Origin: a virus | Virus record (IMG/VR): IMGVR_UViG_3300027740_000001 | Span: 1 to 63,976 of that record | Reading direction: 5' to 3' (one strand) | Length of the DNA stretch: 63,976 nt | Shown here: in pieces, positions 1 to 63,976 of the stretch | Layout of the letters: the number at the start of each line of letters is the position of its first letter | Position numbering within the stretch: the stretch's first letter is position 1 | The notes under the pieces: generated by a model | What the model saw: the letters and a program-made list of their open reading frames with translations, nothing else | Databases searched by the model: none | What the model was told of the DNA's origin: nothing | Translations under genes and position numbers: made by a program

Positions 1-127
1 GAGTCAAGGAAGATCCAGCGAGATTTTGCAATGCAGGCCCTTGACAAGGTTTTCGCTCCAAGACTTAAGGAATATCAAGACTCGGTAATGAGTGGCATGC
101 CAAGAACACCAGAACAACAGGTACAGT
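1..127. repeat. Left copy of exact 127-bp terminal overlap (identical to 63850..63976)
   Basis: Base-by-base comparison of both ends shows 127/127 identity. Identity ends at 128 and 63849. Confidence 0.95.
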
Positions 128-291
128 TTAACAAGCTTATGAAAGATCACGATAATGCTATTGCAAATATCGATAATCAGTTTCCCGAGGAAGGTGCTAC
201 GCGCAAATTTGAAGATGGTCGTGTTGGTCGTTTTACAAATGGTAAGTGGGTAGATATTACAGAACAATCACGTGGTGTAGTCGGAGGGTAA
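1..291 (+). CDS. 3' part of the wrap-around CDS that starts at 62977 (internal-virion-like, coiled-coil-rich protein, 387 aa when joined)
   Basis: Frame 1 is open from base 1 to the stop at 289..291. It is the same frame as the ORF running off the right end once the 127-bp overlap is collapsed. Confidence 0.8.
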   Translation, partial: ESRKIQRDFAMQALDKVFAPRLKEYQDSVMSGMPRTPEQQVQFNKLMKDHDNAIANIDNQFPEEGATRKFEDGRVGRFTNGKWVDITEQSRGVVGG

Positions 292-294
292 TTA

Positions 295-3200
295 ATGTCA
301 ATTCTTGACGAGCTTAACGCCGAACTCGGTCTCGACGAAGAGTCTCCAGCCATAGGAAGTCCGGAAGAACGTGAATTAGCATTAGAAGCTGCCGACCTTC
401 CATCGTTAGTTCCAACAGAAATTTCTGACCTAAGCGCATTTGTCCCACCGGTAGAATCTCCCGCATCTGTTTCGCCTGGTATTATCAATGCCCCGTCTAT
501 TCCAAAACTAACATCTACATCTGCGATAGCTGGATCTGCTCCGGAAACTGGGAAGATCTATCGTACAGCTATGCAAACGCTCGGTCAGTATCCCGACACC
601 ATTGAATCCGCCAACGCTGAACTTGGTGGTGTTGCGTTAGAGCCAAAAAAGCCATACGCAACACCTCTTCCGGAAACCATTCAGGAAAGTAGCATAGATC
701 GTGCAAACCGTGAATTACAATATGGTTCTCCACTAAAGATGGGCGATACAAGAGATACGCAGTCTCCCAGACTCCTGATGCCATCTTTTTATGATACAGA
801 AATACCACCAGATCCAGAAAAGCCTCGAAAAGGTATTATCACGGAAGCCCTGCATGCACCAGTGTACGGTGTTGCGCAGCTTGGTCAGATTGCGGCAGGA
901 CTTACAGCAATAGCCGGTGAAGCGTTTAACTCTGACGCAATCACAGAACTTGCTAAAAACATGTATAATAAATCTACGGAATTCATGGAACCGTTTAAAC
1001 CAACGGTTCAGGACATCCGTGATATAGGTGGTATTGGTGATGCTACGCGATGGGCTGTGTCATCAATCGGTCAGATGCTTCCGTTTATGATCGGTACAAT
1101 GGGTGCCGGTGCTGCTATTAAAACGCTAATCACACATACCCTCGGTAGGTCAATTGCAAGGAAAGCTGCTACCACAGCAATTTCAAGAGGATTGGCCGAC
1201 ATGTCGGTTAAAGAATCAATCGGAAAGGCAATGACCGATCTTGGCATTAAGGCCGGCATGGGTGGTATGGCTGCTGCTACCATTGGCGCTGAGGCCGGTA
1301 TTATTTCTTCTGACAGACTGACAAACGGGCTAAAAGTTCTATCGTCTGATTTGCTATGGGCTATTCCAGCCGGTATGCTCGATGTTATTCCTGAATGGAG
1401 ATTGGCTTCCAAGCTGAACCTATTCGGTAAGCGTATCTCCAATATAGCGATGCGAGATGGAATTGATGTTGCCAGAAACACTTTTGTAAAAGAATTTGGC
1501 AAGCAAGCACTACTCGAAGGTATAACTGAAGGCTGGCAGGAAATTCTTGAAGAGGCTGGTGCTGGACGCAAGCCATTTACATACGACACAATGTGGCAGG
1601 CCATCAATGCATTTATGGCGGCAGGGCTGGCTGGTGGTGTTATGGGTGCTGGGGTCAATTTACTCACCAGAACCCCATCCACTCCAACCGCTGAAACCAT
1701 TACACCAAAGCTTGGCGAACCTGGGTTTATCGGTCCGATGGTTCCGGGTATCGAAACATATGCACCTACCACGTTAGCTCTTCCACCAGGACAGGGATTT
1801 ACATTAGTTGATAAACCAGGGTCCGTTCTACATAAGGCTTGGAATGTCCCACCAGAAGCTCCCGCTCCAGAAATCTTTACACTCCAGGAAGGTCGTTATC
1901 GTCCACCTGGAAAAGAGCGTCCAACCGAACGTCCCGGATGGATGGGGCCGATGGAAGAATACTACGATATGCTTCGTCCAACCAAGGGTGAAGGGTTTGT
2001 TACCGTACCAACCCGTAAGACACCACCCGCTCCGACAGAGGTTATTTCACGTGGTGCCCAGGATCTTATTAACTCACAAGAATGGGCTCCTCTTCAGGAC
2101 ATGTGGAATAAACTCGTTATGGGTAAACGAGAAACCCCACAATTAATTTGGGGTGGTCAATATCCACAGCACCTATTGTACAACGAACGTGAGGGAGCAC
2201 GTGGATTTCAATCTCCGTGGGTTGATACTGAAATTACAGAGTCTGGACATATAGTTCATACCGACTTTGATGGTGGTAAACTCGAATCGTTATTCGATAA
2301 GGATATGACTGCTGGTACGGAATTTGTTCCGGTGAAATATACTGCCCCGAATGGAGATTCGACTATACTTCGAAAGGGACAGGTGCTTCCACAACCATTA
2401 ATAGATACCATTCAGACCTACCTGTCAACACGTCAACGGGTACTCGGTGAAACATCCATTACCACTAAAGCTCCTCCCCCGCTTGGATTACCAGCACCCG
2501 TTGCAGTTACACCACCAGTTGTTGAAGGACTTATTTATAATGGTATTCAGAATGTTCCTGGTGAACCAGATCTTTATACGTTTACTGAAAAAAGTAGTGG
2601 TGGTACATTTATGACCAAAGATGTTACCACCGAACATCTTATGAGGGAACGTGATCGGGTAAGGAGTGCATTTGAAGAACCAGATGTTAAAGATGCTATA
2701 GATAACGATTTAAAATTCGACATACTAAAAAGTACAAGAGAACAGGCAGGGCCAGCATACGAGAAGTATGGTACTGGTCAAGAAATTTCATACAAAGGTG
2801 AAATCGGATGGAGAATTAACGAGTCTGGTGATACACCAGGAACATGGACAATCTTTAGGTCTGACAAACCGGGTCAGTTGGTCGATGCTAAAGAGAATGA
2901 GATTTCCGTACCACCACGGGAAGAAATTGTTCCGGAGGTGAAAGAAACCGTAGACCGTATTCCTGGTTTTCAAAAGTTTATGGTGTTTTCCGAAGATGGA
3001 CGGCTTAGCTTGCGTGCAGGTTCCGTTGAAGAACAGGTTACCCATCGTGTGGTTGGTGGTCGGATGGAACTTGGTGCTATTTTCGGACTTGTTGGTGAGG
3101 TATGGGTTGATGCACATACGAATGAGGTGTATAGTCTGTCCATGTACGACAGGAAGCTACGCGGTGAAGATGTGCGTGGCATCCCGATGGACAAACTGGA

Positions 3201-6200
3201 TGGAATTCAGGTTGAGGGATGGAAGAGCGAGATTGCAAAGATCGACCCGAAGTTTGATATTAGTGAACGGTTAGGGCCTGGTCCTATCTTCTATAGTCAG
3301 GCAGAACGGGTAATCACAGAAAAAATGTCTGGATCGATGTCGTCTACACAGATAGCAAACATGCTTCGTAATTCTGGTGTTAAGCCAGACGAGATGAGGT
3401 GGACCGGACTTGATGAGCTTCTTAAACAGCCCAAGAATTATACCAAACAAGAGGTGTTGGATTATCTGAGAGAGAGTCAGGTTGAGATAAGAGAGGTTTT
3501 GCATCAAACTGCGGCAGATGGCACTATTACCGGTGAAGAACGTGCCGGCATAATGCCTACTAAGTTTGCACAATGGCAACTTCCAGGTGGAGAGAATTAC
3601 AGGGAGTTGTTGTTGACGATGCCTTATGACAAGCAGATGGAGGGGTATAAAATCGTACATCCTGCACGACAAGGAAACATAGAGTATCGTTCTTCCCACT
3701 GGGATGAACCCAACGTTCTCGCCCACATCCGATTCAACGACCGAGTGGATGCGCAAGGCAAGAGGGTACTCTTCATCGAGGAAGTGCAGAGTGATTGGCA
3801 TCAGGCGGGGAGGGAGAAGGGATATCAAGGCCAACTTCCCAATGGTTTTACTGTACAAAAAGAGCAAAATGCATTCAGGGTAATTTCTCCCGATGGACAT
3901 CCAGTAAGCGGGGCAATGGGGTATACAGAGTCAGAAGCCATTAAGAATTATGGAACGATGAATGCTAATGTTCCCCCTGCTCCCTTCTCCAAAACCTGGC
4001 ATGAGATGGCTATGCGTCGTATGGTACGATGGGCATCAGAGAATGGATATGACAAGATTGCGTGGACTACTGGGGAACAGCAGGCGGCAAGGTATAATTT
4101 GAGTAAACAGATTGATAAATTGGATTGGAATAAGAAAGGGGATATTTATCAGTTAATTGCCAGCAGGGACGGGAACGTAAAATTGGATGAGAGCGTTCCA
4201 CTTGGGAAATTAGCAGATTTCGTTGGTAAGGAGGTGGCAGCTAAGATCACAGCAGGAAAAGGAAGTGAGGGTGTTCCTGGTTACATTACAAGTGTCTATG
4301 GAGAAGGGAATGTTGGTAGTCTCTCCAGTCTCGACCTCAAGGTGGGTGGCGAAGGCATGAAGGGTTTCTATGACAAGATCCTCCCAGAGTACATGAATAA
4401 GTTTGGGAAGAAGTGGGGAGCTAAGGTTGAAACCATTAACATAAATACCGGTCAACTTAGAACACCTGCCGAGTCTCCGTTTGAAGAAAAATGGCCTGGA
4501 GGTAAAACAGAAAAAGTTCATTCCCTCGACATCACTCCCGCCATGGCCGAATCAGTTCTCCAGGGTCAACCGATGTTCCGTACTGGTCAACCAGTAACCG
4601 GTATCACAAAGGAGCAAGCATGGCAAGTAGTAAACGACCTCCAACTCAAAATACCGCAAGGTACATTACGGTTTGAAATCTTAAACTCAAAGGACGAGAT
4701 TCCTCCAGAGGTAATGCGAAAACTTGCTCGTGCCCCAAGTCCAAGATCGCGTGGAATGTATGTTAGGTCAGACCCAATTCCGATGGTGTATATATTTGCA
4801 AACAATAACGCAAACGCTGCAGAATTAGAGAAGACAATATTTCATGAAACATTGGGCCACTTCGGGTTCGAAAGATTAGTTGGACCAGAACGCATAAAAG
4901 CCGTTACAAGGATGGTTCTGGATACCTACGGACACGAAGAGCTTGGTTATCTCTACCGAAGGTACGGTGTAACTCCCGGAACAAAGGATGGTGACTACGT
5001 TGTCTCACTCGAAAAGATTGCAGAAATTGCCGAGACCGGATCTAACCCTACATTATGGCAGCGTATCGTTGTATGGTTCAAGGAAATTATGGCAGACATA
5101 TTTGGCAATGAGGCTGTTGGTAAGCTAACGGAAGACGAAATAAAGGTCTATCTGTGGAGATCCCGTGAACTAATTCAGCAGCAAAACGTTCCATCGATGG
5201 GGCAGGTTTATAACTCAATGACCAAGCTTATATCCATGCGTATGTGGAACATGCAACTTCCAGATGGACCTACAGGTGTTGGTTCGTTCATGCGTGAAGA
5301 CTCATCTCCATCTGACGAGAATACTGCACGAAACCTTGGTGGGTTCATGTCATGGTTTCGCGCCCACAAAGAACGTAATAAAAACTTTGGGTATGGCGTA
5401 TTAAAAGATCTCGGTATTGTCGAAGCTATTGGGTCTCTTCCGCATTGGATTTCAATGAAATTTCCATCGTTCAAAAGCGTTGTAAGCGTACAATGGGATA
5501 GGGAAGATAAGCGTAACCGTGACAGGCTTCACTTACTACAAGATCCCAGCACAAACGCTGGGGATAATCCATACATAGCACAGAAAAATACTGAAGCTAT
5601 TGACAAGATTGTAGTATGGTCCGACCAAAATGATACCTACCTACAAGATGATCAGCTTCAGGGCAAATCACGAGAACTAAATGGTCGCAACCTTACAACC
5701 AAAGAGGTTTCTGCATACCACGGATGGAAAGCTGGGTTTGACCGTGCTGTAAGTTATGCCATCGATAAGCTTCGCCAATCAGCCACGAAGCTTTACTCCG
5801 ATCAACCATGGTTCGAACAATTTAAAGGTGTGATTGACAACACCATAGATCAATCTACCGTTGTGCTCGATCCAGATCAGCTAAAGGATTTTCAGAAGGC
5901 TATTACAAAAACCGCTGAACGTATGAATCGTATTGCAGAACGTGAAAAACAATTAAAGTCAATGAACTTCTATGTACCTCATATTCGCGGTAGGGGTGAA
6001 TATGTTGTACGTGTGTTTGATACAGATGAGAATGGTAAACCGGTTCGTGTTTGGGTAGAACGATTTGAAAATTCAACAAAAGCCGAAGCTGGACGTATCA
6101 GGCTAAAAGCAGATTACGCTGGGCTCGCTATCGAAAAAACATACGAACCGCGTACAAGTGAGTTTGTGTATGGTGGCTTAGACGTTCCGGCTATGGAAGC

Positions 6201-7986
6201 ATTTCTGGAAAAAGCCACAGAGAAGGCTAAGGATAAGTTTGGCGTTGACGAAACTGCTGTTGATAAACTTATGGATGCCGTATATAAGGCCATCGACGAA
6301 GAGATTATGGCACGCGGGTTCAGACAACACTATATTCATCGTCACCAGGGAAGGGTTATAGGTGGGTATCGTACCGAAGGTCTTCATCAAGTATTCTTCG
6401 ACTACATGTCAGGCCTTGCCGGTAGCATGACGAAGCTCGACGCAACCTATGATTTTCACAAAGCGCTTCAGTCTATTGATAAGGTGAATGAACGTGGTGT
6501 ATATGAATATGCTACACGATACGTTCGTGATATGTTGCGTAATAAGGATGCAATGGACAGAAAGTTAAACGCATTCAAAACAATTCCGTATGCATGGTAC
6601 CTGTCTGCAAATCTCAGGCTCGCCGTTACACAGATGTTCCAGAACGCAGTTACAGCATACCCGATCCTGGCAAGGTTGCAACAGGAAAGCGGAGTTAAGG
6701 GAAGTGCAGCACTTCGCCTGGAAAAAGCCATGCAGGATATTACCAAGTATTCTGCGGGCATGAAGGGGGCAGTTTCGGAAATAGAATTAAAAATGCTTCA
6801 GGATGCTTACGAGCAGGGTGAAACACTGGCGAACTACATCAACGAGATGAAGGGTAAGGTAGAGGGTAATTGGGCTAAGACGTATTTTATGAAGCTTCTT
6901 GATGTTGTGTCTATCCCATTTGCAGGTATGGAACGGTTCAACCGCAGAACATCTCTCCTTGCTGCATTCAGAATGTATACGGAGGCTGGAAAACCATACG
7001 GAGAAGCATTTGAACTTTCAAAGGAATTCGTTCGTCATGCACATTACGCATATGGCCTAAGCAATTTTCCGCAACTGATGCGGGATGGAACACCATTCTC
7101 GAAGATAGCTGGTATGGCGTATGTGTTTAAAAGCTTCCCTCACAACTATGTACTATCTATGCTACATTTTGCCAAGGATAAGGATGGAAAACTCGCGCTC
7201 GGTGTCATGATGCGGTCGATAGCGATGCTGGCAATCCTTGGAGGCCTTACAGCCGTACCGTTTCTCGATGACATTCTTGAGGAATACGAACAACTATCGG
7301 GAGATCCCGTTAGGTCCAAGATGCGAATTGCCATGAAGAAGTACGGTGGTGACATGCTTGGACAGGTAGGCATGGAAGGTTTACCAGCGTTGGCTGGAGT
7401 TGACATGTCGGGAACCGTAAAGATGCAAATACCGATCCCCGGAATAGGTGAGTTCGATCCAAGTACCTTCACCATGGGGGTTTGGGGTGGACTGATCGAC
7501 AAGGGCAAACGTGCTATAGAGTTTGCGTCCGATAGCCAATGGGCCAGAGCAATCGAGGCCGGAGCACCAGTTGGTGTAGAAATGATGCTTAAGGCTCGCA
7601 GGATGGCCAAGGAGGGCCTTAAAACTGCTGGCGAGCGTGACATACTGGATGTTTCCGGAAAGCCCATTATGCCCACAATGTACGAGACTGGAGCCCAGGT
7701 AGCTGGGTTTAGGCCAGAGAGAATTGCCGAGGTTCAAAAGGAACGCCGGGTAGCCCAGAATATTAAGGAAAGGTTTTCTCGGCAACGAGATGATATCAGA
7801 AAGAGACTACGGAGAGCATCTACGCAAAAAGACTTCGAAGGTATAAGGAAAGATATCGAGAAGTATAATCTTCACGTTATGAAATACAGAGGTGTAATAC
7901 CAAGGATTAGTTCACAATCACTTAAGTCTGCGCTCAAACCAGAAACAGGATATATGAAGTATGGTATGGTAGAAGGGGAGTTTTAA
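295..7986 (+). CDS. Giant 2563-aa polyvalent virion/ejected protein: Gly/Ala-rich membrane-helix region, HExxH metallopeptidase-like module, PLxRFG-like C-terminal domain
   Basis: Uninterrupted ORF whose ATG lies 3 nt after the previous stop. HETLGH is at 4843..4860 and EEVQSDWHQ at 3781..3807. YVPHIRGRGEY at 5971..6003 resembles the PLxRFG signature. Hydrophobic Gly-zipper stretches occur in aa about 255-470 and near the C-terminus. It is the last gene of the structural block. Confidence 0.85.
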   Translation: MSILDELNAELGLDEESPAIGSPEERELALEAADLPSLVPTEISDLSAFVPPVESPASVSPGIINAPSIPKLTSTSAIAGSAPETGKIYRTAMQTLGQYPDTIESANAELGGVALEPKKPYATPLPETIQESSIDRANRELQYGSPLKMGDTRDTQSPRLLMPSFYDTEIPPDPEKPRKGIITEALHAPVYGVAQLGQIAAGLTAIAGEAFNSDAITELAKNMYNKSTEFMEPFKPTVQDIRDIGGIGDATRWAVSSIGQMLPFMIGTMGAGAAIKTLITHTLGRSIARKAATTAISRGLADMSVKESIGKAMTDLGIKAGMGGMAAATIGAEAGIISSDRLTNGLKVLSSDLLWAIPAGMLDVIPEWRLASKLNLFGKRISNIAMRDGIDVARNTFVKEFGKQALLEGITEGWQEILEEAGAGRKPFTYDTMWQAINAFMAAGLAGGVMGAGVNLLTRTPSTPTAETITPKLGEPGFIGPMVPGIETYAPTTLALPPGQGFTLVDKPGSVLHKAWNVPPEAPAPEIFTLQEGRYRPPGKERPTERPGWMGPMEEYYDMLRPTKGEGFVTVPTRKTPPAPTEVISRGAQDLINSQEWAPLQDMWNKLVMGKRETPQLIWGGQYPQHLLYNEREGARGFQSPWVDTEITESGHIVHTDFDGGKLESLFDKDMTAGTEFVPVKYTAPNGDSTILRKGQVLPQPLIDTIQTYLSTRQRVLGETSITTKAPPPLGLPAPVAVTPPVVEGLIYNGIQNVPGEPDLYTFTEKSSGGTFMTKDVTTEHLMRERDRVRSAFEEPDVKDAIDNDLKFDILKSTREQAGPAYEKYGTGQEISYKGEIGWRINESGDTPGTWTIFRSDKPGQLVDAKENEISVPPREEIVPEVKETVDRIPGFQKFMVFSEDGRLSLRAGSVEEQVTHRVVGGRMELGAIFGLVGEVWVDAHTNEVYSLSMYDRKLRGEDVRGIPMDKLDGIQVEGWKSEIAKIDPKFDISERLGPGPIFYSQAERVITEKMSGSMSSTQIANMLRNSGVKPDEMRWTGLDELLKQPKNYTKQEVLDYLRESQVEIREVLHQTAADGTITGEERAGIMPTKFAQWQLPGGENYRELLLTMPYDKQMEGYKIVHPARQGNIEYRSSHWDEPNVLAHIRFNDRVDAQGKRVLFIEEVQSDWHQAGREKGYQGQLPNGFTVQKEQNAFRVISPDGHPVSGAMGYTESEAIKNYGTMNANVPPAPFSKTWHEMAMRRMVRWASENGYDKIAWTTGEQQAARYNLSKQIDKLDWNKKGDIYQLIASRDGNVKLDESVPLGKLADFVGKEVAAKITAGKGSEGVPGYITSVYGEGNVGSLSSLDLKVGGEGMKGFYDKILPEYMNKFGKKWGAKVETININTGQLRTPAESPFEEKWPGGKTEKVHSLDITPAMAESVLQGQPMFRTGQPVTGITKEQAWQVVNDLQLKIPQGTLRFEILNSKDEIPPEVMRKLARAPSPRSRGMYVRSDPIPMVYIFANNNANAAELEKTIFHETLGHFGFERLVGPERIKAVTRMVLDTYGHEELGYLYRRYGVTPGTKDGDYVVSLEKIAEIAETGSNPTLWQRIVVWFKEIMADIFGNEAVGKLTEDEIKVYLWRSRELIQQQNVPSMGQVYNSMTKLISMRMWNMQLPDGPTGVGSFMREDSSPSDENTARNLGGFMSWFRAHKERNKNFGYGVLKDLGIVEAIGSLPHWISMKFPSFKSVVSVQWDREDKRNRDRLHLLQDPSTNAGDNPYIAQKNTEAIDKIVVWSDQNDTYLQDDQLQGKSRELNGRNLTTKEVSAYHGWKAGFDRAVSYAIDKLRQSATKLYSDQPWFEQFKGVIDNTIDQSTVVLDPDQLKDFQKAITKTAERMNRIAEREKQLKSMNFYVPHIRGRGEYVVRVFDTDENGKPVRVWVERFENSTKAEAGRIRLKADYAGLAIEKTYEPRTSEFVYGGLDVPAMEAFLEKATEKAKDKFGVDETAVDKLMDAVYKAIDEEIMARGFRQHYIHRHQGRVIGGYRTEGLHQVFFDYMSGLAGSMTKLDATYDFHKALQSIDKVNERGVYEYATRYVRDMLRNKDAMDRKLNAFKTIPYAWYLSANLRLAVTQMFQNAVTAYPILARLQQESGVKGSAALRLEKAMQDITKYSAGMKGAVSEIELKMLQDAYEQGETLANYINEMKGKVEGNWAKTYFMKLLDVVSIPFAGMERFNRRTSLLAAFRMYTEAGKPYGEAFELSKEFVRHAHYAYGLSNFPQLMRDGTPFSKIAGMAYVFKSFPHNYVLSMLHFAKDKDGKLALGVMMRSIAMLAILGGLTAVPFLDDILEEYEQLSGDPVRSKMRIAMKKYGGDMLGQVGMEGLPALAGVDMSGTVKMQIPIPGIGEFDPSTFTMGVWGGLIDKGKRAIEFASDSQWARAIEAGAPVGVEMMLKARRMAKEGLKTAGERDILDVSGKPIMPTMYETGAQVAGFRPERIAEVQKERRVAQNIKERFSRQRDDIRKRLRRASTQKDFEGIRKDIEKYNLHVMKYRGVIPRISSQSLKSALKPETGYMKYGMVEGEF

Positions 7987-7987
7987 C

Positions 7988-8320
7988 ATGAAGAAGTGGT
8001 ACAAAAACCCAATTATTATAGGATTAATACTGGCAAGCATTGGATGGTTTAGTTATATTACTCGCAATGCCATACTATCTGAAGGTAGCGCCAGCGAATC
8101 AATGGTAAAACTGGAAGATAAGAGGATAGAGGCAAGGATTGACCATAACCAAAAGCTTGTTGACCAACAAATAGGGCAGGTGTGTGGTGCTGTGTCTGAA
8201 ATCAAGGGTATAATACAAGAACACGAGAAGTCACAAAAGGAACAGATTGACGGAATATATAAATTGTTAATTAAGTCTGCCAGGGAAAGTAAGGCGAGGG
8301 ATGATAAGAGGTCTAACTAA
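7988..8320 (+). CDS. Small N-terminally membrane-anchored coiled-coil protein
   Basis: ATG lies 1 nt after the giant gene stop. It has an N-terminal hydrophobic helix (IIIGLILASIGWFSYI) followed by a charged helical tail. Confidence 0.65.
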   Translation: MKKWYKNPIIIGLILASIGWFSYITRNAILSEGSASESMVKLEDKRIEARIDHNQKLVDQQIGQVCGAVSEIKGIIQEHEKSQKEQIDGIYKLLIKSARESKARDDKRSN

Positions 8321-8652
8321 AATGGAATGTCATCGCAGTCCCTGTTCCAATCCCAGTCTGGCAACGATTCCTTTTTAACGGCTACATACTTAACTGGTTC
8401 TGGTACTTGTGGTGCAAAAGCATCCAACTGAAGTACCTCTTCATATATCGCAATCCGAATATCACATGTTGGAAATTTTTCTTTCACCAAAAGCGCTGCA
8501 GTCTCGGCGCTTTTTTTATTGTTAAACTGCGTTGGTTTTGATAGGTTGGTTGCATGCCAGATGCCATCAGGTTCAACATGCATGCAGCCCTTCCACGGAC
8601 TAAACTTTTTGTTCTCAACAAGATCAGGATCTTTCTGAACAACGTATGTCAT
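8317..8652 (-). CDS. 111-aa protein ending in an SSB-like C-terminal tip (..DWDWNRDCDDIPF)
   Basis: Start moved to the ATG at 8652, which forms an ATGA overlap with the upstream stop. The C-terminal codons at 8320..8337 read C-D-D-I-P-F. The body does not look like an OB-fold SSB. Confidence 0.7.
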   Translation of the reverse strand: MTYVVQKDPDLVENKKFSPWKGCMHVEPDGIWHATNLSKPTQFNNKKSAETAALLVKEKFPTCDIRIAIYEEVLQLDAFAPQVPEPVKYVAVKKESLPDWDWNRDCDDIPF

Positions 8653-8897
8653 GCTCGTGCCCCCATACATCCCAACATAAGATTTTCCTCGCACGCATCA
8701 TATATCCACTCGGCAAGCGTCCTGGTTAAACTAAACATGCTTTTTCCGGTATACGTGTTAATGACCTTATATACAATGTCATCATCACCGTTCTTGTTGA
8801 TAATATTGTACGCTCTAAGCGTTACGTCACCCTCTTTAAAAGAAGTAGACTTAATGTCCATCCATGGCGTTCCATGTCCTACTGGATCTAATCCCAT
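8649..8897 (-). CDS. Hypothetical protein (82 aa)
   Basis: ATG at 8897 is preceded by GGAGG 9 nt upstream. The stop overlaps the next start as ATGA. Confidence 0.6.
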   Translation of the reverse strand: MGLDPVGHGTPWMDIKSTSFKEGDVTLRAYNIINKNGDDDIVYKVINTYTGKSMFSLTRTLAEWIYDACEENLMLGCMGARA

Positions 8898-9057
8898 TCT
8901 GAAATTCCTCCGTACAATCCCCACACCGATGTGGCGCTGGTATGCAATAGTCTCCCATAATTATATCACACGCTTTTGACAACTTACACTTCTGGTAGAT
9001 CTCAAGAAGCATCAGCCTTACGTTATCTCGTGTCTGGTCAAGCGGGTGTATCACCAT
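8851..9057 (-). CDS. Hypothetical Cys-rich protein (68 aa)
   Basis: ORF-track ORF with C-x5-C and C-x6-C-x2-C spacing. It overlaps the next gene by 47 nt and its start is uncertain. Confidence 0.35.
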   Translation of the reverse strand: MVIHPLDQTRDNVRLMLLEIYQKCKLSKACDIIMGDYCIPAPHRCGDCTEEFQNGIRSSRTWNAMDGH

Positions 9058-9319
9058 GTACCTCCGACATAATCTTTCTTGCCATCACAGAATCTCTACC
9101 ACCAAGTTCTGTCCATCTATCAGATATTAACTTAATTATTCCAACGCCACCTTGTGGTTCCTCAACGTAAACCTTGGTCTTCTTGTCTTTTACAAATATC
9201 GGTAATGGCAACAACAGAAACCACCGGTAGATTTGCTCACGATCTGCATGTTTAATTTGATCTGGAGTTGGGTAATTCAATTGCAACTTAAGCTTCCATG
9301 TTCTTTCTTGTCTATCCAT
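9038..9319 (-). CDS. Hypothetical protein (93 aa)
   Basis: ORF in a co-directional string. Its 5' end overlaps the tail of the frameshifted HNH-like reading frame. Confidence 0.5.
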   Translation of the reverse strand: MDRQERTWKLKLQLNYPTPDQIKHADREQIYRWFLLLPLPIFVKDKKTKVYVEEPQGGVGIIKLISDRWTELGGRDSVMARKIMSEVHGDTPA

Positions 9320-9673
9320 ACGCAGTTAGACTTACAATATGACTTATTCACATTTATTCTATGAATGCTCTGGTTGAAAGACCTTTCCCCCATGTCTGCA
9401 AGAAAATTCTCAAACCTTAACCATCTTTTACACACCGAAATTCCACCCCCACCCCCATAGGAGATACTTGCTTGCCATTGGATTTGTACATCTTTGTATC
9501 ATCATATGCCACGTAGAATAGATTGGTGTGTGCGTTCCTTGGGTAGCATGACCATGCGTTATACTGCTATGGCCACGAATAAATCTCATCGGTCTCCCCT
9601 TAACCCTATTAGTGGAGATATCATTTTTTGTGGCAATTTTTGTTAACTTTCCACATCCACATTCACATAACAT
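9267..9673 (-). pseudogene. HNH/homing-endonuclease-like gene split by a +1 frame change at a G-rich tract
   Basis: Frame A (9428..9673) reads MLCECGCG..FIRGH..YSTWHMMIQRCTNPMASKY and then stops. The +1 frame continues with SYGGGGGISVCKRWLRFENFLADMGERSFNQSIHRINVNKSYCKSNCVWIDKKEH and stops at 9267..9269. The joined sequence matches the common phage motif string Y.YGGRGI.VC..W..F..F..DMG..P...SIDRI. The frame change lies within 9443..9463 (CTCC TATGGGGGTGGGGGTGG). Confidence 0.7.
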
Positions 9674-10422
9674 TATTTATACTTTCGCCCTTCGGCCCAA
9701 AATTGATTACGAACCACTACAGCGGGAATGTATTGAAATGAATCTCTGTCTCCAGTGTATCCATACGCAAATCCATTAACCCAAGCGTTTGGACGATTCT
9801 TCATGAAGGTGGGGTTTAAATGACAAAGACACCCAATTGCCTGACCAGTAAAAAATTGTTCGTTATCTATGGGTGAAACCATCGTAAAGCTCTGAAAGGT
9901 ATGGCAATGCCCGTAAAGAACCGAAATGTGATATGATTCAACTGTCTTTCTTGCGTGATATAGATTTGTAAAAATTCCGTGAATAAATATTAGGTTTGAA
10001 TTCAATCTATACGGTAAATTAACGGGAATTAGTTTCATGTTGTAAGATTTAAAGTCAATATTATTCTCAAGTTCCCAAAATCCCCTACCGTTTGGATTAA
10101 TGCTGGCAGCTTGAATCAATCTGTATTCATGATTTCCAGTTAAAAATATCTTCTCGGCATGACCTGCTGCCACCTGAAGTGGATTAAAAAGAACATTGCG
10201 AAGTTCTTCATAGTTTTGCTTAATCATTCCACCATCAAGAATACGAGATTGATCTGCCAACCAAGTTGAGACGCTTCCCCAGTCGTGCAAATCTCCACCA
10301 AGGATCACCTTGTCTGGCTTGAAGTCGTGGATAAATTCAAACACCGGATCGAGAGGAACGTGGTATGGGATGTGAGTGTCGAACAGCGCAACTACTTTTT
10401 GAATTGATTTCTCTTTTTTCAT
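9673..10422 (-). CDS. Calcineurin-like metallophosphoesterase (Ser/Thr phosphatase-type)
   Basis: Motifs appear in order: DTHIP, GGDLHD, GNHEY, IHG and GHCH. The ATG at 10422 follows GGAGA; an upstream ATG at 10440 is also possible. Confidence 0.85.
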   Translation of the reverse strand: MKKEKSIQKVVALFDTHIPYHVPLDPVFEFIHDFKPDKVILGGDLHDWGSVSTWLADQSRILDGGMIKQNYEELRNVLFNPLQVAAGHAEKIFLTGNHEYRLIQAASINPNGRGFWELENNIDFKSYNMKLIPVNLPYRLNSNLIFIHGIFTNLYHARKTVESYHISVLYGHCHTFQSFTMVSPIDNEQFFTGQAIGCLCHLNPTFMKNRPNAWVNGFAYGYTGDRDSFQYIPAVVVRNQFWAEGRKYK

Positions 10423-10461
10423 ATGTCTCCAGTATACCATACTATACTTGATTTGTCAACC

Positions 10462-10812
10462 CTATGCCGATGTAAATGGTAATTTCTTCCTGTACGGAAT
10501 TTTCTTTCCCGGCTTTAGTCGCAACCACTTTGGTGTAATATACTTAAACCACATGTCATATTTGGGGCGGCTCGCTACTATGTAGTCTCCAAGTGCATCA
10601 CCAATCACGCTGAATATCATTATATAGATGTTCCAGTCGGACCACTTTCCAATAATAAGAAGTATAATCCACCCCGCAGCGCCCGTGGCAAGAGAATAGC
10701 GTACGGCACTACCAGGTTTCCTATCGATAACCGAAACGTTCACCCAATTTGCAAGGTATGATGTAATAACTTCCAGAATAAAACATAATATGCAATACAG
10801 GGTGATGATCAT
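10462..10812 (-). CDS. Small integral membrane protein (3 predicted TM helices), lysis-cassette associated
   Basis: It has three hydrophobic segments and a basic C-terminal tail, and lies directly downstream of the holin-like gene. Confidence 0.6.
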   Translation of the reverse strand: MIITLYCILCFILEVITSYLANWVNVSVIDRKPGSAVRYSLATGAAGWIILLIIGKWSDWNIYIMIFSVIGDALGDYIVASRPKYDMWFKYITPKWLRLKPGKKIPYRKKLPFTSA

Positions 10813-10833
10813 TTTACACCTATATGTAAAAAC

Positions 10834-10908
10834 GGGGCCTTGCTTTTAATGGACACCTGTCAGATCATTTTCATACATAATCTCAGAATGTGTGTCCTGC
10901 TCGGCCCC
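10834..10908 (-). terminator. Nested long hairpin ending in a U-run (terminator/attenuator candidate)
   Basis: GGGGCC (10834..10839) pairs with GGCCCC (10903..10908). GGACAC (10851..10856) pairs with GTGTCC (10893..10898). On the minus strand the structure is followed by GTTTTT. Confidence 0.4.
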
Positions 10909-10971
10909 GGATGGCGTTTATCCCGCGAAGTTGAGAAGTTATCCCTTACCGTGGGCTTAGCGCCATTTACA

Positions 10972-11418
10972 TTAATTTCTTTTTACGTTTTTTATGGCTT
11001 CTATTGTTCTTAGTGTTCCAAATCCCAATAACCCAAACAGTAATGGATATAAATCAGATATGTCAATGACTGGCAATTTAATTTCCGGATGCCCTATAAT
11101 TGGAAGAATCCAGGAAACAATGGGAAATATTAAATATTGGGCTCCAAGACCGATTGCACAAACCCATCCAACGGCAGGTCTCCACCCTGATACAAATAAT
11201 TTAGGGTTTGCTGCTTCAATTTTATTTATGTCAGTTTGTGCAGTCATTAAGATCTGTTCGATCTCAAGTGTTTTGGCTTCCAGTTCTGCTAACTTAACCG
11301 GGTCTAACGGAGCTTTGCCAGTAATGGCGGTTCTAACATCTTTAAGTAGGGTTCCAAACCCACTGAATATTCCACCAATATCAATTTTATCGATTGTGAT
11401 GCCAGAAAGTAAGCCCAT
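10972..11418 (-). CDS. Holin, GTA-type 3-TM family (PF11351-like)
   Basis: It has an N-terminal amphipathic region, then KIEAANPKLFVSGWRPAVGWVCAIGL, which matches the remembered EA....F.aGWRP..GWVC signature. Hydrophobic helices follow. Confidence 0.7.
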   Translation of the reverse strand: MGLLSGITIDKIDIGGIFSGFGTLLKDVRTAITGKAPLDPVKLAELEAKTLEIEQILMTAQTDINKIEAANPKLFVSGWRPAVGWVCAIGLGAQYLIFPIVSWILPIIGHPEIKLPVIDISDLYPLLFGLLGFGTLRTIEAIKNVKRN

Positions 11419-11434
11419 AATATCTCCAGTTAGT

Positions 11435-11833
11435 TTACACCGTTTTGATTGTTAACTCGAACTCGTTCACATCTCTCAGTCTGTCGAGAAATTCCGTAAA
11501 TGCTGGTCCACTTGATAGTACTGCCACATCTCCATTTAGGTAACCATATTGTTCTCCAATAACTATACACCCGTGGCTGTCATCGTCTATGTTCCCCTTG
11601 TGAAATAGAATAGCAGACCGTCCGGGAACATTCATCACCTCGAACGTGTTGCCGTGCTTGACGAACTGTCCACGTCTACAGGTGTAGATACCATCAGGGA
11701 TACAACTAATATTGGATCTGTTCTCCAGCCATTGACGCTCAACAGTTAAGCAGAATGGAATGTCTTCATCCAAAAGTACACCAAATGTGCCGTCAGTATT
11801 GGAGGCAATTCTTTTCAGGGTATACCTTTTCAC
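11435..11833 (-). CDS. DUF5675-like protein (YkuD/L,D-transpeptidase-like fold; candidate cell-wall enzyme)
   Basis: Pattern TDGTFGVL..FCLTVER..CIPDGIYTC..FEVMNVPGRSAILFHKGN..DSHGCIVIG is typical of that family. It starts with GTG after GGGGAGA and sits next to the holin. Confidence 0.65.
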   Translation of the reverse strand: MKRYTLKRIASNTDGTFGVLLDEDIPFCLTVERQWLENRSNISCIPDGIYTCRRGQFVKHGNTFEVMNVPGRSAILFHKGNIDDDSHGCIVIGEQYGYLNGDVAVLSSGPAFTEFLDRLRDVNEFELTIKTV

Positions 11834-11834
11834 T

Positions 11835-12011
11835 TTATATTCTCCCCGTTGGTTCCACGTACTCCATCAACTCCTTAATCAATTGACCTGCACGCTCAGC
11901 ATACCTTCTCGACATAACCGGGTAACTTGTTACCTGCTTGCGAGACCGACCCAGTATTAATGATATAATGTGAAGCTGTTGGATGATGTGTTCATCACGA
12001 TTGGAAAGCAT
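11835..12011 (-). CDS. Small (58 aa) helix-turn-helix-like protein
   Basis: Manually found ORF below the track cutoff: ATG at 12011, stop at 11835..11837. It fills an otherwise empty gap in the same direction as its neighbours. Confidence 0.4.
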   Translation of the reverse strand: MLSNRDEHIIQQLHIISLILGRSRKQVTSYPVMSRRYAERAGQLIKELMEYVEPTGRI

Positions 12012-12021
12012 GGATCATGCG

Positions 12022-12483
12022 TTAAACTTTGGGTAATTTTTGCTTAGCTAAAAACTCTTCCATGGTTGTCTTTTTGCCGAGCTTATATTTATCTAACTGT
12101 GCTTGTGCGATTTTTATTGCAACATCCTTAGTTACCGATTCCCTAACAACAATGTATCCACCCTGGATTATTCCAACAATGTATTCACCGCCGTCCTTGT
12201 TACCCGGATAGTATCCTATAATGTATACCATTTGTTCAGACACGTCATACATACATATTGCTTGTCCGGCACCACTTATCTTTACAACTGCAAATAGTAT
12301 GTTGTCAACGTGGCGATATGATTCCCACGAACCATCTTTTTGGATTCCCTCGCTAACTGCAAGTTCAGCAATTTCGGAAAACACATCCTTGCCAGCGTTT
12401 TGCGTGGTGTTGGTCGTTGTGTGTGCACATCCAATCAGTAGTAATATTAATAGAATCAATGCTATCCTTGCAAATACCTTCAT
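12022..12483 (-). CDS. Lipoprotein
   Basis: The signal peptide MKVFARIALILLILLLIGC carries a lipobox (L-I-G-C). Confidence 0.75.
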   Translation of the reverse strand: MKVFARIALILLILLLIGCAHTTTNTTQNAGKDVFSEIAELAVSEGIQKDGSWESYRHVDNILFAVVKISGAGQAICMYDVSEQMVYIIGYYPGNKDGGEYIVGIIQGGYIVVRESVTKDVAIKIAQAQLDKYKLGKKTTMEEFLAKQKLPKV

Positions 12484-12484
12484 C

Positions 12485-12709
12485 TCATCTACCCCTTACC
12501 TTTCTTTTAGATGCCTTTAGTGGATTCACCTTCACTGGGATGATTGCTTCCCTCTTAACACACGTACACATCGGGCAATTACCATTCTTCCATTTGGCCG
12601 ATGGTATAGAGTACACCTGACAGACGTACTGCGCCGGTTCGAGTACCCTCTTGCCACACCCATCACATTGTGCCACTATCGGCTCTTTGACAATTTGTAC
12701 ATTTTTCAT
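12485..12709 (-). CDS. Cys-rich protein resembling the PxxKW family
   Basis: It contains CDGCG, then YSIPSAKWKNGNCPMC (P-x-x-K-W followed by G.CP). The start is set at ATG 12709 because the track's TTG start coincides with a TTGACA box. Confidence 0.55.
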   Translation of the reverse strand: MKNVQIVKEPIVAQCDGCGKRVLEPAQYVCQVYSIPSAKWKNGNCPMCTCVKREAIIPVKVNPLKASKRKVRGR

Positions 12710-12716
12710 GCTGACC

Positions 12717-12745
12717 ACTTTATCATACCAAACGTTAACTGTCAA
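12717..12745 (-). promoter_or_regulatory. Leftward promoter candidate (TTGACA-17-TAAAGT, or TTGGGT-17-TGgTATGAT)
   Basis: The minus strand reads TTGACAgttaacgtttggtatgaTAAAGTggtcagcATG. The -10 box lies only 7 nt before the ATG, so the mRNA could be leaderless. Confidence 0.45.
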
Positions 12746-12769
12746 CCCAAAAAAATATTAAATTTGAGG

Positions 12770-12798
12770 TTGACACCCCAAGATCCGTGTGGTATAGT
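12770..12798 (+). promoter_or_regulatory. Rightward sigma70-type promoter (TTGACA-17-TATAGT with TGn extended -10)
   Basis: TTGACA is at 12770..12775, followed by a 17-nt spacer ending tgg and TATAGT at 12793..12798. GGAGG and the ATG at 12826 lie downstream. Confidence 0.7.
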
Positions 12799-12825
12799 TG
12801 TTTTCAACGTTTTGGAGGTTTACCC

Positions 12826-13191
12826 ATGGCAAACAGAACCTGTAGTTTTTGTGGAGATGAAAACGTGGTTCTTGTCTCCGGGTACAATTATTGTGTGCAA
12901 TGCTCAAGGAAGCTCGACCGTAAAATGATAAATCTTATGTTGTCGAAAGCATTTCCGTCCTTGACTATGGAGAGAATTAAAGACTTATGTACAGAGATGT
13001 TCGGCACGGAGGACTACTGCTTCTCAAAATTCAGTAATCTTTACGCCATGTTAGATAGGGACGAATGGATTGAGCGTGACCATAGGTTTAAGATTCCACA
13101 GTCAGAGTACATTGTAACTGCATTTCACAAGCACATTAAGGATAAACACCCAAGACTTTTCGAAAGGATATCTAATGAGCGAAGCCTCTAA
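12826..13191 (+). CDS. Hypothetical protein with N-terminal zinc ribbon
   Basis: ATG at 12826 lies 7 nt after GGAGG. It contains CSFCG..x..CVQC. Confidence 0.65.
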   Translation: MANRTCSFCGDENVVLVSGYNYCVQCSRKLDRKMINLMLSKAFPSLTMERIKDLCTEMFGTEDYCFSKFSNLYAMLDRDEWIERDHRFKIPQSEYIVTAFHKHIKDKHPRLFERISNERSL

Positions 13192-14212
13192 GCTTTTTGG
13201 TAGCGTTTGCGAGGATCAGTCGGACGCGCCCGGAGTACCATGTTCTCACTATATCAATGGTGGATATTGTACACTTGCAAATCACTTTCGCTGTCTGGAG
13301 TACGTTATTCACCACGAACCGCCATTGTCGTACAGTGCTATCGACACATACACTTCGTGTCACCGAAAGTTCTATTGGAACTGGCTTGTCGGGTTGGAGC
13401 CGGTAGAGAAGTCGTGGGCGGTTCAACTTGGATCTCATGCGGCTACAATTCTCGGATGGTTACATAACTCCACAATCGAATCTCCAAAAGCAGTTGAGAT
13501 GTACAACGATTATATTGAGTCGCTAATTAAAGAAACAACTGATCCTGAAAGTGAAGACCGCCAGTATGGTCATGTTGACATCTGGAAGATGAAAGCCATG
13601 TTCGACGCTTACGTTAAACTTGACCTCCATACGTTGCGTGGTATTACGGAATACGAGTTTAGATGGAACGAACCAGGATACCCACGTGTACACGGTTTTA
13701 TCGATCTCGTTCAGCTTGTTACCCACGAAGAACATTTCGGTTACGAGTTTAAGTGGACAGGCAATCCTGACAGTTACTCGAAGTTTATGATGGAAGATCA
13801 ATGTAGCGCGTACTTCATAGGTGATCCGAAGATAAACAGGATAACCAATCGATTGTTCGTTACGCCTGATATGCGACAGAAAAAGACCACGAAGAAGCAG
13901 GTTGGCGAATCCATACTGGACTTTTACCAGCGCATGTACGATGATATTCTAAACCTTAATCTTCAGAGATACTTTATCGACCGTACCTACTGGAGATCCG
14001 AATTCTACCTGGAAGCCTACAAGGTTAAGGCTGCGCGAACTGCCTCAGAAATCATGAGGTATATAGACGAGGGAGGAATTGCACCGTTTTACCAGAATAA
14101 GAAGAATTGTTTAAGCCCATTTCGGTGTGACTATTTACTGGTATGCGAGAATAACATTGAGCGCCCATGGGAGATGGAGTGCTATAAAAAGAGGGGAGAG
14201 AATAAAAAATGA
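13175..14212 (+). CDS. PD-(D/E)xK exonuclease, Cas4/RecB-like with Cys clusters
   Basis: GFIDLV...GYEFKW supplies the D...E-x-K motif. Cys residues lie near the N-terminus (C..C..C) and at the C-terminus (CLSPFRCDYLLVC), as in Fe-S Cas4/AddB-type nucleases. Confidence 0.7.
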   Translation: MSEASKLFGSVCEDQSDAPGVPCSHYINGGYCTLANHFRCLEYVIHHEPPLSYSAIDTYTSCHRKFYWNWLVGLEPVEKSWAVQLGSHAATILGWLHNSTIESPKAVEMYNDYIESLIKETTDPESEDRQYGHVDIWKMKAMFDAYVKLDLHTLRGITEYEFRWNEPGYPRVHGFIDLVQLVTHEEHFGYEFKWTGNPDSYSKFMMEDQCSAYFIGDPKINRITNRLFVTPDMRQKKTTKKQVGESILDFYQRMYDDILNLNLQRYFIDRTYWRSEFYLEAYKVKAARTASEIMRYIDEGGIAPFYQNKKNCLSPFRCDYLLVCENNIERPWEMECYKKRGENKK

Positions 14213-14368
14213 AAAAAGTTATACGTGAATATTTAACACATATGGATTACACGATTCCCTTCATGAATTAGTTTATCATACAATTAGTTACGCTCATGAT
14301 AATTCTATCTTCACTCTTGATGATATTTTTGAGATAGAAAAACTTAAGCAACTTTAGGTAGGAATAAC

Positions 14369-14731
14369 ATGAATAAGAAAAGAAGTAAGCGTATCTGGCA
14401 TCCAGTACCAGCACCATGGAGAAATAGAATATCTTTAATTGAACGACTAATTGAAGATGCTCAGAGACAAATAGAGGTTTCGATTGGGTGGAGGAGTGGA
14501 AAAAAATATTACAAAAGATTTACCCTACGTATAGATAGGGAGTTTGACGCAAAATTATTTGTCAATACATTTAATTTCTTATGTTCAGATTGTAAGGCAA
14601 TAGAGATTAAAGAAGATATGTCAATATTTGGATATCTTGTTAGTGGTGTAGTTGAGGGTGTTGCCCCAAAACTGAAGCGAATTAGGATTGGAAGAAGATT
14701 GGAGGAAAATAATGCCACGAGAATTGGGTAA
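14369..14731 (+). CDS. Hypothetical basic protein (120 aa)
   Basis: ORF in a co-directional string with no recognised motif. Confidence 0.55.
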   Translation: MNKKRSKRIWHPVPAPWRNRISLIERLIEDAQRQIEVSIGWRSGKKYYKRFTLRIDREFDAKLFVNTFNFLCSDCKAIEIKEDMSIFGYLVSGVVEGVAPKLKRIRIGRRLEENNATRIG

Positions 14732-15536
14732 GCTATCAGAGGACATTAAGCCTGGTATCTGCATGTTGATATACGGAGATACTGGTGTTGGTAAAACCGG
14801 ATCATCCATTACTGGAATTCGTCAGATCCTACATCTTAATAAGGAGCCAAAAGATCCAAGGCTGGTACACTCTCAGATAAATTCCGACTATGCTAACCTT
14901 GTTCGGTATTACGAATTTGACGGTTTCGACGACGAGGCTGACTACCTCAACGGTCTTATCTTTAGGTATCGCAATGGTGAGCGTCCATATGAAACCATCT
15001 TCCACGATGGTATCACATTCAGCATGGCAACCTACAAGCAACAACTTGAAGATAATAGGTACTCCGTGGCCCTCAAGATGAAGGAAGATAAGGATAGGCC
15101 CCGTGGTCTTATAGATCGTACTCGTATCGAACGTCCAGATTGGGGCACCATAGCAAGCTTAACAGCCAGGGAAACACGGCTTTTGCACGAACTTAGTAAG
15201 TTTGGAATAATGGTTGTAAGCACAGCTATCTCCACAGAATACCCCAAGTGGAACTCAACGGTTAGGGTGGCACCATCCCTCACCGGCCAGGAGTTTTCCA
15301 AGCTAATCCACGGTTGGTTTGACACAATAGGATACATTGTGCAACCATTTCACATACTACCAGATGGTGGGGTTGAACCGCCCAAAATATCGTTTGTATC
15401 ATCTGATGATGGAATGAGCAATTCGTATATGTGTAGGGCAAATCCGTTTCTTGCAAGGGCAGAGCGTAAGTACGGTCCACTTCCATTAAACCTTACGAAA
15501 CTATCTAAAATAATTCGCGGGGAATATGAAGTTTAG
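14712..15536 (+). CDS. Sak4-like RecA-superfamily ATPase (recombination mediator)
   Basis: ATG at 14712 lies 6 nt after GGAGG. Walker A is LIYGDTGVGKTGS near the N-terminus and a hydrophobic-D Walker B-like IFHDG is present. Size and neighbourhood (nuclease, DUF669-like SSB) fit Sak4. Confidence 0.65.
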   Translation: MPRELGKLSEDIKPGICMLIYGDTGVGKTGSSITGIRQILHLNKEPKDPRLVHSQINSDYANLVRYYEFDGFDDEADYLNGLIFRYRNGERPYETIFHDGITFSMATYKQQLEDNRYSVALKMKEDKDRPRGLIDRTRIERPDWGTIASLTARETRLLHELSKFGIMVVSTAISTEYPKWNSTVRVAPSLTGQEFSKLIHGWFDTIGYIVQPFHILPDGGVEPPKISFVSSDDGMSNSYMCRANPFLARAERKYGPLPLNLTKLSKIIRGEYEV

Positions 15537-15538
15537 GG

Positions 15539-15567
15539 TTGACATTACGTGATGGGTATGGTATATT
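15539..15567 (+). promoter_or_regulatory. Sigma70-type promoter (TTGACA-17-TATATT, TGn extended -10)
   Basis: TTGACA is at 15539..15544 and TATATT at 15562..15567. Only 11 nt separate the -10 box from the ATG at 15579, so the transcript would be near-leaderless. Confidence 0.55.
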
Positions 15568-15578
15568 ATACCTTGGTT

Positions 15579-15782
15579 ATGGATAAAAAAACAGAGAAAA
15601 TGATTGATAGCGGGAAATTTATGGGTGTAAGCTTAGACGTATGGATTGACCTACAGGCTGAGATAGAAATTCGCGGGTATACAGTATATGAATACATGAC
15701 ATTACTCCGGGACGGAAGGATAACATGGGAACCAGCGAGAAGGTTCGGACCGTCACACTATTTCGATGAATGGAATTGGTAA
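15579..15782 (+). CDS. Small protein ending in ..YFDEWNW
   Basis: The start is placed at the first ATG downstream of the promoter -10. The C-terminal hexapeptide FDEWNW is at 15762..15779. Confidence 0.6.
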   Translation: MDKKTEKMIDSGKFMGVSLDVWIDLQAEIEIRGYTVYEYMTLLRDGRITWEPARRFGPSHYFDEWNW

Positions 15783-15816
15783 TACATTAAGTATAAGAAG
15801 GGGTTGACATAAAACA

Positions 15817-16026
15817 ATGAAGCGTATATGGATTCTTGAGGAAGAGGGAGACACGCCATACCCAAAGTTTCAAATTCCACTGGAGTGGAATTTAGTAATT
15901 TATTTTAATACAGACCAAAGAAATAGATCATTTAGGGTTATACATATTTCTGATGACAGTAATTCAATTCCACAATATCACTATGAAGCAGCCAATAATA
16001 TTGGATTCGACGAATGGAACTGGTGA
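15817..16026 (+). CDS. Small protein ending in ..GFDEWNW
   Basis: ORF-track ORF with the C-terminal FDEWNW at 16006..16023. The body is unrelated to that of the preceding gene. Confidence 0.6.
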   Translation: MKRIWILEEEGDTPYPKFQIPLEWNLVIYFNTDQRNRSFRVIHISDDSNSIPQYHYEAANNIGFDEWNW

Positions 16027-16029
16027 CAT

Positions 16030-16434
16030 ATGGGATACGAAAGCTGTGCATCACTATATAGTTCATTATTCAGTCCGGAGCTAAAGCGTATCTTTCGTGA
16101 GAACAATCTCATGATCCCATACATCCTTGAATTCCTCGAAAGCGATGACGTTGTGTGCGAAGATAATACCTGTATACACCACGTGTTCAATGAGTGTATG
16201 GAGTTCGGTTCGACCAACACGGGTGATGTTGTACGTGTAGAAACCGATTGGGTTAAGCAATGTCACGGATGCATGTGCTTAATGGATCTTGTTGATCACA
16301 ACCTATCACTTCAGGACATAGCCGATGCGATGGGTGTTAGCAGGGAGGCAATTCGTAAACATGAATTTTCTGCATCTTCAAAAATACGTGGTAAGTTTAG
16401 TTACAAAGGTGGTGATGAAATAGTGCGGCGATAG
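16030..16434 (+). CDS. DNA-binding protein with C-terminal sigma70 region-4/LuxR-like HTH
   Basis: The C-terminal segment LSLQDIADAMGVSREAIRKHEFSASSKIR has an HTH pattern. The start codon is uncertain. Confidence 0.55.
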   Translation: MGYESCASLYSSLFSPELKRIFRENNLMIPYILEFLESDDVVCEDNTCIHHVFNECMEFGSTNTGDVVRVETDWVKQCHGCMCLMDLVDHNLSLQDIADAMGVSREAIRKHEFSASSKIRGKFSYKGGDEIVRR

Positions 16435-16482
16435 GATGGCAATGGGTACTAACTATAACTATCTAACAAAGGAGGAATTATT

Positions 16483-17004
16483 ATGGGTCAAGTAGATCCG
16501 AAGTTTAATTTCGCGTTTGATGTGTTGTCTAAGGGATACCATGCCCTTGAGGTTAAGGAAGCTGGTATCGAACCGCAGGGCGAGGGTAAAACCTCCGGAA
16601 AACGGTATTGGGTACGACTTGCAGCGATTGTCGGTGACCAAGAAGGTGTGTCTCATATCGAAAACTTCTTCGAGAAAACGAAAAATGATTTCTCGTTTTC
16701 GAAGATGGCCGGGCTACTGTACAAACTCGGTGTCATTAAGAATCTTGGAAAGGTTGACACCGCAAACTTCTTGACACCGGATTTCGAGAACCGTTGGAAG
16801 AACGGAATGAACGGGAAGAAGATGGGATGTAAGAGTAAGTATCGATACGCAGAGAACGACAAGGATAAAGAAACACCATTCAGCGATCTCGAACAGTATC
16901 TGTCATATGATGAAGTGATGGCGATACTGAATAAGGGTGGAAAACAGGTTGAGGCACCAGTTGCATCAACGGAAACACCGGCCACACCCGCTCCGTGGGA
17001 TTAA
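16483..17004 (+). CDS. DUF669-like single-strand DNA-binding protein candidate
   Basis: AGGAGG lies 7 nt before the ATG. The N-terminal F.F..L..G.Y...V......G.GKTSGK.YW...... pattern resembles DUF669, the usual Sak4 partner. The tail is Pro/Thr-rich and ends in PWD. Confidence 0.5.
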   Translation: MGQVDPKFNFAFDVLSKGYHALEVKEAGIEPQGEGKTSGKRYWVRLAAIVGDQEGVSHIENFFEKTKNDFSFSKMAGLLYKLGVIKNLGKVDTANFLTPDFENRWKNGMNGKKMGCKSKYRYAENDKDKETPFSDLEQYLSYDEVMAILNKGGKQVEAPVASTETPATPAPWD

Positions 17005-17043
17005 TCGTCATCGAGCGAGTAGTTAACATATCTTAGATCTTGA

Positions 17044-17092
17044 CCGGGAGGGTAGTTTTCTAATGGCACACATATCCTCCCGGTTCTTTATT
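17044..17092 (+). terminator. Intrinsic terminator candidate
   Basis: CCGGGAGG (17044..17051) pairs with CCTCCCGG (17076..17083) and is followed by TTCTTTATT. The loop is long (24 nt). Confidence 0.5.
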
Positions 17093-17198
17093 ACCATGAA
17101 AAATCGCCGCCACCACAACAACCTTGGCCTAAGACAAATCAAGAACGGTAAAACCCACGTTCAGCTTACACACATTTGCCGTAGACTTAACATAAAAT

Positions 17199-17747
17199 AT
17201 GGAGATCCAGGTGACTCTCGTAACTCCCGTAGGGATGCGTTTCAACAAGAGGAAGAAGAAATTTGAAGAGATAAGCAAGGTAACACCAACGTTTGATTAT
17301 ACATTTCCAGATGGGTTTGTTCTGATCAGAGACACTCGTGAGCAGACAGGCCTATACTTGCGCCCGCCCAAGGGACTGATCATGGTACGTGATACCCTTA
17401 GGTTGGGAGACTATTCAATAAAAGGGTGGGAAACCACGATTGCTATAGAGCGGAAGAACATAGACGATCTGTGGACCAGCCTAACAGTACAGGCCGATGA
17501 CTTCAAGCGGAAGATGATCGAGTTGTCGAAGTACGAACGCGCCTGGTTACTTATTGATGGCCTCGAATCAGAATACCTGTCTTACCGTGAAGGTCGCAAG
17601 ATACATCCAAATGTGATACGACAGGCACTTGCATCGATTGAGGGCCGTATCGGTATACCGGTACATCAGTCAGAATCTATCGCATCGAGTGAGCGGTGGG
17701 TGATTGACGTGCTAATAAAATTCTATTGTGAGAAGCGTGGTTTATGA
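17199..17747 (+). CDS. ERCC4/XPF-Mus81-type nuclease
   Basis: LGDYSI....IAIERKNIDDLWTSL matches the GDx(n)ERKxxxD ERCC4 signature. An internal ATG at 17235 is an alternative start. Confidence 0.75.
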   Translation: MEIQVTLVTPVGMRFNKRKKKFEEISKVTPTFDYTFPDGFVLIRDTREQTGLYLRPPKGLIMVRDTLRLGDYSIKGWETTIAIERKNIDDLWTSLTVQADDFKRKMIELSKYERAWLLIDGLESEYLSYREGRKIHPNVIRQALASIEGRIGIPVHQSESIASSERWVIDVLIKFYCEKRGL

Positions 17748-19348
17748 CCTCACCGTTCCCCAAGTTTCCAATCTACCGTGAATTCCAGGAACAGGTAATT
17801 GAGGCTGTATCTAAGTCTACGTCCAGAGTTACGTTTATCGACGCACCACCAGGATCAGGAAAATCTATCATCGGAATGTCCCTTGCACGCCGGGTCAACC
17901 ACGCGCTATACCTTTGCACAACCAAACCTCTCCAGTACCAGATTCACAATGACTTTCCCGACTACCCGATGCTGATGGGACGAGCAAACTATCCATGTAA
18001 CTACAGTGATGCGTCTGCATCTAACTTTCCAAGCGTAAGCTGCGAAGACTGTACTGGCACCAAGGAATCAAAGAGGGAATGTAAGCCAAGATGTTTCTAC
18101 GAAAAGCAGAAACGATTATGCCTTGCATCGCAGACGTGTATCCTGAACACAACGTACTTTCTAACAGAAGCCAACATGGTTGGTGGATTTAGCGGTAAGG
18201 ATCTTGTGATAATTGATGAGTGTGATCGCATTGAAGATGCTATTATCAGATTCATAGAGTTTAATATCAACGAGCGAAACACGGTCGAACTCGGATTTGA
18301 TATTCCATCGAGAAAAACTACACTTGGGTGGAAGAAATGGGCAGAGGATATTATGCCAATGGTAGTTGCTGAGGTTTCTAACGCAGAGAAATGGATTAAT
18401 CCAGGTTCTTCACGTGAAGATATTAAACACATCAAGCGGATCAAATCATTTCTAAGGAAGATTCACGTTTTAAGACAATATCTCGATGATTCATGGGTAT
18501 ACCAGGAGGAGGCTGGTAAATATGGAGTGTCATATAAATTCAAACCTGTGTGGATATCACAGTTCGCAGAGGAATTCCTGTGGGAACACGGAGAAAAATT
18601 CGTGCTTATGTCTGGAAGCATATTCCCTGAACGTAAATCATCAACGCCACAAGTTACCCTCATTCCTGGAACTTCCGGTGAATTGGTGTTGGAAATGGCT
18701 GAAACTCTTGGTCTTAAGCCTGAAGATTGGGATTATATTGAAGTGCCGAATCAGTTTCCCACGGAGAGAAGACCGGTTACGTACTACCCGGTTGCTAATC
18801 TTACAGCTAAAACGATGTTGCAGGAACAGGAACTGCTCGTAAAACCTGTCAAGGATATCATGGGTCAGTATCCAGACTCGAAAGGGTTAATCCATAGCGT
18901 ATCGTATCGCCTAAACGAATTCATGATGTTTCGCCTTAGTGATAAACGCTTGGTAAGTCACGAGGGTGGCATTGGACAACGTGAGGCTTTACTTGAAGAA
19001 TTTAAGCGTACAGACAATCCGCTCGTTATGATGTCACCATCGATGGACCGCGGAATCGATTTACCATACGATCAGTGCAGATTCATCATTATATTAAAGG
19101 TTCCATATCCGAGCCTTGGGGATAAGCATATTGCGAGCAGGGTACGATCTAAGAACGGTAATAGATGGTACGGATGGACTACCGTGTGTAGCCTTGTCCA
19201 GATGTCGATGAGAGGAATGCGAAGCGTTGATGACCAATGCGACGTGTGGATAATGGATGCGCAGTTCGGTAGATTCTTTTCAAAACATGAGCATACGTTT
19301 CCAGTTTGGTGGCGTGATGCGCTAAGGGAGATGCCATGGGAGATATAG
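17744..19348 (+). CDS. XPD/Rad3/DinG-family SF2 helicase with Fe-S Cys cluster
   Basis: Walker A is DAPPGSGKS, motif II is VIIDECD, and later motifs are MSGS, SMDRGIDLP and QMSMRGMRS. Several Cys residues (CNY, SCEDC, ECKPRC) lie between motifs I and II, as in XPD. Confidence 0.8.
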   Translation: MTSPFPKFPIYREFQEQVIEAVSKSTSRVTFIDAPPGSGKSIIGMSLARRVNHALYLCTTKPLQYQIHNDFPDYPMLMGRANYPCNYSDASASNFPSVSCEDCTGTKESKRECKPRCFYEKQKRLCLASQTCILNTTYFLTEANMVGGFSGKDLVIIDECDRIEDAIIRFIEFNINERNTVELGFDIPSRKTTLGWKKWAEDIMPMVVAEVSNAEKWINPGSSREDIKHIKRIKSFLRKIHVLRQYLDDSWVYQEEAGKYGVSYKFKPVWISQFAEEFLWEHGEKFVLMSGSIFPERKSSTPQVTLIPGTSGELVLEMAETLGLKPEDWDYIEVPNQFPTERRPVTYYPVANLTAKTMLQEQELLVKPVKDIMGQYPDSKGLIHSVSYRLNEFMMFRLSDKRLVSHEGGIGQREALLEEFKRTDNPLVMMSPSMDRGIDLPYDQCRFIIILKVPYPSLGDKHIASRVRSKNGNRWYGWTTVCSLVQMSMRGMRSVDDQCDVWIMDAQFGRFFSKHEHTFPVWWRDALREMPWEI

Positions 19349-19581
19349 CTATCGAAAATGAAAGCAAACCAGAAGAGTGGAGCTTAAAAATAATAAGGGT
19401 TTCTAATGGATACCTTCTGGAACATTCGGATGGTGAAAAAGTAGTGGTAGAAGAAAGTTTAGACGACAACCTTAGAGATCATGAACAATTATTATTTGAG
19501 ATTAGAGACTATTTTAATTTTCAGGGAAGTAAGCATGATATGGAGAGGATACAAATTGTCAGACAATCTAATGAAGACTAA
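19336..19581 (+). CDS. Small highly acidic protein (81 aa)
   Basis: The ORF overlaps the helicase stop by 13 nt and is rich in Asp/Glu. Confidence 0.55.
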   Translation: MGDIAIENESKPEEWSLKIIRVSNGYLLEHSDGEKVVVEESLDDNLRDHEQLLFEIRDYFNFQGSKHDMERIQIVRQSNED

Positions 19582-19632
19582 TAAACTAATTAGCGTTGGT
19601 TTTCACAACCTAACGTTAATGGGAGCCAAAAA

Positions 19633-19848
19633 ATGTCAGAACAAAACAATAAAGCAATGTATGATGACGTAGTTATCAAAGAAATGTACCAGAACGTAGT
19701 TATCACCCTTTCTGATGGTACCACGCACGTTTTCACAGGCAAGGCATGCGTGCAAGACGAAAAGGATTCACGTCGTATAAGCGATATTCAATTCACCAAA
19801 CCCAAGCCGATGCCGGAAGGGTATTCGTTCGGCTTAATACCAGCATAG
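19633..19848 (+). CDS. Hypothetical protein (71 aa)
   Basis: The ORF has GGGAG upstream and lies in a co-directional string. Confidence 0.55.
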   Translation: MSEQNNKAMYDDVVIKEMYQNVVITLSDGTTHVFTGKACVQDEKDSRRISDIQFTKPKPMPEGYSFGLIPA

Positions 19849-19857
19849 GAGGATAAT

Positions 19858-20049
19858 GTGAGCAAGTGTATTAACTGCACTGAGTGTAGAACTGTTTATG
19901 GAAATCGTAACATTACTACATGTCGTGCTAACGTTTTTCACAAAATTGCAATAGATCACCCGTTTCTAAGCGTTGAGCGAAAGTGCGTATATTTTGAGGA
20001 AGAAGGTGTAAATGATAACTCTCCTGGAGATAAAAAATCAAATAGGTAA
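19858..20049 (+). CDS. Small Cys-rich protein (63 aa)
   Basis: GTG start lies 5 nt after AGGAGG. It contains CINCTEC...C. Confidence 0.5.
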   Translation: MSKCINCTECRTVYGNRNITTCRANVFHKIAIDHPFLSVERKCVYFEEEGVNDNSPGDKKSNR

Positions 20050-21169
20050 GTACCTTTACCTTACTGATACAGATGTTGTTGACGTTGTGATGGCCTTTGT
20101 TGTTGCGAATAGGATACCGGGGGATTCGATCAGCCTTTACATTGTTGGTCCATCCTCTTCGGCCAAGACAGAGATGATCGAGTGTATATCGAAAAACCCT
20201 CACGTCGAGGAGATATCGATCATCACACCACACGCGTTGATATCTGGCTATAAGGAAAAGGCGAAGGACAATGAAGATCACTCCGTATTAACCAGGCTTC
20301 AGAAAGAAGATAGAAATATCCTTGCGTTCAAGGACTTCACCACCATTATATCCATGCGCCGAGAGGATAGATCCCAATTCATGTCCCACCTTCGTGAGAT
20401 GGCTGACGGAAAGATATCTGGACTATATGGTAATAGGCCACCAATACGGCTGAAGGCTAAGTTTGGAGTGATTGCAGCTTGCACAAACGCAATCGACGAA
20501 TTTGTCGCTGGTAATGCCATCCTTGGGGAAAGGTTCCTAAAATACCGAATTTTGGCAGAGATGACAGGTGAGATAGCCCGTGCCGCAGTCAAACATATTA
20601 CAGATAAAGATGCACTCAGGGATGAAACATCCAGCCTGGTAAAGATATTCCTGGATCAATTTGAAGTAATGTTTCAGACAATTCCGGAAATAGACGATGC
20701 ATGTGAGCATAAGATTATCGATCTGTGCATACTTGGCGCTCACCTTCGAAGTCCCATCATACGTGACGAGAAGGGCATTCAGGTGAGCGAAGTTGACCAC
20801 GAGGGTCCAGGTAGACTGGTATCATCGGTAGCGAAGCTTGCCAGGTCTCTGGCTATTGTAAGGGGGATGGAATTCGCGGATCTATCTCTATACCCAATTC
20901 TTAAGAAGATCGTAAAGGATACAATGCCACCATACCGCTTAAGGATCGTTGAAATGATGTATGAGGCTGGTGGTGTCATTTGCGAGACCGACATCTGCAA
21001 GCGTTTGAATATTAGCCGACCAACCGTTTCAAGATACTGCTCTGACCTTGCATCCATAAGTTTCTGCAAGAGAGATCCAACACCAAGGCAGAAAACTTAT
21101 ATTTCATTAACGGATAGGTATATTACATTAATCGAGAATAGCGAAATTTTTGTTATTGACAAGATTTAG
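20012..21169 (+). CDS. P-loop NTPase with C-terminal winged-HTH (replication initiator/helicase-loader candidate)
   Basis: Walker A is IVGPSSSAKTE and a Walker B-like ILAFKDF is present. The C-terminal ICKRLNISRPTVSRYCSDL has an HTH pattern. A palindromic AT-rich region follows immediately. Confidence 0.6.
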   Translation: MITLLEIKNQIGKYLYLTDTDVVDVVMAFVVANRIPGDSISLYIVGPSSSAKTEMIECISKNPHVEEISIITPHALISGYKEKAKDNEDHSVLTRLQKEDRNILAFKDFTTIISMRREDRSQFMSHLREMADGKISGLYGNRPPIRLKAKFGVIAACTNAIDEFVAGNAILGERFLKYRILAEMTGEIARAAVKHITDKDALRDETSSLVKIFLDQFEVMFQTIPEIDDACEHKIIDLCILGAHLRSPIIRDEKGIQVSEVDHEGPGRLVSSVAKLARSLAIVRGMEFADLSLYPILKKIVKDTMPPYRLRIVEMMYEAGGVICETDICKRLNISRPTVSRYCSDLASISFCKRDPTPRQKTYISLTDRYITLIENSEIFVIDKI

Positions 21170-21217
21170 CTAAACATGGCTTTCAGGAAAAACTGCAATA
21201 ATTTCTTTTATCTTAGT

Positions 21218-21302
21218 CCCTGTAAAGCCTTTGGACCCCCTGCTTATATAGGCAGGATATATATTTTTTGTTATATATATCCCGGACAAAGGCTTTACAG
21301 GG
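21218..21302. repeat. Nested palindrome: 16-bp perfect inverted repeat enclosing two inner palindromes
   Basis: CCCTGTAAAGCCTTTG (21218..21233) pairs with CAAAGGCTTTACAGGG (21287..21302). Inside lie CCTGC..GCAGG and GGATATATA-8 nt-TATATATCC. A third half-site, CCCTGTGAAA, follows at about 21309. Confidence 0.85.
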
Positions 21303-21461
21303 CGTAAGCCCTGTGAAATTACTCAACAAAGTGCTGAAAATTGACACCACTTTACACCTGGAAAATGACAAAATGTCACCATCAAAATGAGATTGTATCA
21401 CGGTTTCACAAAGCTGGGGGGGACTACATCGTTACAGCAACTAAACACACAGGAGGATAAA

Positions 21462-21614
21462 ATGATCACGATAATAGAGGCAATTCCTACGTTATATCAA
21501 GGGGAAGGCAGGTTAATCCTGATGGTATCTAATCCAAAATGGCCGGAAGGAACTAAGCAGTTTACGTATAATATAAATGATAACGGGATGTTAACGCTAA
21601 TAAAGACCGAATAA
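21462..21614 (+). CDS. Small protein (50 aa)
   Basis: ATG at 21462 lies 6 nt after AGGAGG. The longer track ORF starts inside the palindromic region. Confidence 0.5.
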   Translation: MITIIEAIPTLYQGEGRLILMVSNPKWPEGTKQFTYNINDNGMLTLIKTE

Positions 21615-21636
21615 CGTGTGAGGTATAAGTTTTCGG

Positions 21637-21665
21637 TTGACATCCTACGTGTGGTGTGGTATTAT
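21637..21665 (+). promoter_or_regulatory. Sigma70-type promoter (TTGACA-17-TATTAT, TGn extended -10)
   Basis: TTGACA is at 21637..21642 and TATTAT at 21660..21665, preceded by tgg. GGAGGG and the ATG at 21716 lie downstream. Confidence 0.65.
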
Positions 21666-21715
21666 TGTTTGAACATGAAATTCAATTGATATGAAATTAA
21701 ATACTGGAGGGAAAG

Positions 21716-22333
21716 ATGGAAGACTATTTAAGTGGACATAAGAAATGTGGTATTGAGGTTGGTGATCTGGTAAGGATAACAAGAAAGGCAGAATCTGGAG
21801 AGGGGGGATGGGGTAACTTTTGGGTGGGCTTCCTGGATGATATTGTTGGTAAGTATGGAACGGTTAGAAGTGACGATGGCGTCAAGGGATTTGATGTGTG
21901 TACCGAACTGGGATCATTTGATTTTCCATACTTCATACTGGAGAAGATAACCGGTGCCGAACCGGTACCATCACCAAGCGATCACGCCAGTAAATATACT
22001 CTCAAGGACTCCGGTGAACGCGAGACATTCGAAAGTGGTATGGTTCGAGACACGAGAGTGGGAAAGGGCAGATTTGACCTGATCAGCCCCATAGCGCTTC
22101 GTAGGTTGGCACTCATTTACGAGGCTGGCGCGATCAAATATGACTCAAGGAACTGGGAGAAGGGTGCCCCGATTAGCCGCTTCATAGATTCTGCGTTGAG
22201 GCATATAAACCAGTTTAAGGAGGGCAAGAGGGATGAGGATCACATCGCCCAGGCCTGCTGGAATCTATTCTGTGTACTGCACTTTGATGAAGCGAGACCT
22301 GACCTTAACGATCTACCGGTTTACGATATATAA
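21716..22333 (+). CDS. Two-domain protein; C-terminal dATP/dGTP diphosphohydrolase (MazZ-like, DUF5664/PF18909-like) domain
   Basis: RFDLISPIALRRLALIYEAGAIKYDSRNWEKG...ALRH...ED....DHIAQACWNLFC matches the remembered signature of that domain. The N-terminal about 90 aa is a separate small beta-rich domain. Confidence 0.65.
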   Translation: MEDYLSGHKKCGIEVGDLVRITRKAESGEGGWGNFWVGFLDDIVGKYGTVRSDDGVKGFDVCTELGSFDFPYFILEKITGAEPVPSPSDHASKYTLKDSGERETFESGMVRDTRVGKGRFDLISPIALRRLALIYEAGAIKYDSRNWEKGAPISRFIDSALRHINQFKEGKRDEDHIAQACWNLFCVLHFDEARPDLNDLPVYDI

Positions 22334-22345
22334 AGGAGGTAACAC

Positions 22346-22888
22346 ATGAAAAAGATCTTCACACCATCAAACACCGTGCTGATTTCTTGTGCCATCATAG
22401 TCGGGTTATTCATTGCATTGGTAGCGGTTCCAGCTTACATTCAAAAAGGCATTAAGAACGAAGCTGTACTCACTAAATGGGTATACGAACACTCGGATTT
22501 CATATCGATAGATACGGCACGTGAGATTGTACGTCACTCTATGCAGGCCAAAAATCCGTTACTGACAATAGCGTTGATACACGTTGAGAGTGAATTTAAA
22601 CCTACCGCAATCAGTAAGGCCGGAGCTATTGGGCTTACCCAGGTTATGTTCAAGTACCATGGCGACATGTTGATCAAGGCGGGTATTATTAAAGAGAGAC
22701 GTGATCTGCTTAATGTACGTAATTCCATCCAGGCCGGTGATGCCGTGTTGGGTATGTATCTTAAAGAAACGAAGGGTGATATTGAGAAGGCGTTACATAA
22801 ATACCTGGGCGGCAGAGACGGATTCTATGTGAACAAAATTGCGAAGACGGTGATGACATTGTACGTGTTAACGCAATCACAGGGGTAA
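22346..22888 (+). CDS. Membrane-anchored lytic transglycosylase (SLT domain)
   Basis: It has an N-terminal TM helix. The catalytic-Glu motif HVESEF and the AIGLTQV motif are present. Confidence 0.8.
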   Translation: MKKIFTPSNTVLISCAIIVGLFIALVAVPAYIQKGIKNEAVLTKWVYEHSDFISIDTAREIVRHSMQAKNPLLTIALIHVESEFKPTAISKAGAIGLTQVMFKYHGDMLIKAGIIKERRDLLNVRNSIQAGDAVLGMYLKETKGDIEKALHKYLGGRDGFYVNKIAKTVMTLYVLTQSQG

Positions 22889-22891
22889 ATA

Positions 22892-23080
22892 ATGAACGAA
22901 AAGAAAGCCAAGCGACTACGCAGGGAATTGTTCACTCATGATCAATGGTTGTACGAGAAGGCTAACGTTAAGTATGTGCACGCCATAGATAACCGTGACA
23001 ACGAACTTCCGTTTATCATTCGTACATCTGCCATGCTGAACAAGTATCGTGAGAATAAGAGATTGAGCTATGGACATTAA
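22892..23080 (+). CDS. Small basic protein (62 aa)
   Basis: ORF in a co-directional string that overlaps the integrase start. Confidence 0.5.
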   Translation: MNEKKAKRLRRELFTHDQWLYEKANVKYVHAIDNRDNELPFIIRTSAMLNKYRENKRLSYGH

Positions 23081-23867
23081 GGCTATCGTTGATCGATACA
23101 TTCTTGAACTCCAAAAGAAGAACCCGGCTACTCTGTCCCAGTTATATAGATTCATTCTATTCTTTTCTGATATGGACACGGTATCCAAGGAAGATGTAAT
23201 GGACTACATTATAGCCAGGAGACCAGCGGTCAAGCCGTCTACCCTTAACCGTGAGATCACAATTATGAAGCAATTGTTCAGGTGGATGTTAGTACGTGGA
23301 TACATCGACAAAGATCCGTCCGTAGGCATAAAGTACGAGTCCGGGGTGGCTAAGAGGGTGCGGCATATCACAACAGAAGAGGAAGGCCGGCTTATATCAG
23401 AATGCCCTGCCTGGTTACAGCCGATCATCCAATTTGCCACCTCGACCGGTATGAGACGTGGGGAGATCGTGGGTCTGCTGAAGTCAGACGTGAACCTGAA
23501 TGATAAGACGGCTACGATCAGAACATCGAAAAACGGGGAACCGCGGGTTATACCGTTGACGAAGCGCGCCCTCGATGCTGTTGCGGCTACCATCTCGAAG
23601 GGAGATAGGTTGTTCGGGGGTAAGAATGGGGAACCGATTGTGATGTCGAACCTGGAGTACAATATTAGGTCTGCAGCTAATCGTGCAGGAATACATGATC
23701 TACACTTCCACGATATGCGCCATACGTTTGCAACTCGGCTGGTTCGTGCCGGGGTTGATCTATATGCAGTGCAATGCTTGTTGGGACATAAAGGACCAGC
23801 CATGACACAGAGATATAGCCATCATGACATAGGATCGCTGAGGAAGGCTACGGAGAGCGTTATGTGA
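23070..23867 (+). CDS. int: Tyrosine recombinase/integrase, short XerC/D-like form
   Basis: The catalytic signature is present: GMRRGE (Arg I), HFHDMRHTFAT (H-x-x-R), LLGH, and RYSH (Tyr). At 265 aa it has no long N-terminal arm-binding domain. Confidence 0.85.
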   Translation: MDIKAIVDRYILELQKKNPATLSQLYRFILFFSDMDTVSKEDVMDYIIARRPAVKPSTLNREITIMKQLFRWMLVRGYIDKDPSVGIKYESGVAKRVRHITTEEEGRLISECPAWLQPIIQFATSTGMRRGEIVGLLKSDVNLNDKTATIRTSKNGEPRVIPLTKRALDAVAATISKGDRLFGGKNGEPIVMSNLEYNIRSAANRAGIHDLHFHDMRHTFATRLVRAGVDLYAVQCLLGHKGPAMTQRYSHHDIGSLRKATESVM

Positions 23868-23888
23868 TTTACTTGGTTGGTTATTATT

Positions 23889-24059
23889 TTAATGTAAAAC
23901 GTTTAAGTCGTGCCTAAACCTTGCAATAACACAATCTGAGCAATACAAGCTATTCCATAATTCATTAATTGTCGAGCCAACAACCTCTCCGTCTATTAAC
24001 TGTTTAACCAGTCCTTCCCACATCTCTTTCCCACAACCACGACAAAAGAATTTAATCAT
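23889..24059 (-). CDS. Zinc-ribbon miniprotein (56 aa)
   Basis: Manually found ORF: ATG at 24059 after GGGAGGGAAGG. It contains CRGC...CSDC. Confidence 0.5.
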   Translation of the reverse strand: MIKFFCRGCGKEMWEGLVKQLIDGEVVGSTINELWNSLYCSDCVIARFRHDLNVLH

Positions 24060-24079
24060 CCTTCCCTCCCTTGATGAGA

Positions 24080-24493
24080 TTAATACTTTTTATGATATGC
24101 TTTATACGTCCATAATTCTTCTTCCAGGGATTTGATGTGTGCCTTAAATCTATCAATATCCTCACCACCTTCTTTTAAATAAGAGGCAAATCTATTAACC
24201 TTATTCTCCAAATCCTTGATCCTTTTGTCCTTCTCTTCAAGTAATTCTCTCATGAAATTCATCTCATGCTTATCTACCGCAATATTGGTATTCTTCTCGG
24301 AAAGGAGGGAGAGAAGAGAAATTAATGCTTTTGATCCCTGATCAAATACTACCCAGGGTTCTCCAAATCGAAGGCAACCTACTTCTGTACCATCTTCCCT
24401 GGAGTAGAAAGTATACTTTCCATTTTCTAACTCTATCCTTATTCCCCTCTTCTCATTCATTAGTGTTTCCTCAATCTCTTTTACCTCATTCAT
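24080..24493 (-). CDS. Hypothetical coiled-coil protein (137 aa)
   Basis: ATG at 24493 lies 5 nt after GGGAGG and overlaps the upstream stop as ATGA. Confidence 0.6.
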   Translation of the reverse strand: MNEVKEIEETLMNEKRGIRIELENGKYTFYSREDGTEVGCLRFGEPWVVFDQGSKALISLLSLLSEKNTNIAVDKHEMNFMRELLEEKDKRIKDLENKVNRFASYLKEGGEDIDRFKAHIKSLEEELWTYKAYHKKY

Positions 24494-24861
24494 TGGTGCC
24501 TCCCTTCTTTTATTTTTATTCTTTGCAACCATACTGGATATTGAAGAACCGTATTGATAGAACAACTACATCTATCAACTGTGTTTTTACAAATGGTGCA
24601 GATTAGTATTTCTTTCTTATCTATCTTATTTATTGGTGCCTCCCTCCTTCTTTGTAGAGTGTCTAATATAGCAAACATTTTCTCACACAGCCACTGCCGA
24701 TAAGTCCCTATATAATAAACCTTATCAACACGCTGCCCCATCAGTTTGTGTTCATCCGACATACAAGTTACAGGGATTACATTCTCTCTAACCCATTGTT
24801 CAAATTCTTTTCTATTACCTGCCACTACAACAATCATTGTTTTCTCCTTCTCATCGTTCAT
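24490..24861 (-). CDS. Hypothetical protein; the 3' third (24490..24633) looks like a separate Zn-ribbon cistron beginning at an SD-preceded ATA
   Basis: ORF-track ORF. Its internal sequence GGAGGGAGGCACCAATAAAT is paralogous to the GGGAGGCACCAATGAAT start region of the next gene. Confidence 0.55.
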   Translation of the reverse strand: MNDEKEKTMIVVVAGNRKEFEQWVRENVIPVTCMSDEHKLMGQRVDKVYYIGTYRQWLCEKMFAILDTLQRRREAPINKIDKKEILICTICKNTVDRCSCSINTVLQYPVWLQRIKIKEGRHQ

Positions 24862-24988
24862 GGTGTCTTCCTCCTATATAACTCTTCCATATAACTTTCC
24901 ACCACCAAATATATCCCTTGATGGCGATGGGCAGAACCAACAGAAAAATAGTTATTATAATAATAAGCTCAATTTGTTCTTTGTTCAC
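24851..24988 (-). CDS. Small hydrophobic protein (45 aa)
   Basis: Manually found ORF: GTG at 24988 lies 6 nt after GAGGAG. It has a single TM-like stretch, LIIIITIFLLVLPIAI, and its end overlaps the next start. Confidence 0.35.
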   Translation of the reverse strand: MNKEQIELIIIITIFLLVLPIAIKGYIWWWKVIWKSYIGGRHHER

Positions 24989-25018
24989 GGAGTCTCCTCT
25001 ATAGCATGAATAGCTTCT

Positions 25019-25249
25019 CTAATCATATTTGGATCTTGAAGAAGGTTCACTTGACACAAAAAATGAAAGTTCAAAAAATCCATTTTGAATCATCTTCTTT
25101 AGATACTCCAACTCTTCTGATTCAAGTTTAATACTTATCCTTTCCTCATGAATTTCATCGGAAGCATCTTTGATAATTGCATCTGGAAATATCTCTTTTA
25201 GTTCATTTAAATATTTTGCACCTCCGTAGATTAAATCGAATATTTTCAT
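25019..25249 (-). CDS. Hypothetical acidic protein (76 aa)
   Basis: ATG follows AGGAGGGAAG. Confidence 0.6.
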   Translation of the reverse strand: MKIFDLIYGGAKYLNELKEIFPDAIIKDASDEIHEERISIKLESEELEYLKKMIQNGFFELSFFVSSEPSSRSKYD

Positions 25250-25260
25250 CTTCCCTCCTT

Positions 25261-25680
25261 CTAATTCAAATGTGTCTTATGGTCTTTTTCCCAGTGTTCA
25301 CCAAGTCTTTCTAAGATTTCTCCAAAACTACCTCCCTTTACTTTTTTTCCACAAAACTTACATTCAGCTTCTCCGTTATCAGCAATAAGTCGAAATGTTT
25401 CTTTGACTACAGAAATCAGTCTTTGGGTATTTTGTTGTTTTATTCTTGCACATCTCTTGCAAATCCCTTCCCATGCAGAAAAGAGATTCGGGGGCTTTCT
25501 TCCTAGCTGTATATCTTCTTTTAAAACAAAATCTCCACACCTATCACAGATTGCCCAATCATTTGGACATTTACCACATTTTTCACAGTGGGGAGAAAAG
25601 ACATTCATGGTGAATCCACTTTCTCCCCCACAAGGACATTTCCAAACATAACAACTTGTACTCATCTTCCCCTCCTTCAA
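25261..25680 (-). CDS. Multi-zinc-ribbon protein with C-terminal CxxC..H..H module
   Basis: It has at least five CxxC-type pairs. The C-terminal ETFRLIADNGEAECKFCGKKVKGGSFGEILERLGEHWEKDH is paralogous to the 27281..27460 product. Confidence 0.65.
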   Translation of the reverse strand: MKEGKMSTSCYVWKCPCGGESGFTMNVFSPHCEKCGKCPNDWAICDRCGDFVLKEDIQLGRKPPNLFSAWEGICKRCARIKQQNTQRLISVVKETFRLIADNGEAECKFCGKKVKGGSFGEILERLGEHWEKDHKTHLN

Positions 25681-26117
25681 TGTGGATGGGTTAGCAGGAT
25701 TGGTATGGATAAGTCCTGTTTTATGCCCTTTAAATATTGGGTGTTCCCCTCAGCTTCGCCATCACCCATCCATTTTTCCTTCTCTGAGAGGAGGGAGAGG
25801 AGGCCATCAATATCTTTTCTCACTTCTGCAATATAGGTAGAACGATTTAATTTGTTATTAATATCCTTCACCTTATCCATTAGTGCCTCCTTCCTTTCTT
25901 TTTCTAATTCTTCTGGTAATATTTGCAACAGAATTTCATATCTTGCCTCCTTCTCCCTCGAGGTTCGACGAGATTCAAGCCACGACACCTTCATTAATCC
26001 GATCTCTACCTCAGAATGTTGATCTTCTCGATAGTTTTTTGCAAGCCAAAAATAGAAATCCCTCTTGTCTTGTTCATACATTTCTTGTTCGTCCATTATA
26101 TCCTTTTCCTCATTCAT
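25677..26117 (-). CDS. Glu/Lys-rich coiled-coil protein; the frame stays open upstream to an ATA at 26273, adding a Zn ribbon
   Basis: The ORF-track ORF starts at ATG 26117. The same frame encodes TCPKCNST..YRCDNCGW between 26118 and 26273 with no ATG, GTG or TTG. Confidence 0.6.
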   Translation of the reverse strand: MNEEKDIMDEQEMYEQDKRDFYFWLAKNYREDQHSEVEIGLMKVSWLESRRTSREKEARYEILLQILPEELEKERKEALMDKVKDINNKLNRSTYIAEVRKDIDGLLSLLSEKEKWMGDGEAEGNTQYLKGIKQDLSIPILLTHPH

Positions 26118-26265
26118 TTTTTTTCCTCTTATTTTTTTATCAAGCTCTTCCTCTTCGTCCCATCCACAATTATCACAACGGTAGTTTCCACGTTGTATCC
26201 CAACTCCAATATCAACTTCTTCATAACTTAATGTGGAATTACATTTTGGGCAGGTTCGTTCTTGT

Positions 26266-26421
26266 TCATTTATGGGGTCTCCTTCTCTTCTTAAGGATTT
26301 TTAAACAATTCTTACAGGTGACTTTTTTATTAAATACAACAACTTGATCTGGAAATAACGTTAAACCACAAATCGTATCTCCCATATAATAAAACTTTCC
26401 AAGTCTTTTATGCAGTTTCAT
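26266..26421 (-). CDS. Small basic protein (51 aa) with C..CxxC
   Basis: Manually found ORF: ATG at 26421 after AGGAGGGAAG, stop TGA at 26266..26268. Confidence 0.5.
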   Translation of the reverse strand: MKLHKRLGKFYYMGDTICGLTLFPDQVVVFNKKVTCKNCLKILKKRRRPHK

Positions 26422-26437
26422 CTTCCCTCCTTAGATG

Positions 26438-26463
26438 GATGGGTGCCCGCCATCTCACCCTGG
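26438..26463. repeat. Copy 1 of a 26-nt perfect direct repeat GATGGGTGCCCGCCATCTCACCCTGG
   Basis: It is identical to 28931..28956. Counting flanks, the match is 33 nt with 2 mismatches. GATGGATGGGTG recurs at 26434 and 28967. Confidence 0.9.
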
Positions 26464-26497
26464 GCGTTATAATAATCTTTTTAGATTATCCTTTATT

Positions 26498-26653
26498 TTA
26501 ACCTCTGTAAATTTTTTTAGTGCAATCAAAAGATCCCCAACCTTCTCCAACGACGGCTCCAAAAGATGATGATTCTTTGAATCGGCCCCGAATCGGATTC
26601 CATGTATGCGATATCCATGGATACATTTGGCCCTTCGATTTATTTAGTCCCAT
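26498..26653 (-). CDS. Small protein (51 aa); the N-terminus resembles the start of larger phage enzymes, so it may be a truncated remnant
   Basis: Manually found ORF: ATG at 26653 after GGAGG. The product is MGLNKSKGQMYPWISHTWNPIRG.. and then loses the expected Cys motif. Confidence 0.4.
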   Translation of the reverse strand: MGLNKSKGQMYPWISHTWNPIRGRFKESSSFGAVVGEGWGSFDCTKKIYRG

Positions 26654-26666
26654 TATTTTCCTCCGA

Positions 26667-26969
26667 TTAATATATTATTTTTACCCTAAAAAATGATTTT
26701 CTTATCATTTCTAAAATCTTTGTCCAACCGATTCGCGCCACAATGACCGCGCCATCGACTTCCATCCGGTAACAATCTATTCTTGTGGTTCTAAATAGAT
26801 TAATCTCATGGCGGACCAGGCCGAAATCGAAATCCTCTATGATAATCCGCCTCCTGCATTCGGGCAGATTGTGAGGATAATCAGGGGCCGGGCCTTCCTC
26901 TATCTGCCTCAGTTTTGCCGCCCGCATAGCATTATATTTTCGACTGCCATTTTGTCGCCTTCGGTACAT
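26667..26969 (-). CDS. Hypothetical protein (100 aa)
   Basis: ORF-track ORF in a co-directional string. Confidence 0.55.
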   Translation of the reverse strand: MYRRRQNGSRKYNAMRAAKLRQIEEGPAPDYPHNLPECRRRIIIEDFDFGLVRHEINLFRTTRIDCYRMEVDGAVIVARIGWTKILEMIRKSFFRVKIIY

Positions 26970-27000
26970 CCCTACCTTGCAAGCTCCGTATATTCAGTTG

Positions 27001-27177
27001 TTATGCATTATGATTAGACAATTTCCCATTGGTGGCTCGTACTCGCAGCAACTTGGGGTTATCCTTCCGAATGTGCCAGGGTTTACCTTTATTGGGACAA
27101 TCTTTGTATACGGGCCGCCGATCAAATCTACTCGTCCCATTCGATATTAATGGAGTCAGACAATATGAACATTTCAT
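27001..27177 (-). CDS. Small Cys-containing protein (58 aa)
   Basis: ATG at 27177 follows GGTGGAGG. The product starts MKCSYC. Confidence 0.5.
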   Translation of the reverse strand: MKCSYCLTPLISNGTSRFDRRPVYKDCPNKGKPWHIRKDNPKLLRVRATNGKLSNHNA

Positions 27178-27280
27178 CAATGAACCTCCACCAAAAAGCA
27201 TAACAACCGGCTGGACACCGACTGGTGATAGCTCGGTTGGCTAAAGGTTATTGTCGTGCCCCAGCGGGTCAGCCGGAGCG

Positions 27281-27460
27281 TTATGCGAATAAAAACTGGT
27301 TCCCATGTGCTTCTTCCGCATGTTTGCCAAGTTTCTCAAGGATTTCATCCCAATCTTTTCCTTCAACCTGAAAGCCACAAAATCTACAATAAGCTTTGCC
27401 CTCTTCAGCAATTTGATAAAGTGTTTCTTTCATAATTTTAAGCAAATCATCATTTCGCAT
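27281..27460 (-). CDS. CxxC..H..H zinc-finger miniprotein (59 aa), paralog of the C-terminus of 25261..25680
   Basis: ETLYQIAEEGKAYCRFCGFQVEGKDWDEILEKLGKHAEEAH aligns with the C-terminal module of the 139-aa protein. Confidence 0.6.
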   Translation of the reverse strand: MRNDDLLKIMKETLYQIAEEGKAYCRFCGFQVEGKDWDEILEKLGKHAEEAHGNQFLFA

Positions 27461-27576
27461 AACCAATCACTGGAGTTGACGGCCAATAGAACAGGATTCC
27501 CCCACCTCACCTGCCCCGTATCACTCTGATGAGCGTAGACTTGCCTACCCTCCATTGGCCGCAACTCACTTTGTCG
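27461..27576 (-). promoter_or_regulatory. Structured G+C-rich intergenic element A (homologous to element C at 29573..29669)
   Basis: The shared ends are AATCACTGGrGTTkACnnCCAAT and CATTGG(G)CCGCAAyTC. An 8-bp helix pairs CGGCCAAT (27480..27487) with ATTGGCCG (27554..27561). Confidence 0.5.
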
Positions 27577-27891
27577 TTATGCAACTTTAATTCTGGAATC
27601 TCTGGAGATTGCTTGATGATAAGCCTCCACCATCTCTGCTACATTGCGATCAACTCGGGCACACATGGAAACACAATTGAAATCAAAAAAAACTGTCATA
27701 TCCAAGTGTCGTGCTATTCTCAATGCCTCCTTACAAGCATGTTCAATATCCTCGCCAGGTTCAGCTTTTACTCCTTCGATCCACATATAGTGCCTCCTAA
27801 AAAGATGATTAAGAACTGCATAACAATCGCTTCGAGAGGGACGCATGATAGCTTGGTGTTCTTCATGGCATTCTGTGCCTGCGCCCCTCAA
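27577..27891 (-). CDS. Hypothetical protein (up to 104 aa; start uncertain)
   Basis: ORF-track ORF with a TTG start. An internal ATG at 27846 is an alternative start. Confidence 0.5.
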   Translation of the reverse strand: MRGAGTECHEEHQAIMRPSRSDCYAVLNHLFRRHYMWIEGVKAEPGEDIEHACKEALRIARHLDMTVFFDFNCVSMCARVDRNVAEMVEAYHQAISRDSRIKVA

Positions 27892-27901
27892 ACTGATCGT
27901 T

Positions 27902-28123
27902 CTACGATTTAAACCATTGAAGCTTATAACCGCAATTATGACAGTATTTCTGGTTTCTCACTCCCGTTCCACAATGATAGCAATAAGATCTTTTTTTATT
28001 AATATTACCAGCGGAGTCTATTGAACAGCGTACCTCTACACCAGGCCAAAAAACTCGTAGAACAAGTCGCTGGAGCCGATGCGAAATAGCTTCGATAGTT
28101 TTATTTTTAATTCTGTAGCGCAC
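27902..28123 (-). CDS. Double zinc-ribbon protein (73 aa)
   Basis: It contains CYHCG and YCHNCG. Confidence 0.55.
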   Translation of the reverse strand: MRYRIKNKTIEAISHRLQRLVLRVFWPGVEVRCSIDSAGNINKKRSYCYHCGTGVRNQKYCHNCGYKLQWFKS

Positions 28124-28138
28124 GGCTCACCTCAGTCA

Positions 28139-28303
28139 TTATACTTCATTAGAAATTTCCCGTAGTAATGTGAGTGCTCGGTCAATGTCTTCACTTCCAA
28201 TTGCACCCATGTGGTGCTTATTGTCTTGAACATGAGGGCCAGAAAGTAAGTCTATTATGCTTTTTATGTCTTCTGCTAATTTTTTAACTTGTTCGTTATC
28301 CAT
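28139..28303 (-). CDS. Small helical protein (54 aa)
   Basis: ATG at 28303 lies 6 nt after AGGAGG. Confidence 0.5.
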   Translation of the reverse strand: MDNEQVKKLAEDIKSIIDLLSGPHVQDNKHHMGAIGSEDIDRALTLLREISNEV

Positions 28304-28406
28304 TGTTTGCCTCCTGAATTTTAATAAAAAGTATAACCTATCACTCAACCGGACGGTTAAGGGCTGTCACGGGTTCATTGGCGGTAGCCCGCCGGTTAGT
28401 TTTGTG

Positions 28407-28718
28407 TTAGCACCACTTCTTGTCATGTGCCTCTATTGCTGCAACTGCAAGTGCAGCAACCTTCACCATATTTTCGCGGAAATTCTGCACATCTCTTTCG
28501 TTTCTGGCACATTTGTCGGCTGCTCGTCCAAGATATGCGCTTATATACGCTACCCAGTCGTTCCTGGTATTTTTCTGGTCAAAAATATTTGTGTCACCAC
28601 CATGCTTACATTGCGCAACCTGTCGTATTCTTTCATTCAGAACATCTTCCATGGCTTGATCCGTAAATTCACCGTCCCTTGCCGATTGTTCATAATCTTC
28701 CTTTGTCCGGTTTTCCAT
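28407..28718 (-). CDS. All-alpha hypothetical protein (103 aa)
   Basis: ATG follows AAGGAGG. It has the conserved-looking helices ERIRQVAQ..WVAYISAYLGRAA..MVKVAALAVAAIEAHD. The family was not identified. Confidence 0.6.
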   Translation of the reverse strand: MENRTKEDYEQSARDGEFTDQAMEDVLNERIRQVAQCKHGGDTNIFDQKNTRNDWVAYISAYLGRAADKCARNERDVQNFRENMVKVAALAVAAIEAHDKKWC

Positions 28719-28767
28719 TATGATACCTCCTTAAAAATTTGTGCTAACCAGCGGGTCGAGGCGAGCG

Positions 28768-28911
28768 TCAATGTCCCGCTGTAATAAGTTCCTTCTTGCC
28801 ACACTTGGGACAGATAAACCATTCCTTTTGTTCTGCCGTCCCCAATGCTGGAAAGTTAATCCAATAAATCATAACCATTCCACAATTAGAACATCTCCTT
28901 AGTGCTTCCAT
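28768..28911 (-). CDS. Zinc-ribbon miniprotein (47 aa)
   Basis: Manually found ORF: ATG at 28911, containing CSNCG...CPKCG. Confidence 0.45.
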   Translation of the reverse strand: MEALRRCSNCGMVMIYWINFPALGTAEQKEWFICPKCGKKELITAGH

Positions 28912-28930
28912 ATCTTCTACCTAATGGTCA

Positions 28931-28956
28931 GATGGGTGCCCGCCATCTCACCCTGG
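28931..28956. repeat. Copy 2 of the 26-nt perfect direct repeat
   Basis: It is identical to 26438..26463. Like copy 1, it lies 17-20 nt upstream (minus sense) of a small-gene ATG. Confidence 0.9.
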
Positions 28957-29161
28957 ATGTTATATGGGATGGATGGGTGAGCAGGATTCCCCACCCTGCA
29001 CCTATAGACGGTTTTCGCAGTGAGTTTCCACCTGTCAGGGTTGGTGTTGCTCTCACCGTCCCGACCACTCAAAACCTCACCCATTATTGGGATAGCCTTA
29101 CCTGACACTGACATGCCATCACCCATCCCATTATCAATGCAAAATTGCCTGTTAATCAATA

Positions 29162-29316
29162 GTTAGCACTCACGGGAAAAGTGGAGGAGTCTCATGCAGA
29201 AACATATGCTTGCCTTTCTTGGGGGAATATCCCTCGTGAGTATTCGTTCCGGACCTACGACCCACTTGCAAGTCACTACACTTCTACACTCCACGACTCC
29301 TCCCGTCAGTGCTAAC
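29162..29316. ncRNA. 155-nt imperfect long hairpin (structured RNA or MITE-like element candidate)
   Basis: GTTAGCACTCACGGG (29162..29176) pairs with CCCGTCAGTGCTAAC (29302..29316) in 14 of 15 positions. This stacks on GGAGGAGTC (29083+100: 29183..29191) pairing with GACTCCTCC (29295..29303). No credible ORF is present. Confidence 0.4.
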
Positions 29317-29370
29317 CATTCACTGAAGTCCGACCGTCAAAAGACGGCGGCTTAGTTTAAATGTTATCCG

Positions 29371-29572
29371 TCAACCCCAAACATGTACGCCACTCGGTTT
29401 ATCGTAAACTTCATCTGGAGTGCCACTAATATCATTAGCGAGAGTCTTTTTTTTCATAATCCTCTGCATCACGAATAATAACTTTTCTGGCTTCATTTTC
29501 ATTCTTAGCTAACGCAACAGCTATTCCAGGCATGTAATCACTCAATACGTTTCTCCATACGAACATTTTCAT
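29371..29572 (-). pseudogene. Small gene interrupted at an A8 run (45-aa ORF that continues in another frame)
   Basis: The ATG at 29572 follows GGAGG, and the ORF stops at 29435..29437. Removing one A from the run at 29447..29454 gives ..EDYEKKTLANDISGTPDEVYDKPSGVHVWG with a stop at 29371..29373. Confidence 0.5.
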
Positions 29573-29669
29573 ATCAACCTCCATGTGGCGGATAATAAAT
29601 CACTGGGGTTTACAACCAATGTACCAGTGTTCCGGGTTAAAGGGATGATACCCATCATTGGGCCGCAAT
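29573..29669 (-). promoter_or_regulatory. Structured intergenic element C (homolog of element A)
   Basis: Both ends are shared with 27461..27576. Internal helices pair CACTGG (29601..29606) with CCAGTG (29624..29629), and ATGAT with ATCAT (29644..29657). Confidence 0.5.
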
Positions 29670-30071
29670 CTATGCATAATCTTCCACCATAAACAATCTA
29701 CCCTCACCCGATAGTTCTCTATATTTATCTATCAACTTTTGAGCATGGTAACCAGGCAGGTTTCTTCTTGGGATAAACCCATCCGGTGTCATTACGTGTC
29801 GATCAATAGTTATATACACACCCTCTGATGGAGAAATTTTCATAGTGTCCTGGTCAATGGTAACATCACGTTTAGGTAGGCCCCTAACCCACCCCTCTTC
29901 ATCCATTAACAATATTGTTCCGGCAATCATTGAACACATATCATTATCTGGTATGCTACGCAAAAACATATCAACCGTCATGTGTGGACCTATTGCATCT
30001 ATTAAGATAGCGGCCTGACCACGCTGTAGGTGTTTGGGCTGAACTTGATCACTGGATTCTACGTAGCTCAT
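29670..30071 (-). CDS. Hypothetical protein (133 aa)
   Basis: ATG at 30071 follows GGAGCGAGG. Confidence 0.6.
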   Translation of the reverse strand: MSYVESSDQVQPKHLQRGQAAILIDAIGPHMTVDMFLRSIPDNDMCSMIAGTILLMDEEGWVRGLPKRDVTIDQDTMKISPSEGVYITIDRHVMTPDGFIPRRNLPGYHAQKLIDKYRELSGEGRLFMVEDYA

Positions 30072-30198
30072 TAGTACCTCGCTCCACACTTACATTTACG
30101 TACCCACCTATCACCAACCTTAACCGCTCCACGGTTCATGGTCAGACAATGGTGGCATACCCACAGAAAGGGCTTTCGTTTCACAACATGTTTCACGT

Positions 30199-30591
30199 TT
30201 ATACTTTAATTTCCCCTATAAGTTCTACGCTGTCAACGAGAATGGTTCCCGGTGGGGTTGGTAAGTACGGTAAGTGGTCAGCAACACTTCCACTTTTCCA
30301 GAAAACAACAAAACACTCCCTACGTGAATCGCTTGCAATGCGTGTTGGCGGGACGGTTGGGTTTGTACATGTGCACAAAAATATACTATTCATCACACAA
30401 ATACAGAAGTCTTTTGCCTCCTCCAGTGACTCGAACACAAATAGTTTACTCCCTGGAATGTCTGCCCTTGGGAGCGTAACGGTTCCAATGGAATAATAAA
30501 CGGGTGCCGTTAAAAATGCAGATGTGTACACCCCTAATGGATTATGGTCTCTTACTACCTTAAAGAAATACCTTCTATTCCTTATGTCCAT
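30199..30591 (-). CDS. Hypothetical protein (130 aa)
   Basis: ORF-track ORF in a co-directional string. Confidence 0.55.
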   Translation of the reverse strand: MDIRNRRYFFKVVRDHNPLGVYTSAFLTAPVYYSIGTVTLPRADIPGSKLFVFESLEEAKDFCICVMNSIFLCTCTNPTVPPTRIASDSRRECFVVFWKSGSVADHLPYLPTPPGTILVDSVELIGEIKV

Positions 30592-30611
30592 GCCGTAACC
30601 TCCATATGGTT

Positions 30612-30848
30612 TTAAGCTTCATCTCCATTTACATTTTCAACCGCTTCCTGCTTATTTTTTAACCTCTTATTTCTATTCCTAAACGCCAGGAAATATTCTA
30701 CCGATGGTTCACACGTACACACCGGCACCTCCCCACCTTCGTCCAGATATCCACACCCCATCTTTCTACACACCTCAACCGATCTCTTCTGGTTGACGGC
30801 TGGGGATCTCTTGTCTGGCTTGAGGAAACAGAACAGGTACGTGCTCAT
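30612..30848 (-). CDS. Small Cys-containing protein (78 aa)
   Basis: ORF-track ORF whose start overlaps the upstream stop. Confidence 0.55.
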   Translation of the reverse strand: MSTYLFCFLKPDKRSPAVNQKRSVEVCRKMGCGYLDEGGEVPVCTCEPSVEYFLAFRNRNKRLKNKQEAVENVNGDEA

Positions 30849-31129
30849 TTGTACCTCCTGCTCCAGGTGCCGAAACTGTTTGGCCGATCCTGGATGATGT
30901 AGTCAGGAGTCTTTATTACAATACGTAGACCCATTCCGCCGGGTATTAGGCCCTCAAGAAACTCTTGGCTGTAATCCTTAGCGCTGAACACCTTAACCTG
31001 TGAGCTTAGGGACTCCAGAACATTCCTCTCATACGCTGTAAGCTTACGTATAATCTCGTGGCTTTCACGTTCACCGATTATCTCGTCACCATCTTCGATA
31101 TTTTCACTATCCATTAATTCATGTTTCAT
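30845..31129 (-). CDS. Acidic hypothetical protein (94 aa)
   Basis: ATG at 31129 follows GGGGGTG. Confidence 0.55.
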   Translation of the reverse strand: MKHELMDSENIEDGDEIIGERESHEIIRKLTAYERNVLESLSSQVKVFSAKDYSQEFLEGLIPGGMGLRIVIKTPDYIIQDRPNSFGTWSRRYK

Positions 31130-31152
31130 ATTACACCCCCGCGAATGAAATG

Positions 31153-31377
31153 TCAACCATTATTATTGGGTTCTGATATCCATTTCGAACCACAAACATC
31201 ACATACCTTTTCAGATGAATCATCCATAAGTCTTTCGTATTTCTTTCCCAGGTTAAACGCTTCCCAGATAGTTATACAAAATGGATGAAACTCTACCGGA
31301 AGCTTTTCCGGGGTGGAAAGGTGTGCCATCTTGACTAAGATTTCTATTGACCTTGTGTATTTGTCGTTATCCATCAT
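31153..31377 (-). CDS. Hypothetical protein (74 aa)
   Basis: ORF-track ORF with GGGAGG upstream. Confidence 0.55.
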   Translation of the reverse strand: MMDNDKYTRSIEILVKMAHLSTPEKLPVEFHPFCITIWEAFNLGKKYERLMDDSSEKVCDVCGSKWISEPNNNG

Positions 31378-31513
31378 TACCTCCCATTCGGTTAGTGTTC
31401 AGCTTCCTACTCCACCACTCCACATTTCCACCCTTAATAACCGGGTAGTTATCCCTCCCCAACCGTTCTTGTGCAAACGTGAACGCTTCTTCAATCGTGG
31501 GGAATTCTACCAT
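31367..31513 (-). CDS. Small protein (48 aa)
   Basis: Manually found ORF filling a gap: ATG at 31513, with the stop overlapping the next start. The SD is weak. Confidence 0.3.
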   Translation of the reverse strand: MVEFPTIEEAFTFAQERLGRDNYPVIKGGNVEWWSRKLNTNRMGGNDG

Positions 31514-31576
31514 CAACCCAGCTACGTTCACCCGGTTAGTTAATACCCCTATCGTAACTTCTAAACATACGTTTTA

Positions 31577-31771
31577 TCATGACGTTTGGCCTCCATTTCC
31601 AATCGTATTGTTATCAACGTGCCCACACGTCCACATATCGCTCCCAAGGTATCGGCACCCACACTTATCAGGATCATGTTCACCTACCCACCGATCTGGC
31701 CAGGGTATGCTATGAATAACTTCTAAATAACGCTGAAGGGCACGAAAAGCCAGGGCACGTGTCAACCCCAT
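31577..31771 (-). CDS. Hypothetical protein (64 aa)
   Basis: ORF-track ORF that overlaps the 3' end of the upstream ORF by 62 nt. The true start, or a frame relationship between the two, is uncertain. Confidence 0.4.
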   Translation of the reverse strand: MGLTRALAFRALQRYLEVIHSIPWPDRWVGEHDPDKCGCRYLGSDMWTCGHVDNNTIGNGGQTS

Positions 31772-31895
31772 GCAACTTTACAATAGCCCCCGTGGAAGGG
31801 ATCCTGGCGTATGCGTACCAATTTCCATCCTTCAATCTCCGGGCATGAACCCAGGATACCTGGGGTAATACCTGCTTGAACAGCTTACCTGACAT
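31710..31895 (-). CDS. Hypothetical protein (61 aa)
   Basis: ATG at 31895; the product starts MSGKLFKQ. Confidence 0.45.
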   Translation of the reverse strand: MSGKLFKQVLPQVSWVHARRLKDGNWYAYARIPSTGAIVKLHGVDTCPGFSCPSALFRSYS

Positions 31896-31907
31896 TTTGT
31901 CACCCAC

Positions 31908-32057
31908 TTAAATCGGTATCACCGGCAACATCTTCAACCGCATCTCCATCTGTACCCTCATAACGTGTTGACCGTACAAGACTGAGCACACCAGGGCCCC
32001 AACACCCAGGATGATACCTACAAGCACACCGATCAGAAACCAGGATCGACTGGTCAT
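31908..32057 (-). CDS. Single-pass membrane miniprotein (49 aa)
   Basis: Manually found ORF: ATG at 32057 in an ATGA overlap with the upstream stop, with the TM stretch WFLIGVLVGIILGVGALVCSVL. It is preferred over the 64-aa track ORF in another frame. Confidence 0.45.
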   Translation of the reverse strand: MTSRSWFLIGVLVGIILGVGALVCSVLYGQHVMRVQMEMRLKMLPVIPI

Positions 32058-32230
32058 TTAAACATCTCCAACCTGGTATTATGCCCAAGTACATTCTTCA
32101 CGTACGCCATGTATCGGTATGCACCCCTGGTCCCATTTAATTCGTGGAACCATGCACACCCCCCAGTGTTTAGATCAACAACGCAGTACGGTTCTGTTCC
32201 ATCGATGATTGTGAATGTTGTGTTTGTCAT
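32054..32230 (-). CDS. Hypothetical protein (58 aa)
   Basis: ATG at 32230 follows GAGGG. Confidence 0.5.
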   Translation of the reverse strand: MTNTTFTIIDGTEPYCVVDLNTGGCAWFHELNGTRGAYRYMAYVKNVLGHNTRLEMFK

Positions 32231-32250
32231 GTTATCCCTCATGCTTACGT

Positions 32251-32544
32251 TTAGATTTTAACTTTCCTTACGATTGTAGCCATCTTTGACCTGATGCTGC
32301 TCCAATTATGCTCCATATTCATCTGAAAGGATATTTCAGCTTCGTACCGATGAACAATTTGGTTACCGCGCTTACCCAGGTAGCGGGAATACCCGTACAA
32401 TCCTAAAATAATCGCATTGGTTGCACAAAACGGACATTCATCATTTTTTAAATTCTCTAATATTACCCTTTTGGTAATGGCCTTTTTTTTCAAAAAGAAC
32501 TTCACGTGCCTCTCAAAGTTTTTTAGAAAAGTTTTGTCAGTCAT
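32251..32544 (-). CDS. Hypothetical basic protein (97 aa)
   Basis: ORF-track ORF. Confidence 0.55.
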   Translation of the reverse strand: MTDKTFLKNFERHVKFFLKKKAITKRVILENLKNDECPFCATNAIILGLYGYSRYLGKRGNQIVHRYEAEISFQMNMEHNWSSIRSKMATIVRKVKI

Positions 32545-32598
32545 GATACTTGTCTCCTCTCTATAAATATTATGTTTGTCATGTTATTTATACTTAGG

Positions 32599-32814
32599 TT
32601 AGGATTGGTCACCCAACTGATTGTCTATCTCACCCATTACCCTGTATGCCATCTCCCTTCTCTTCTCATCAAGGGAATGATTCCCGTGATTAAGATCCCC
32701 ATCTTCTCCGGGAGCGAACATATAATACGTATCCCAAAAATCAAGAGAAGATTGTAGGCCACGCCTAACCGCCTTAGCTTCTGGAACCGTCAATGTTAAA
32801 TTTACCTTCTTCAT
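32599..32814 (-). CDS. Hypothetical protein (71 aa)
   Basis: ORF-track ORF with GGGGAGG upstream. Confidence 0.55.
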   Translation of the reverse strand: MKKVNLTLTVPEAKAVRRGLQSSLDFWDTYYMFAPGEDGDLNHGNHSLDEKRREMAYRVMGEIDNQLGDQS

Positions 32815-32886
32815 TGTGTATTACCTCCCCTTACCATTATTATGTTTATATCACCTTCAATAATAGATTATTTTTTCAATAATAGA

Positions 32887-33069
32887 TTATTTTGTTACCA
32901 ATACGCTTGTATCGTAAGGATTTGGTATTAGTTTCGATTCTAAGGTAACTCTGAAATATCCTTCAGAATACCCTACAGCCCTATTGATCTTTTTTCCATC
33001 CCACAGATCATCCCATTCCTGCTCCGTAAGCTTAATACCGTATCCCTCTTCGTTTTTATACAAGATCAT
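32887..33069 (-). CDS. Hypothetical protein (60 aa)
   Basis: ATG at 33069 follows GGGAGG and lies 1 nt after the upstream stop. The longer track ORF overlaps the upstream gene by 134 nt. Confidence 0.5.
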   Translation of the reverse strand: MILYKNEEGYGIKLTEQEWDDLWDGKKINRAVGYSEGYFRVTLESKLIPNPYDTSVLVTK

Positions 33070-33070
33070 C

Positions 33071-33415
33071 TTATGCCACCTCCCTTGCCTTTCCATTCTT
33101 ACAGTCCCATATCGACATCTGTTTATGCCATCTACCCAACAACATGGCATACCACCTACTCTTAACGTGTATCGAAACATCAACGTAACATATCCCCTGG
33201 TCAATCCATAATCCGAGATACCTTGACCTGATATTCCGATACAGATATTTCAATACCATCAAATCCATTTTGATTCCTAATGCAGACAACTCACCCACGG
33301 GTATCTTGTGGATTGAAAGTATGGCGACGTAATACCCGGAAGAATGATTAACTATATTCCCGGATAGGTCGATGGTTGCACCACCATTTAGTTTGATCTG
33401 TTTGACGATGTTCAT
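33071..33415 (-). CDS. Conserved-looking phage protein (114 aa)
   Basis: YLGLWIDQGICYVDVS and QMSIWD resemble a recurrent phage family of unknown function. Confidence 0.6.
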   Translation of the reverse strand: MNIVKQIKLNGGATIDLSGNIVNHSSGYYVAILSIHKIPVGELSALGIKMDLMVLKYLYRNIRSRYLGLWIDQGICYVDVSIHVKSRWYAMLLGRWHKQMSIWDCKNGKAREVA

Positions 33416-33427
33416 ATTGTAACCCCG

Positions 33428-33610
33428 TTAAAAAACCACTGGCATTCCTTCGCTTAGTTGTTCAAGCTTAGCGTATTCATCCTGCTCCTTACCGATACGT
33501 TCAAGTTCGTCATAGTCTATTAGATTCACCCTTAGCGATGGGTTTGTTGACCTTATTTCTGTGATACAACCACCATTGACAAATATCCATATTTCATTTC
33601 TCTTGGCCAT
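33428..33610 (-). CDS. Hypothetical protein (60 aa)
   Basis: ORF-track ORF with GGGAGG upstream. Confidence 0.55.
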   Translation of the reverse strand: MAKRNEIWIFVNGGCITEIRSTNPSLRVNLIDYDELERIGKEQDEYAKLEQLSEGMPVVF

Positions 33611-33625
33611 AACATTTCACCTCCC

Positions 33626-34225
33626 TTAGAATACCTTTAGGTTTAACTGACTCCCATAGCTTCCCATTGACCCAACAACTCTATGATACGCTAACCATAC
33701 TATAGCCTGGAATTGCAATGGTAACAGATTATACTTATCAGATAGCGTTTTAATCTCACCCTTTAGAAATTCAATCCATTTCTCAGTCGAATACTTCTTA
33801 ACCCCGTACTTATCAACTTGATAATAACACGCTATCATAAACGTGTCAATGGTAACAGACTCACTGTCAAACGGGTTGAGTAGATTCTGATAAAACTGTG
33901 TTACCTTTGGCCCGTTTAAATATGGGAATACCTTTTTATTCCGATATATCTTGATTGCCTTGCGTATGTTACCCTTAAGCCCTGGCATCTTGATATTTGA
34001 CGGCACCCTACCCTTAAACTTTAATACGTGATAGGTCATGTTTAAATTTTCCTTCCATGCTATCATGGGAGACAGCGCCGCTGTGACCCCACATACTACG
34101 TTGAGTCTCACGTCAAAATACCCAGCCATATCCCTAAGATAATTGTGTTGATCTTGATACCAGTGAAAACCCATAATACGTTCCGTCTCTGTTGATTCAA
34201 GATAGGTTCGTTCAAAGTTATTCAT
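33626..34225 (-). CDS. Hypothetical protein (199 aa), the largest gene of the accessory arm
   Basis: ORF-track ORF. WYQDQHNYL...GVTAALSPMIAWKEN looks conserved, but the family was not identified. Confidence 0.65.
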   Translation of the reverse strand: MNNFERTYLESTETERIMGFHWYQDQHNYLRDMAGYFDVRLNVVCGVTAALSPMIAWKENLNMTYHVLKFKGRVPSNIKMPGLKGNIRKAIKIYRNKKVFPYLNGPKVTQFYQNLLNPFDSESVTIDTFMIACYYQVDKYGVKKYSTEKWIEFLKGEIKTLSDKYNLLPLQFQAIVWLAYHRVVGSMGSYGSQLNLKVF

Positions 34226-34434
34226 GTTACCATGCGCTCCCTTCGTTCATGGTGCGTTACTATCAACATGCAGTATTGGTTTTTCTGGCAGAACTCTTCA
34301 CCTAACACTGTCTTAATGTAACTCCTAATAGATGAGTTCGTTATTCTCTTTGGGTTACTTCTGCGCTCAGGTAATACAGCAACCTTATCGTATTCCTTAG
34401 CCTTAGAATCGTATAGGGATATCTCGTATCTCAT
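34222..34434 (-). CDS. Hypothetical protein (70 aa)
   Basis: ORF-track ORF with GGGAGG upstream. Confidence 0.55.
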   Translation of the reverse strand: MRYEISLYDSKAKEYDKVAVLPERRSNPKRITNSSIRSYIKTVLGEEFCQKNQYCMLIVTHHERRERMVT

Positions 34435-34470
34435 TTTGTCTGACCTCCCGCTTAGGATATCACTGAGTAA

Positions 34471-34500
34471 CCCGGTCTTAGATTAACAGGTAAGACCGGG
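34471..34500 (-). terminator. Perfect 10-bp stem hairpin after the first leftward gene (terminator/processing-site candidate)
   Basis: CCCGGTCTTA - 10 nt - TAAGACCGGG lies 10 nt after the stop at 34511. The U-tail is weak. Confidence 0.4.
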
Positions 34501-34510
34501 TTAACCCGTA

Positions 34511-34669
34511 CTACCCGAAAGCGATCTCACTATCACTATCAACCCCGGTTATAGCCGTGGTATCACGTGACGGAATCAACACAAACACGCATTGATTCTC
34601 TTTCGGGTTCAGACGTTTAAACAATGAATATCCGATACCGTTTACCCTAAAGTCTTTTAGCCAAATCAT
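34511..34669 (-). CDS. First gene of the leftward arm, 52-aa protein
   Basis: Manually found ORF: ATG at 34669 lies 5 nt after GGAGGG. The product is MIWLKDFRVNGIGYSLFKRLNPKENQCVFVLIPSRD... Confidence 0.45.
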   Translation of the reverse strand: MIWLKDFRVNGIGYSLFKRLNPKENQCVFVLIPSRDTTAITGVDSDSEIAFG

Positions 34670-34980
34670 AATGCCCTCCGTTTACCCTGTTAAAGGTTTA
34701 ATTCCGTTAAGGTTAACCCCTATGATGCACATGCCATGCCAACATTCAGCCAACATGCCAACTATTTTGAAAAAATCGTATAACACAAATAATATCATGT
34801 ATTTATATGACTTACTGGCATATTATAGGCATATCATACGAACATCTATCTATAACCACAGTGCCAAATAACGTCACATCGCTTGTGAAAAACTATAATA
34901 ACCCACACCCAACTCGTTGATATAACTCACCGTTACCCAGGTGACAATTTACGCATACAAAATGCCAAAAAATGTCACTA

Positions 34981-35038
34981 ATTATAACAATATGTTATGA
35001 CAAAATGTCCGGATTATAACATACTGTTGTGAAATGTC
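34981..35038. repeat. Two tandem about 27-bp operator-like units, each with a short inverted repeat
   Basis: The units are ATTATAACAATATGTTATGACAAAATGTC and ATTATAACATACTGTTGTGAAATGTC. ATAAC and GTTAT form the inner palindrome. AAATGTC also occurs at 34970. Confidence 0.7.
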
Positions 35039-35120
35039 GGTTCGGGATACCATACTAAAACAGTCAAGAATGTAGGAATTGGGTAGAATTGCCAAATACG
35101 GCAATTGGGGTGTTGAGAAA

Positions 35121-35210
35121 TTCAACGGTATGGTGAGAAACTCATCACTTTTCACCAGAGTGGTGAACTCTTCACCACTTTTCACCACTCTTCACCATAG
35201 TTCATCACTC
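35121..35210. repeat. Iteron-like array: nine phased decamers (7 direct TTCAyCAnnn, 2 inverted TGGTGA)
   Basis: Exact 10-bp register: TGGTGAGAAA CTCATCACTT TTCACCAGAG TGGTGAACTC TTCACCACTT TTCACCACTC TTCACCATAG TTCATCACTC TTCATCACTT. Confidence 0.85.
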
Positions 35211-35341
35211 TTCATCACTTCCGGGTACCTTCATATTCCCTATCATTATAGTATATGCCGTTAATTGTGACCCTTCATGGCCAATTCTGGGGATAACTTG
35301 CACTTCATTACATATGAAGTAGCACTTTTGTGATATTTTGG

Positions 35342-35370
35342 TTGACATTCAAGATATGGTATGGTATAGT
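35342..35370 (+). promoter_or_regulatory. Sigma70-type promoter (TTGACA-17-TATAGT, TGn extended -10) for the long rightward block
   Basis: TTGACA is at 35342..35347 and TATAGT at 35365..35370, preceded by tgg. The inverted repeat ACTTCAT/ATGAAGT (35302..35320) lies just upstream. Confidence 0.7.
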
Positions 35371-35383
35371 CTATCCCATAATA

Positions 35384-35474
35384 GGTCGGGACCCGGAGGG
35401 GCAGTCAGGAAGTGCCCCCTTAATATAAGCCGATGTCGATCGTAGATTCTCTCCCTCGCTCCCGGGTCCTGGCC
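35384..35474 (+). ncRNA. Structured leader RNA candidate (long closing helix plus competing inner hairpins)
   Basis: 35384..35394 pairs with 35464..35474 (11 bp including G-U). GAGGG (35396..35400) can pair with either CCCTC (35453..35457) or, within the GGGGCA/TGCCCC hairpin (35398..35418), with its 3' arm. It lies between the predicted TSS (about 35377) and the ATG at 35521. Confidence 0.45.
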
Positions 35475-35520
35475 ACCCTACAATTTCACGTTTTACTGTA
35501 ATTTCACACAGGAGGTAGAT

Positions 35521-35670
35521 ATGACAGAGAAACAGGATGTTAAGATTCAATGTATACGGCTTGCATCAGATCTATTTACCAGCGATAAGTGGTGTGATGT
35601 ATTGCCACCAACCGCCATCGAGGACATTCTTGGTGGTGCCAAGAAGCTGTACGACTGGGTTCTGGAATAA
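35521..35670 (+). CDS. Small protein (49 aa), first gene after the structured leader
   Basis: AGGAGG lies 6 nt before the ATG. Manually found ORF below the track cutoff. Confidence 0.55.
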   Translation: MTEKQDVKIQCIRLASDLFTSDKWCDVLPPTAIEDILGGAKKLYDWVLE

Positions 35671-35725
35671 AAGGTACTGGCTGGTTAAAATTATTATCAC
35701 AATATTCTTAGATTAGGGGTTAACT

Positions 35726-36019
35726 ATGGATAATAAACTTGAAGTACGGGCAACAATGGCTCCCTGGTATAACGGGGTAGAATTTCTAATTAGGCAAGGC
35801 TACTCCACGGCAGAACCCATAGTGATGAAAGAAAGAACGGTGGGGGATATTTGTAACCATACATTTAAGTTAGGGTATTGTGAAGCACAGACACTCATGG
35901 ACGACCTTTGGACTGCCGGTCTTCGTCCTACAGAGGGAACAGGTTCAGCCGGGTCGCTGGCTGCGACAGAACGGCACTTACAGGACATGAGAACCCTCGT
36001 ATTTTCTAAAAAAGAATAA
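35726..36019 (+). CDS. Hypothetical protein (97 aa)
   Basis: ORF-track ORF. LMDDLWTAGLRPTEGTGSAGSL..HLQDMR looks conserved. Confidence 0.6.
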   Translation: MDNKLEVRATMAPWYNGVEFLIRQGYSTAEPIVMKERTVGDICNHTFKLGYCEAQTLMDDLWTAGLRPTEGTGSAGSLAATERHLQDMRTLVFSKKE

Positions 36020-36046
36020 CATAAAGCATAAGGAGGTATTTATACC

Positions 36047-36214
36047 ATGATTATCACAATGAGGCCCAAAGACAGCACCGCACAGGATATCGTTCACGAG
36101 GACGTTACGCATTGGTACTTCGATTACGGGTGTTTCCATATCTATTTTGATGATGGGAGGGTGAGAGTGTATCCGGGGCGGCACATTTGGTATGTTGAGG
36201 AGGTGGGTGAGTAG
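36047..36214 (+). CDS. Small protein (55 aa)
   Basis: AAGGAGG lies 9 nt before the ATG. Manually found ORF. Confidence 0.5.
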   Translation: MIITMRPKDSTAQDIVHEDVTHWYFDYGCFHIYFDDGRVRVYPGRHIWYVEEVGE

Positions 36215-36417
36215 GTACTGGCTACCACATTTTTATTAACATGGAGATATAAAATTGTCACCTCACCGATCCTGGACCGCAAAACCTACGTTGCACATGA
36301 TTAAGCTCGTACTTAACCAGCAATTGGTGGTGCTGAAGCGGTTGTTTCCGAATCTGGAGCGAACGATATTGATGTTACGGGAGACAATAGATGGTCTGTC
36401 TGTGAGTGGAGGGTAAT

Positions 36418-36819
36418 ATGTGTTTGGATATTGTTGATAAAAAAATAAATAGAAGTATTTGTACGGGAGTTGGGTACAAGGTATACACGAAAAGTAGAAA
36501 TAGGTTATTCCCTGTGTGTTTTAATAATGGCGTAGAATTACCAAGGCATAGGTGGTTACGTGAGAATAAGTTTGCACCATATAAGGGTGGCACCATTTAT
36601 TCTGCTGGCCCAAATCATTATAAGCGTGGGTGGCATATATTTACAACAAGACGTGATGCACGTGAATGGGCCATAGGTCTCATGGGTCCCTACAAACACG
36701 AATGTGAGTGTGTACTTCGGGTAGAATACAGATCTGTTCTTGTAACCGGTATACAAAACGGACATGATGTTATCGTTGCAAAGTGGATAAGGATAGGTGG
36801 TTCCGGGAAAATAAAATAA
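36418..36819 (+). CDS. Hypothetical protein (133 aa)
   Basis: ATG at 36418 follows GGAGGG. Confidence 0.6.
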   Translation: MCLDIVDKKINRSICTGVGYKVYTKSRNRLFPVCFNNGVELPRHRWLRENKFAPYKGGTIYSAGPNHYKRGWHIFTTRRDAREWAIGLMGPYKHECECVLRVEYRSVLVTGIQNGHDVIVAKWIRIGGSGKIK

Positions 36820-36871
36820 ATAGGCAGATAGTTATATTATGCCAAATCGTGTGGAATATGGGGAGGGACAT

Positions 36872-37252
36872 ATGGGAATAAATGTTGGTGACATGGTTAT
36901 GAAGGAAGGCTGGGATCGTTGGTACAGGGTGAAAAGGATTGAGGGTGAATCACTGTTTCTTATTGCAGATGATGGTACTATCTTAAAATACATGCTGTTT
37001 CCACCTACCATAGCCAAGGGGTATCAATGGATCGTTAAGCCCATGGTTGAAACACCACGGATTGATCACTTCGAGTATGATGGATTCAGAGTACCTACAT
37101 TTGGTGATTGGATAGGAGAATATCAAAATCCATCGAAGGAATACTTAATTCTAAGGTTTATATATGCATTTACCGTTATCAAGTATCCAATCTACCGTCC
37201 AGTCTACGTTCAATGTCAGAAATCCGCCATGGGCTTCGACGAGTGGTGGTAG
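36872..37252 (+). CDS. Protein (126 aa) ending in ..GFDEWW
   Basis: ATG at 36872 follows GGGGAGGG. The C-terminal GFDEWW is at 37232..37249. Confidence 0.6.
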   Translation: MGINVGDMVMKEGWDRWYRVKRIEGESLFLIADDGTILKYMLFPPTIAKGYQWIVKPMVETPRIDHFEYDGFRVPTFGDWIGEYQNPSKEYLILRFIYAFTVIKYPIYRPVYVQCQKSAMGFDEWW

Positions 37253-37253
37253 G

Positions 37254-37475
37254 ATGAAGCTAATATCATCAATTATCAGCCACATTAAACGTAAACCCAT
37301 CACCACCAACCGCGTGTTCAGCGACATCGGCAAGGTAATCACGTTTAAGAAGAACGATCTACTTAAGGTGGTTAAAACGTGTCCGAATGGATCACGTATT
37401 TTGATCGATAGGCGCACGTGGATTCAGGTGTATCATAATGAGGTATTAAATGAACCGACCAACCAACCCGGTTGA
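37254..37475 (+). CDS. Hypothetical basic protein (73 aa)
   Basis: ATG lies 1 nt after the previous stop. Confidence 0.5.
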   Translation: MKLISSIISHIKRKPITTNRVFSDIGKVITFKKNDLLKVVKTCPNGSRILIDRRTWIQVYHNEVLNEPTNQPG

Positions 37476-37977
37476 ACAATGCCCATCGTGCCACATGCAG
37501 TCGCTATTCGATACGTGTAGTGCAGGTAGGCGACGTATCAACAAGGACGATAAGGGTGAGTTCTACAAGGCCATAGACTGTAAGTTGTGGGTGGAGCGGG
37601 TTATAGAAAAGAATGAGTCCGGACAGAAGGTGTGTCCGACATGTGGACAGGTGATACCCAATGAGACATCAGAACCTATACCTATAGATGTTATTGATAA
37701 TGTAACTAAGACGTTTGATGATTCTACTGTGTTTGAGTGGGGGGCATCACAGATTGAGATTAAGGGTGTTCCAGAAATGCAGGAACAGATAAATCAACAG
37801 TATAATAAATTAATAGACAATGTTGTGCTAAGTTCTAACGCAACACCCATTCCAACGGAACTCATAAAGCGTGGTCGTGGGAACCCAGGCGGACCAAGGA
37901 AGCGTGGGTTTGCAGATATGCCGAAAGCAAAGTACGGATCAGGAAAGCGTAAGGAGGTTAAAAATGAAACAAATTAA
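37450..37977 (+). CDS. Zinc-ribbon protein with basic C-terminal tail (175 aa)
   Basis: It contains CPSC...CPTCG and the basic tail KRGRGNPGGPRKRG. Confidence 0.6.
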   Translation: MNRPTNPVEQCPSCHMQSLFDTCSAGRRRINKDDKGEFYKAIDCKLWVERVIEKNESGQKVCPTCGQVIPNETSEPIPIDVIDNVTKTFDDSTVFEWGASQIEIKGVPEMQEQINQQYNKLIDNVVLSSNATPIPTELIKRGRGNPGGPRKRGFADMPKAKYGSGKRKEVKNETN

Positions 37978-38338
37978 GCGTGTGTATATCGCAGGTCCAT
38001 TAACACCAAAGGGTATTAAGGACCCAAATCCTGCAATTGAGTACATATACAATGTACGTGATATGGTGCGGGTTGGCATCGAGGTGATGCTTGCAGGGTT
38101 TTCCCCGTTTATTCCAGCCTTAGATTTTCTTGTTTTTGTTAACCTTAGAGAAAATGAGAAAATTTCAGAAGAAATGATTAAGCAATATTCAATAGACTGG
38201 CTTGCTGCGTGTGATGCTGTTGTTCTTACTTCCCATTACGAAACATCTATTGGTACAAGGATTGAAATAGAACATGCTGAACAGCTTGGAATACCAGTCT
38301 TTAAGTCAGTGCAGGAGTTAGTTGATGCCGTACATTAA
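37964..38338 (+). CDS. Nucleoside 2-deoxyribosyltransferase-like protein (DUF4406-like)
   Basis: AAGGAGG lies 6 nt before the ATG. VYIAGPLTP at the N-terminus and CDAVVLTSHYETSIGTRIEIEHAEQLGIPV fit the family pattern. Confidence 0.6.
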   Translation: MKQIKRVYIAGPLTPKGIKDPNPAIEYIYNVRDMVRVGIEVMLAGFSPFIPALDFLVFVNLRENEKISEEMIKQYSIDWLAACDAVVLTSHYETSIGTRIEIEHAEQLGIPVFKSVQELVDAVH

Positions 38339-38588
38339 GCAGGAACATAGAAGATTATATGATAAGTCTATAGGTGATATATTATTCGTAATGGAACATA
38401 CGGAAGCAACCGAAGCGGCAGGGCATTTTACTTACATTATTTATAGGCTACTTAAGCGGTTCAACGGAAAGTTCTGGATGAGAGCCCTTGGAATAGGTTG
38501 TTTGGTGTGTGCTATCCTGGAGATGTATAGGCGGGATCATGCTGTGTATGAGGATGGTAAAATTAATTCAAACGGAGATATAATATAG
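38322..38588 (+). CDS. Hypothetical protein (88 aa)
   Basis: ORF-track ORF that overlaps the upstream stop. Confidence 0.55.
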   Translation: MMPYIKQEHRRLYDKSIGDILFVMEHTEATEAAGHFTYIIYRLLKRFNGKFWMRALGIGCLVCAILEMYRRDHAVYEDGKINSNGDII

Positions 38589-38599
38589 GGGGTAATATT

Positions 38600-38845
38600 A
38601 TGAAGGTTACAAGTAACGCTGGAGATCGTAAGTTTGAACCGGTTGTATTAAACATTACACTTGAATCGTTAGAAGAAGCGAAGATGATGTTTTCTCTGTT
38701 CAATTACGCTCCAATGTGTGCATTACTAAAGTTGCACGGTATAAATTCTGAAGCAATACGTGATGCGATAGTGAATGTATCTGGACATCTTGATTATGGA
38801 AAAATATTCTTTGAACTATCAGATGCCATAAGACTTTGGGGGTAA
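38600..38845 (+). CDS. Hypothetical protein (81 aa)
   Basis: ORF-track ORF with GGGGG upstream. Confidence 0.55.
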   Translation: MKVTSNAGDRKFEPVVLNITLESLEEAKMMFSLFNYAPMCALLKLHGINSEAIRDAIVNVSGHLDYGKIFFELSDAIRLWG

Positions 38846-38848
38846 TAT

Positions 38849-39106
38849 ATGCCTGACAACGTTGGTATGTTCAGCGTAACAGATGTTTGTCCATCATGCC
38901 AGAAGTCGTGCAAGGACATGGCGCTTGAACATAGTGGAAAGGTTATACACATTATGGAGATGTTTATCGTGTGTACGAGGTGTGGTACGCTGTTCCTGCC
39001 GAGATCGAGAATCAAGCACGTTTTCTCAGCGCTTGATAGTGAACACAGGATCATCAATCCAGCATCTCCGGAAGCGCAGAAAATAGTACAACAAATGGTA
39101 CCCTAA
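38849..39106 (+). CDS. Zinc-ribbon protein (85 aa)
   Basis: It contains CPSCQKSC...CTRCG. Confidence 0.55.
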   Translation: MPDNVGMFSVTDVCPSCQKSCKDMALEHSGKVIHIMEMFIVCTRCGTLFLPRSRIKHVFSALDSEHRIINPASPEAQKIVQQMVP

Positions 39107-39460
39107 ATGAAAACAATTGTAAACTGTAAACGTTGTAAGGACCGCGATTCGTGCATCAAACCATGCCCGGCGCTTGAGGCTCAGTTACGCAAGGACTTTC
39201 CGTTAAACATAGACGTGAACGCATCTCCGAGATTCGCAATATCCCCAGGCATAATGTCTCCGGAACTTGACATCTGGAAGGTTATCGATGATCTATCTAC
39301 CGACAAAACACGCAGAAGTCCTACGTATAGGGAAAAGGCGATACTAACTCTTGATGCGGCTGGTTTTGATCGTAAGGAAATCGCGAAACTATTTAAAATT
39401 AAACGTAGTTCCGTGCGTAAGGTTGTCTACGCCGCCAAACAGAAACTGCTTCGTAAGTAA
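39107..39460 (+). CDS. Transcription regulator candidate: N-terminal Cys cluster plus C-terminal sigma70 region-4-like HTH
   Basis: REKAILTLDAAGFDRKEIAKLFKIKRSSVRKVVYAAKQKL has the region-4/LuxR pattern. It sits at the head of the structural genes. Confidence 0.6.
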   Translation: MKTIVNCKRCKDRDSCIKPCPALEAQLRKDFPLNIDVNASPRFAISPGIMSPELDIWKVIDDLSTDKTRRSPTYREKAILTLDAAGFDRKEIAKLFKIKRSSVRKVVYAAKQKLLRK

Positions 39461-39513
39461 ATAATTCTGTACACATGCCACGTTGTTTCTCCTATATTGT
39501 ACAAGGAGAAACC

Positions 39514-40083
39514 ATGTCGAGAAGGCCCATATCTGAAGGTGGAACGCCAAACCTACCTACCATAGAAAAACCTGATCACCAAGAATACTACAATTATTAC
39601 GAATCACTCGGTAGAGCCAGAACCCTACAGAAGGTAGCAACGCAGTTTAACAAGTCAAAATCCTACATTCAGCTAATCTCACGCGCCTTCAAGTGGAAAC
39701 ACCGTATCCATGCGGTTGAGTCTCACCCACCAGATAAGGTTGTTACTGACACCAAGGAACAGGTTGACGATGTTCGACGGAAGCTTGTAGCGGTGGTTCA
39801 AGAGATAGCAGACATTCTATACGAACTCATGTTTATCTCTAAGAGGATGAAACTGAATCGACTTGAAATGGGGGATAAGGAGCGTGGCGATCAGCTAATG
39901 AGTGCGTTGCAGATGTGGGGGTTCACGTGGAAGACTCCCGGTCAGTTCAAGCAGTTGATATCTACCTTGAAAGACATCACCGACTTCAACACGTCTGGTA
40001 ATGGTGGTGGATCTTCTCCGAAGGTTGGTAACGCAACACAGATAAACGCGGAACGTTTCGAATTGAATATAACGGATAGTTAG
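39514..40083 (+). CDS. HTH protein, possible small terminase subunit
   Basis: ATG at 39514 follows AAGGAGA. RTLQKVATQFNKSKSYIQLISRAFKW is an HTH-like segment. The position is not adjacent to terL, so the assignment is weak. Confidence 0.4.
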   Translation: MSRRPISEGGTPNLPTIEKPDHQEYYNYYESLGRARTLQKVATQFNKSKSYIQLISRAFKWKHRIHAVESHPPDKVVTDTKEQVDDVRRKLVAVVQEIADILYELMFISKRMKLNRLEMGDKERGDQLMSALQMWGFTWKTPGQFKQLISTLKDITDFNTSGNGGGSSPKVGNATQINAERFELNITDS

Positions 40084-40093
40084 GGAGGGACAT

Positions 40094-40282
40094 ATGGGAT
40101 ACTGGGATGATACTACTAAAGCCGCTGGTGATTTTTTGAAGGAGCACGTGAAGAAGCTTGGGCCTACCGAACCCACCGAAAAGGAAATTGCTGCCGCTCA
40201 GGAAAGCGTGTCAAAGAAACCCACCGCTGCCTATGGACGCAAGAAACAAGGTGCAGGTGGTGGATTTGCGATTATTGAATAG
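40094..40282 (+). CDS. Small protein (62 aa)
   Basis: ORF-track ORF with GGGAGGG upstream. Confidence 0.5.
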   Translation: MGYWDDTTKAAGDFLKEHVKKLGPTEPTEKEIAAAQESVSKKPTAAYGRKKQGAGGGFAIIE

Positions 40283-40291
40283 GTGTGTGTG

Positions 40292-40456
40292 ATGCCCGTT
40301 AAGATCAGAAAACTGAAAAGTGGGAAGTATCGCGTTTCTACTCCAACCTCGGTTCATGCCAAGGGTACCACAAAGAAGAAGGCTAAGGCACAGCGGACAA
40401 TTATTAACATGCATGAAGCTGGGGTTGTACCGAAAGGTGGATGGAATAAAGAATAG
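40292..40456 (+). CDS. Small basic protein (54 aa), MPVKIRKLKSGKYRV...
   Basis: Manually found ORF that ends 1 nt into tRNA-Tyr. Confidence 0.45.
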   Translation: MPVKIRKLKSGKYRVSTPTSVHAKGTTKKKAKAQRTIINMHEAGVVPKGGWNKE

Positions 40457-40541
40457 GGACAGTTGGGTAGCGTGGTGAACCTCGCGGGCTGTAAACCCGT
40501 AGCCTACGGCTGAGATAGTTCGATTCTATCCTGTCCCACCA
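40456..40541 (+). tRNA. tRNA-Tyr (anticodon GTA), class II with long variable arm, CCA encoded
   Basis: Hand-folded cloverleaf. Acceptor pairs GGGACAG with CTGTCCC. The anticodon stem pairs GCGGG with CCCGT around the loop CTGTAAA. The variable arm pairs GCC with GGC. The T arm is GATAG-TTCGATT-CTATC. The 3' end is A-CCA. Confidence 0.85.
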
Positions 40542-40544
40542 AGT

Positions 40545-40621
40545 GTGGCCGATGCTGAAGTAGTCGAGGCGAACGGCTGTGGCCCGTTTCTTAGTCGATG
40601 CGAGTTCGACCGGCCACCCCA
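40545..40621 (+). tRNA. tRNA-His-like (anticodon GTG) with atypical D- and T-loops and no encoded G-1
   Basis: Perfect 7-bp acceptor pairs GTGGCCG with CGGCCAC. The anticodon stem pairs AACGG with CCGTT around the loop CTGTGGC. The T stem pairs GTCGA with TCGAC, but the loop is TGCGAGT (G at position 55). The D-loop AAGTAGTCG lacks GG. The discriminator is C followed by CCA. Confidence 0.6.
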
Positions 40622-40661
40622 ATATATTTAACAATTAAACATAATTAAAAGGAGGTCTATC

Positions 40662-40832
40662 ATGGCTATTACAATATTGATTATCGCATTGATTATTCTC
40701 GTTCCTGCAGGCGTAGCGGTTGGTTACGGGTTGGGGAAGAAAAAGCAAATCGCAGAGAAGGTATCCGGTGCAGTGGAAAAATATTCGGATAAAGTTTCAG
40801 AAGCGGTAAAAGACGCATCAGAGAAGATTTAA
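40662..40832 (+). CDS. Single-pass membrane miniprotein (56 aa)
   Basis: AAGGAGG lies 8 nt before the ATG. It has the N-terminal TM stretch AITILIIALIILVPAGVAVGYGL. Confidence 0.55.
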   Translation: MAITILIIALIILVPAGVAVGYGLGKKKQIAEKVSGAVEKYSDKVSEAVKDASEKI

Positions 40833-40867
40833 CCACTACCTTATAATCATCACGTAGGGAGGAGTTT

Positions 40868-41053
40868 ATGTCAACACTAAACGGACGTGTAGACATCATC
40901 GTCCATAACGGTAAGGTTAACCTTGAAACATCCATGGACGCTAAGCTTGTGGTTCAGGTTCTGATCCGTGCGCTCGGCAAAATCTACGAAACGCGTGTAC
41001 TCGGTCTCGGATCTGACAAGCAGGTTTGGACACCGGATGGATTCGGAGGATAG
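40868..41053 (+). CDS. Small protein (61 aa)
   Basis: GGGAGGAG lies upstream of the ATG. Confidence 0.55.
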   Translation: MSTLNGRVDIIVHNGKVNLETSMDAKLVVQVLIRALGKIYETRVLGLGSDKQVWTPDGFGG

Positions 41054-41166
41054 CAAGACCCCGGGAGCGACTATTAACGTGCATGGCACAGATGATATCG
41101 CAGACGCTGATTGGCTCGATTAATCACACGGTGCTCCCGGGGAAATATTACATATGGATAAAGTGA

Positions 41167-41511
41167 ATGGCATATAAGACACCCAAAACATCTATCACCA
41201 TAGCTCCGGATGAAACAACGGGAACATCCGTGAAAATATCATCCAATAAGGGAGTACATCAGGGTACTGTGTTTTTTGCTAAGATTGTTATCCCTGACTA
41301 CGAAAATGACGTTACTACTACAATCAACGTATTGGATGATGAAGATGAGGTGGTATATTCTTTTGCGGGTCTTGCAAAGGGTGTAACGCATATCGTATCA
41401 GACTTCCAGTGTCCGCTTATAGAGAAGGAGTCTTTTTCTGCAGAATTGAGCGGTGCCCATGGCGGAGAAAGCGGGTATACGATTTATGTAACCCTTTATT
41501 ATTTTAAATAA
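41167..41511 (+). CDS. Hypothetical (structural-block) protein (114 aa)
   Basis: ORF-track ORF. Confidence 0.55.
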   Translation: MAYKTPKTSITIAPDETTGTSVKISSNKGVHQGTVFFAKIVIPDYENDVTTTINVLDDEDEVVYSFAGLAKGVTHIVSDFQCPLIEKESFSAELSGAHGGESGYTIYVTLYYFK

Positions 41512-41540
41512 TGGTATGTTCTATGTAAGGAGGTAGTGGA

Positions 41541-42008
41541 ATGGCGACCTATGTGAAGTATGATGTTTTTGTTGAAAATCTAATGAACAAGGTTCTTGAT
41601 CTGCTTGGAGATACACCTGGTAGCAACTGTGATAGTTTGCGTGTAGTGCTTTCAAATACAAGTGGAGATGTGGCTGTAACCGTACAGACGTTATCGCAGG
41701 TAACTCAAATTGCTAACGGGAACGGATATACTACCGGTGGACTTCCACTTACGGGTGGATTAAACTCCGGTTCAAGGTCTGGTGGTACATTTACGCTTAC
41801 CGGTACAAAACAGGTGTGGACGTGCGTAACTGCTCCCATGGCACAGTTTCGTTACGTAATTCTTTACGATGATACGCCATCTGCTCCCGCCGATCCTCTT
41901 ATCTCATCCTGGGACTACGGACAGGGGCTGATACTTCAGGTTGGAGAAACCTTTAGCGTGAAGTTCAACGGTTCAGATACGTCTGGAACAATTCTAACGC
42001 TTACGTAA
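41541..42008 (+). CDS. Hypothetical structural-block protein (155 aa)
   Basis: AAGGAGG lies upstream, and the composition is beta-rich. Confidence 0.6.
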   Translation: MATYVKYDVFVENLMNKVLDLLGDTPGSNCDSLRVVLSNTSGDVAVTVQTLSQVTQIANGNGYTTGGLPLTGGLNSGSRSGGTFTLTGTKQVWTCVTAPMAQFRYVILYDDTPSAPADPLISSWDYGQGLILQVGETFSVKFNGSDTSGTILTLT

Positions 42009-42026
42009 TTTTATCTGGAGGAGATT

Positions 42027-42203
42027 ATGATACAGGGTGATCAACGCAAAGAGTGTTGTCAGAGATTGGAAAACCTCGAATTACAGCAAAACGACAAGTC
42101 AGACCTTCGGGTGATGAAGTGTAAAATTTGTGGGTGTCGTCATTTTGAGCTATCTGTAGATATTGGAATGCTTGGACTGCTTGGAAATAAATTAGGGGGA
42201 TAA
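42027..42203 (+). CDS. Small Cys-containing protein (58 aa)
   Basis: GGAGGAG lies 4 nt before the ATG. It contains CC...CKICGC. Manually found ORF. Confidence 0.45.
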   Translation: MIQGDQRKECCQRLENLELQQNDKSDLRVMKCKICGCRHFELSVDIGMLGLLGNKLGG

Positions 42204-42204
42204 T

Positions 42205-42822
42205 ATGACATTACCAAATGACTCTATTTTGGTAACTCCTGGAACGGGTGCAACTGTCGCAACGCAGTTAGTTGATAGTAAAGAATATCAGGTTATGATG
42301 GAGGCTGACTATTCTGGTCATATTAAGGGGAGCAGGGATGGATTTTTATGTTTTTTTACTCCCGCTACAAATGCAGCAAACAGAAGGGTGGCTGACCTAT
42401 TTAACGCTGATGCTTCAAAGATAGTAAGAATACAGGGGATTTGGATTATACCAACGTTGACTACGATTACTGGAGTTTCCATTGAGTTTCAGACAATAAG
42501 AACAAGTGCGGTTGGCACAGGCGGTACTGCAGAAACTCCAAGACCACTTGATACAAACCAGACGGCTCTTGATGCTGACATTACAGCAAGGTCTGGTGCT
42601 ACCGGTGGAGCAACCGAATCATACATTTATTATAGATCATACTTTAACAATGATGAGACAAATGCCACGGCTGGAATTATGGCATACCTTAACCAACTTC
42701 CAGTGATAAGCGATAAGGTGGTTGAAATTGTTCTTAGACAAAACCAGGGAATACTTCTTAAACAGGGTGCTTCAGGAACGGTTGGGCTAACCGGAGCCCT
42801 TATATATTTTACCGTAGAGTAG
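42205..42822 (+). CDS. Hypothetical structural-block protein (205 aa)
   Basis: ATG lies 1 nt after the previous stop, with GGGGGA upstream. Confidence 0.6.
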   Translation: MTLPNDSILVTPGTGATVATQLVDSKEYQVMMEADYSGHIKGSRDGFLCFFTPATNAANRRVADLFNADASKIVRIQGIWIIPTLTTITGVSIEFQTIRTSAVGTGGTAETPRPLDTNQTALDADITARSGATGGATESYIYYRSYFNNDETNATAGIMAYLNQLPVISDKVVEIVLRQNQGILLKQGASGTVGLTGALIYFTVE

Positions 42823-42825
42823 TAA

Positions 42826-43719
42826 ATGAGTCTCTTATTACTTTTTCCAGTTTCAGGATTACCACAGTATAGCATATCAGCCGATCCGGGAGCATATATC
42901 ATATCTGGAGTAACGACATCTGCGTTGGCTGGCAGAACCATTTCCGTACCATCTGGTAACTATGGTATTACCGGAATAGATAATATTCTTAGCCGTGGAT
43001 ACAATATTGTATTGTCTCCTGGTGCATATTCTATATCTGGTGTTAATACAATCAATCTTATTGCCAGGATGATTAATGCAGGCATTGGTAATTATCCTAT
43101 TACCGGATTCGCTTCTTCACCGCTAACAGGGAGGATCATTAGTTCTGAACCAGGCGTATATCTAATAACTGGAACAGATACTATATTGGGTCGTGGATTC
43201 ACCATCATATCATCTCCAGGAAATTATACCCTGGTAGGTTTTGATGCTACACTGCTTCAGGAAACTGGCGGATATTTTATCTCTTTAAGTCCAGGAGCGT
43301 ATGATATTTCAGGAGCAGATGCGCTTCTCGCTTCGAATCGTATTTTTAACGTAGAAAGTAGCGTGTATTCCATTACTGGAGTAAATGCTTCTACTGTTGC
43401 CGAACGGATGTTACTGGCAAACCCTGGAGCACACGTTCTCACTGGTGCTGACATTTCCGCCTTGGCACAACACCTGCTTAACACAGATCCTGGTACATAT
43501 GGTATTACTGGTTCGTATGCTACTTTCGACATTATTAAACAATATTTAATGTCAGCAGATCCTGGTGCCTATCTAATCATGGGATCAAAAGCGTGGGCAG
43601 AATTATTATTACAAGATATTCCTGGTGGCATTGATATACCACCGCTTGTAGTTCCTCATGCTGATAAAATATACGTGTTATATAAACGAAGAAAAGAAAT
43701 CCACCTTGAGATTCCATAA
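42826..43719 (+). CDS. Repeat protein: about 11 tandem 21-aa units (..PGxYxITGxxAxL..), fibre/whisker candidate
   Basis: Units such as DPGAYIISGVTTSALAGRTI, SPGAYSISGVNTINLIARMI and EPGVYLITGTDTILGRGFTI were read directly from the translation. Confidence 0.7.
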   Translation: MSLLLLFPVSGLPQYSISADPGAYIISGVTTSALAGRTISVPSGNYGITGIDNILSRGYNIVLSPGAYSISGVNTINLIARMINAGIGNYPITGFASSPLTGRIISSEPGVYLITGTDTILGRGFTIISSPGNYTLVGFDATLLQETGGYFISLSPGAYDISGADALLASNRIFNVESSVYSITGVNASTVAERMLLANPGAHVLTGADISALAQHLLNTDPGTYGITGSYATFDIIKQYLMSADPGAYLIMGSKAWAELLLQDIPGGIDIPPLVVPHADKIYVLYKRRKEIHLEIP

Positions 43720-43897
43720 CGCATGAAAACAACTTCGATAAAACTTGGACCACCATATTCTTCGGTTGGTAAAATTATCCTGCATTGTAAAAACATACCA
43801 AAGATCAACGGGAAGTCTATACTGAAGCCATGGTACGTTCGTGCGTGGAGATGGATAGCTGATAGAAACTGGTTAATGTGGTGATAAAATAAATTAT

Positions 43898-45421
43898 ATG
43901 ACCATTAAGACATATTCTTTCGCATCTGTTCCTACGCTTAAAAAGTTTTACGAAGATAGATCATTCATATCTTCCGTCTTTGGCCCTTTTGGGTCGGGCA
44001 AGTCTTCTGCGTGTGTGATTAAACTTTATCAACTTGCCTGTCAACAGGCACCTGGTCCAGATGGTGTTAAACATTCACGTTGGGGAATAGTGCGTAATAG
44101 TATGCCTCAACTACGTGATACAACCATTCCTACATTTTTCAACTGGATGGAAGAGCTTGGGGAATATAACAAAAGCGATTGGGACTTTGTTATAAATAAA
44201 GTAAAGTCTCCAGATGGATATCCGATTGAGGCTTGGTTTCATTTTAGGGCCTTGGACAAAATTAAGGATGTGAGGAACCTTCTAAGCCTTGAATTAACTG
44301 GGGCATGGTTCAACGAGGTTAAGGAGATTCCGAAACGTATTGTTGATATCATGAGGGGAAGAGTTGGAAGGTTTCCTCCAAAAAACATGGGTGGAGCTAC
44401 CTGGTCTGGAATGCTTTTTGATTCAAATGCCCCCGACACGGATCATTGGTTATACAAGCTATTTGAAGTAGATAGACCAGTATATTGTCCTAAGTGCCGT
44501 GATGCACAGGGTGGAATAGTTTTATTTATTAATGACCAATGTCCTAAATGTAATATATCACACGGAATTCCGTTTGTCAAGCTGTTTCGTCAACCAAGCG
44601 GTCGAGGACCTAACGCAGAAAATCTTCCCAATCTCCCGATAGGCTACTACGCCACCCTAACCGCAGGCATGGACAAGGACTTTATCCGTGTATTCGCCGA
44701 TGGTGAGTACGGCTACGTCTCTGATGGTAAGCCTGTCTACATGATGTTTGATGACGACAAGCATATATCTAAGGATAAAATCAAGGCTGATCCAGGGTAC
44801 CCCCTCATTATAGGCTTCGACAATACAGGTCGTGACCAGGCTGCTGTTATCTGTCAGTACCTCCCGATTGGTCAGTTTCGTGTGCTCCACGAATTCATAA
44901 TGACAGACACTGGCACCCGTACCCTCGTTCGTGAGATAGTCAAGCCGTTTGTACTTTCTACCTACCCGGGTGCCAAGCTCATTCTAACCGGTGATCCTGC
45001 TGGTGTTAAAGCAAGTGACACAGATGATCGCAACACATTCCAGGAAATCAGCGAGGCATTCGGTATCCAGGCTACCCCGGCACGGTCAAACGCGTTATCA
45101 CCACGATTAAACTCGGTTGAGAGTTTTCTTAAGAAATACATAGGTGGTAACAGGTTCGGAATGCTTATCGATCCTGGGTGTCCACTTATCATCAAGGGGT
45201 TTCGTGGCGAATACCGCATGCGTAGATTACAATTAGTAGGTCAGGAAAGGTACACCGACAAGCCCGAGAAAAACCTGGTGAGCCATGGACACGATGCCCT
45301 GCAATACGCATGTATGGCTGTTGAGGATGCATTGACATTACTATCACCTGGTTCATTAGACATGTATGGTCAGAAAAGCTCAATACTAACACGTCCGAAC
45401 GCGTGGGCTGCTTTTACATAG
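43898..45421 (+). CDS. terL: Terminase large subunit
   Basis: Walker A is GPFGSGKSS and Walker B-like is GAWFNEVKE. The RNaseH-like nuclease Asp motifs are IIGFDNTGRD and HGHDALQY. It lies directly upstream of the portal-sized gene. Confidence 0.85.
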   Translation: MTIKTYSFASVPTLKKFYEDRSFISSVFGPFGSGKSSACVIKLYQLACQQAPGPDGVKHSRWGIVRNSMPQLRDTTIPTFFNWMEELGEYNKSDWDFVINKVKSPDGYPIEAWFHFRALDKIKDVRNLLSLELTGAWFNEVKEIPKRIVDIMRGRVGRFPPKNMGGATWSGMLFDSNAPDTDHWLYKLFEVDRPVYCPKCRDAQGGIVLFINDQCPKCNISHGIPFVKLFRQPSGRGPNAENLPNLPIGYYATLTAGMDKDFIRVFADGEYGYVSDGKPVYMMFDDDKHISKDKIKADPGYPLIIGFDNTGRDQAAVICQYLPIGQFRVLHEFIMTDTGTRTLVREIVKPFVLSTYPGAKLILTGDPAGVKASDTDDRNTFQEISEAFGIQATPARSNALSPRLNSVESFLKKYIGGNRFGMLIDPGCPLIIKGFRGEYRMRRLQLVGQERYTDKPEKNLVSHGHDALQYACMAVEDALTLLSPGSLDMYGQKSSILTRPNAWAAFT

Positions 45422-45430
45422 GAGATCTAA

Positions 45431-47518
45431 ATGGTAAACGGAATAGTTCAGATGAAGTCAAACGACCAGCTTTTAGATGAAGAGAGAGCGTCTATCGCTA
45501 TGGATCAAGAAGCTGAGGCTGCTGCCACCGAGGGAACAAAACTTAACTACCATCTCATGTCTGTATTAAGAAATAGGTGGGAAAGCTCTGTTCGCAATAA
45601 AATAGATGTGGAGACTCAGTTCTTTAAAAACCTTGACCAGATAAATCGCGTGTACGAACAGCAGAAGCTGGCAGCTATTCGTGAGATAAGTGGTAGCGAG
45701 GTATTCATAGGTATCACCGAGTCAAAGTTTCGTCATGCCAAGGCCTGGGTTCGGGATGCTCTATCACAGCGTCCATGGGGTGTTAAGCCTACCCCGGTTC
45801 CAGATGTGTCGAAAGATCTTATCTCCCAGGTCCAGCAATCGTTCGTATCCGAAACCCTACGATCCATCCAGATGAAAGCTCAGGCCGCTGGTGTTACGGT
45901 TGATATGCCATCTGCCATTGCAGAGATTCAGGCAACGATGCCGGATCTCCAGAATAAGGTTAAATCTGAGGTTAAGAGCGAAGTCTGGGAACGATGCGGT
46001 GAGATGGAGAAAGAAGTTGATGACAAGCTTGTTGACGGTGGATGGTATAACGCACTTGATTCAACCATTCCCGATACGATATCTCTCGGTACCGGCATCA
46101 TGCTTGGTCCGTTCAAGCGTAACAAGAAGACATTGATCGCAACAGATGATGGTGGAGTTACCGCACAGGACGTTGTTACTAATGAGTTTGAACGTGTATC
46201 TCCCTTTCATGTATACCCACAGAAGAGTTCAAATGGTCCAGATAGTGGGTGGGTATTCGTTCGTCTTCAATACCGCAAACTTGACCTGCAGAAGTTGATA
46301 GGTGTTGAGGGATTTGACAGTGATGAGATACTGGCTGTACTGTCAGAAATGGAAGCTGGTAAGCTTCGAGACTGGACATACGTTGAAGTTGAAAAGGCGA
46401 TTCGTGAAAAGAAAACCGTAGAGAGCGTCTATGACTCAAGCGTTATCGACTGTATTCTATACATGGGTCCGATGGGTGGTAAGGACTTGAAAGAGGCTGG
46501 CATTGACATCCCCGCAGACAAAGAAGATTTCGATTTCCTATCAAACATCTGGTTCATTGGGAGTCATTATATCAAGGCTGTTCTCAACGAAGATCCACTT
46601 GGTCGTCAACCGATCTCGATTGCTCACTTCGAAGAGAATGTGGACGGTTGGTGGGGTAAGGGTCTACCGGAACTGATAGAACCTGAGCAGACCGTGTGTA
46701 ACGCCTGTGCTCGTGCCGTTGTGAATAATGTAGCCATGGGTAGTGGGCCACAGGTGGAAATCAATACATCACGACTAAAGGGTGGAGATCTCGGCGACAC
46801 ACGTATTATCCCGTGGAAAAAGTGGTTGACTACCGGTGCAGGAATGCAGACCGGAAAGGCTATTGAATTCTGGCAACCAGCAATGCACGCACAGGAAATA
46901 CTGTACGTATTCAATGATTTTAAACGTGGCGCTGACGAACGATCGAGTATACCAGCGTATGCACATGGAGATCCGAATGTTGGTGGTGGAGGCTCAACGG
47001 CCAGCGGATTGTCAATGTTAATCACCCAGGCTGCACGTGGGATACGTGGAATCATAAAGGGTATTGACACAGATATGATATCCCGCAGTGTTGGGTTCAT
47101 CTATGAACATCTTGCACTCAATCCTAAATATAAGGATAAGATAGGTGATGCCAAGCTGGTAGCAACTGGATCCCAGGCTCTACTTGAAAAGGAACAGCGT
47201 GCGGTACGTATGTTGGAGTTCTTGAACGCGACAAACAATCCAGTTGACCTACAGCTAATGGGACCAGAAGGTCGTGGGTATCTACTGAGTGAAGTTGCTA
47301 AGTCTCATGACATCGATCCAGAAAGGTCGTTACCAAGACTCCAGGCAATGCGTGGACAGATGATAGGACAACCAGAAGTTCCGGTTGAGATACCGAACAG
47401 GGGAACACCTCCCGTGGCGAGTCGAAACTTAGCCCCAGGAGGAATTGAACCTCAAGGTGGTGCCGCACAATTACTGGCTGGGCGCGGTGGTCCTGCTGCA
47501 GCCCCGCCAACACAATAA
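45431..47518 (+). CDS. Portal protein (by size and position)
   Basis: The 695-aa ORF lies immediately after terL and before the scaffold and capsid genes. Confidence 0.7.
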   Translation: MVNGIVQMKSNDQLLDEERASIAMDQEAEAAATEGTKLNYHLMSVLRNRWESSVRNKIDVETQFFKNLDQINRVYEQQKLAAIREISGSEVFIGITESKFRHAKAWVRDALSQRPWGVKPTPVPDVSKDLISQVQQSFVSETLRSIQMKAQAAGVTVDMPSAIAEIQATMPDLQNKVKSEVKSEVWERCGEMEKEVDDKLVDGGWYNALDSTIPDTISLGTGIMLGPFKRNKKTLIATDDGGVTAQDVVTNEFERVSPFHVYPQKSSNGPDSGWVFVRLQYRKLDLQKLIGVEGFDSDEILAVLSEMEAGKLRDWTYVEVEKAIREKKTVESVYDSSVIDCILYMGPMGGKDLKEAGIDIPADKEDFDFLSNIWFIGSHYIKAVLNEDPLGRQPISIAHFEENVDGWWGKGLPELIEPEQTVCNACARAVVNNVAMGSGPQVEINTSRLKGGDLGDTRIIPWKKWLTTGAGMQTGKAIEFWQPAMHAQEILYVFNDFKRGADERSSIPAYAHGDPNVGGGGSTASGLSMLITQAARGIRGIIKGIDTDMISRSVGFIYEHLALNPKYKDKIGDAKLVATGSQALLEKEQRAVRMLEFLNATNNPVDLQLMGPEGRGYLLSEVAKSHDIDPERSLPRLQAMRGQMIGQPEVPVEIPNRGTPPVASRNLAPGGIEPQGGAAQLLAGRGGPAAAPPTQ

Positions 47519-47587
47519 TTGATCACGATGGTGAGCTATCCAAAGGGTTCTGTCCCGCGGTAATGCTCATCGCTACATGGAGGACAT

Positions 47588-47896
47588 ATGTTCAATATAA
47601 CCGCTGACTTACTCAAATCCATCACAATATTGCAGTCCACAGAGCAGACCCGCGGTGCATGGTTGATGTTTCTTAATGAATTCAAGAAGATACGAGATGA
47701 ACACGTTAGTGAATCTATTCACTATGTTCCTGCTACTGACGATGTAAACGCAGGATCTCGTATGGACACATACCGTGGAATCGCCATCTGCTTAGACGTT
47801 CTTACAAATTCATTCGAAGACCCTATGGGCATTTTGTCAGATCTCGAAAAGACATCTAAGGATATTCAGAATGCTCCGGCTTCAACAGCATTTTAA
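47588..47896 (+). CDS. Hypothetical head-module protein (102 aa)
   Basis: ORF-track ORF with GGAGGA upstream. Confidence 0.55.
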   Translation: MFNITADLLKSITILQSTEQTRGAWLMFLNEFKKIRDEHVSESIHYVPATDDVNAGSRMDTYRGIAICLDVLTNSFEDPMGILSDLEKTSKDIQNAPASTAF

Positions 47897-48039
47897 TGTA
47901 CACTTTTTGTCACTAATTGCCATATATGACAATTATGTGCTATAGTTCACCATCTTCATCATTATAACACCTATCTTGTAGGCTATAATGAAATCTAAAA
48001 ATGGGATTACCCTGGCGTAACGGGCTCCCGGGAGGAAAT

Positions 48040-49179
48040 ATGAACGCCATAGATATCGAAGCGATACGTAAGGAAACACAGAAAATGGAGGATGCGCTGT
48101 TTAAACCTGGTGAGACACCTCCGGTTGCGCCAGCAGAGACACCACCGGTAGTTCCGACTACACCGTCTGAATCACCAGTAGAGACTCCAGCTACGCCACC
48201 GACAGAAACACCTCCGGTTGAATCACCCCCTACTGAACCACCAGTTACACCATCGCCAGACGTTCCCCCAACGGAACCTCCGGCTACGCCACCCACACCT
48301 CAACCGATAGAATCACTTGGTTCATCCGAAGACTTTGAGCATAAATACAAGGTACTTCAGGGTAAGTACAACAAGGAACTCAAGGAGGTTCGTAACTCCG
48401 GGAAGGAAGCTTCTGATCGTGTGATTGCTCTCGAATATGAGCGCGGTCAACTTCAGGGACAGGTTAGAGACCTTACCTCAAGATTGGAAAGACTTGAAAT
48501 GGGTGAGACGTTACCAGCCAGTACCAAACAGGTTGGAGGGTATGATCCTGAAAAAGATCCAGACGCTTTGTACATCAAAAAAGAATTTCCAGAACTATGG
48601 AACTCTCTTTTGCCGATGTTTAAGAAATCCAACGCCGCTGCAATCGCAGAGGCTACCGGTAGGATCGAAAGGGTGGAAAGCGAAGTAAAGGGTGTTGCCG
48701 AACAAAGCAAGGCCTCCGCTAAAACATCGTTTCAAAGATATCTCGATGACAACGTTGATGGTTGGAGAACCGTAGACGTAGACCCTGAGTTTTCAAAATG
48801 GTTAAACACACCAGCACCGTATACAAACATTCCAAAAAGAGCCCTAATTGAGAAGGCGATCAAGGAATTCGATGCTGTGACAACCTCTAAATTCTTTTTA
48901 GACTTTGCTAACGAGCATAGTCAAGTAGATGATGGTAATACACCACCCGCGACTACACCGAAGCCAAAACCTATGGTAACGCCAGGTCCTGTAACGCCAC
49001 CGAAACCCTTAACCCCCCCACTTCCACCGAGGAGGGCTAACACAGAAATAATCACGACCGACGAGATCACGAAGTTTTACGAAGACCGGATGCACGGTAA
49101 ATACGAAGGTAAGGACGTAGAAATGCTTGCTTACGAAAAACGTATTGAAAAAGCCGTAGCGGAGGGTCGAGTGAAATAG
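48040..49179 (+). CDS. Scaffolding protein candidate with N-terminal Pro/Thr/Glu repeat region
   Basis: ATG at 48040 follows GGGAGG. ETPPV-type repeats (about 48110..48300) are followed by long charged helices. It lies immediately upstream of the capsid gene. Confidence 0.6.
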   Translation: MNAIDIEAIRKETQKMEDALFKPGETPPVAPAETPPVVPTTPSESPVETPATPPTETPPVESPPTEPPVTPSPDVPPTEPPATPPTPQPIESLGSSEDFEHKYKVLQGKYNKELKEVRNSGKEASDRVIALEYERGQLQGQVRDLTSRLERLEMGETLPASTKQVGGYDPEKDPDALYIKKEFPELWNSLLPMFKKSNAAAIAEATGRIERVESEVKGVAEQSKASAKTSFQRYLDDNVDGWRTVDVDPEFSKWLNTPAPYTNIPKRALIEKAIKEFDAVTTSKFFLDFANEHSQVDDGNTPPATTPKPKPMVTPGPVTPPKPLTPPLPPRRANTEIITTDEITKFYEDRMHGKYEGKDVEMLAYEKRIEKAVAEGRVK

Positions 49180-49220
49180 ACGAAATTGGAAGGTCGTGAT
49201 ACAAAGAAAGGAAAAATATC

Positions 49221-50150
49221 ATGACTTTCCCTTATGCACCAGGACATCCAGATTATTCGAGTACCGGAGACGTGAAGTTTATCCCCCAGCTTTGGGCGGG
49301 TAAGGTAATCGTCAAATGGTACGACAGCACATTACTTCCCAAAATCACCAACTCGGACTACGAGGGGATGATCAAGAAACAGGGTGACACGGTCATCCTT
49401 CGGTCAATCGCCAGCGTAACCATCGAGGATCACAACATTGGTGATAGCTTCACTTACGAGCGACCAACCTCTACCCCTCTTACCATGCTTATTGATAAAG
49501 GTAAGAGATGGAGGATTGCCCTTGATGACGTAATCAAGGTTCAGACAGACCAACCGCTGTTAAATCAGTGGACCGATGATGCCGGGATGCAGATGAAGAT
49601 CAGCATCGAGACATCGTTTTTTGCAGATAGTGGTATCTATGCTGGAATGCACGCCTCTAACACTGGTCTTACGGCTGGTGTCAAGTCTGCCAGTTTCAAC
49701 CTTGGAACAACCGGCGCTCCCGTTCAGGTTACAGACGCTAACGTCCTCGATTACATCGTAGACTGCGGTACCGTGCTTGACGAGCAGAACGTTCCGGAGC
49801 AGGGTCGATGGTTTGTCATTCCCACCTGGATGGCCGGACTTATCAAAAAGTCTGACCTGAAGGATGCCAGCTTCTCTGGAGATTCAGGTAACCCAGCCCT
49901 TCGCATGGGTCGCCTTGGAATGATCGACAGGTTCACCCTTTACTCCTCGAACTTGCTGAATCACTCAACCACAACCTATTACCACTCTCTGTTCGGGGTT
50001 AACCAGGCGATTACGTTTGCAACCCAGATCACGGAAACAGAGAAACTTCGAAACCCATTTGCGTTTGAAGACCTCGTGAGAGGGCTCCAGGTTTATGGGT
50101 ACAAAGTGGTCAAGCCTGAAGGTTACGGCGCATTGATCTGCTACAAGTAA
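49221..50150 (+). CDS. Major capsid protein (HK97-fold, P22-coat-like N-terminal pattern)
   Basis: The position after the scaffold fits. The N-terminal FIPQLWAGKVIVKWYDSTLLPKITNSDYEGMIKKQGDTVIL matches the recurrent coat-protein pattern. A hairpin follows the stop. Confidence 0.7.
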   Translation: MTFPYAPGHPDYSSTGDVKFIPQLWAGKVIVKWYDSTLLPKITNSDYEGMIKKQGDTVILRSIASVTIEDHNIGDSFTYERPTSTPLTMLIDKGKRWRIALDDVIKVQTDQPLLNQWTDDAGMQMKISIETSFFADSGIYAGMHASNTGLTAGVKSASFNLGTTGAPVQVTDANVLDYIVDCGTVLDEQNVPEQGRWFVIPTWMAGLIKKSDLKDASFSGDSGNPALRMGRLGMIDRFTLYSSNLLNHSTTTYYHSLFGVNQAITFATQITETEKLRNPFAFEDLVRGLQVYGYKVVKPEGYGALICYK

Positions 50151-50309
50151 CATTTAATCGTGACGGGGGTTAGTGTTCACCATTAACCCTCGTTCATAAT
50201 TTGTGAACGCAGAAGATGCGTAATTTAGTAATTAACAATTTAGAAGGTGTTGCATTCAGGTAGAGAGTATCTGGGTGTACCATCTCTTATCTTATGGAGG
50301 GTTTAAACA

Positions 50310-50789
50310 ATGACAGTTCAAAGTGTAGTTGCAAGCCAATCTTATTCATACCCCGCTGGTGGACAGAACAGGTTCTTTGTCATCGAGAATATCGTTGATT
50401 TTAAAACCTGCTTCGTGGGTTCACTTGGAACAGCGTACATTACATCTGGTGATTCGTGCAAGCTTATCAAGATTCCTAAGAGTGCGTTTGTTACTCAGGT
50501 TTTGGTAAGGCTTGAGAGAAAAGGTGATATTGGAGCCAGCACATTTACGCTTGGTGACAGTGTTGCATCAGATTCTTGGATGGATACCGCCAACGCGATT
50601 GGTAGCGGTGGAACAAACGGTACGGTTTTCCAGATGCTGGTGGATGATAATAACGGTGCAAACAGCATGAACGGATATTTTTACACGGCTGATGATTACA
50701 TCCTGATGACCATTGCGGGTGCCAACGACAACTCAAAAATTACCGTTGCCGCAATCTGCACAATGCCTTTTAGCAAGGCTACCGGTTAA
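50310..50789 (+). CDS. Head-associated protein (159 aa), decoration candidate
   Basis: ORF after the capsid gene with GGAGGG upstream and a GGGAGC/GCTCCC hairpin downstream. Confidence 0.55.
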   Translation: MTVQSVVASQSYSYPAGGQNRFFVIENIVDFKTCFVGSLGTAYITSGDSCKLIKIPKSAFVTQVLVRLERKGDIGASTFTLGDSVASDSWMDTANAIGSGGTNGTVFQMLVDDNNGANSMNGYFYTADDYILMTIAGANDNSKITVAAICTMPFSKATG

Positions 50790-50848
50790 TTTAATCATGG
50801 GAGCGTGGGAATAGACCCTGCTCCCAATTTCTATCTTAGAGGTGGTCT

Positions 50849-51124
50849 ATGAGTATTAGAGAAAAAGTTCGCTTTGGTAAGGTACAGTTGACTGGTGTTC
50901 GTCATGGTGTTAACTTTGCGAGCGACGAAGTTGTACTATTAGAAGATCCACTCGGTGACATCCTTTTGGCTACCGGCACAACCGTTCCAACCGATACGGC
51001 TGACGGGTATGCAAAGGGATGTTTGTTTATTGACACAGATGTTGCTACGGGTACGGGTGGATTGTACTGTAACAAGGGTACAAAGGACTCTTGCGTGTTT
51101 ACACTTGTAACGCAGGCAGCATAA
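50849..51124 (+). CDS. Small structural protein (91 aa)
   Basis: ORF-track ORF. GYAKGCLFIDTD...GGLYCNKGT looks conserved. Confidence 0.55.
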   Translation: MSIREKVRFGKVQLTGVRHGVNFASDEVVLLEDPLGDILLATGTTVPTDTADGYAKGCLFIDTDVATGTGGLYCNKGTKDSCVFTLVTQAA

Positions 51125-51254
51125 CAATTTGATCAGTAGGGTGCAGAACAGCACAAACTGTACGAAGCATAACAATTATACGGAATGGATTAATTTCCAA
51201 TCCCAGTAACGGCCTTAGCTCGCGAGGAAGGCGTGAATTATAAGGAGATGTATT

Positions 51255-52202
51255 ATGGCATGGCAAAAATGTTATAATGAAAGAGTACGCGATATGTTAT
51301 ATCAAACATACGGGTATGATGTAGGTAATGTCTATTGGGTAATTCAATCGTCAAAAACGTTCTATAACAGATTTGTATCAAGTCATATGTTTCTATATCC
51401 GGATGGATCTAAGTCTGTTTATTCTGACGCTGGAACCGGTGATGGTATTGCTGCAGCCATAGCGGCTTGTAAGGGCGGAAGAAATGATTATGTTATTGTC
51501 GGAACTGGAACATATGCCTTAACGGCTGCTTTGAGTTTATCCGGTAAATCATCTGTTCACCTAATGGGTCAGAATGGTGGTAATATGGATGTTGGTACAC
51601 CAGGTGCTGTCATTCTTAGGCAAGATGGTAATTATACCACCATCACACATAATGCCTTTTGCGAAGTGGCAGGATTTCAGATTGAGAACAAGATTGGATA
51701 TTCTGCAATAAATATTCCAGCAGGTATTGGTTGGACAAACACTCACAATAACCTTTTCAAATGGTCTGGTTCGGCTGGTATAGATTGTGTTAATTTCGGT
51801 TCAGGTGCCAGTTGGGGTTCCATCCATCACAACAAGTTTGTTCAATGGGCTGGAACGGGTGGACGTGCATGCATTTACATTGGTAATGCTGCAACGACTG
51901 CAGTAACTGTTTCCAACAATGACATCATTGCTTTTGGTGATGGTCTTGTTTGGGATTACGGGATTTTGCATACTGGTCTTGGCGGATTAGTCAAGGATAA
52001 CTATATCTCTGAGTCCGGAGGAACAGATGCAGTTGGTGGTGCCACTATCACCGTAGCCATTGAAGCAGGCGTTGCCTGTGGTGTTATTAATAACAGATGT
52101 GCTGTTGCTACGGGTCAAGGTCTAAATGGCGGTACTGCAAACATTACATTTGTTGACAATAGAGATGGTCAAGCTGGTGGTGCAGCTGCCATCACCACTT
52201 AA
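51255..52202 (+). CDS. Right-handed beta-helix (pectate-lyase-like) protein
   Basis: It has Gly/Asn-rich repetitive coils and the N-terminal GTGDGIAAAIAACKGGRNDYVIVGTGTY. AAGGAG lies upstream. Confidence 0.6.
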   Translation: MAWQKCYNERVRDMLYQTYGYDVGNVYWVIQSSKTFYNRFVSSHMFLYPDGSKSVYSDAGTGDGIAAAIAACKGGRNDYVIVGTGTYALTAALSLSGKSSVHLMGQNGGNMDVGTPGAVILRQDGNYTTITHNAFCEVAGFQIENKIGYSAINIPAGIGWTNTHNNLFKWSGSAGIDCVNFGSGASWGSIHHNKFVQWAGTGGRACIYIGNAATTAVTVSNNDIIAFGDGLVWDYGILHTGLGGLVKDNYISESGGTDAVGGATITVAIEAGVACGVINNRCAVATGQGLNGGTANITFVDNRDGQAGGAAAITT

Positions 52203-52247
52203 TGTACGAATAGACCATATTGCATTGGTTAGCAAATAACAAAAATA

Positions 52248-52290
52248 GGGGAAGGAAGGTAATAAAATCCTTCTTTCCCTTTTTCATTTC
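52248..52290 (+). terminator. Rho-independent terminator
   Basis: GGGGAAGGAAGG (52248..52259) pairs with CCTTCTTTCCCT (52269..52280), with one G-U, and is followed by TTTTTCATTT. Confidence 0.75.
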
Positions 52291-52299
52291 GGAGGTAAC

Positions 52300-52641
52300 A
52301 TGAGGCGCTTTGCACACAGAAGTTGTGGTAAATTCCCGAGGCAGGCATACGCGATTGCCGCAACCGGAACCACGTTCGACGCTACGTACGCTGTAGATGG
52401 AAACATCCTGACCCGGTATATTCTTGAATGTTACGATTCGACCGGAAACAGAACGCGTACCCTGTCTATCATAGACGAGAACAGCGTTACGATATTCACA
52501 GGTTCTGCACATGCTGATGCTGATAACTATTCAGTACCAGTTGATATCGAACTCGACGGAGTGTACACGTTCAGAATTACATTATCCGGCGCTGCCGGTG
52601 GAACCGGTGGTACAGATTATCTAACCCTTATGGTTCGATAG
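52300..52641 (+). CDS. Hypothetical structural-block protein (113 aa)
   Basis: GGAGG lies 6 nt before the ATG. Confidence 0.55.
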   Translation: MRRFAHRSCGKFPRQAYAIAATGTTFDATYAVDGNILTRYILECYDSTGNRTRTLSIIDENSVTIFTGSAHADADNYSVPVDIELDGVYTFRITLSGAAGGTGGTDYLTLMVR

Positions 52642-52649
52642 GGGGTAAA

Positions 52650-53999
52650 ATGCGACCTGTTATTTCTAAACATTGGCAACCGTATCCGATTACCCCGGAG
52701 TGTAAGCTGTACCTACCACTGTATAAGTATGGTTCTAATACACAGAAGATGTGGGACATAAGCGGGAACCATAATGATGGGGTTGTGTCTGGATGTGTTC
52801 CGTACCCGGGTAATCCCAGCCTTACACAGCTTGGCGCTACGTATAATTATGGTGACTTCACCGCCACCAACGCCTTCTTCTGGAGCAGTATTGATCTATC
52901 ATCCCTCGCCGGAACAGATTTAGGTTATACTCCAAACCGGGTTGTAGTCGTTGACGGTGCCGGTAAAATCGCCACCGGCTACCTTGCTGGAGTTGGGGCA
53001 GGGGAGACGTTGGGGGATGAGTTAGTAACGAATGGAAATTTTGCTTCCGCTGAACCGCCTGGAACTGCTTGGATAAAAGAAGCAGTATGGACGGTAAGTG
53101 GAGGAGTTGGTGTTTGTGCGGGAAGTGGATCTATATTTCAAGTGATTAGTTGGTCTGTAGGCGGATTATATAAAGTAACGTTGGACTTAATTTCACGTGC
53201 CGCTGGATCAGAAGCACTTACACTGAATGGGGTAATTGTAATAGACTATCAAAGTATTCCAGCAAACTACACAGGATATCAGACGGCATTCGCAGGTAGT
53301 GATAATTATATTTTGGTTTATGGAAATGTTTTTACTGGAACAATAGATAATGCAATTCTCAAGCGTGTCACCGACCCTCCCGCCATCGGCCTTCATGTGG
53401 TGTCCTCCCTCAATGGCACAACGAGGGCGTGGGAGAGCGTGGAGAGTGGATTTAATCCGAATACGATAACAAGCTGGTCAATCCACAGCATAATCCCAAG
53501 CGAGTGCATTGGTTGGTACTTCAATGGAGTAGATGACAGAATTGTTCATCCATCTATCACATTAACTAAAACTCACACCCTACACTACTGGCTTAAACGC
53601 ACAAGTACCGACGACACGCCGGTCATCCACGGGGGTACCGCAGATTATCATGGACTAAAAATAACAGATACAACGGTAAGCTACAGCGCGGCGGCTGGAA
53701 GTGTTGTTGCGGTTTCACATAATGGTGTTGACACAACTACCAGAAACACTCTATTCAGCGTTACCAGGCTTCTCGACCAGGTTACATTTTACCAGGATGG
53801 TTTGCAGATCTGTGCTACGCAAACACTTCCCGTGAACGACAACCAAACCCTAACCGATCTCGGACGGTATTCAGACGGAACGTACTATTTTAACGGAATT
53901 CTGTATGACGTTCTTGTGTATAGTGATTGTCATTCCGCGCAGGATGTTCGAAACTTTTATGAATTAACACGTCACATCTATGGGAACCAGGGAACATGA
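52650..53999 (+). CDS. LamG/concanavalin-like jelly-roll domain protein (449 aa)
   Basis: The C-terminal half, FNGVDDRIV...HYWLKR...FYQDG...YYFNGILYDVLVYSDCHSAQDVRNFY, fits the Laminin_G_3 pattern. Confidence 0.65.
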   Translation: MRPVISKHWQPYPITPECKLYLPLYKYGSNTQKMWDISGNHNDGVVSGCVPYPGNPSLTQLGATYNYGDFTATNAFFWSSIDLSSLAGTDLGYTPNRVVVVDGAGKIATGYLAGVGAGETLGDELVTNGNFASAEPPGTAWIKEAVWTVSGGVGVCAGSGSIFQVISWSVGGLYKVTLDLISRAAGSEALTLNGVIVIDYQSIPANYTGYQTAFAGSDNYILVYGNVFTGTIDNAILKRVTDPPAIGLHVVSSLNGTTRAWESVESGFNPNTITSWSIHSIIPSECIGWYFNGVDDRIVHPSITLTKTHTLHYWLKRTSTDDTPVIHGGTADYHGLKITDTTVSYSAAAGSVVAVSHNGVDTTTRNTLFSVTRLLDQVTFYQDGLQICATQTLPVNDNQTLTDLGRYSDGTYYFNGILYDVLVYSDCHSAQDVRNFYELTRHIYGNQGT

Positions 54000-54901
54000 A
54001 CATAAAAGAGATTATCGACAATACCCGTAGTGATATCCTTGACGACACAGTACGTCCGTACCTATGGACAGACCTCGGACTCATTACGTGTCTCAACCGT
54101 GCATATGACGAACTCGCCCGTGACACCTGGTGTATTATTGATTCAGAAACAACCGCTGTGTGTCGTGTTCCACTATTAGCGTACCAAACGCTTCACTCTC
54201 TACACGCCAAGATCGTAAACGTATTCGACGCTCGACTGGAGAGCAACGGTCATCCACTACGTAAGAAGACAGAAGCATACATGTCTGGTATGTACAACTG
54301 GAGAGCATCTACCGGTACACCATACCTTCTCGTGATGGATAGTACACACCGTAAGTTTTCTGCCTACCCTAAGTACGACGATGAGGGATACATTCTTGGT
54401 GCATCCGATATATCATTCGATTCTGCCAGCAAAACCATATCCACTGCGGTTTCTACGTCTGACTTCTCTGCCGGTGATAGTTTCGCAATCTCAGGAACAA
54501 CATCTAACAATGGAACGTTCACGGTGGACAGTGTTGGTGCTACGAGTATTGTTACGGTCGAAGCCCTGGTAGACGAAGCGTTAACGAGTGCGCTGATTCA
54601 ACTTGAACGAGACGCAGCTATCCTTCGTGTAGCTCGGTTACCACTCGTACCATATGTTCCAAACGATCTCGAACTGGCAATCCCACCTACACCGGAAATA
54701 GACGCATCCGATCATCACGGACTAATGAATGGTATAGCAAAGTACGCGTACATGAAGCGAGATTCAGAGACATACGACGCAGAACTTTCAGCTCGACACG
54801 CTGGTATCTTCCAGCAGTTCAAGGATGATTTACGATTAAGGATGCTAATCTTAACGAGTGGTAATGAATTACAGGGATCACCACACCTTGGTACACTATA
54901 A
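53996..54901 (+). CDS. Structural protein (301 aa), head-tail adaptor candidate (weak)
   Basis: ORF overlapping the upstream stop. The assignment rests on position only. Confidence 0.5.
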   Translation: MNIKEIIDNTRSDILDDTVRPYLWTDLGLITCLNRAYDELARDTWCIIDSETTAVCRVPLLAYQTLHSLHAKIVNVFDARLESNGHPLRKKTEAYMSGMYNWRASTGTPYLLVMDSTHRKFSAYPKYDDEGYILGASDISFDSASKTISTAVSTSDFSAGDSFAISGTTSNNGTFTVDSVGATSIVTVEALVDEALTSALIQLERDAAILRVARLPLVPYVPNDLELAIPPTPEIDASDHHGLMNGIAKYAYMKRDSETYDAELSARHAGIFQQFKDDLRLRMLILTSGNELQGSPHLGTL

Positions 54902-55065
54902 TGGAGCATACTACCCAAAAAGATCTAATAAATGATGTTCAAGAACTTCCATATGATAGGAATTCGCTTACACTGCACGGTTTCGGACTCGATGAATTTG
55001 GTGAGGGGCCATTTGGCTTGGGTGATATAACGCTTGGAAATTCATACACATATGGTATCGATTAA
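54901..55065 (+). CDS. Small protein (54 aa)
   Basis: Manually found ORF with a TAATG overlap on the previous stop. Confidence 0.4.
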   Translation: MEHTTQKDLINDVQELPYDRNSLTLHGFGLDEFGEGPFGLGDITLGNSYTYGID

Positions 55066-55067
55066 TA

Positions 55068-56756
55068 ATGGGAACAAAAACTACAAACTATAACTGGGAT
55101 ATATTTAATAAGGGACAGAGACCATACTGGGATGAATGGGTTACGCTTATGGGTTCCATTGACACAGAACTCTATAAGCGCACAAAAGACCTATATATGC
55201 AGGGGAAGATCATTTATGGAGCAGAAGCAAGCGGCGGAGATTTACTTCTTAAGTCTACCTCCCATGCCACCAAAGGGAAAATCTATTTTGGGGCAAATGC
55301 TTATTTTGATGAAGCAAATGAGAGATTAAACAGATTGAGTGTCGGTGGTTTATTTTTAGATCCTCGTAAGCATGGGGTTACGTTTGATAACGTGACAGAT
55401 GACACTGACGCATGGAATGACACCTTAGCAGAAGCAGAAGCAACTGGTTTGGCAATCATGGCTCCATGTGGATCATCATATATCGCAGGGCAACTTGTTC
55501 TTCCTAATAATGGTGCCACTCCTCCGAAACAACGATCCATTAAAATAATTGGAGCTGGAAATTTCATACAAGCAATGGGAAGCCTGACGGTTCCATATGG
55601 TGGTACTATTTTGAGGATGACTTATGCGGGTGGCCCTAAAATCCAAACTACTGGAATAGGGGTATTGGAAGTTTATGGTTGCACCTTATATGACGATACC
55701 GACGGAACTCAGCCATTTATTTATACAACTAACACAACTTTAAAAATTCATGATAGCACGTTTTGGGGTAAGACTCAAAATACTCCAGTCCAGGATGCCA
55801 TTATCCTTGGAGGAATAACTACTGGTACTGGATTTCAGGGATACGGTACGGTTATTCAAGACAATTATTTTAACAATATTAGGAAGGGTGTTTACGGAAG
55901 AGTTTGGGCTAATGCAAACTTGATATCTGGGAACACGTTTTGGACCGGATGCGGAGGTGGGGCGACTGACGGAGCAATTACATTTGATGGAATTGCTGCA
56001 TCTCTAAGTTACGACATGGGAAATTATATTCACTCTAATACAGTTGAAATGGCAAACTATGTCTACGGAATTTTCTTAGATCAAAGTGTCAACAATCTCC
56101 TATTGGGAAATTCTTTTTATGATGCAGGGGTTACATCGCTCGCGGCTATTAGGATGGACACAAACTCAAGTAGTGAAATCATTATCAATGGCTATGTTGA
56201 TCCAGCCATATTGGGTCTGAGTGCTGCCACTGAAAACATCGGGATTTACATACCGGCAACTCAGAATCTTACCTCAATCTTCGGGTCTCAGAATCCACTA
56301 AGGGTGAACGCAGGAATTACAGTAAGTCATTCCGCTGGATTAGAAATTGTGTATCCGACAAATTCTGACAATATGAGAATCAGGCCAGCAGCTTCAGACA
56401 CAATTTATTTCTTCCGCACCCGTTTAGGAAAATCTGAAATTCCGTACTTATATTTGCAGGGTTTTTATACAGTGGATGAACTTACAACTTTTGATATTAA
56501 TCCCGGAAATTATTGGAATGCAAAATTCAGGTTTGATTCTGCGGGAAATATGATGCTCCACAGTGATGCCATTTATTTTAAGTCGTGGAATGGCACGAAT
56601 ATATCCTATTATTCTGGTGGAATTTTAAACTTAATTGGAGACATTAATTTCTTAACGGCTGGCAAGGGAGTCATTCTTAAAAACTCCGCCGGAACAGTAA
56701 CAAAACGAGTCCGGCTGAATGATGATGGAGATGGATTGATCTTTGAAGCAGCATAG
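55068..56756 (+). CDS. Tailspike/depolymerase-like beta-helix protein (562 aa)
   Basis: The N-terminal YNWDIFNKG..W.....L...ID is a fibre-type motif. GVTFDNVTDDTDAWNDTLAEAEATGLAIMAPCGSSYIAG is a pectate-lyase-3-like entry followed by repetitive coils. Confidence 0.7.
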   Translation: MGTKTTNYNWDIFNKGQRPYWDEWVTLMGSIDTELYKRTKDLYMQGKIIYGAEASGGDLLLKSTSHATKGKIYFGANAYFDEANERLNRLSVGGLFLDPRKHGVTFDNVTDDTDAWNDTLAEAEATGLAIMAPCGSSYIAGQLVLPNNGATPPKQRSIKIIGAGNFIQAMGSLTVPYGGTILRMTYAGGPKIQTTGIGVLEVYGCTLYDDTDGTQPFIYTTNTTLKIHDSTFWGKTQNTPVQDAIILGGITTGTGFQGYGTVIQDNYFNNIRKGVYGRVWANANLISGNTFWTGCGGGATDGAITFDGIAASLSYDMGNYIHSNTVEMANYVYGIFLDQSVNNLLLGNSFYDAGVTSLAAIRMDTNSSSEIIINGYVDPAILGLSAATENIGIYIPATQNLTSIFGSQNPLRVNAGITVSHSAGLEIVYPTNSDNMRIRPAASDTIYFFRTRLGKSEIPYLYLQGFYTVDELTTFDINPGNYWNAKFRFDSAGNMMLHSDAIYFKSWNGTNISYYSGGILNLIGDINFLTAGKGVILKNSAGTVTKRVRLNDDGDGLIFEAA

Positions 56757-56764
56757 GAGACCTT

Positions 56765-56920
56765 ATGGACGAACTTAAAAAGAACATCGAGAATATTTTA
56801 AATCAATTTGCACAAGAAGAACTTGGAAATCGGTTGAGTCAGTTTGCGATGATGTCGCTTAAGAACCTGATTCTGATAAAAATTGATGAACAAATTAAAT
56901 CAGAAGTAAAGAAGGAATAA
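56765..56920 (+). CDS. Small helical protein (51 aa)
   Basis: AGGAGA lies 5 nt before the ATG. Manually found ORF that abuts the next ATG. Confidence 0.45.
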   Translation: MDELKKNIENILNQFAQEELGNRLSQFAMMSLKNLILIKIDEQIKSEVKKE

Positions 56921-57958
56921 ATGACTGAATATCTCATCAGGTTTAAGAAAATTCTCGGTATCGATAATACATCCAACCTATTCTCTGACAGAATCAAGGG
57001 TAATGGAATATTCCTATACGAATGCGATAACATAGATATTGACGACGAAAACAAGCCACACCGCAGAGAGGGTGACGAAGAGCTTGTCGTGAGCGGCTCA
57101 GACAAACACAGCATATGGTCGAATGGCGACATATTCCTGTACGTAGATGGAACTACACTGAAGAAGCTTAGTACAGATCATGCACCCGAAACGCTGATAA
57201 CAGATATCGATCCAACTGACCGTATGTGCTATGTAGACGTAAATGGTACAGCGTACTTCTCGAACGGATCTATAATCGGGTATGTGTTCGATGGGCTTCC
57301 ATATCCGTTTCCGGAACCATCTCTACCAACCATCAGGTTAAAGGTTAACGGAAATATTGTAATGATGCAAAATCCGGCATTATCATTTAAGATAAAAATG
57401 ATTGGTGGTCAATGCCTGGAGTTTTACAATAGCAGACTATACGCTGCGAATGGACATAATTTAATGTATTCTGATGCAGCAATTCTTACCCAGATGGATA
57501 AGCGTAGAAACGTTATCGCGTTTCCGGATAGAATCACCATGGTTAAGGCTGTACTTGACGGTATATATGTTGGAACCAAAAACGCCGTGTTCTTTCAAAA
57601 GGGTTCCGATCCAAACACGGACTTTACGCAGATGCAGGTTTCGGGTGATGGTGAGGGCGCGACAGAGGGGACATCCATTATTATTAAGGATGATGACATC
57701 GGACGTGGTGTTACTGGTCGTGTAGCATACTGGTTGTCATCCATGACTGGATCGGTATACAGGGGGTTACCTGGTGGTCTTGTAATACAGTGCCAGAAAG
57801 GGTTATTTGCTACGGAAGATCTTGACACGGGAACCGCCATCTTAAAATATGATCATGGGTATCAGCAGTACCTCGCCGTTTGTCCACTCATTCCAGGTAT
57901 GGGTGGCGCTACGGGTGAGGTCAAAATAACAAAAACGTCAGCAGAAGGATTAGGCTAA
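56921..57958 (+). CDS. Structural protein (345 aa)
   Basis: ORF-track ORF in the tail-gene string. Confidence 0.6.
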   Translation: MTEYLIRFKKILGIDNTSNLFSDRIKGNGIFLYECDNIDIDDENKPHRREGDEELVVSGSDKHSIWSNGDIFLYVDGTTLKKLSTDHAPETLITDIDPTDRMCYVDVNGTAYFSNGSIIGYVFDGLPYPFPEPSLPTIRLKVNGNIVMMQNPALSFKIKMIGGQCLEFYNSRLYAANGHNLMYSDAAILTQMDKRRNVIAFPDRITMVKAVLDGIYVGTKNAVFFQKGSDPNTDFTQMQVSGDGEGATEGTSIIIKDDDIGRGVTGRVAYWLSSMTGSVYRGLPGGLVIQCQKGLFATEDLDTGTAILKYDHGYQQYLAVCPLIPGMGGATGEVKITKTSAEGLG

Positions 57959-57971
57959 AGGAGGTTTACAA

Positions 57972-58766
57972 ATGAGTGAAAGGTTGAGCACGGGACTTAG
58001 GAACTGGATGCTTGGGTATGGATCGATGCGCGAAGCACTTCAGGATTGTGTAATGAAAATCTATTCTGGGTCTGCACCTGCAGAAGCAGACGATGCGGTA
58101 ACCGGCGTATTATTGGCTACCGTTACAAAGTCAAGCGGAACCGTAACTGGTGGATACTGGAATAATGGATTGCTTGGTGAGCGATCAATTTACAATACGT
58201 GGAAGATGACACTTGACGGAGACCACGCAACTGGTAATACATGTAAGTTTACCATTAACCACAATAGTGCCGGAGCAGTCGCTTATACGTATACCAACAC
58301 ACCAGACCAAACGGCAGAGGGTGTTCTGCTTGACATAATCCAGGTAATTAACGATCTTGGATTTGTTAAGGCATCCCCAGGTGTTGTGGCATCTCACGAA
58401 ATTATCGTAAGGTGTACAATGGCTGGTGATGATATTGTCATCGCTGACAATACAGGTGACATTACGGTTACACCGCTTGAGCTTGACGTTGAAGCAAGGG
58501 TTGATACGCTCTTTTTTGCGCTTCCATCTTCCGGAGCAATGTCAAAGGGTACGGATACGTGGTCTGGCCTTATAGCAACGTCAGGTGTTGCCGGGTACTT
58601 CCGTATTGTAAAGCCAGAAGACGATGGGACCGATTCCTCGACACCAATAAGGTTTCAGGGTGCAGTTTCAACGTCCGGAGCAGAGCTTAACCTATCAACC
58701 ACGAGTTTGGTAGCGGCTACCACCCTTACGATTGATACGTTTTCTATTTCATTACCAGCCGAATAA
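57972..58766 (+). CDS. Structural protein (264 aa)
   Basis: AAGGAGG lies upstream of the ATG. Confidence 0.6.
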   Translation: MSERLSTGLRNWMLGYGSMREALQDCVMKIYSGSAPAEADDAVTGVLLATVTKSSGTVTGGYWNNGLLGERSIYNTWKMTLDGDHATGNTCKFTINHNSAGAVAYTYTNTPDQTAEGVLLDIIQVINDLGFVKASPGVVASHEIIVRCTMAGDDIVIADNTGDITVTPLELDVEARVDTLFFALPSSGAMSKGTDTWSGLIATSGVAGYFRIVKPEDDGTDSSTPIRFQGAVSTSGAELNLSTTSLVAATTLTIDTFSISLPAE

Positions 58767-58800
58767 TATTTTATTCGCCAACAAAATCGGAGGATAAAGT

Positions 58801-59697
58801 ATGGCTGTTAATGGCGTTGGAGTTTTTCAGTTACCGATACCTATCGTACTTGGCGCTGATAAACCATCCGGCGTGTTTAATATTCCTATATTTGAGGTGT
58901 CCGGTGCTGGGTACACAACCGGTGGGCCGTTTTCCATCCCAATCCCGGTCGCATATGGAACCGGAAGATGTGAAGCTCCCGTAGGTTTGTTTCGCGTTCC
59001 TGTACCTTCTGTCACAGCACACGGATATGCTGGTGTGCTTGGAACAGGTATCTTCAATGTTCCGGTAGTAGAAGTCTCTGGTGGTCAAATCCTTCTTCGG
59101 GGGACAGGTACATTTACCATCCCCCAGTTTGTTATCAACACAATCACACCTGGACACGGTGTTGGGTCGGTAACGCTTCCCGTACCAATATACTCGGGAT
59201 TTGGTACGCTTGTCCCGATCTCGAAGGTATACCGTGGTATTGCAATGAACATCAATAACCAGGCTATATCTACGTATAGCAATTTCAACTTCGATAGCCT
59301 GGCTTATTTCAACGGTTCATATTACGGTGTGAATAATCATGGTATATACAAACTTGGTGGTGGCAAAGATAACCTTACACGTGATATCATCTCCAAGATA
59401 AAAACCGGGTCTATGAACTTTGGTGATGGAACTATCAAGTATCTCCGCGATTCATGGTTAACCTTCAGATCCGATGGTCACATCCAGGTTACATTTCTTG
59501 CTGACGAAAATGAAGATATAACCTCCGTATCTCAAACCCAACTCGTAGCAGATAATGTTCGGGAAGAAAAGCTAAAATGTGGTCGTGGACTCAAGGGTAG
59601 ATTCTACACCATGGTTATCGAAAACATGTCTGGATCTAATTTTAATATTGAACAAGTTGGTATAATGATTGAATCGATTCGCAAAAAGCTCAGATAA
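58801..59697 (+). CDS. Structural protein with seven N-terminal G-x-F-x-(I/V)-P-x-(P/F) repeats
   Basis: The repeats GVFQLPIPIV, GVFNIPIFEV, GPFSIPIPVA, GLFRVPVPSV, GIFNVPVVEV, GTFTIPQFVI and GSVTLPVPIY were read from the translation. Confidence 0.65.
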   Translation: MAVNGVGVFQLPIPIVLGADKPSGVFNIPIFEVSGAGYTTGGPFSIPIPVAYGTGRCEAPVGLFRVPVPSVTAHGYAGVLGTGIFNVPVVEVSGGQILLRGTGTFTIPQFVINTITPGHGVGSVTLPVPIYSGFGTLVPISKVYRGIAMNINNQAISTYSNFNFDSLAYFNGSYYGVNNHGIYKLGGGKDNLTRDIISKIKTGSMNFGDGTIKYLRDSWLTFRSDGHIQVTFLADENEDITSVSQTQLVADNVREEKLKCGRGLKGRFYTMVIENMSGSNFNIEQVGIMIESIRKKLR

Positions 59698-61469
59698 TGG
59701 TTAACCCTGAATATAGATATCCAGGAACAAATCTTTCACGCGTACAAGACTCATCGTATACATACGTAGATTCTTTTCGTGGAGAAGCAAACAAGCTTCT
59801 ATATGAGCTAAAGAATCTAATGACGTTTCGGAACCTCGGCCAGCTTCGAATGACCAGGTTCTTCACTGACGCTTACGGAACGGTTATCATTACAGCGTGG
59901 TCATACATCAACCCTATTACCAGTGTTGCTCAAGATTTTGTTAACATAGATACAAGTTTTTCGACATTTGGTGTTGGTGGTATCATTGGAGCCAAAAAAG
60001 AATGTACTATTACGTTCATTGAATTTCCGGGTGCCGTTCCACCAATGAGGAATCCGTTAAGCGTTGCACCAAATGAGGTAGTTGGGGTAGACTACTTTAA
60101 AACATACTACACGTTAGAGGTTAAAAACTGCCCAAACTGTAAGGATGTCTCCTGGGAATTCACGTTTACATACACCGAACCTGAAGAATCGAGACATTAT
60201 ACTAATCCTGTCACTGGAAATGAAGAGTTAAACAACCATACAGTATACTCGCTATCTTCTCCAGCGTGGGGAGAATTGCTTGAGCAGGGTGAGGATAGTA
60301 ACGGAAAATACATTGTTTGGAAGGCATATACAGAGTCAGGGGATGAATCTGAATACTCAAGAACCGGCCTCGGTATAATGCTTTTAAAGGCAATCGTAAA
60401 AGACGAGAGCATGGTTGAATTGTGTAGCCAGCAACAGAAAATAGATGTAGATTGTTGTTTAAAGGATGCAGATTTAAGAAAGGTTGAAATTTGGTGGGAG
60501 GATTTTGGTGTCTGCGAGCCATTTATGTTCTATGGTGATACAAAAATATGCAAGATGCCAATAACTTTACCACAGTCTGAACTTAGGCTTTACTCCTTAC
60601 TCAGCCCATATGACAGAGCCCCACTTTACGCGATCCCTGACGTTAAGGGTGGATGTATTCCATTCGAGTGGACACTAACTGGTAAGGGAGAGCTTATTTT
60701 TCCAGATGGTCCAAACGGGATGCACTCTGGAGCCTATTTCGTTGTCAACAGGGAGGCAAATTGCCACGATACAGTCGTCATCACCCTTAGAGACAGATGT
60801 GGAACTGAGTATAAAATCGATACAACAGATCCTTGTCCTGGGGAACCGCTTTCTATTGGTTACACTACCCTTGCGATGCAATGCAATGATAGCCAAACAC
60901 TAAATGCAGCGGGGGGGATTGGTCCATACACGTGGGAGCTATCTGGAGGTGGATCGATTTCGTTTTCTGGAGAGGGTGTATCTGCTGGATACCAATCCCC
61001 ATCGTCAAATGCCAACTGTGCATATAACGCTACGATCACGGTGAGAGATTGCTGTGGAGATACTGCTTCCATTCAGATAGCTACAAATTGCAGTTCAGAT
61101 GGTGGGGCTTATTTAGTCTACACTTATGTTGACATGGGAGTTGGGGTTTGTGGTACCGGTAGGCATGATATTTATATGTATACCACACAATATCGCTGTG
61201 ATGGAACCGTAGAGACTGGTCCAACCTACTACAATCATATATGTGTCTGCCAGACAGATTTACCTCCGGGTCCACCAGCAGTTTGGTGTCAGGCATACCC
61301 AACATGGTATCCTGGAGATCCTTATTGTAAGATTGATGTATGGGGCTATTGCCATTATGATGCCACGGCTGGAAGTTATGATAATGGTGAAGCGGTAGAC
61401 CTTAGAAATGCATCACAGAAGGCAGATGGATGTTGCCCGTTGAATCCATATACAGGATTGCCATTCTAA
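59697..61469 (+). CDS. Cys-rich structural protein (590 aa) with two Ig-like repeat modules
   Basis: It has more than 25 Cys residues. Duplicated modules are FEWTLTGKGELIF...VVITLRDRCGTEYKI and YTWELSGGGSISF...ATITVRDCCGDTASI. Confidence 0.65.
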   Translation: MVNPEYRYPGTNLSRVQDSSYTYVDSFRGEANKLLYELKNLMTFRNLGQLRMTRFFTDAYGTVIITAWSYINPITSVAQDFVNIDTSFSTFGVGGIIGAKKECTITFIEFPGAVPPMRNPLSVAPNEVVGVDYFKTYYTLEVKNCPNCKDVSWEFTFTYTEPEESRHYTNPVTGNEELNNHTVYSLSSPAWGELLEQGEDSNGKYIVWKAYTESGDESEYSRTGLGIMLLKAIVKDESMVELCSQQQKIDVDCCLKDADLRKVEIWWEDFGVCEPFMFYGDTKICKMPITLPQSELRLYSLLSPYDRAPLYAIPDVKGGCIPFEWTLTGKGELIFPDGPNGMHSGAYFVVNREANCHDTVVITLRDRCGTEYKIDTTDPCPGEPLSIGYTTLAMQCNDSQTLNAAGGIGPYTWELSGGGSISFSGEGVSAGYQSPSSNANCAYNATITVRDCCGDTASIQIATNCSSDGGAYLVYTYVDMGVGVCGTGRHDIYMYTTQYRCDGTVETGPTYYNHICVCQTDLPPGPPAVWCQAYPTWYPGDPYCKIDVWGYCHYDATAGSYDNGEAVDLRNASQKADGCCPLNPYTGLPF

Positions 61470-61942
61470 TGAAATTTGATGTTTGTGAACATAGAATACG
61501 TAATATTGCAATAAGGGCAGCCAGGGAGATCCGAAAAGCCAAGGGATTATCAGAAGAGGGGAACGTTACTGTATTGTTTGAGTGGATAGCCCCTATTCTT
61601 GGAATTCCAATTGTCAAATTTAATTCCAGAATGGCAGATCACCTTCCTTCTCCGGCAGAGATTAAAGATTATAGGGGTGAATTTATCATTCCAAACAAGC
61701 CGTGTCCACAGTGTGGAAAAACTACATTTCTTGGTTCGATATGTCAATCATGTGAGGCCGCAGAGGGCGGGAAATACAAGTCGGGTTACACATGTGATGA
61801 AAAACGTGGTGGATGTGGGCTTGTTGACGATAAAACTGATGAATGGATTTCACAGAGATTAAAAAGAATTGGTATTAAAATTCCTGATGGTACAAAAGAA
61901 TCCCTCGGAATTAAAACCTTAACGAACGATGGTTTAACGTAG
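61469..61942 (+). CDS. Zinc-ribbon protein (157 aa) inside the structural block
   Basis: The ATG at 61469 is in a TAATG overlap. It contains CPQCG..CQSC..C..GCG. Confidence 0.55.
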   Translation: MKFDVCEHRIRNIAIRAAREIRKAKGLSEEGNVTVLFEWIAPILGIPIVKFNSRMADHLPSPAEIKDYRGEFIIPNKPCPQCGKTTFLGSICQSCEAAEGGKYKSGYTCDEKRGGCGLVDDKTDEWISQRLKRIGIKIPDGTKESLGIKTLTNDGLT

Positions 61943-61951
61943 GAGTAATAG

Positions 61952-62965
61952 ATGGCTACATTAGAAGAACTTGCTGCTGATATAGGAGAACGCTGGTCTA
62001 TATTTCGTACAGCGCGCGATATCGTTGATACGAAATTTGACGAAGGAAGGGAATACGCTCAGGATGCGTTCAGGGTAGCACAGGAGACCATCACGAGACT
62101 GTCTGACCTGGCATCATCACTAAGTGCCATTGACGTAAATATCTCTACGGCCTTAAACGACATTACACCAGTTTCCCTTGATACCTTTGTTGCTACCGCA
62201 CCGGTGTCTCCCATAATAGAGTTAAACCTACCGAGCGATCTTACGGATACAACTGACGTAGAGGTTGCATTGCACGATAAGATTATCAACGACATAGTAA
62301 GTGGTGGTCCGGCAATATCTGAAACGGTTGAAACCGATATCTTCCAGCGTGGTCTTGAACGTGATGAACTCCTTCACCAGGATGAGCTTGACAGGATTCG
62401 TGCAGAATGGTCAAAGACGGGATTCACTCTACCAACTGGTGTTCTCGCTGCAAATATCACCAATGCTGTTATTACACACATCAACAAACGTAAGGATGTA
62501 AGCCGAGATATTTCAATTGAGAACTTTAAACTATCTGACGCAAACACCAAGTTCGCCATAGATAAGGGTATTCAGTGGATTGCCAATCGCATCGAAACGT
62601 ATAAGGCTAAGATTCAGGCTGAGATATCGAGGTTGGATGCTATTGTTAAGGCGTACCTTGGACAGGTTGAAGTATACAAGGGTACCGCAATGGTATACAC
62701 AACCCTTACCGACGTTCAGATAAAGAAGTTTGACGCAGAACTTAAGATGGCCCTTGCAAAGGCAGAGCTTGTCATCAAGGATGCTGAACTCGACATGAAG
62801 AACTACGAGCTTCTTAACAGTCTTAGAATAGAAGCGATGAAGGCTATATCTGGTGTTGCTGCTCAATTGGCTGCTGGATCTTTGTCAAGTGTAAGTGCAG
62901 GGGCTCATATATCTGCATCTAATTCTGCATCATATAGTTATTCTCCACCAGCCCCGACTGATTAG
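61952..62965 (+). CDS. Coiled-coil internal-virion-like protein (337 aa)
   Basis: AGGAG lies upstream. It has long heptad-like helices and a Ser/Ala-rich C-terminus. Confidence 0.6.
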   Translation: MATLEELAADIGERWSIFRTARDIVDTKFDEGREYAQDAFRVAQETITRLSDLASSLSAIDVNISTALNDITPVSLDTFVATAPVSPIIELNLPSDLTDTTDVEVALHDKIINDIVSGGPAISETVETDIFQRGLERDELLHQDELDRIRAEWSKTGFTLPTGVLAANITNAVITHINKRKDVSRDISIENFKLSDANTKFAIDKGIQWIANRIETYKAKIQAEISRLDAIVKAYLGQVEVYKGTAMVYTTLTDVQIKKFDAELKMALAKAELVIKDAELDMKNYELLNSLRIEAMKAISGVAAQLAAGSLSSVSAGAHISASNSASYSYSPPAPTD

Positions 62966-62976
62966 AGAGGTAAGAA

Positions 62977-63976
62977 ATGCCTAACGGAATAGTTAATAAC
63001 GAAGAAGAAAAGAAACCATACATGGAGGAATATGCTAAGCGAGCTACCGAGGTTCAAAGAGAACCTGGCATAATAACTGATATTGCTCGAAAAGTAATTC
63101 ATCCAGCATATCATGGGTCACTCGGTATTCCTAAGATTGTCCATGACCAGGCTCGCAATACATCCGATAGGTATGTTCAAGATCGAATACAACAAGAACA
63201 TAACCTTCTGTATCAACCCATTCAACCAACACCCATTGGTACCCCTGCACCAGCAACAACAACACAAGCTCCCACCCCGGTTGTTAGTGCCCCAACCCAA
63301 ACCGGTGAAAGCTATACAGACATCATGTCTAAGCAATGGGAAGATTACGTAGCTGGTGGTGGTGGTGTAATGCGTTGGCCGAGCGGTGAGACTTCCTTTT
63401 TAAGTCCAACAAAAATGAGGGAAGCAAGCGAAGACCTGGATAGGCTTGAACTTGAAAAACAGCTTGGAGTAACACCAAGAACTGGAATGGCTGAATATGA
63501 GGCTGGTGCAACGAGAATGCGTGAACGTAGTGCTATGGAGGGTATCGTTTCTGGGCTTCCAAGAAAAACCAGGGCTGGTGTGATCGCTGAGTCATTAAAA
63601 TCACGAGGTGACATTGAACGTACCAGAATAGGTGCTATCTCAGAACAGGAAAAAGCCAAGTCCGTATCTCAGGCTAAAATATATGAATCAGCCATTAAGT
63701 CCCAGGCAGACTGGGCAAAACTTGGTATTTCGGCAGATGATGTAAGATCGAAACAGCAATATAGGAAGGCACAAGTTGATGATCTGATGACACGTACCGG
63801 ATTGCTCGAACCAATGAAGCTTCAACTTGCACAGGCAAAAACAGGTATGGAGTCAAGGAAGATCCAGCGAGATTTTGCAATGCAGGCCCTTGACAAGGTT
63901 TTCGCTCCAAGACTTAAGGAATATCAAGACTCGGTAATGAGTGGCATGCCAAGAACACCAGAACAACAGGTACAGT
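62977..63976 (+). CDS. 5' part of the wrap-around CDS (continues at 1..291 after collapsing the overlap)
   Basis: The ATG at 62977 follows GAGAGG. I translated the whole stretch and found no stop before the window end. It was absent from the ORF track because it has no in-window stop. Confidence 0.8.
   Translation, partial: MPNGIVNNEEEKKPYMEEYAKRATEVQREPGIITDIARKVIHPAYHGSLGIPKIVHDQARNTSDRYVQDRIQQEHNLLYQPIQPTPIGTPAPATTTQAPTPVVSAPTQTGESYTDIMSKQWEDYVAGGGGVMRWPSGETSFLSPTKMREASEDLDRLELEKQLGVTPRTGMAEYEAGATRMRERSAMEGIVSGLPRKTRAGVIAESLKSRGDIERTRIGAISEQEKAKSVSQAKIYESAIKSQADWAKLGISADDVRSKQQYRKAQVDDLMTRTGLLEPMKLQLAQAKTGMESRKIQRDFAMQALDKVFAPRLKEYQDSVMSGMPRTPEQQVQ
63850..63976. repeat. Right copy of the exact 127-bp terminal overlap
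   Basis: It is identical to 1..127. Confidence 0.95.

Follow-up and report, generated by a model that had tools for sequence, protein, structure and literature searches.

A Predicted Modular Non-Coding RNA Leader in the Small-Gene Block of a Phage Contains a Candidate Portable RNA Motif

Overview

Between two small genes on the minus strand of a phage-like sequence, a stretch of 459 nt is predicted to form a modular non-coding RNA leader made up of separate hairpin modules. The window analysed here comprises the 63,976 nucleotides of IMG/VR record IMGVR_UViG_3300027740_000001, and the stretch occupies positions 28912–29370. One of its modules, a 158-nt core of five helices, probably belongs to a small and new family of RNA elements in phages, two members of which were found by sequence comparison. 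We put at about 50% the probability that the stretch acts in cis as a structured leader within a polycistronic early-operon transcript and includes a portable motif; its transcription, its action in cis, and its effects on processing or translation are what we infer from the arrangement described below.

The Small-Gene Block and Its Largest Gap

The source record carries a tyrosine recombinase/integrase gene (23070–23867) and, on the plus strand, a replication/recombination module; its TerL is 35–39% identical to the TerLs of several short-genome (32–49 kb) phages. A block of small genes occupies the minus strand from approximately 24 to 37 kb of the window. By the public gene calls, and with a 69-aa call set aside, the 459-nt gap is the largest in the part of this block covered by the assembly L001. 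Its 5′ edge is the stop codon of the upstream gene (29371..29584, minus strand). This gene is cut by an A8 run (T8 at 29444–29451 on the plus strand) into the ORFs 29584..29435 and 29502..29371, its N-terminal part matches phrog_34232, and its sequence is identical in two further assemblies. On the other side, the gap ends at the start (28911) of a gene (28768..28911, minus strand) for a 47-aa CxxC...CxxC zinc-ribbon protein, whose zinc-ribbon Pfam matches are weak and all under the curated cut-offs, and for which the structured stretch would serve as 5′ leader. The ORFs flanking the gap lie in the same frame, an arrangement with a 1-in-3 chance.

Close relatives of this region are few. Exact-protein look-ups returned identical copies in L001 (ENA ERZ27256988) and L002 (Logan SRR10376091) only, which add no variation because both are 100% identical across the region. 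Searching the element and its surroundings with blastn against 50,697 phage records and 72,556 plasmids gave no match, and a search of IMG/VR via the neighbouring proteins gave no close relatives. The nearest related phage, represented by L005/L006, is a mosaic with 80–89% DNA identity over the shared genes. It lacks window positions 29566–25264, a 4.3-kb module, and with them the element, which no gene replaces; in one comparison, the L005 junction after position 11146 was found to sit in a hairpin and SD cassette that shares homology with copies B and C described below. Thus, the normal protein gene in homologous phages that would have contradicted the original prediction was not seen: L005/L006 are without the module, and the homologue in the contig L022 is intergenic.

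Signals for separate expression were also sought. A scan of the block for promoters of the sigma-70-like type found 34 sites against 37.2 expected from shuffles, and a terminator scan found nine terminator-like sites against 10.7 expected. No sense-strand terminator-like site occurs inside the element, and no conserved promoter occurs in the sequence shared with L022. In the absence of a promoter or terminator excess and of a sense-strand terminator-like site within the element, no autonomous transcription unit is evident. ARAGORN reported a tRNA-Tyr at 40456 only and no tRNA-like gene inside the gap.

Coding Potential of the Stretch

The stretch 28912–29370 is non-coding, and the 69-aa gene call within it is spurious. 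In every minus-strand frame, two or more kinds of stop codon occur; as no frame has one stop type only, a recoded gene or stop-codon reassignment can be ruled out. A small protein, or a gene in decay, might be suspected from three ORFs. For the 69-aa ORF (29126..28917, minus strand; 80 aa when the same frame is read as 29159..28917), a public gene call exists, and the matching frame is also open in L022. The other two, a 43-aa GTG ORF (29294..29163, minus strand) and a 53-aa ATG ORF (29194..29355, plus strand), are both preceded by GGAGGAG; the statement that no SD-preceded ORF lies in the gap thus needs amendment on this point, while its conclusion that the gap is non-coding stands.

The 69-aa ORF, however, has no SD, in contrast to the AAGGAGG at those neighbouring starts that were examined, and in L022 its frame runs on into the next gene. 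When the 80-aa ORF was compared with 1.84 billion representative proteins, the sole match above noise was P0081, a 99-aa gene-call fusion in which read-through of the L022 element is joined to the next gene, which encodes a 44-aa membrane peptide. The conserved blocks contain four substitutions, a synonymous one and three that alter the amino acid, and two of the four form one compensatory pair. A tblastn comparison of L022 with the window further gave matches on either strand and in several frames, with other frames and the opposite strand matching equally well or better. As for the 43-aa and 53-aa ORFs, their GGAGGAG is supplied by a GGAGGAG/CUCCUCC helix with a pair probability of 0.88–0.99, so that both SDs are enclosed by the most stable helix. 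None of the three ORFs has a Pfam or PADLOC match. The stretch is treated as non-coding because of the missing SD of the 69-aa ORF, the read-through in L022, the nonsynonymous changes, the buried SDs, and the lack of family matches, and a coding or formerly coding origin appears very improbable.

Predicted Fold and Separate Modules

As minus-strand RNA, 28912–29370 has a predicted folding energy of −177.7 kcal/mol (z = −6.0), a value as good being reached by 0 of 100 shuffles, compared with z = −3.9 for the plus-strand RNA. Among 56 minus-strand windows of 459 nt between 24.3 and 37.4 kb, the mean z was −0.79 (sd 1.39), and the window at the gap was the extreme (−5.84). In windows of 150 nt the folding signal of the gap vanishes because its helices span 140–160 nt. 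The G+C richness noted originally exists as a modest excess, 0.47–0.52 compared with 0.36–0.47 nearby. Likewise, the large structured RNA that was suggested is borne out insofar as the stretch is non-coding and structured on the transcribed strand, but the predicted fold is a row of four or five independent local modules rather than a single 457-nt fold of nested long-range helices.

Module 1 (29322..29356, minus strand) adjoins the upstream stop codon on its 3′ side and is a small hairpin with the core CCGUC-UUUU-GACGG and pair probabilities of 0.9–1.0. The original prediction contained this hairpin with the positions 29333..29346; it lies at 29334–29347. It is without a U-tract and was called terminator-like on the plus strand only, and the rate of such calls is not above that of shuffles. 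A linker hairpin, CAGGCAAUUUUGCAUUG (29135..29151, minus strand; pair probabilities 0.7–0.9), lies between modules 2 and 3. Module 4 (28931..28964, minus strand) is a 34-nt repeat hairpin, AGAUGG-CGGGCAC-CCAUCU, with a twin at 26438–26471, and each copy lies immediately 5′ to the start codon of a small gene. Within it, 26 nt are an exact repeat: positions 28931–28956 copy 26438–26463 exactly, which agrees with the second repeat copy announced for this stretch. For the 23-nt core of the repeat, two occurrences were counted where 0.00 were expected, and a pattern scan of IMG/VR for these 23 nt returned 0 matches.

The Rod-Like Hairpin

Module 2 (29158..29320, minus strand) is predicted to form a rod-like hairpin of 163 nt with 62 pairs and a folding energy of −72.3 kcal/mol. 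Its z is −6.6 on the minus strand and −4.6 on the plus strand, and on the minus strand it includes eight G.U pairs that correspond to A.C mismatches on the opposite strand. The base consists of 13 + 11 near-perfect base pairs with one unpaired residue per strand in between (pair probability 0.98–0.99); over the rod, helix probabilities are 0.88–0.99, and the arms contain GUUAGCAC / GUGCUAAC. The 15-nt hairpin arms first singled out, GTTAGCACTCACGGG (29162–29176) and CCCGTCAGTGCTAAC (29302–29316), and the strands of the 9-bp helix stacked on them, GGAGGAGTC (29183–29191) and GACTCCTCC (29295–29303), were all found in their places. For the words said to recur outside the stretch, GTGCTAAC is indeed present at 28741, and GTTAGCAC is at 28406 instead of 28397.

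The terminal arms of the rod (29158–29190 / 29288–29320), each 33 nt in length, are separated by 97 nt and are 82% complementary, and they make up the longest inverted repeat in the 13.6-kb block. With terminal inverted repeats around a short core and no transposase gene, the rod has the general form of a miniature inverted-repeat element (MITE). The idea of a MITE-like insert is nevertheless not supported: there is no target-site duplication, the minus-strand flanks ...CAGUGAAUG and UAUUGAUUAAC... having no common direct repeat, and no second copy was found in the window, in the 50,697 phage records, in the 72,556 plasmids, or in IMG/VR by the terminal-repeat pattern. The predicted basal duplex is also long enough for an RNase III substrate, which takes near-continuous pairing over at least about 20 bp. 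The apical loop, AGGUCCGGAA, shares a 10-nt identity with what we take to be a motif of SRP RNA; the identity was judged to be chance, as no SRP model matched. No relative of the rod was found, and it is proposed here on thermodynamic grounds.

The Five-Helix Core and Its Relative in L022

Module 3 (28971..29128, minus strand), the 158-nt core, is closed by P1, and its five helices derive from a consensus of two copies. P1 pairs 29128–29119 with 28980–28971, and P2 pairs 29118–29113 with 29108–29103. P3 is formed by 29100–29095 / 29075–29070 and 29091–29089 / 29082–29080. In P4, 29061–29055 pairs with 29012–29006, with the inner helices 29050–29048 / 29019–29017 and 29046–29043 / 29032–29029, and P5 joins 28999–28993 to 28987–28981 (all minus strand). 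The long-range pair of the original prediction corresponds to P1: TCACCCATCC is at 29119–29128 as described, and its partner GGATGGGTGA is at 28971–28980 rather than 28969–28978. The repeated word TCACCCAT is likewise present, at 29077 and not 29076.

The second copy was reached through the protein match P0081, whose contigs L022 and L023 (JGI 3300049911 and 3300049914) come from metagenomic phage. The core interior of the window (29118–28981) and L022 2157–2297 are 87% identical over 141 nt. In L022 the core is intergenic and sense-oriented, between a 58-aa gene and the gene for the 44-aa membrane peptide, which has two helices. A tblastn search with all ORFs of L022 against the window recovered two non-coding islands only; the flanking proteins are unrelated.

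From P1 to P1, the consensus of the two copies has 48 pairs in eight helices, and 100% of cells are paired. Eleven pairs are changed on both sides (seven in P1 and four in the interior), and none is broken; in slid controls, with partners moved by one to three columns, 32–43% of cells were paired and one or two compensatory pairs remained. The P1 sequences differ and yet pair in both copies, as GGAUGGGUGA/UCACCCAUCC in the window and GGCGGCCAAUAG/CUAUUGGCCGUC in L022. In the interior, an A-U pair of P2 is replaced by G-C and a U-A pair of P4 by C-G, two pairs of P3 are changed on both sides, and P5 is invariant. When the 19 interior substitutions were randomised 200,000 times, the probability of no broken pair was 4.5e-5 and that of at least four compensatory pairs was 2.5e-5, figures that are optimistic in that the structure was derived from the same two sequences on which it was tested, in a family of two members. 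Covariation, one of the checks that had been proposed for the stretch, was thus found for the 158-nt core (11 compensatory pairs between two sequences), which is the only part with a relative.

The fold of the core is strand-specific: it has seven to nine G.U pairs, which on the opposite strand would be A.C mismatches, and its reverse complement folds 12–15 kcal/mol worse; nucleotides in junctions and internal loops are almost invariant, and the stems are variable. For so small a family, this comparison provides good evidence that the fold of the core is under selection. When the window core is folded as a single sequence, a different pairing of the P4 region is preferred (−63.0 kcal/mol, compared with −56.2 kcal/mol for the consensus). 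Competing pairings are possible in the core between several words rich in G (GGGUGA, GGAUGGG) and in C (UCACCC, CCAUCC), so that predictions from a single sequence vary with the chosen boundaries.

Because the same interior is found with unrelated neighbours in L022 and is closed by different but complementary arms, the core appears to be a portable RNA module whose interior is reused between different small genes. The helix swap in P1 could be a by-product of recombination at the flanking repeats. The end of the core is 16 nt from the next start codon in L022 and 59 nt in the window. On blocking the 5′ strand of P1, the predicted accessibility of the ribosome-binding site (RBS) went from 0.38 to 0.50 in L022 and from 0.53 to 0.53 in the window; an SD-sequestering switch was rejected as the function of the core, given that accessibility was essentially unchanged in both copies.

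Additional members were not recovered from the collections searched. The covariance model R1 of the core, run on DNA that included the contexts of five homologues of a 103-aa protein, found its two training sequences only. Pattern scans of IMG/VR for a 20-mer of the core and for P5 plus the second type of P1 gave 0 matches each. In another scan, of metagenomes, an 18-mer of the core gave 12 matches, all taken as chance and none with flanking core, in a collection that returned neither L022 nor L023.

Recurring Arms, Hairpins, and Cassettes

The second island shared with L022, element F (28341..28409, minus strand), is also non-coding and is 84% identical to L022 1519–1584. In both the window, where the gene concerned encodes the 103-aa protein, and L022, it begins exactly at a stop codon, and the flanking proteins are unrelated. 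The order of element F and the core in L022 is the reverse of that in the window. A scan of IMG/VR for the element F pattern gave 0 matches, and the contexts of the five 103-aa-protein homologues (L003, L004, and L036–L038) contained none of the elements.

Parts of the core recur with other interiors. Two types of P1 arm and the P5 hairpin are found again 5′ of gene starts, in copies B, C, and E of the window and in hairpin D of L005. Copy B (25683..25773, minus strand) combines closing arms of the core type, AUGGAUGGGUGAUG / UAACCCAUCCA, with a 68-nt interior and lies directly 5′ of an SD and the AUG at 25666. Copy E (27475..27565, minus strand) has the stem of the L022 type, GUUGCGGCCAAUGG / CUAUUGGCCGUCAAC, together with a P5-like hairpin, GGGGAAUCCUG; its 150-nt window has z = −5.6, it matches L022 2286–2311 at 92.6%, and its interior is shorter than that of the core. 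Hairpin D, 110 nt at the L005 junction, has arms AUGGAUGGGUGAUG / UGUCACCCAUCCAU that match the closing arms of the core and copy B. The closing arms of the core, copy B, and D each stand directly 5′ of a AAGGAGGG SD, and the SD GGAGGG has its complement in ACCCAUCC, the 3′ arm of the small hairpins. For D, blocking of the 5′ arm lowered the unpaired fraction of the RBS from 0.89 to 0.35, a predicted switch that was seen for D only.

Shorter words are shared as well. A 17-nt SD/start cassette is identical at 25244–25260 and 26416–26432 and is also present in L005, and the AAGGAGGGAAGATG cassette has two exact copies, or four at up to two mismatches, confined to a 4-kb sub-region. The G-rich word GGAUGGGUGA recurs, and so does its complement, just 5′ of several SDs. 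Scanning 185,579 genomes for the arm pattern gave 14 scattered matches in unrelated taxa, without SD/start context and near chance level, and scanning IMG/VR gave one match, L007, consistent with chance.

Comparison with Known RNA Families and Phage Repeats

The original prediction could not assign the stretch to any family, and the Rfam results agree with it. With Rfam 15 at the gathering threshold, the whole window gave 0 matches; at E ≤ 10 there were 0 matches in 28900–29380, and noise only in 28300–29700 and L022 1480–2360. A known RNA family was rejected on this basis. A group I or group II intron was likewise rejected, since no intron model matched at E ≤ 10 and the flanking ORFs each have their own stop and start. 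For a retron ncRNA (msr-msd), there is no reverse transcriptase nearby; the only minus-strand ORFs of at least 150 aa in 24–37.5 kb are a 161-aa ORF and that of a 199-aa DUF7178 protein, and the neighbouring genes gave no reverse-transcriptase match. A type I toxin was also rejected, the small ORFs having no family match. Seen against a riboswitch, the core offers five helices and 11 compensatory pairs between just two sequences; no expression platform was recognised, as RBS accessibility is essentially unchanged and the downstream genes are unrelated.

Several described phage repeats are similar in layout. In Cluster K mycobacteriophages, the start-associated sequence SAS is a 13-bp asymmetric motif 3–8 bp upstream of starts, with 11–19 copies per genome, and ESAS consists of 17-bp imperfect inverted repeats with a 4–13 bp spacer and of unknown function (PMC3203893). 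The common features are repeats at the starts of small phage genes and inverted repeats upstream of the SD and start, in front of genes of different families (PMC3203893); here, this layout is seen in copies B, C, and D and at the 3′ end of the core. Unlike in ESAS, the arms are 10–14 nt and the interiors are 62–138 nt and themselves structured, and the sequences are unrelated; compared with the 11–19 copies of SAS, the AAGGAGGGAAGATG cassette occurs two to four times in its sub-region. In another example, the PeSL cassettes of T4-like phages are composite terminator/promoter motifs (PMC2839356, PMC4122927). PeSLs are similar in being short conserved intergenic stem-loop cassettes repeated among variable small ORFs; they lie at indel or replacement boundaries of related phages, as the present cassettes may do, judging by the one L005 comparison. 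In contrast to them, the present block has no enriched promoter or terminator signal, the phage is not T4-like, and the compensatory changes in the core point to selection at the RNA level. A covarying domain of 158 nt is found neither in SAS/ESAS nor in PeSLs.

Among the RNAs in Rfam, manA, wcaG, ROOL, and GOLLD are orphan structured motifs of phages and metagenomes. The core resembles them as a multi-helix non-coding RNA in a phage or prophage context that is recognised by covariation and has no known function; compared with ROOL or GOLLD it is much smaller, has two members, and has no match in Rfam 15. Correia, ERIC, and RUP are bacterial repeats of the MITE or palindromic type. The rod is like them in its long imperfect terminal inverted repeats, its intergenic position without a convincing ORF, and the fold that it would adopt in mRNA, but it differs in being a single copy in the window, with no copy in the collections searched and no target-site duplication, and in its G.U-rich pairing, which favours one strand. 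Taken together, the element is best classed as a structured RNA motif that is new and belongs to the general kind "conserved intergenic RNA element of phage early regions."

Possible Functions

In the preferred reading, the stretch would be the non-coding part of a minus-strand polycistronic transcript and would serve the 47-aa zinc-ribbon gene as a long 5′ leader. Its modules would fold separately, directly 5′ of the RBS of the next cistron. The compact folds may serve as modules for processing, stability, or insulation that keep the next RBS outside structure, the small hairpins may control translation, and the rod, with its near-perfect basal duplex of ~24 bp, would be a substrate of the RNase III type. 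A role in cis is favoured because promoters and terminators are not in excess, the orientation is sense within a tightly packed operon, and the core lies near the next start. The copies of the core precede unrelated genes, for the zinc ribbon and the 44-aa membrane peptide, which argues against a gene-specific regulator.

Two other explanations have to be weighed against this leader. The core, perhaps with the rod, may instead be a stand-alone RNA that is cut from the operon transcript and acts in trans or has a ligand or protein as its partner. Aptamers, protein sponges, immunity-type antisense RNAs, and ribozymes would be examples. Near-invariant junctions and internal loops between variable stems are what aptamers and ribozymes display, the element lies beside unrelated genes in two unrelated contigs, and GGAUGGGUGA and its complement 5′ of several SDs could support RNA–RNA targeting, comparable in kind to that of P1 c4 and P4 CI. 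We regard such an RNA as unlikely, however, given that no promoter or terminator brackets it, that no Rfam relative exists even at E ≤ 10 for a family of two members, and that the downstream genes are functionally incoherent. The repeats might also matter as DNA, with cassettes acting as recombination points that shuffle small-gene modules in the manner of PeSLs, or with the rod as a MITE-like insertion, RNA folding being a by-product. L005/L006 lack 29566–25264 and have the junction in a hairpin and SD cassette like B and C, the 17-nt SD/start cassette is shared by two window sites and L005, the two types of P1 arm are combined with different interiors, the islands of the core and element F differ in order between L022 and the window, and PeSLs are described as exchange points between otherwise unrelated sequences (PMC4122927). 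Compensatory changes in the interior and many G.U pairs, on the other hand, indicate selection on the single-stranded fold of one strand. Moreover, sigma-70-like promoters are not above shuffles (34 compared with 37.2 expected), the rod is without a target-site duplication or a further copy in the collections searched, and the arm pattern was matched at chance level only in 185,579 genomes and in IMG/VR, and a role at the DNA level is considered quite unlikely.

A bolder reading can be put forward tentatively. The core, together with element F, would then belong to a class of portable phage RNA that is new: an intergenic cassette passing between otherwise unrelated early regions, re-closed by whichever complementary arms are available, and carrying out a specific molecular function, such as ligand or protein binding, self-processing, or RNA-based control of early genes.

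Implications for Phage Early Regions

Small genes of unknown function crowd the early regions of phages, and the intergenic RNA there has rarely been examined. Here, two otherwise unrelated phage fragments share no sequences other than two non-coding islands, one of which retains its base pairs through compensatory changes. Public gene calls have annotated this RNA as hypothetical proteins, namely the 69-aa ORF here and the 99-aa fusion P0081 in L022. If the core is confirmed, phage biology would gain a new structured RNA motif, and the finding would suggest that, besides genes, regulatory RNA modules are exchanged as cassettes between phages.

Further structured elements and repeats

Besides the relative of the 158-nt RNA core, the metagenomic phage contig L022 shares a second island with the window. 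This island, element F, is a non-coding stretch of about 70 nt (window 28341-28409, minus strand; L022 1519-1584) with 84% identity between the two sequences. Its 5' edge coincides exactly with the UAA stop of the upstream gene, at which the element opens with UAACACAAAACUAACCGG and a hairpin, and its 3' edge lies before the SD of the downstream genes; both the upstream and the downstream genes are unrelated between the window and L022. Between genes at window 27475-27565 (minus strand) lies element E, a hairpin domain with strong structure. It contains both a closing stem of the type found in L022 and the GGGGAAUCCUG hairpin, and the 150-nt window covering it folds with z = -5.6. Element E appears to be related to the 158-nt core and is shorter.

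The word GTTAGCAC/GTGCTAAC occurs in alternating orientation at 28406-28413, 28741-28748, 29162-29169 and 29309-29316, i.e., four times in 900 nt; the rest of the 64 kb holds a single copy, at 19925. Copies of it bracket both the 103-aa gene that ends at element F and the long hairpin. Elsewhere, a hairpin with 29-nt arms (34452-34519) lies in intergenic sequence that is structured (34425-34574, z about -3.6) and is kept in the related phage L005 (2578-2652).

The sole match of L022 to cultured phages, 120 nt in a DNA methylase gene (5749-5868), has 72.6% identity to two Microcystis phages, which gives a weak hint of a cyanobacterial host range for this contig. Separately, three of the 14 chance-level genome matches from the arm-pattern scan (L008, L010 and L011) fall in cyanobacterial genomes. 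Each is a hairpin of G-rich heptamer-like repeats (GGGTGAG, GGATGGG) and C-rich complements, words that resemble the arm repeats of the window.

Gene calls and mosaic context

Public gene calls place hypothetical proteins on the non-coding element, one of 69 aa in the identical assembly L001 (4593-4802, corresponding to window 29126..28917) and one of 99 aa in L022 (P0081, 2161-2460), the latter fused to the next gene. On L001, the calls miss the zinc-ribbon gene that is actually there, which encodes 47 aa (28911..28768). A 2563-aa ORF at 295-7986 gave zero Pfam matches.

Upstream of the non-coding stretch, a T8 run (29444-29451; A8 on the coding strand) cuts a gene into two ORFs (29584..29435 and 29502..29371). 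Two further assemblies, L001 and L002, have an identical run, and fusing the ORFs into one protein did not lengthen the phrog_34232 match. The split may reflect a frameshift or an error in assembly, or the gene may truly encode 49 aa.

In place of the window's 4.3-kb block of small genes (25264-29566), the related phage L005/L006 carries about 650 nt with two unrelated small genes (L005 10498-11157), which makes this a site of mosaicism. The right-hand junction between the window and L005 falls within a hairpin plus SD cassette. Identical copies of a 17-nt SD/start cassette, AAGGAGGGAAGAUGAAA (minus strand), occur at window 25244-25260 and 26416-26432 and at L005 11161-11177; the small genes that follow differ from one another, an arrangement reminiscent of start-associated sequences.

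Follow-up and report, generated by a model that had tools for sequence, protein, structure and literature searches.

The gene-free hub at positions 34670-35340 of the window (the whole stretch of DNA analysed, 63,976 nucleotides) is ~670 bp long, separates the leftward and rightward arms of an uncultured phage, and is a genuine conserved control region between these divergent arms. Because the homologous gaps of ~14 related metagenomic phage loci were compared, the hub could be recognized as composite, with three functional parts: a leftward promoter (P_L) with its accompanying sites, a rightward promoter (P_R) with its palindrome, and a repeat array in the middle. Taken as a whole, the region is best read as two promoters plus an origin in one composite hub, an interpretation to which we give an even chance.

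A non-coding control region between divergent arms

The motifs of the hub, their conservation and their spacing rules are direct observations made in this comparison set, which includes an 87% relative (L081). In L081 the open reading frames of the gap are interrupted by stop codons or have no start codon; therefore the stretch is non-coding, as the initial annotation had claimed, and these ORFs were rejected as coding candidates. Rfam and tRNA scans of the hub gave no match. The sequence comparison thereby supports the proposed view of the hub as a non-coding, protein-binding control region.

All repeat families listed in the initial annotation sit exactly where it had placed them, but they are not equivalent, independent families. 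The GCCAACAT/ATGCCA repeats (34731-34764) are really the -24 element of a conserved sigma-54-type promoter. The three AAATGTC copies are half-sites of GACA-N3-TGTC dyads, and the palindrome near the -35 box is an element spaced relative to the rightward promoter. When the relatives were compared for conservation of the repeats, as had been suggested, the leftward element, the dyads and the -35-proximal palindrome proved to be widespread, whereas the TTCAYCA array and the AATTGCC palindrome were confined to the phage's own clade. Around the leftward element, the sequences of different clades could otherwise not be aligned.

Further relatives were sought in several databases. DNA similarity searches against 50,697 deposited phages, in near and distant modes, and a prophage search across 185,579 species genomes gave no match, and the DUF7178 protein used alone as query detected no relative in IMG/VR. 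Relatives of the terminase exist, but their contigs stop short of the hub. Scanning IMG/VR for TTCACCACTNTTCACCA returned 69 matches, mostly single and scattered, which is about the estimated chance number; a literature search on the octamer string found no relevant paper.

Leftward promoter and upstream sites

The following features were identified at the left side of the hub:

34511-34669, minus strand: first leftward gene (52 aa, MIWLKD...), preceded by a ribosome binding site (GGAGG)
34726-34741, minus strand: -24/-12 element 5'-TGGCATGGCATGTGCA-3', found by pattern match, with GG at 34740-34739 and GC at 34728-34727
34742-34764, minus strand: extra TTGGCAT/TTGGCT copies without a -12 partner, in this clade only
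34793-34805, plus strand: IHF-like site TATCATGTATTTA, one mismatch to WATCAANNNNTTR
34861-34877: dyad GTGCCAAATAACGTCAC, candidate activator site ~120 bp upstream of P_L, conserved in L081
34940-34954: GGTGACAATTTACGC motif, common to L081 and L083
34964-35040: three AAATGTC half-sites, with the exact dyad GACAAAATGTC (34999-35009) among them, and two 32-bp units interspersed
35071-35082, plus strand: TGTAGGAATTGG, a copy of the motif GGTAGGAATTGA, whose orientation is preserved across five independent clades

The element closest to the leftward arm reads TGGCAT-N5-GTGCA on the minus strand (34741-34726). All 14 related loci carry TGGCAT-N5-(T/G)TGC(A/T) at the homologous place on the strand of the arm, and the doublets GG and GC, ten bases apart and fitting TGGCAC-N5-TTGCW, are present in the window and in every one of these loci. 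In each related locus a match to GGCAT-N5-KTGC precedes the first leftward start codon by 45-99 nt, i.e. on the correct strand and at the correct distance before the first gene of the arm, against a chance expectation of ~0.18 matches per 12-kb locus. The element is 100% identical in L081. No leftward sigma-70 promoter was conserved across the loci, and the sigma-54-type element appears to be the only conserved leftward promoter. Its position predicts a transcription start near 34715 and a leader of ~46 nt. The first leftward gene has homologous first genes in L081, L083 and L097, and the arm that it heads comprises ~40 miniproteins in 10.6 kb. From these sequence features we infer that P_L would drive the miniprotein arm as a sigma-54-type promoter.

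The G+C content of the most A+T-rich tract of the gap is 23%, and this tract holds the IHF-like site at 34793-34805. Five of nine independent lineages have an IHF-like site that precedes their -24 element by 41-64 bp. Farther upstream, AAATGTC is found at 34970, 35003 and 35032, that is three times in 63 bp compared with 0.19 per kb genome-wide. GACA-N3-TGTC dyads (spacer range N3-5) were located upstream of P_L in 11 of the 14 related hubs; in the remaining loci (L086, L096 and L098) different dyads replace them. The palindrome of the L098 type was considered as a copy of a host site, and no match to it was found in five Oxalobacteraceae genomes. The ATAAC-5-GTTAT units lie within 34981-35038 and are separated by 32 bp, not by the about 27 bp given initially. 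On the minus strand the 32-bp units read TGTTATAAT (34989-34981 and 35021-35013), which is an extended -10 motif. G+C content is 27-28% across 34950-35039. L081 has a second, internal sigma-54-type promoter with an upstream GGTGACAATTTACGC copy and GTGAC motifs. We suggest that dyads of the GACA-N3-TGTC or GTGAC...GTCAC type at 34861-35040 act as the enhancer of P_L, and that the A+T-rich IHF-like site would provide a bend between the promoter and these dyads.

This arrangement resembles that of bacterial enhancer-dependent sigma-54 promoters such as glnAp2 (NtrC) and Pseudomonas putida Pu (XylR and IHF), which likewise have a -24 GG and a -12 GC (TGGCAC-N5-TTGCW), an A+T-rich IHF-like site between promoter and upstream dyads, and several dyads 120-300 bp upstream. 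Unlike these, the promoter described here is phage-borne, heads a 10.6-kb miniprotein arm, and has no activator encoded by the phage: profile searches of the phage for a sigma-54 activator (PF00158) or a Fis-type helix-turn-helix (PF02954, HTH_8) were negative. The phage is without a sigma-54 activator of its own, so the arm would have to wait on a host enhancer-binding ATPase and would stay silent until that ATPase is active. The only candidate host genus is Undibacterium, to which the phage is linked by a single contig that may be chimeric; each of its genomes contains rpoN and ~7-9 genes that strongly match enhancer-binding proteins. The literature searched contained no description of natural sigma-54 control or sigma-54 promoters in phages.

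It is improbable, in our estimate, that TGGCAT-N5-TTGC is read by another factor, for instance a phage protein resembling region 4 of sigma-70, and that sigma-70-type promoters, for example the two TGTTATAAT motifs, serve the arm. The phage does encode a 134-aa protein matching sigma-70 region 4 (16030-16434), the two leftward extended -10 motifs of the window clade could provide a sigma-70 input, and the failure to find a phage-encoded activator would also fit this explanation. However, sigma-70 region 4 recognizes elements of the -35 type and not bipartite -24/-12 elements, the GG-N10-GC spacing and its flanks fit the sigma-54 consensus in all 14 loci, and the leftward sigma-70-like motifs are not conserved beyond the window clade.

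Rightward promoter and its palindrome

Three features mark the right side of the hub and the sequence that follows it:

35302-35320: palindrome ACTTCAT-N5-ATGAAGT, its centre 30.5 bp upstream of the -35 hexamer and at about -66 from the inferred start
35342-35370, plus strand: sigma-70 promoter TTGACA-17-TATAGT with extended -10 TG, 11 of 12 matches
35371-35520, plus strand: conserved structured leader (GGGACCCGGAGGGGCAGTC...), shared more widely by the relatives than any other sequence

Near-consensus rightward promoters were detected in 12 of the 14 loci, the exceptions being L086 and L098. The promoter at 35342-35370 is predicted to fire rightward. The palindrome had been described as abutting the -35 box, but it ends 21 bp before it. 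TTCAT-N5-ATGAA is a perfect 6-5-6 dyad in ten of 12 loci, and in L081 a compensatory substitution preserves its symmetry. Among the loci its centre lies either 30.5-32.5 or 40.5-41.5 bp from the -35 hexamer, and an 11-bp indel distinguishes the window from L081 at this spacing. Distances of ~31 and 42 bp are one helical turn apart, suggesting that the spacing is quantised. Such a rule amounts to a clear helical-phase constraint, detected by comparison alone: at either distance, 31 or 42 bp from the -35 box, the palindrome would present the same side of the helix, and a dimeric protein bound to it may modulate P_R.

The phased repeat array and its candidate initiator

The middle of the hub contains two features, to which we relate a third one located elsewhere in the genome:

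35087-35106: perfect 7-6-7 palindrome AATTGCCAAATACGGCAATT (AATTGCC-6-GGCAATT), unique in the genome
35121-35220, plus strand: ten decamers in exact 10-bp register with the heptamer TTCAYCA, eight direct (two of them degenerate) and two inverted
20012-21169, plus strand: AAA+/winged-helix protein, 385 aa, with Walker A GPSSSAKT and a C-terminal winged helix (residues ~291-385)

Exact TTCAYCA units start at 35151, 35171, 35181, 35191, 35201 and 35211, and an inverted TGGTGAA at 35161; the units at 35121 (TTCAACG), 35131 (TGGTGAG, inverted) and 35141 (CTCATCA) are degenerate. The nine decamers reported initially (35121-35210) were correct in register and position, but the unit at 35211 had been overlooked and the array has ten units, extending to 35220. 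In 500 dinucleotide-shuffled versions of the region the number of exact copies of a 7-mer in one 10-bp phase averaged 2.0 and never rose above 3, whereas the real sequence has five and so exceeds all 500 shuffles. Tandem Repeats Finder called a 10-bp array at 35167-35219. The heptamer cluster is found nowhere else in the 64-kb genome. The conserved core of the array (35151-35220) is 90% identical in L081 compared with 51-55% for its flanks, and three of the seven changes fall on the Y position of the heptamer. The AATTGCC palindrome is 100% identical between flanks of 55-85% identity. Array and palindrome thus appear as clade-specific islands of conservation between diverged flanks. Other clades have repeats at the equivalent place, but only those of L096 are comparably regular (11-bp TAGCTAT).

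That the array is the origin part of the hub, with the decamers serving as replication iterons, is a reading by analogy that we put a little short of even. The TTCAYCA decamers and the palindrome at 35087-35106 would be the iterons on which the helicase-type initiator encoded at 20012-21169 assembles, modelled on the P4 alpha protein and the type-1 octamers of P4 ori. Melting may be aided by the A+T-rich tract at 34950-35040 or by transcription from the flanking promoters; the array itself has an average G+C content (43%), and this tract, the nearest A+T-rich one, lies 80-170 bp away. At 34-36 kb the cumulative GC skew reaches its minimum, a signal confounded by the change of gene orientation.

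The origin-like appearance of the iterons had been pointed out in the initial annotation, and the closest annotated match is indeed P4 ori. Type-1 octamers GGTGAACA/TGTTCACC are annotated there at 9310, 9320, 9331, 9353, 9396 and 9406, and they share the core TTCACC with the phage array. Both regions are non-coding, lie between divergent operons (~550-700 bp) and also hold promoters and further phased repeats; both contain several short repeats at approximately helical spacing and in both orientations, of 8 bp at 10-11-bp intervals in P4 and of 7 bp in the phage hub. The phage array is the more regular one, with ten units in strict 10-bp register. P4 alpha binds the ori repeats via its C-terminal winged helix (PMC4234260, PMC2777425). 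The phage genome, too, is predicted to encode a helicase-type initiator with a winged helix, but in contrast to P4 alpha this protein is without a primase domain and its nearest structures are MCM and not SF3 helicases. Also unlike P4, the phage has no second cis-acting region equivalent to crr: scanning the whole genome revealed no second cluster of at least three heptamers within 150 bp.

Where the initial annotation had seen no obvious binding protein, the modelled structure and the gene context of the AAA+/winged-helix protein (20012-21169) make it a candidate array-binding initiator. Its structure was predicted with a pLDDT of 89.6, and the top Foldseek matches were MCM subunits (E 3e-9). 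The gene lies in the phage replication block, 14 kb from the array. Homologues of the protein are fused to Toprim_2, PriCT_1 or Prim-Pol or adjoin a Prim-Pol gene, and one of them comes after a Prim-Pol/PriCT_1 gene in an integrated element. Alignment with P4 alpha by hhalign gave a weak local match of 52 columns around Walker A (probability 36%). Within the family the winged helix is less conserved (37-56% identity) than the ATPase domain (47-69%), and this apparently faster divergence parallels the clade-specific arrays. SaPI-type islands pair a helicase-type initiator with a primase, and the initiator recognizes short iterons. The homologue that follows a Prim-Pol/PriCT_1 gene has the same association. 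In SaPI-type islands, however, the origin immediately follows the 3' end of rep and borders an A+T-rich core, whereas the phage array is 14 kb from the gene; likewise, no comparable array was found next to three remote homologues of the phage protein.

The main rival to the origin reading is a purely regulatory array, which we consider unlikely but not to be neglected. Such an operator or architectural array would be covered by a small phage-encoded winged-helix or ribbon-helix-helix protein that polymerises head-to-tail along the direct repeats, bends the DNA and balances the divergent promoters, following the models of P2 Cox, 186 Apl and lambda Xis, or of a host response regulator of the OmpR/PhoB type. 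Cox boxes, Apl sites, and pho and OmpR boxes are direct repeats about one helical turn apart, the classic kind of target that the direct heptamers of the array also represent; P2 Cox boxes and 186 Apl sites comprise, like the array, six or more such repeats between divergent promoters. The P4 intergenic region has three contiguous 10-bp type-2 repeats in addition to its octamers, a phage integrase makes a developmental switch plausible, and the first rightward genes vary from clade to clade, like the arrays. Nevertheless, arrays of the Cox and Apl type overlie the promoter that is repressed and recur at attP, whereas the phage array overlaps no conserved promoter: its end is 122 bp upstream of the P_R -35 box, and P_L is ~400 bp away. 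The 40 proteins closest to the hub gave no match to a Cox-, Apl-, Xis- or RHH-like family, with the reservation that very small proteins often escape profiles, and the first rightward protein (49 aa) is poor in basic residues. Much less probable is that an NtrC-family activator uses the array as a distal sigma-54 enhancer of P_L. Like NtrC sites, TTCACCA-GAG-TGGTGAA (35151-35167) is arranged as 7-3-7, and it differs by one symmetric change from the NtrC consensus TGCACCA-N3-TGGTGCA, and the sigma-54-type promoter 430 bp away is equipped with an IHF-like bend site. But the left arm of this dyad is lost in L081 (CACGCCA) while the direct repeats are kept; dimeric Fis-type helix-turn-helix domains require inverted and not direct repeats; and separate, more widely conserved dyads are situated nearer to P_L. 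Still more remote, and offered as speculation, is a combined function: the protein encoded at 20012-21169, which belongs to the helix-2-insert branch of AAA+ proteins like the sigma-54 activators, might be a new enhancer-binding protein on the array that both opens the origin and remodels sigma-54 RNA polymerase at P_L 430 bp away, coupling the 40-gene arm to replication without a GAFTGA activator.

Least probable of all, and rejected, were a partition centromere, integrase arm-type sites (attP) and a packaging site, although parC and parH centromeres and attP arms do contain phased short repeats, a tyrosine integrase is encoded by the phage, and three related contigs end or are fused to foreign DNA ~100 nt downstream of P_R. 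The initial annotation had named partition and immunity control alongside an origin. The 127 ORFs scanned gave no match to a ParA, ParM or ParB family, which makes partition unlikely. An immunity or attP region is unlikely as well: a CI/Cro-type pair was not found, and the integrase, encoded 11 kb away (23070-23867), has 265 aa (catalytic domain at residues ~100-253) and is too short for an arm-binding domain. The L098 junction is inside the leader, outside the array, and without a shared core sequence. The terminase genes are 8.5 kb away, and the 127-nt terminal repeat equals the assembler k-mer length and is uninformative on the physical ends.

If these readings are true, this phage clade splits its genome between two promoter types, an always-on sigma-70 promoter and a sigma-54 promoter that becomes active only with a switched-on, ATP-dependent host activator, and the phage would read a host signalling pathway to time the expression of ~40 small proteins. 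The conserved motifs make sigma-54 control directly testable, and the array represents a concrete, mutable candidate origin. Its candidate initiator comes from an uncurated AAA+/winged-helix family that is primase-linked in mobile elements; array and initiator together would help origin annotation in metagenomic phages.

Genome layout and repeats of the divergent gap

The window is a complete virus record of 63,976 bp, whose ends carry a direct repeat of exactly 127 nt (1-127 and 63850-63976). Because 127 nt is a common assembler k-mer length, the record represents a circular assembly and the repeat does not indicate physical ends. DNA similarity search against deposited phages found no relative. 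The genes are organised in strand blocks:

35.5 kb to 8 kb, plus strand: rightward block with terminase, portal and a 2563-aa protein
8-13 kb, minus strand: leftward block
13-24 kb, plus strand: replication/recombination block, the last gene encoding a 265-aa tyrosine integrase
24-34.7 kb, minus strand: leftward arm with about 40 small genes

An N-terminal dATP/dGTP diphosphohydrolase domain (PF18909, E 2e-20) was identified in the protein encoded at 21716-22330; this family is linked to phages that replace a canonical base.

The hub (34670-35340) is the gap separating the leftward arm from the rightward block. Relatives were sought with the DUF7178 protein from the second-gene region of the leftward arm (51-87% identity), and their contigs yielded about 14 related gaps representing about nine independent lineages. 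Each of these loci has, at the same position, 700-1200 bp of gene-free DNA between divergent genes. Between clades the gap sequence is mostly unalignable, which makes the motifs common to clades informative.

Every repeat listed in the initial annotation was found where it had been placed. The decamers number ten (35121-35220) instead of nine, and the ATAAC-5-GTTAT units, described as about 27 bp long, are spaced by 32 bp. The ORFs of the gap had been attributed to the repeats themselves; in the closest relative they have gained stops or lost the start. The repeat-dense hub is real and under selection.

Predicted sigma-54-type promoter at the left end

The motif TGGCAT-N5-(T/G)TGC(A/T) occurs on the arm strand in every lineage, 45-99 nt upstream of the start codon of the first leftward gene. 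Judged by sequence, it corresponds to the -24 GG/-12 GC consensus of sigma-54 promoters. Chance would give about 0.18 matches per 12-kb locus, yet every locus has a match at the homologous position. Comparison of the window with its 87% relative, L081, revealed complete identity of the 16-nt core against 79% identity and a 27-bp indel in the adjoining leader. No leftward sigma-70 promoter was conserved among the 14 related loci. The left third of the hub is very probably a sigma-54-type promoter, with these elements:

34741-34726, minus strand: -24/-12 element (pattern match)
34793-34805: IHF-like site, inside the stretch of the gap that is richest in A+T
34999-35009: exact GACA-N3-TGTC dyad
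34861-34877, 34940-34954, 34964-34978 and 35027-35038: related dyad-type sites

In five of the nine independent lineages an IHF-like site is found 41-64 bp upstream of the -24 element, and GACA-N3-5-TGTC dyads, located farther upstream, are found in 11 of 14 hubs. These dyads are the predicted enhancer of the promoter. Two repeat families previously considered independent are present but belong to these elements: the ATGCCA/GCCAACAT repeats consist of the -24 element and additional copies specific to the clade, and the three AAATGTC copies are dyad half-sites.

On the minus strand both ATAAC-5-GTTAT units (34981-34989 and 35013-35021) read TGTTATAAT, a perfect extended -10 motif, with matching -35 positions that overlap the AAATGTC half-sites; they may be clade-specific leftward sigma-70 promoters. 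Between the dyads and the clade-specific arrays, the window (35071-35082) and six other hubs (L089, L096, L099, L105, L110 and L111) carry the motif GGTAGGAATTGA in constant orientation, in five independent clades. L081 has a second sigma-54-type promoter within its leftward arm (8890-9025, TGGCATTGGAATTGCA), with GTGAC motifs 50-110 bp upstream; the counterpart in the window (32815-32886) contains instead the direct repeat AATAATCTATTATTGAA, present twice.

Profile scans of the phage proteins found no sigma-54 activator domain and no Fis-type HTH, which implies an activator supplied by the host. Undibacterium genomes encode rpoN, and each has about 7-9 genes that match such activators strongly. 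The sole host hint comes from contig L098 (2640-2760). Its sequence follows the conserved leader downstream of the rightward promoter, P_R, for about 100 nt and then changes without transition to Undibacterium-like DNA. The foreign DNA comprises a truncated msrP followed by msrQ, cyaY and the PBP1A gene (93% amino-acid identity). Since the junction is abrupt and lies inside msrP with no shared core sequence, it may be an assembly chimera or a product of illegitimate recombination. A literature search for natural sigma-54 promoters in phages found no published description.

The TTCAYCA array and its candidate binding protein

The ten decamers comprise six exact TTCAYCA copies, one exact inverted TGGTGAA and three degenerate copies. 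One 7-mer is present in five exact copies that keep a common 10-bp phase, compared with a maximum of three in 500 dinucleotide shuffles. The array was also called by Tandem Repeats Finder, and it is the only cluster of the heptamer in the genome. Together with the palindrome AATTGCC-6-GGCAATT, it is confined to the window clade (the window, L081 and the near-identical L082/L100). The initial annotation had proposed comparing the repeats with relatives, and in L081 they are conserved: the palindrome shows 100% identity and the array core (35151-35220) 90%, against 51-55% for the flanking stretches. Of the seven changes in the core, three affect the Y of the heptamer. At the equivalent place L096 has TAGCTAT repeats with 11-bp spacing, and L086 and L098 have highly A+T-rich repeats. 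Arrays that evolve this fast and differ between clades imply that the protein binding them is clade-specific as well.

No binding protein had seemed obvious from the sequence. A Pfam scan of 127 ORFs combined with targeted profile scans picked out a candidate in the replication block, the 385-aa gp 20012-21169. This protein combines a Walker A motif (GPSSSAKT) and a weak match to AAA with an ArsR/MarR-type winged helix at its C-terminus. Its AlphaFold model (52 homologues) had a pLDDT of 89.6, and the best 50 Foldseek matches were all MCM helicase subunits (E down to 3e-9), which combine an AAA+ core with a winged helix. Longer homologues are fusions with Toprim_2, PriCT_1 or Prim-Pol domains, and one homologue, in an integrated element, is encoded directly 3′ of a Prim-Pol/PriCT_1 gene. 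No curated Pfam or PHROG model covers the ATPase part of the family. Across lineages, identity is 37-56% in the winged helix, against 47-69% in the ATPase, and just 31-46% in the predicted recognition helix. A homologue with 53% identity, P0036, lies on a 60.5-kb contig that its source labels 'Thermoplasmata archaeon'; the label probably stems from the binning of a phage contig with an archaeal MAG.

The closest annotated precedent is phage P4, whose deposited record annotates ori in the intergenic region from which the early and late operons diverge. Its type-1 octamers (GGTGAACA/TGTTCACC) lie at 9310, 9320, 9331 (minus), 9353 (plus), 9396 and 9406 (minus), and the region also contains three contiguous 10-bp type-2 repeats. 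The octamer shares the core TTCACC with the TTCACCA of the window. The P4 initiator alpha reads the octamers through a C-terminal winged helix following the helicase domain (PMC4234260, PMC2777425). Because hhalign matched the gp 20012-21169 family to alpha only locally, at the Walker-A region (probability 36%), the likeness is an architectural analogy and does not establish membership of the alpha family.

We tentatively read the array as a replication origin, a proposal that falls a little short of even probability. Points in its favour are the P4 precedent, the presence of a candidate initiator, a covariation by clade visible in outline, the A+T-rich tract close by and a GC-skew minimum, though this last is confounded by gene orientation. 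Against it, the genome has no second heptamer cluster resembling crr, the second cis-acting repeat cluster of P4, remote homologues of gp 20012-21169 have no arrays alongside, and no direct link joins this protein to the array. Direct repeats at 10 bp would suit the main rival, a regulatory array of the Cox/Apl or OmpR/PhoB kind. However, none of the conserved promoters is overlapped by the array, and a search of the 40 proteins nearest the hub revealed no protein of these kinds. A distal NtrC-type enhancer would account for one dyad (35151-35167), but L081 does not retain it. Partition (a role raised in the initial annotation), attP and pac each fail on their defining features.

The rightward promoter and a possible composite hub

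Of the 14 loci, 12 have a near-consensus counterpart of P_R (TTGACA-17-TATAGT, extended -10 TG). In 10 of 12 loci the palindrome ACTTCAT-N5-ATGAAGT takes the form of a perfect 6-5-6 dyad. The distance from its centre to the -35 hexamer falls into two classes, 30.5-32.5 and 40.5-41.5 bp, which are one helical turn apart. Between palindrome and -35 the window differs from L081 by an indel of exactly 11 bp, and the sole arm substitution is compensated on the opposite arm. This pattern has the signature expected of a dimeric regulator facing RNA polymerase from about -66 or -77, and the right end is a predicted phase-locked regulator site for the sigma-70 promoter. The T-N11-A form and position of the palindrome are reminiscent of LysR-type sites.

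The conserved leader downstream of P_R is the most widely kept sequence among the relatives. Two long related contigs from one sample (L096 and L097, each at position 1) both end within it; assemblies probably break at the leader because phages that occur together have it in common.

The origin or operator role first proposed for the whole hub survives for its middle third, which now has a candidate binder and a close precedent in the annotated P4 ori, and gives way to the probable sigma-54-type promoter with its predicted enhancer on the left and to the predicted regulator site on the right. We consider it about evenly balanced that the hub is a composite of all three: a sigma-54-type promoter and enhancer, an array that would serve as origin, and a sigma-70 promoter with its regulator site.
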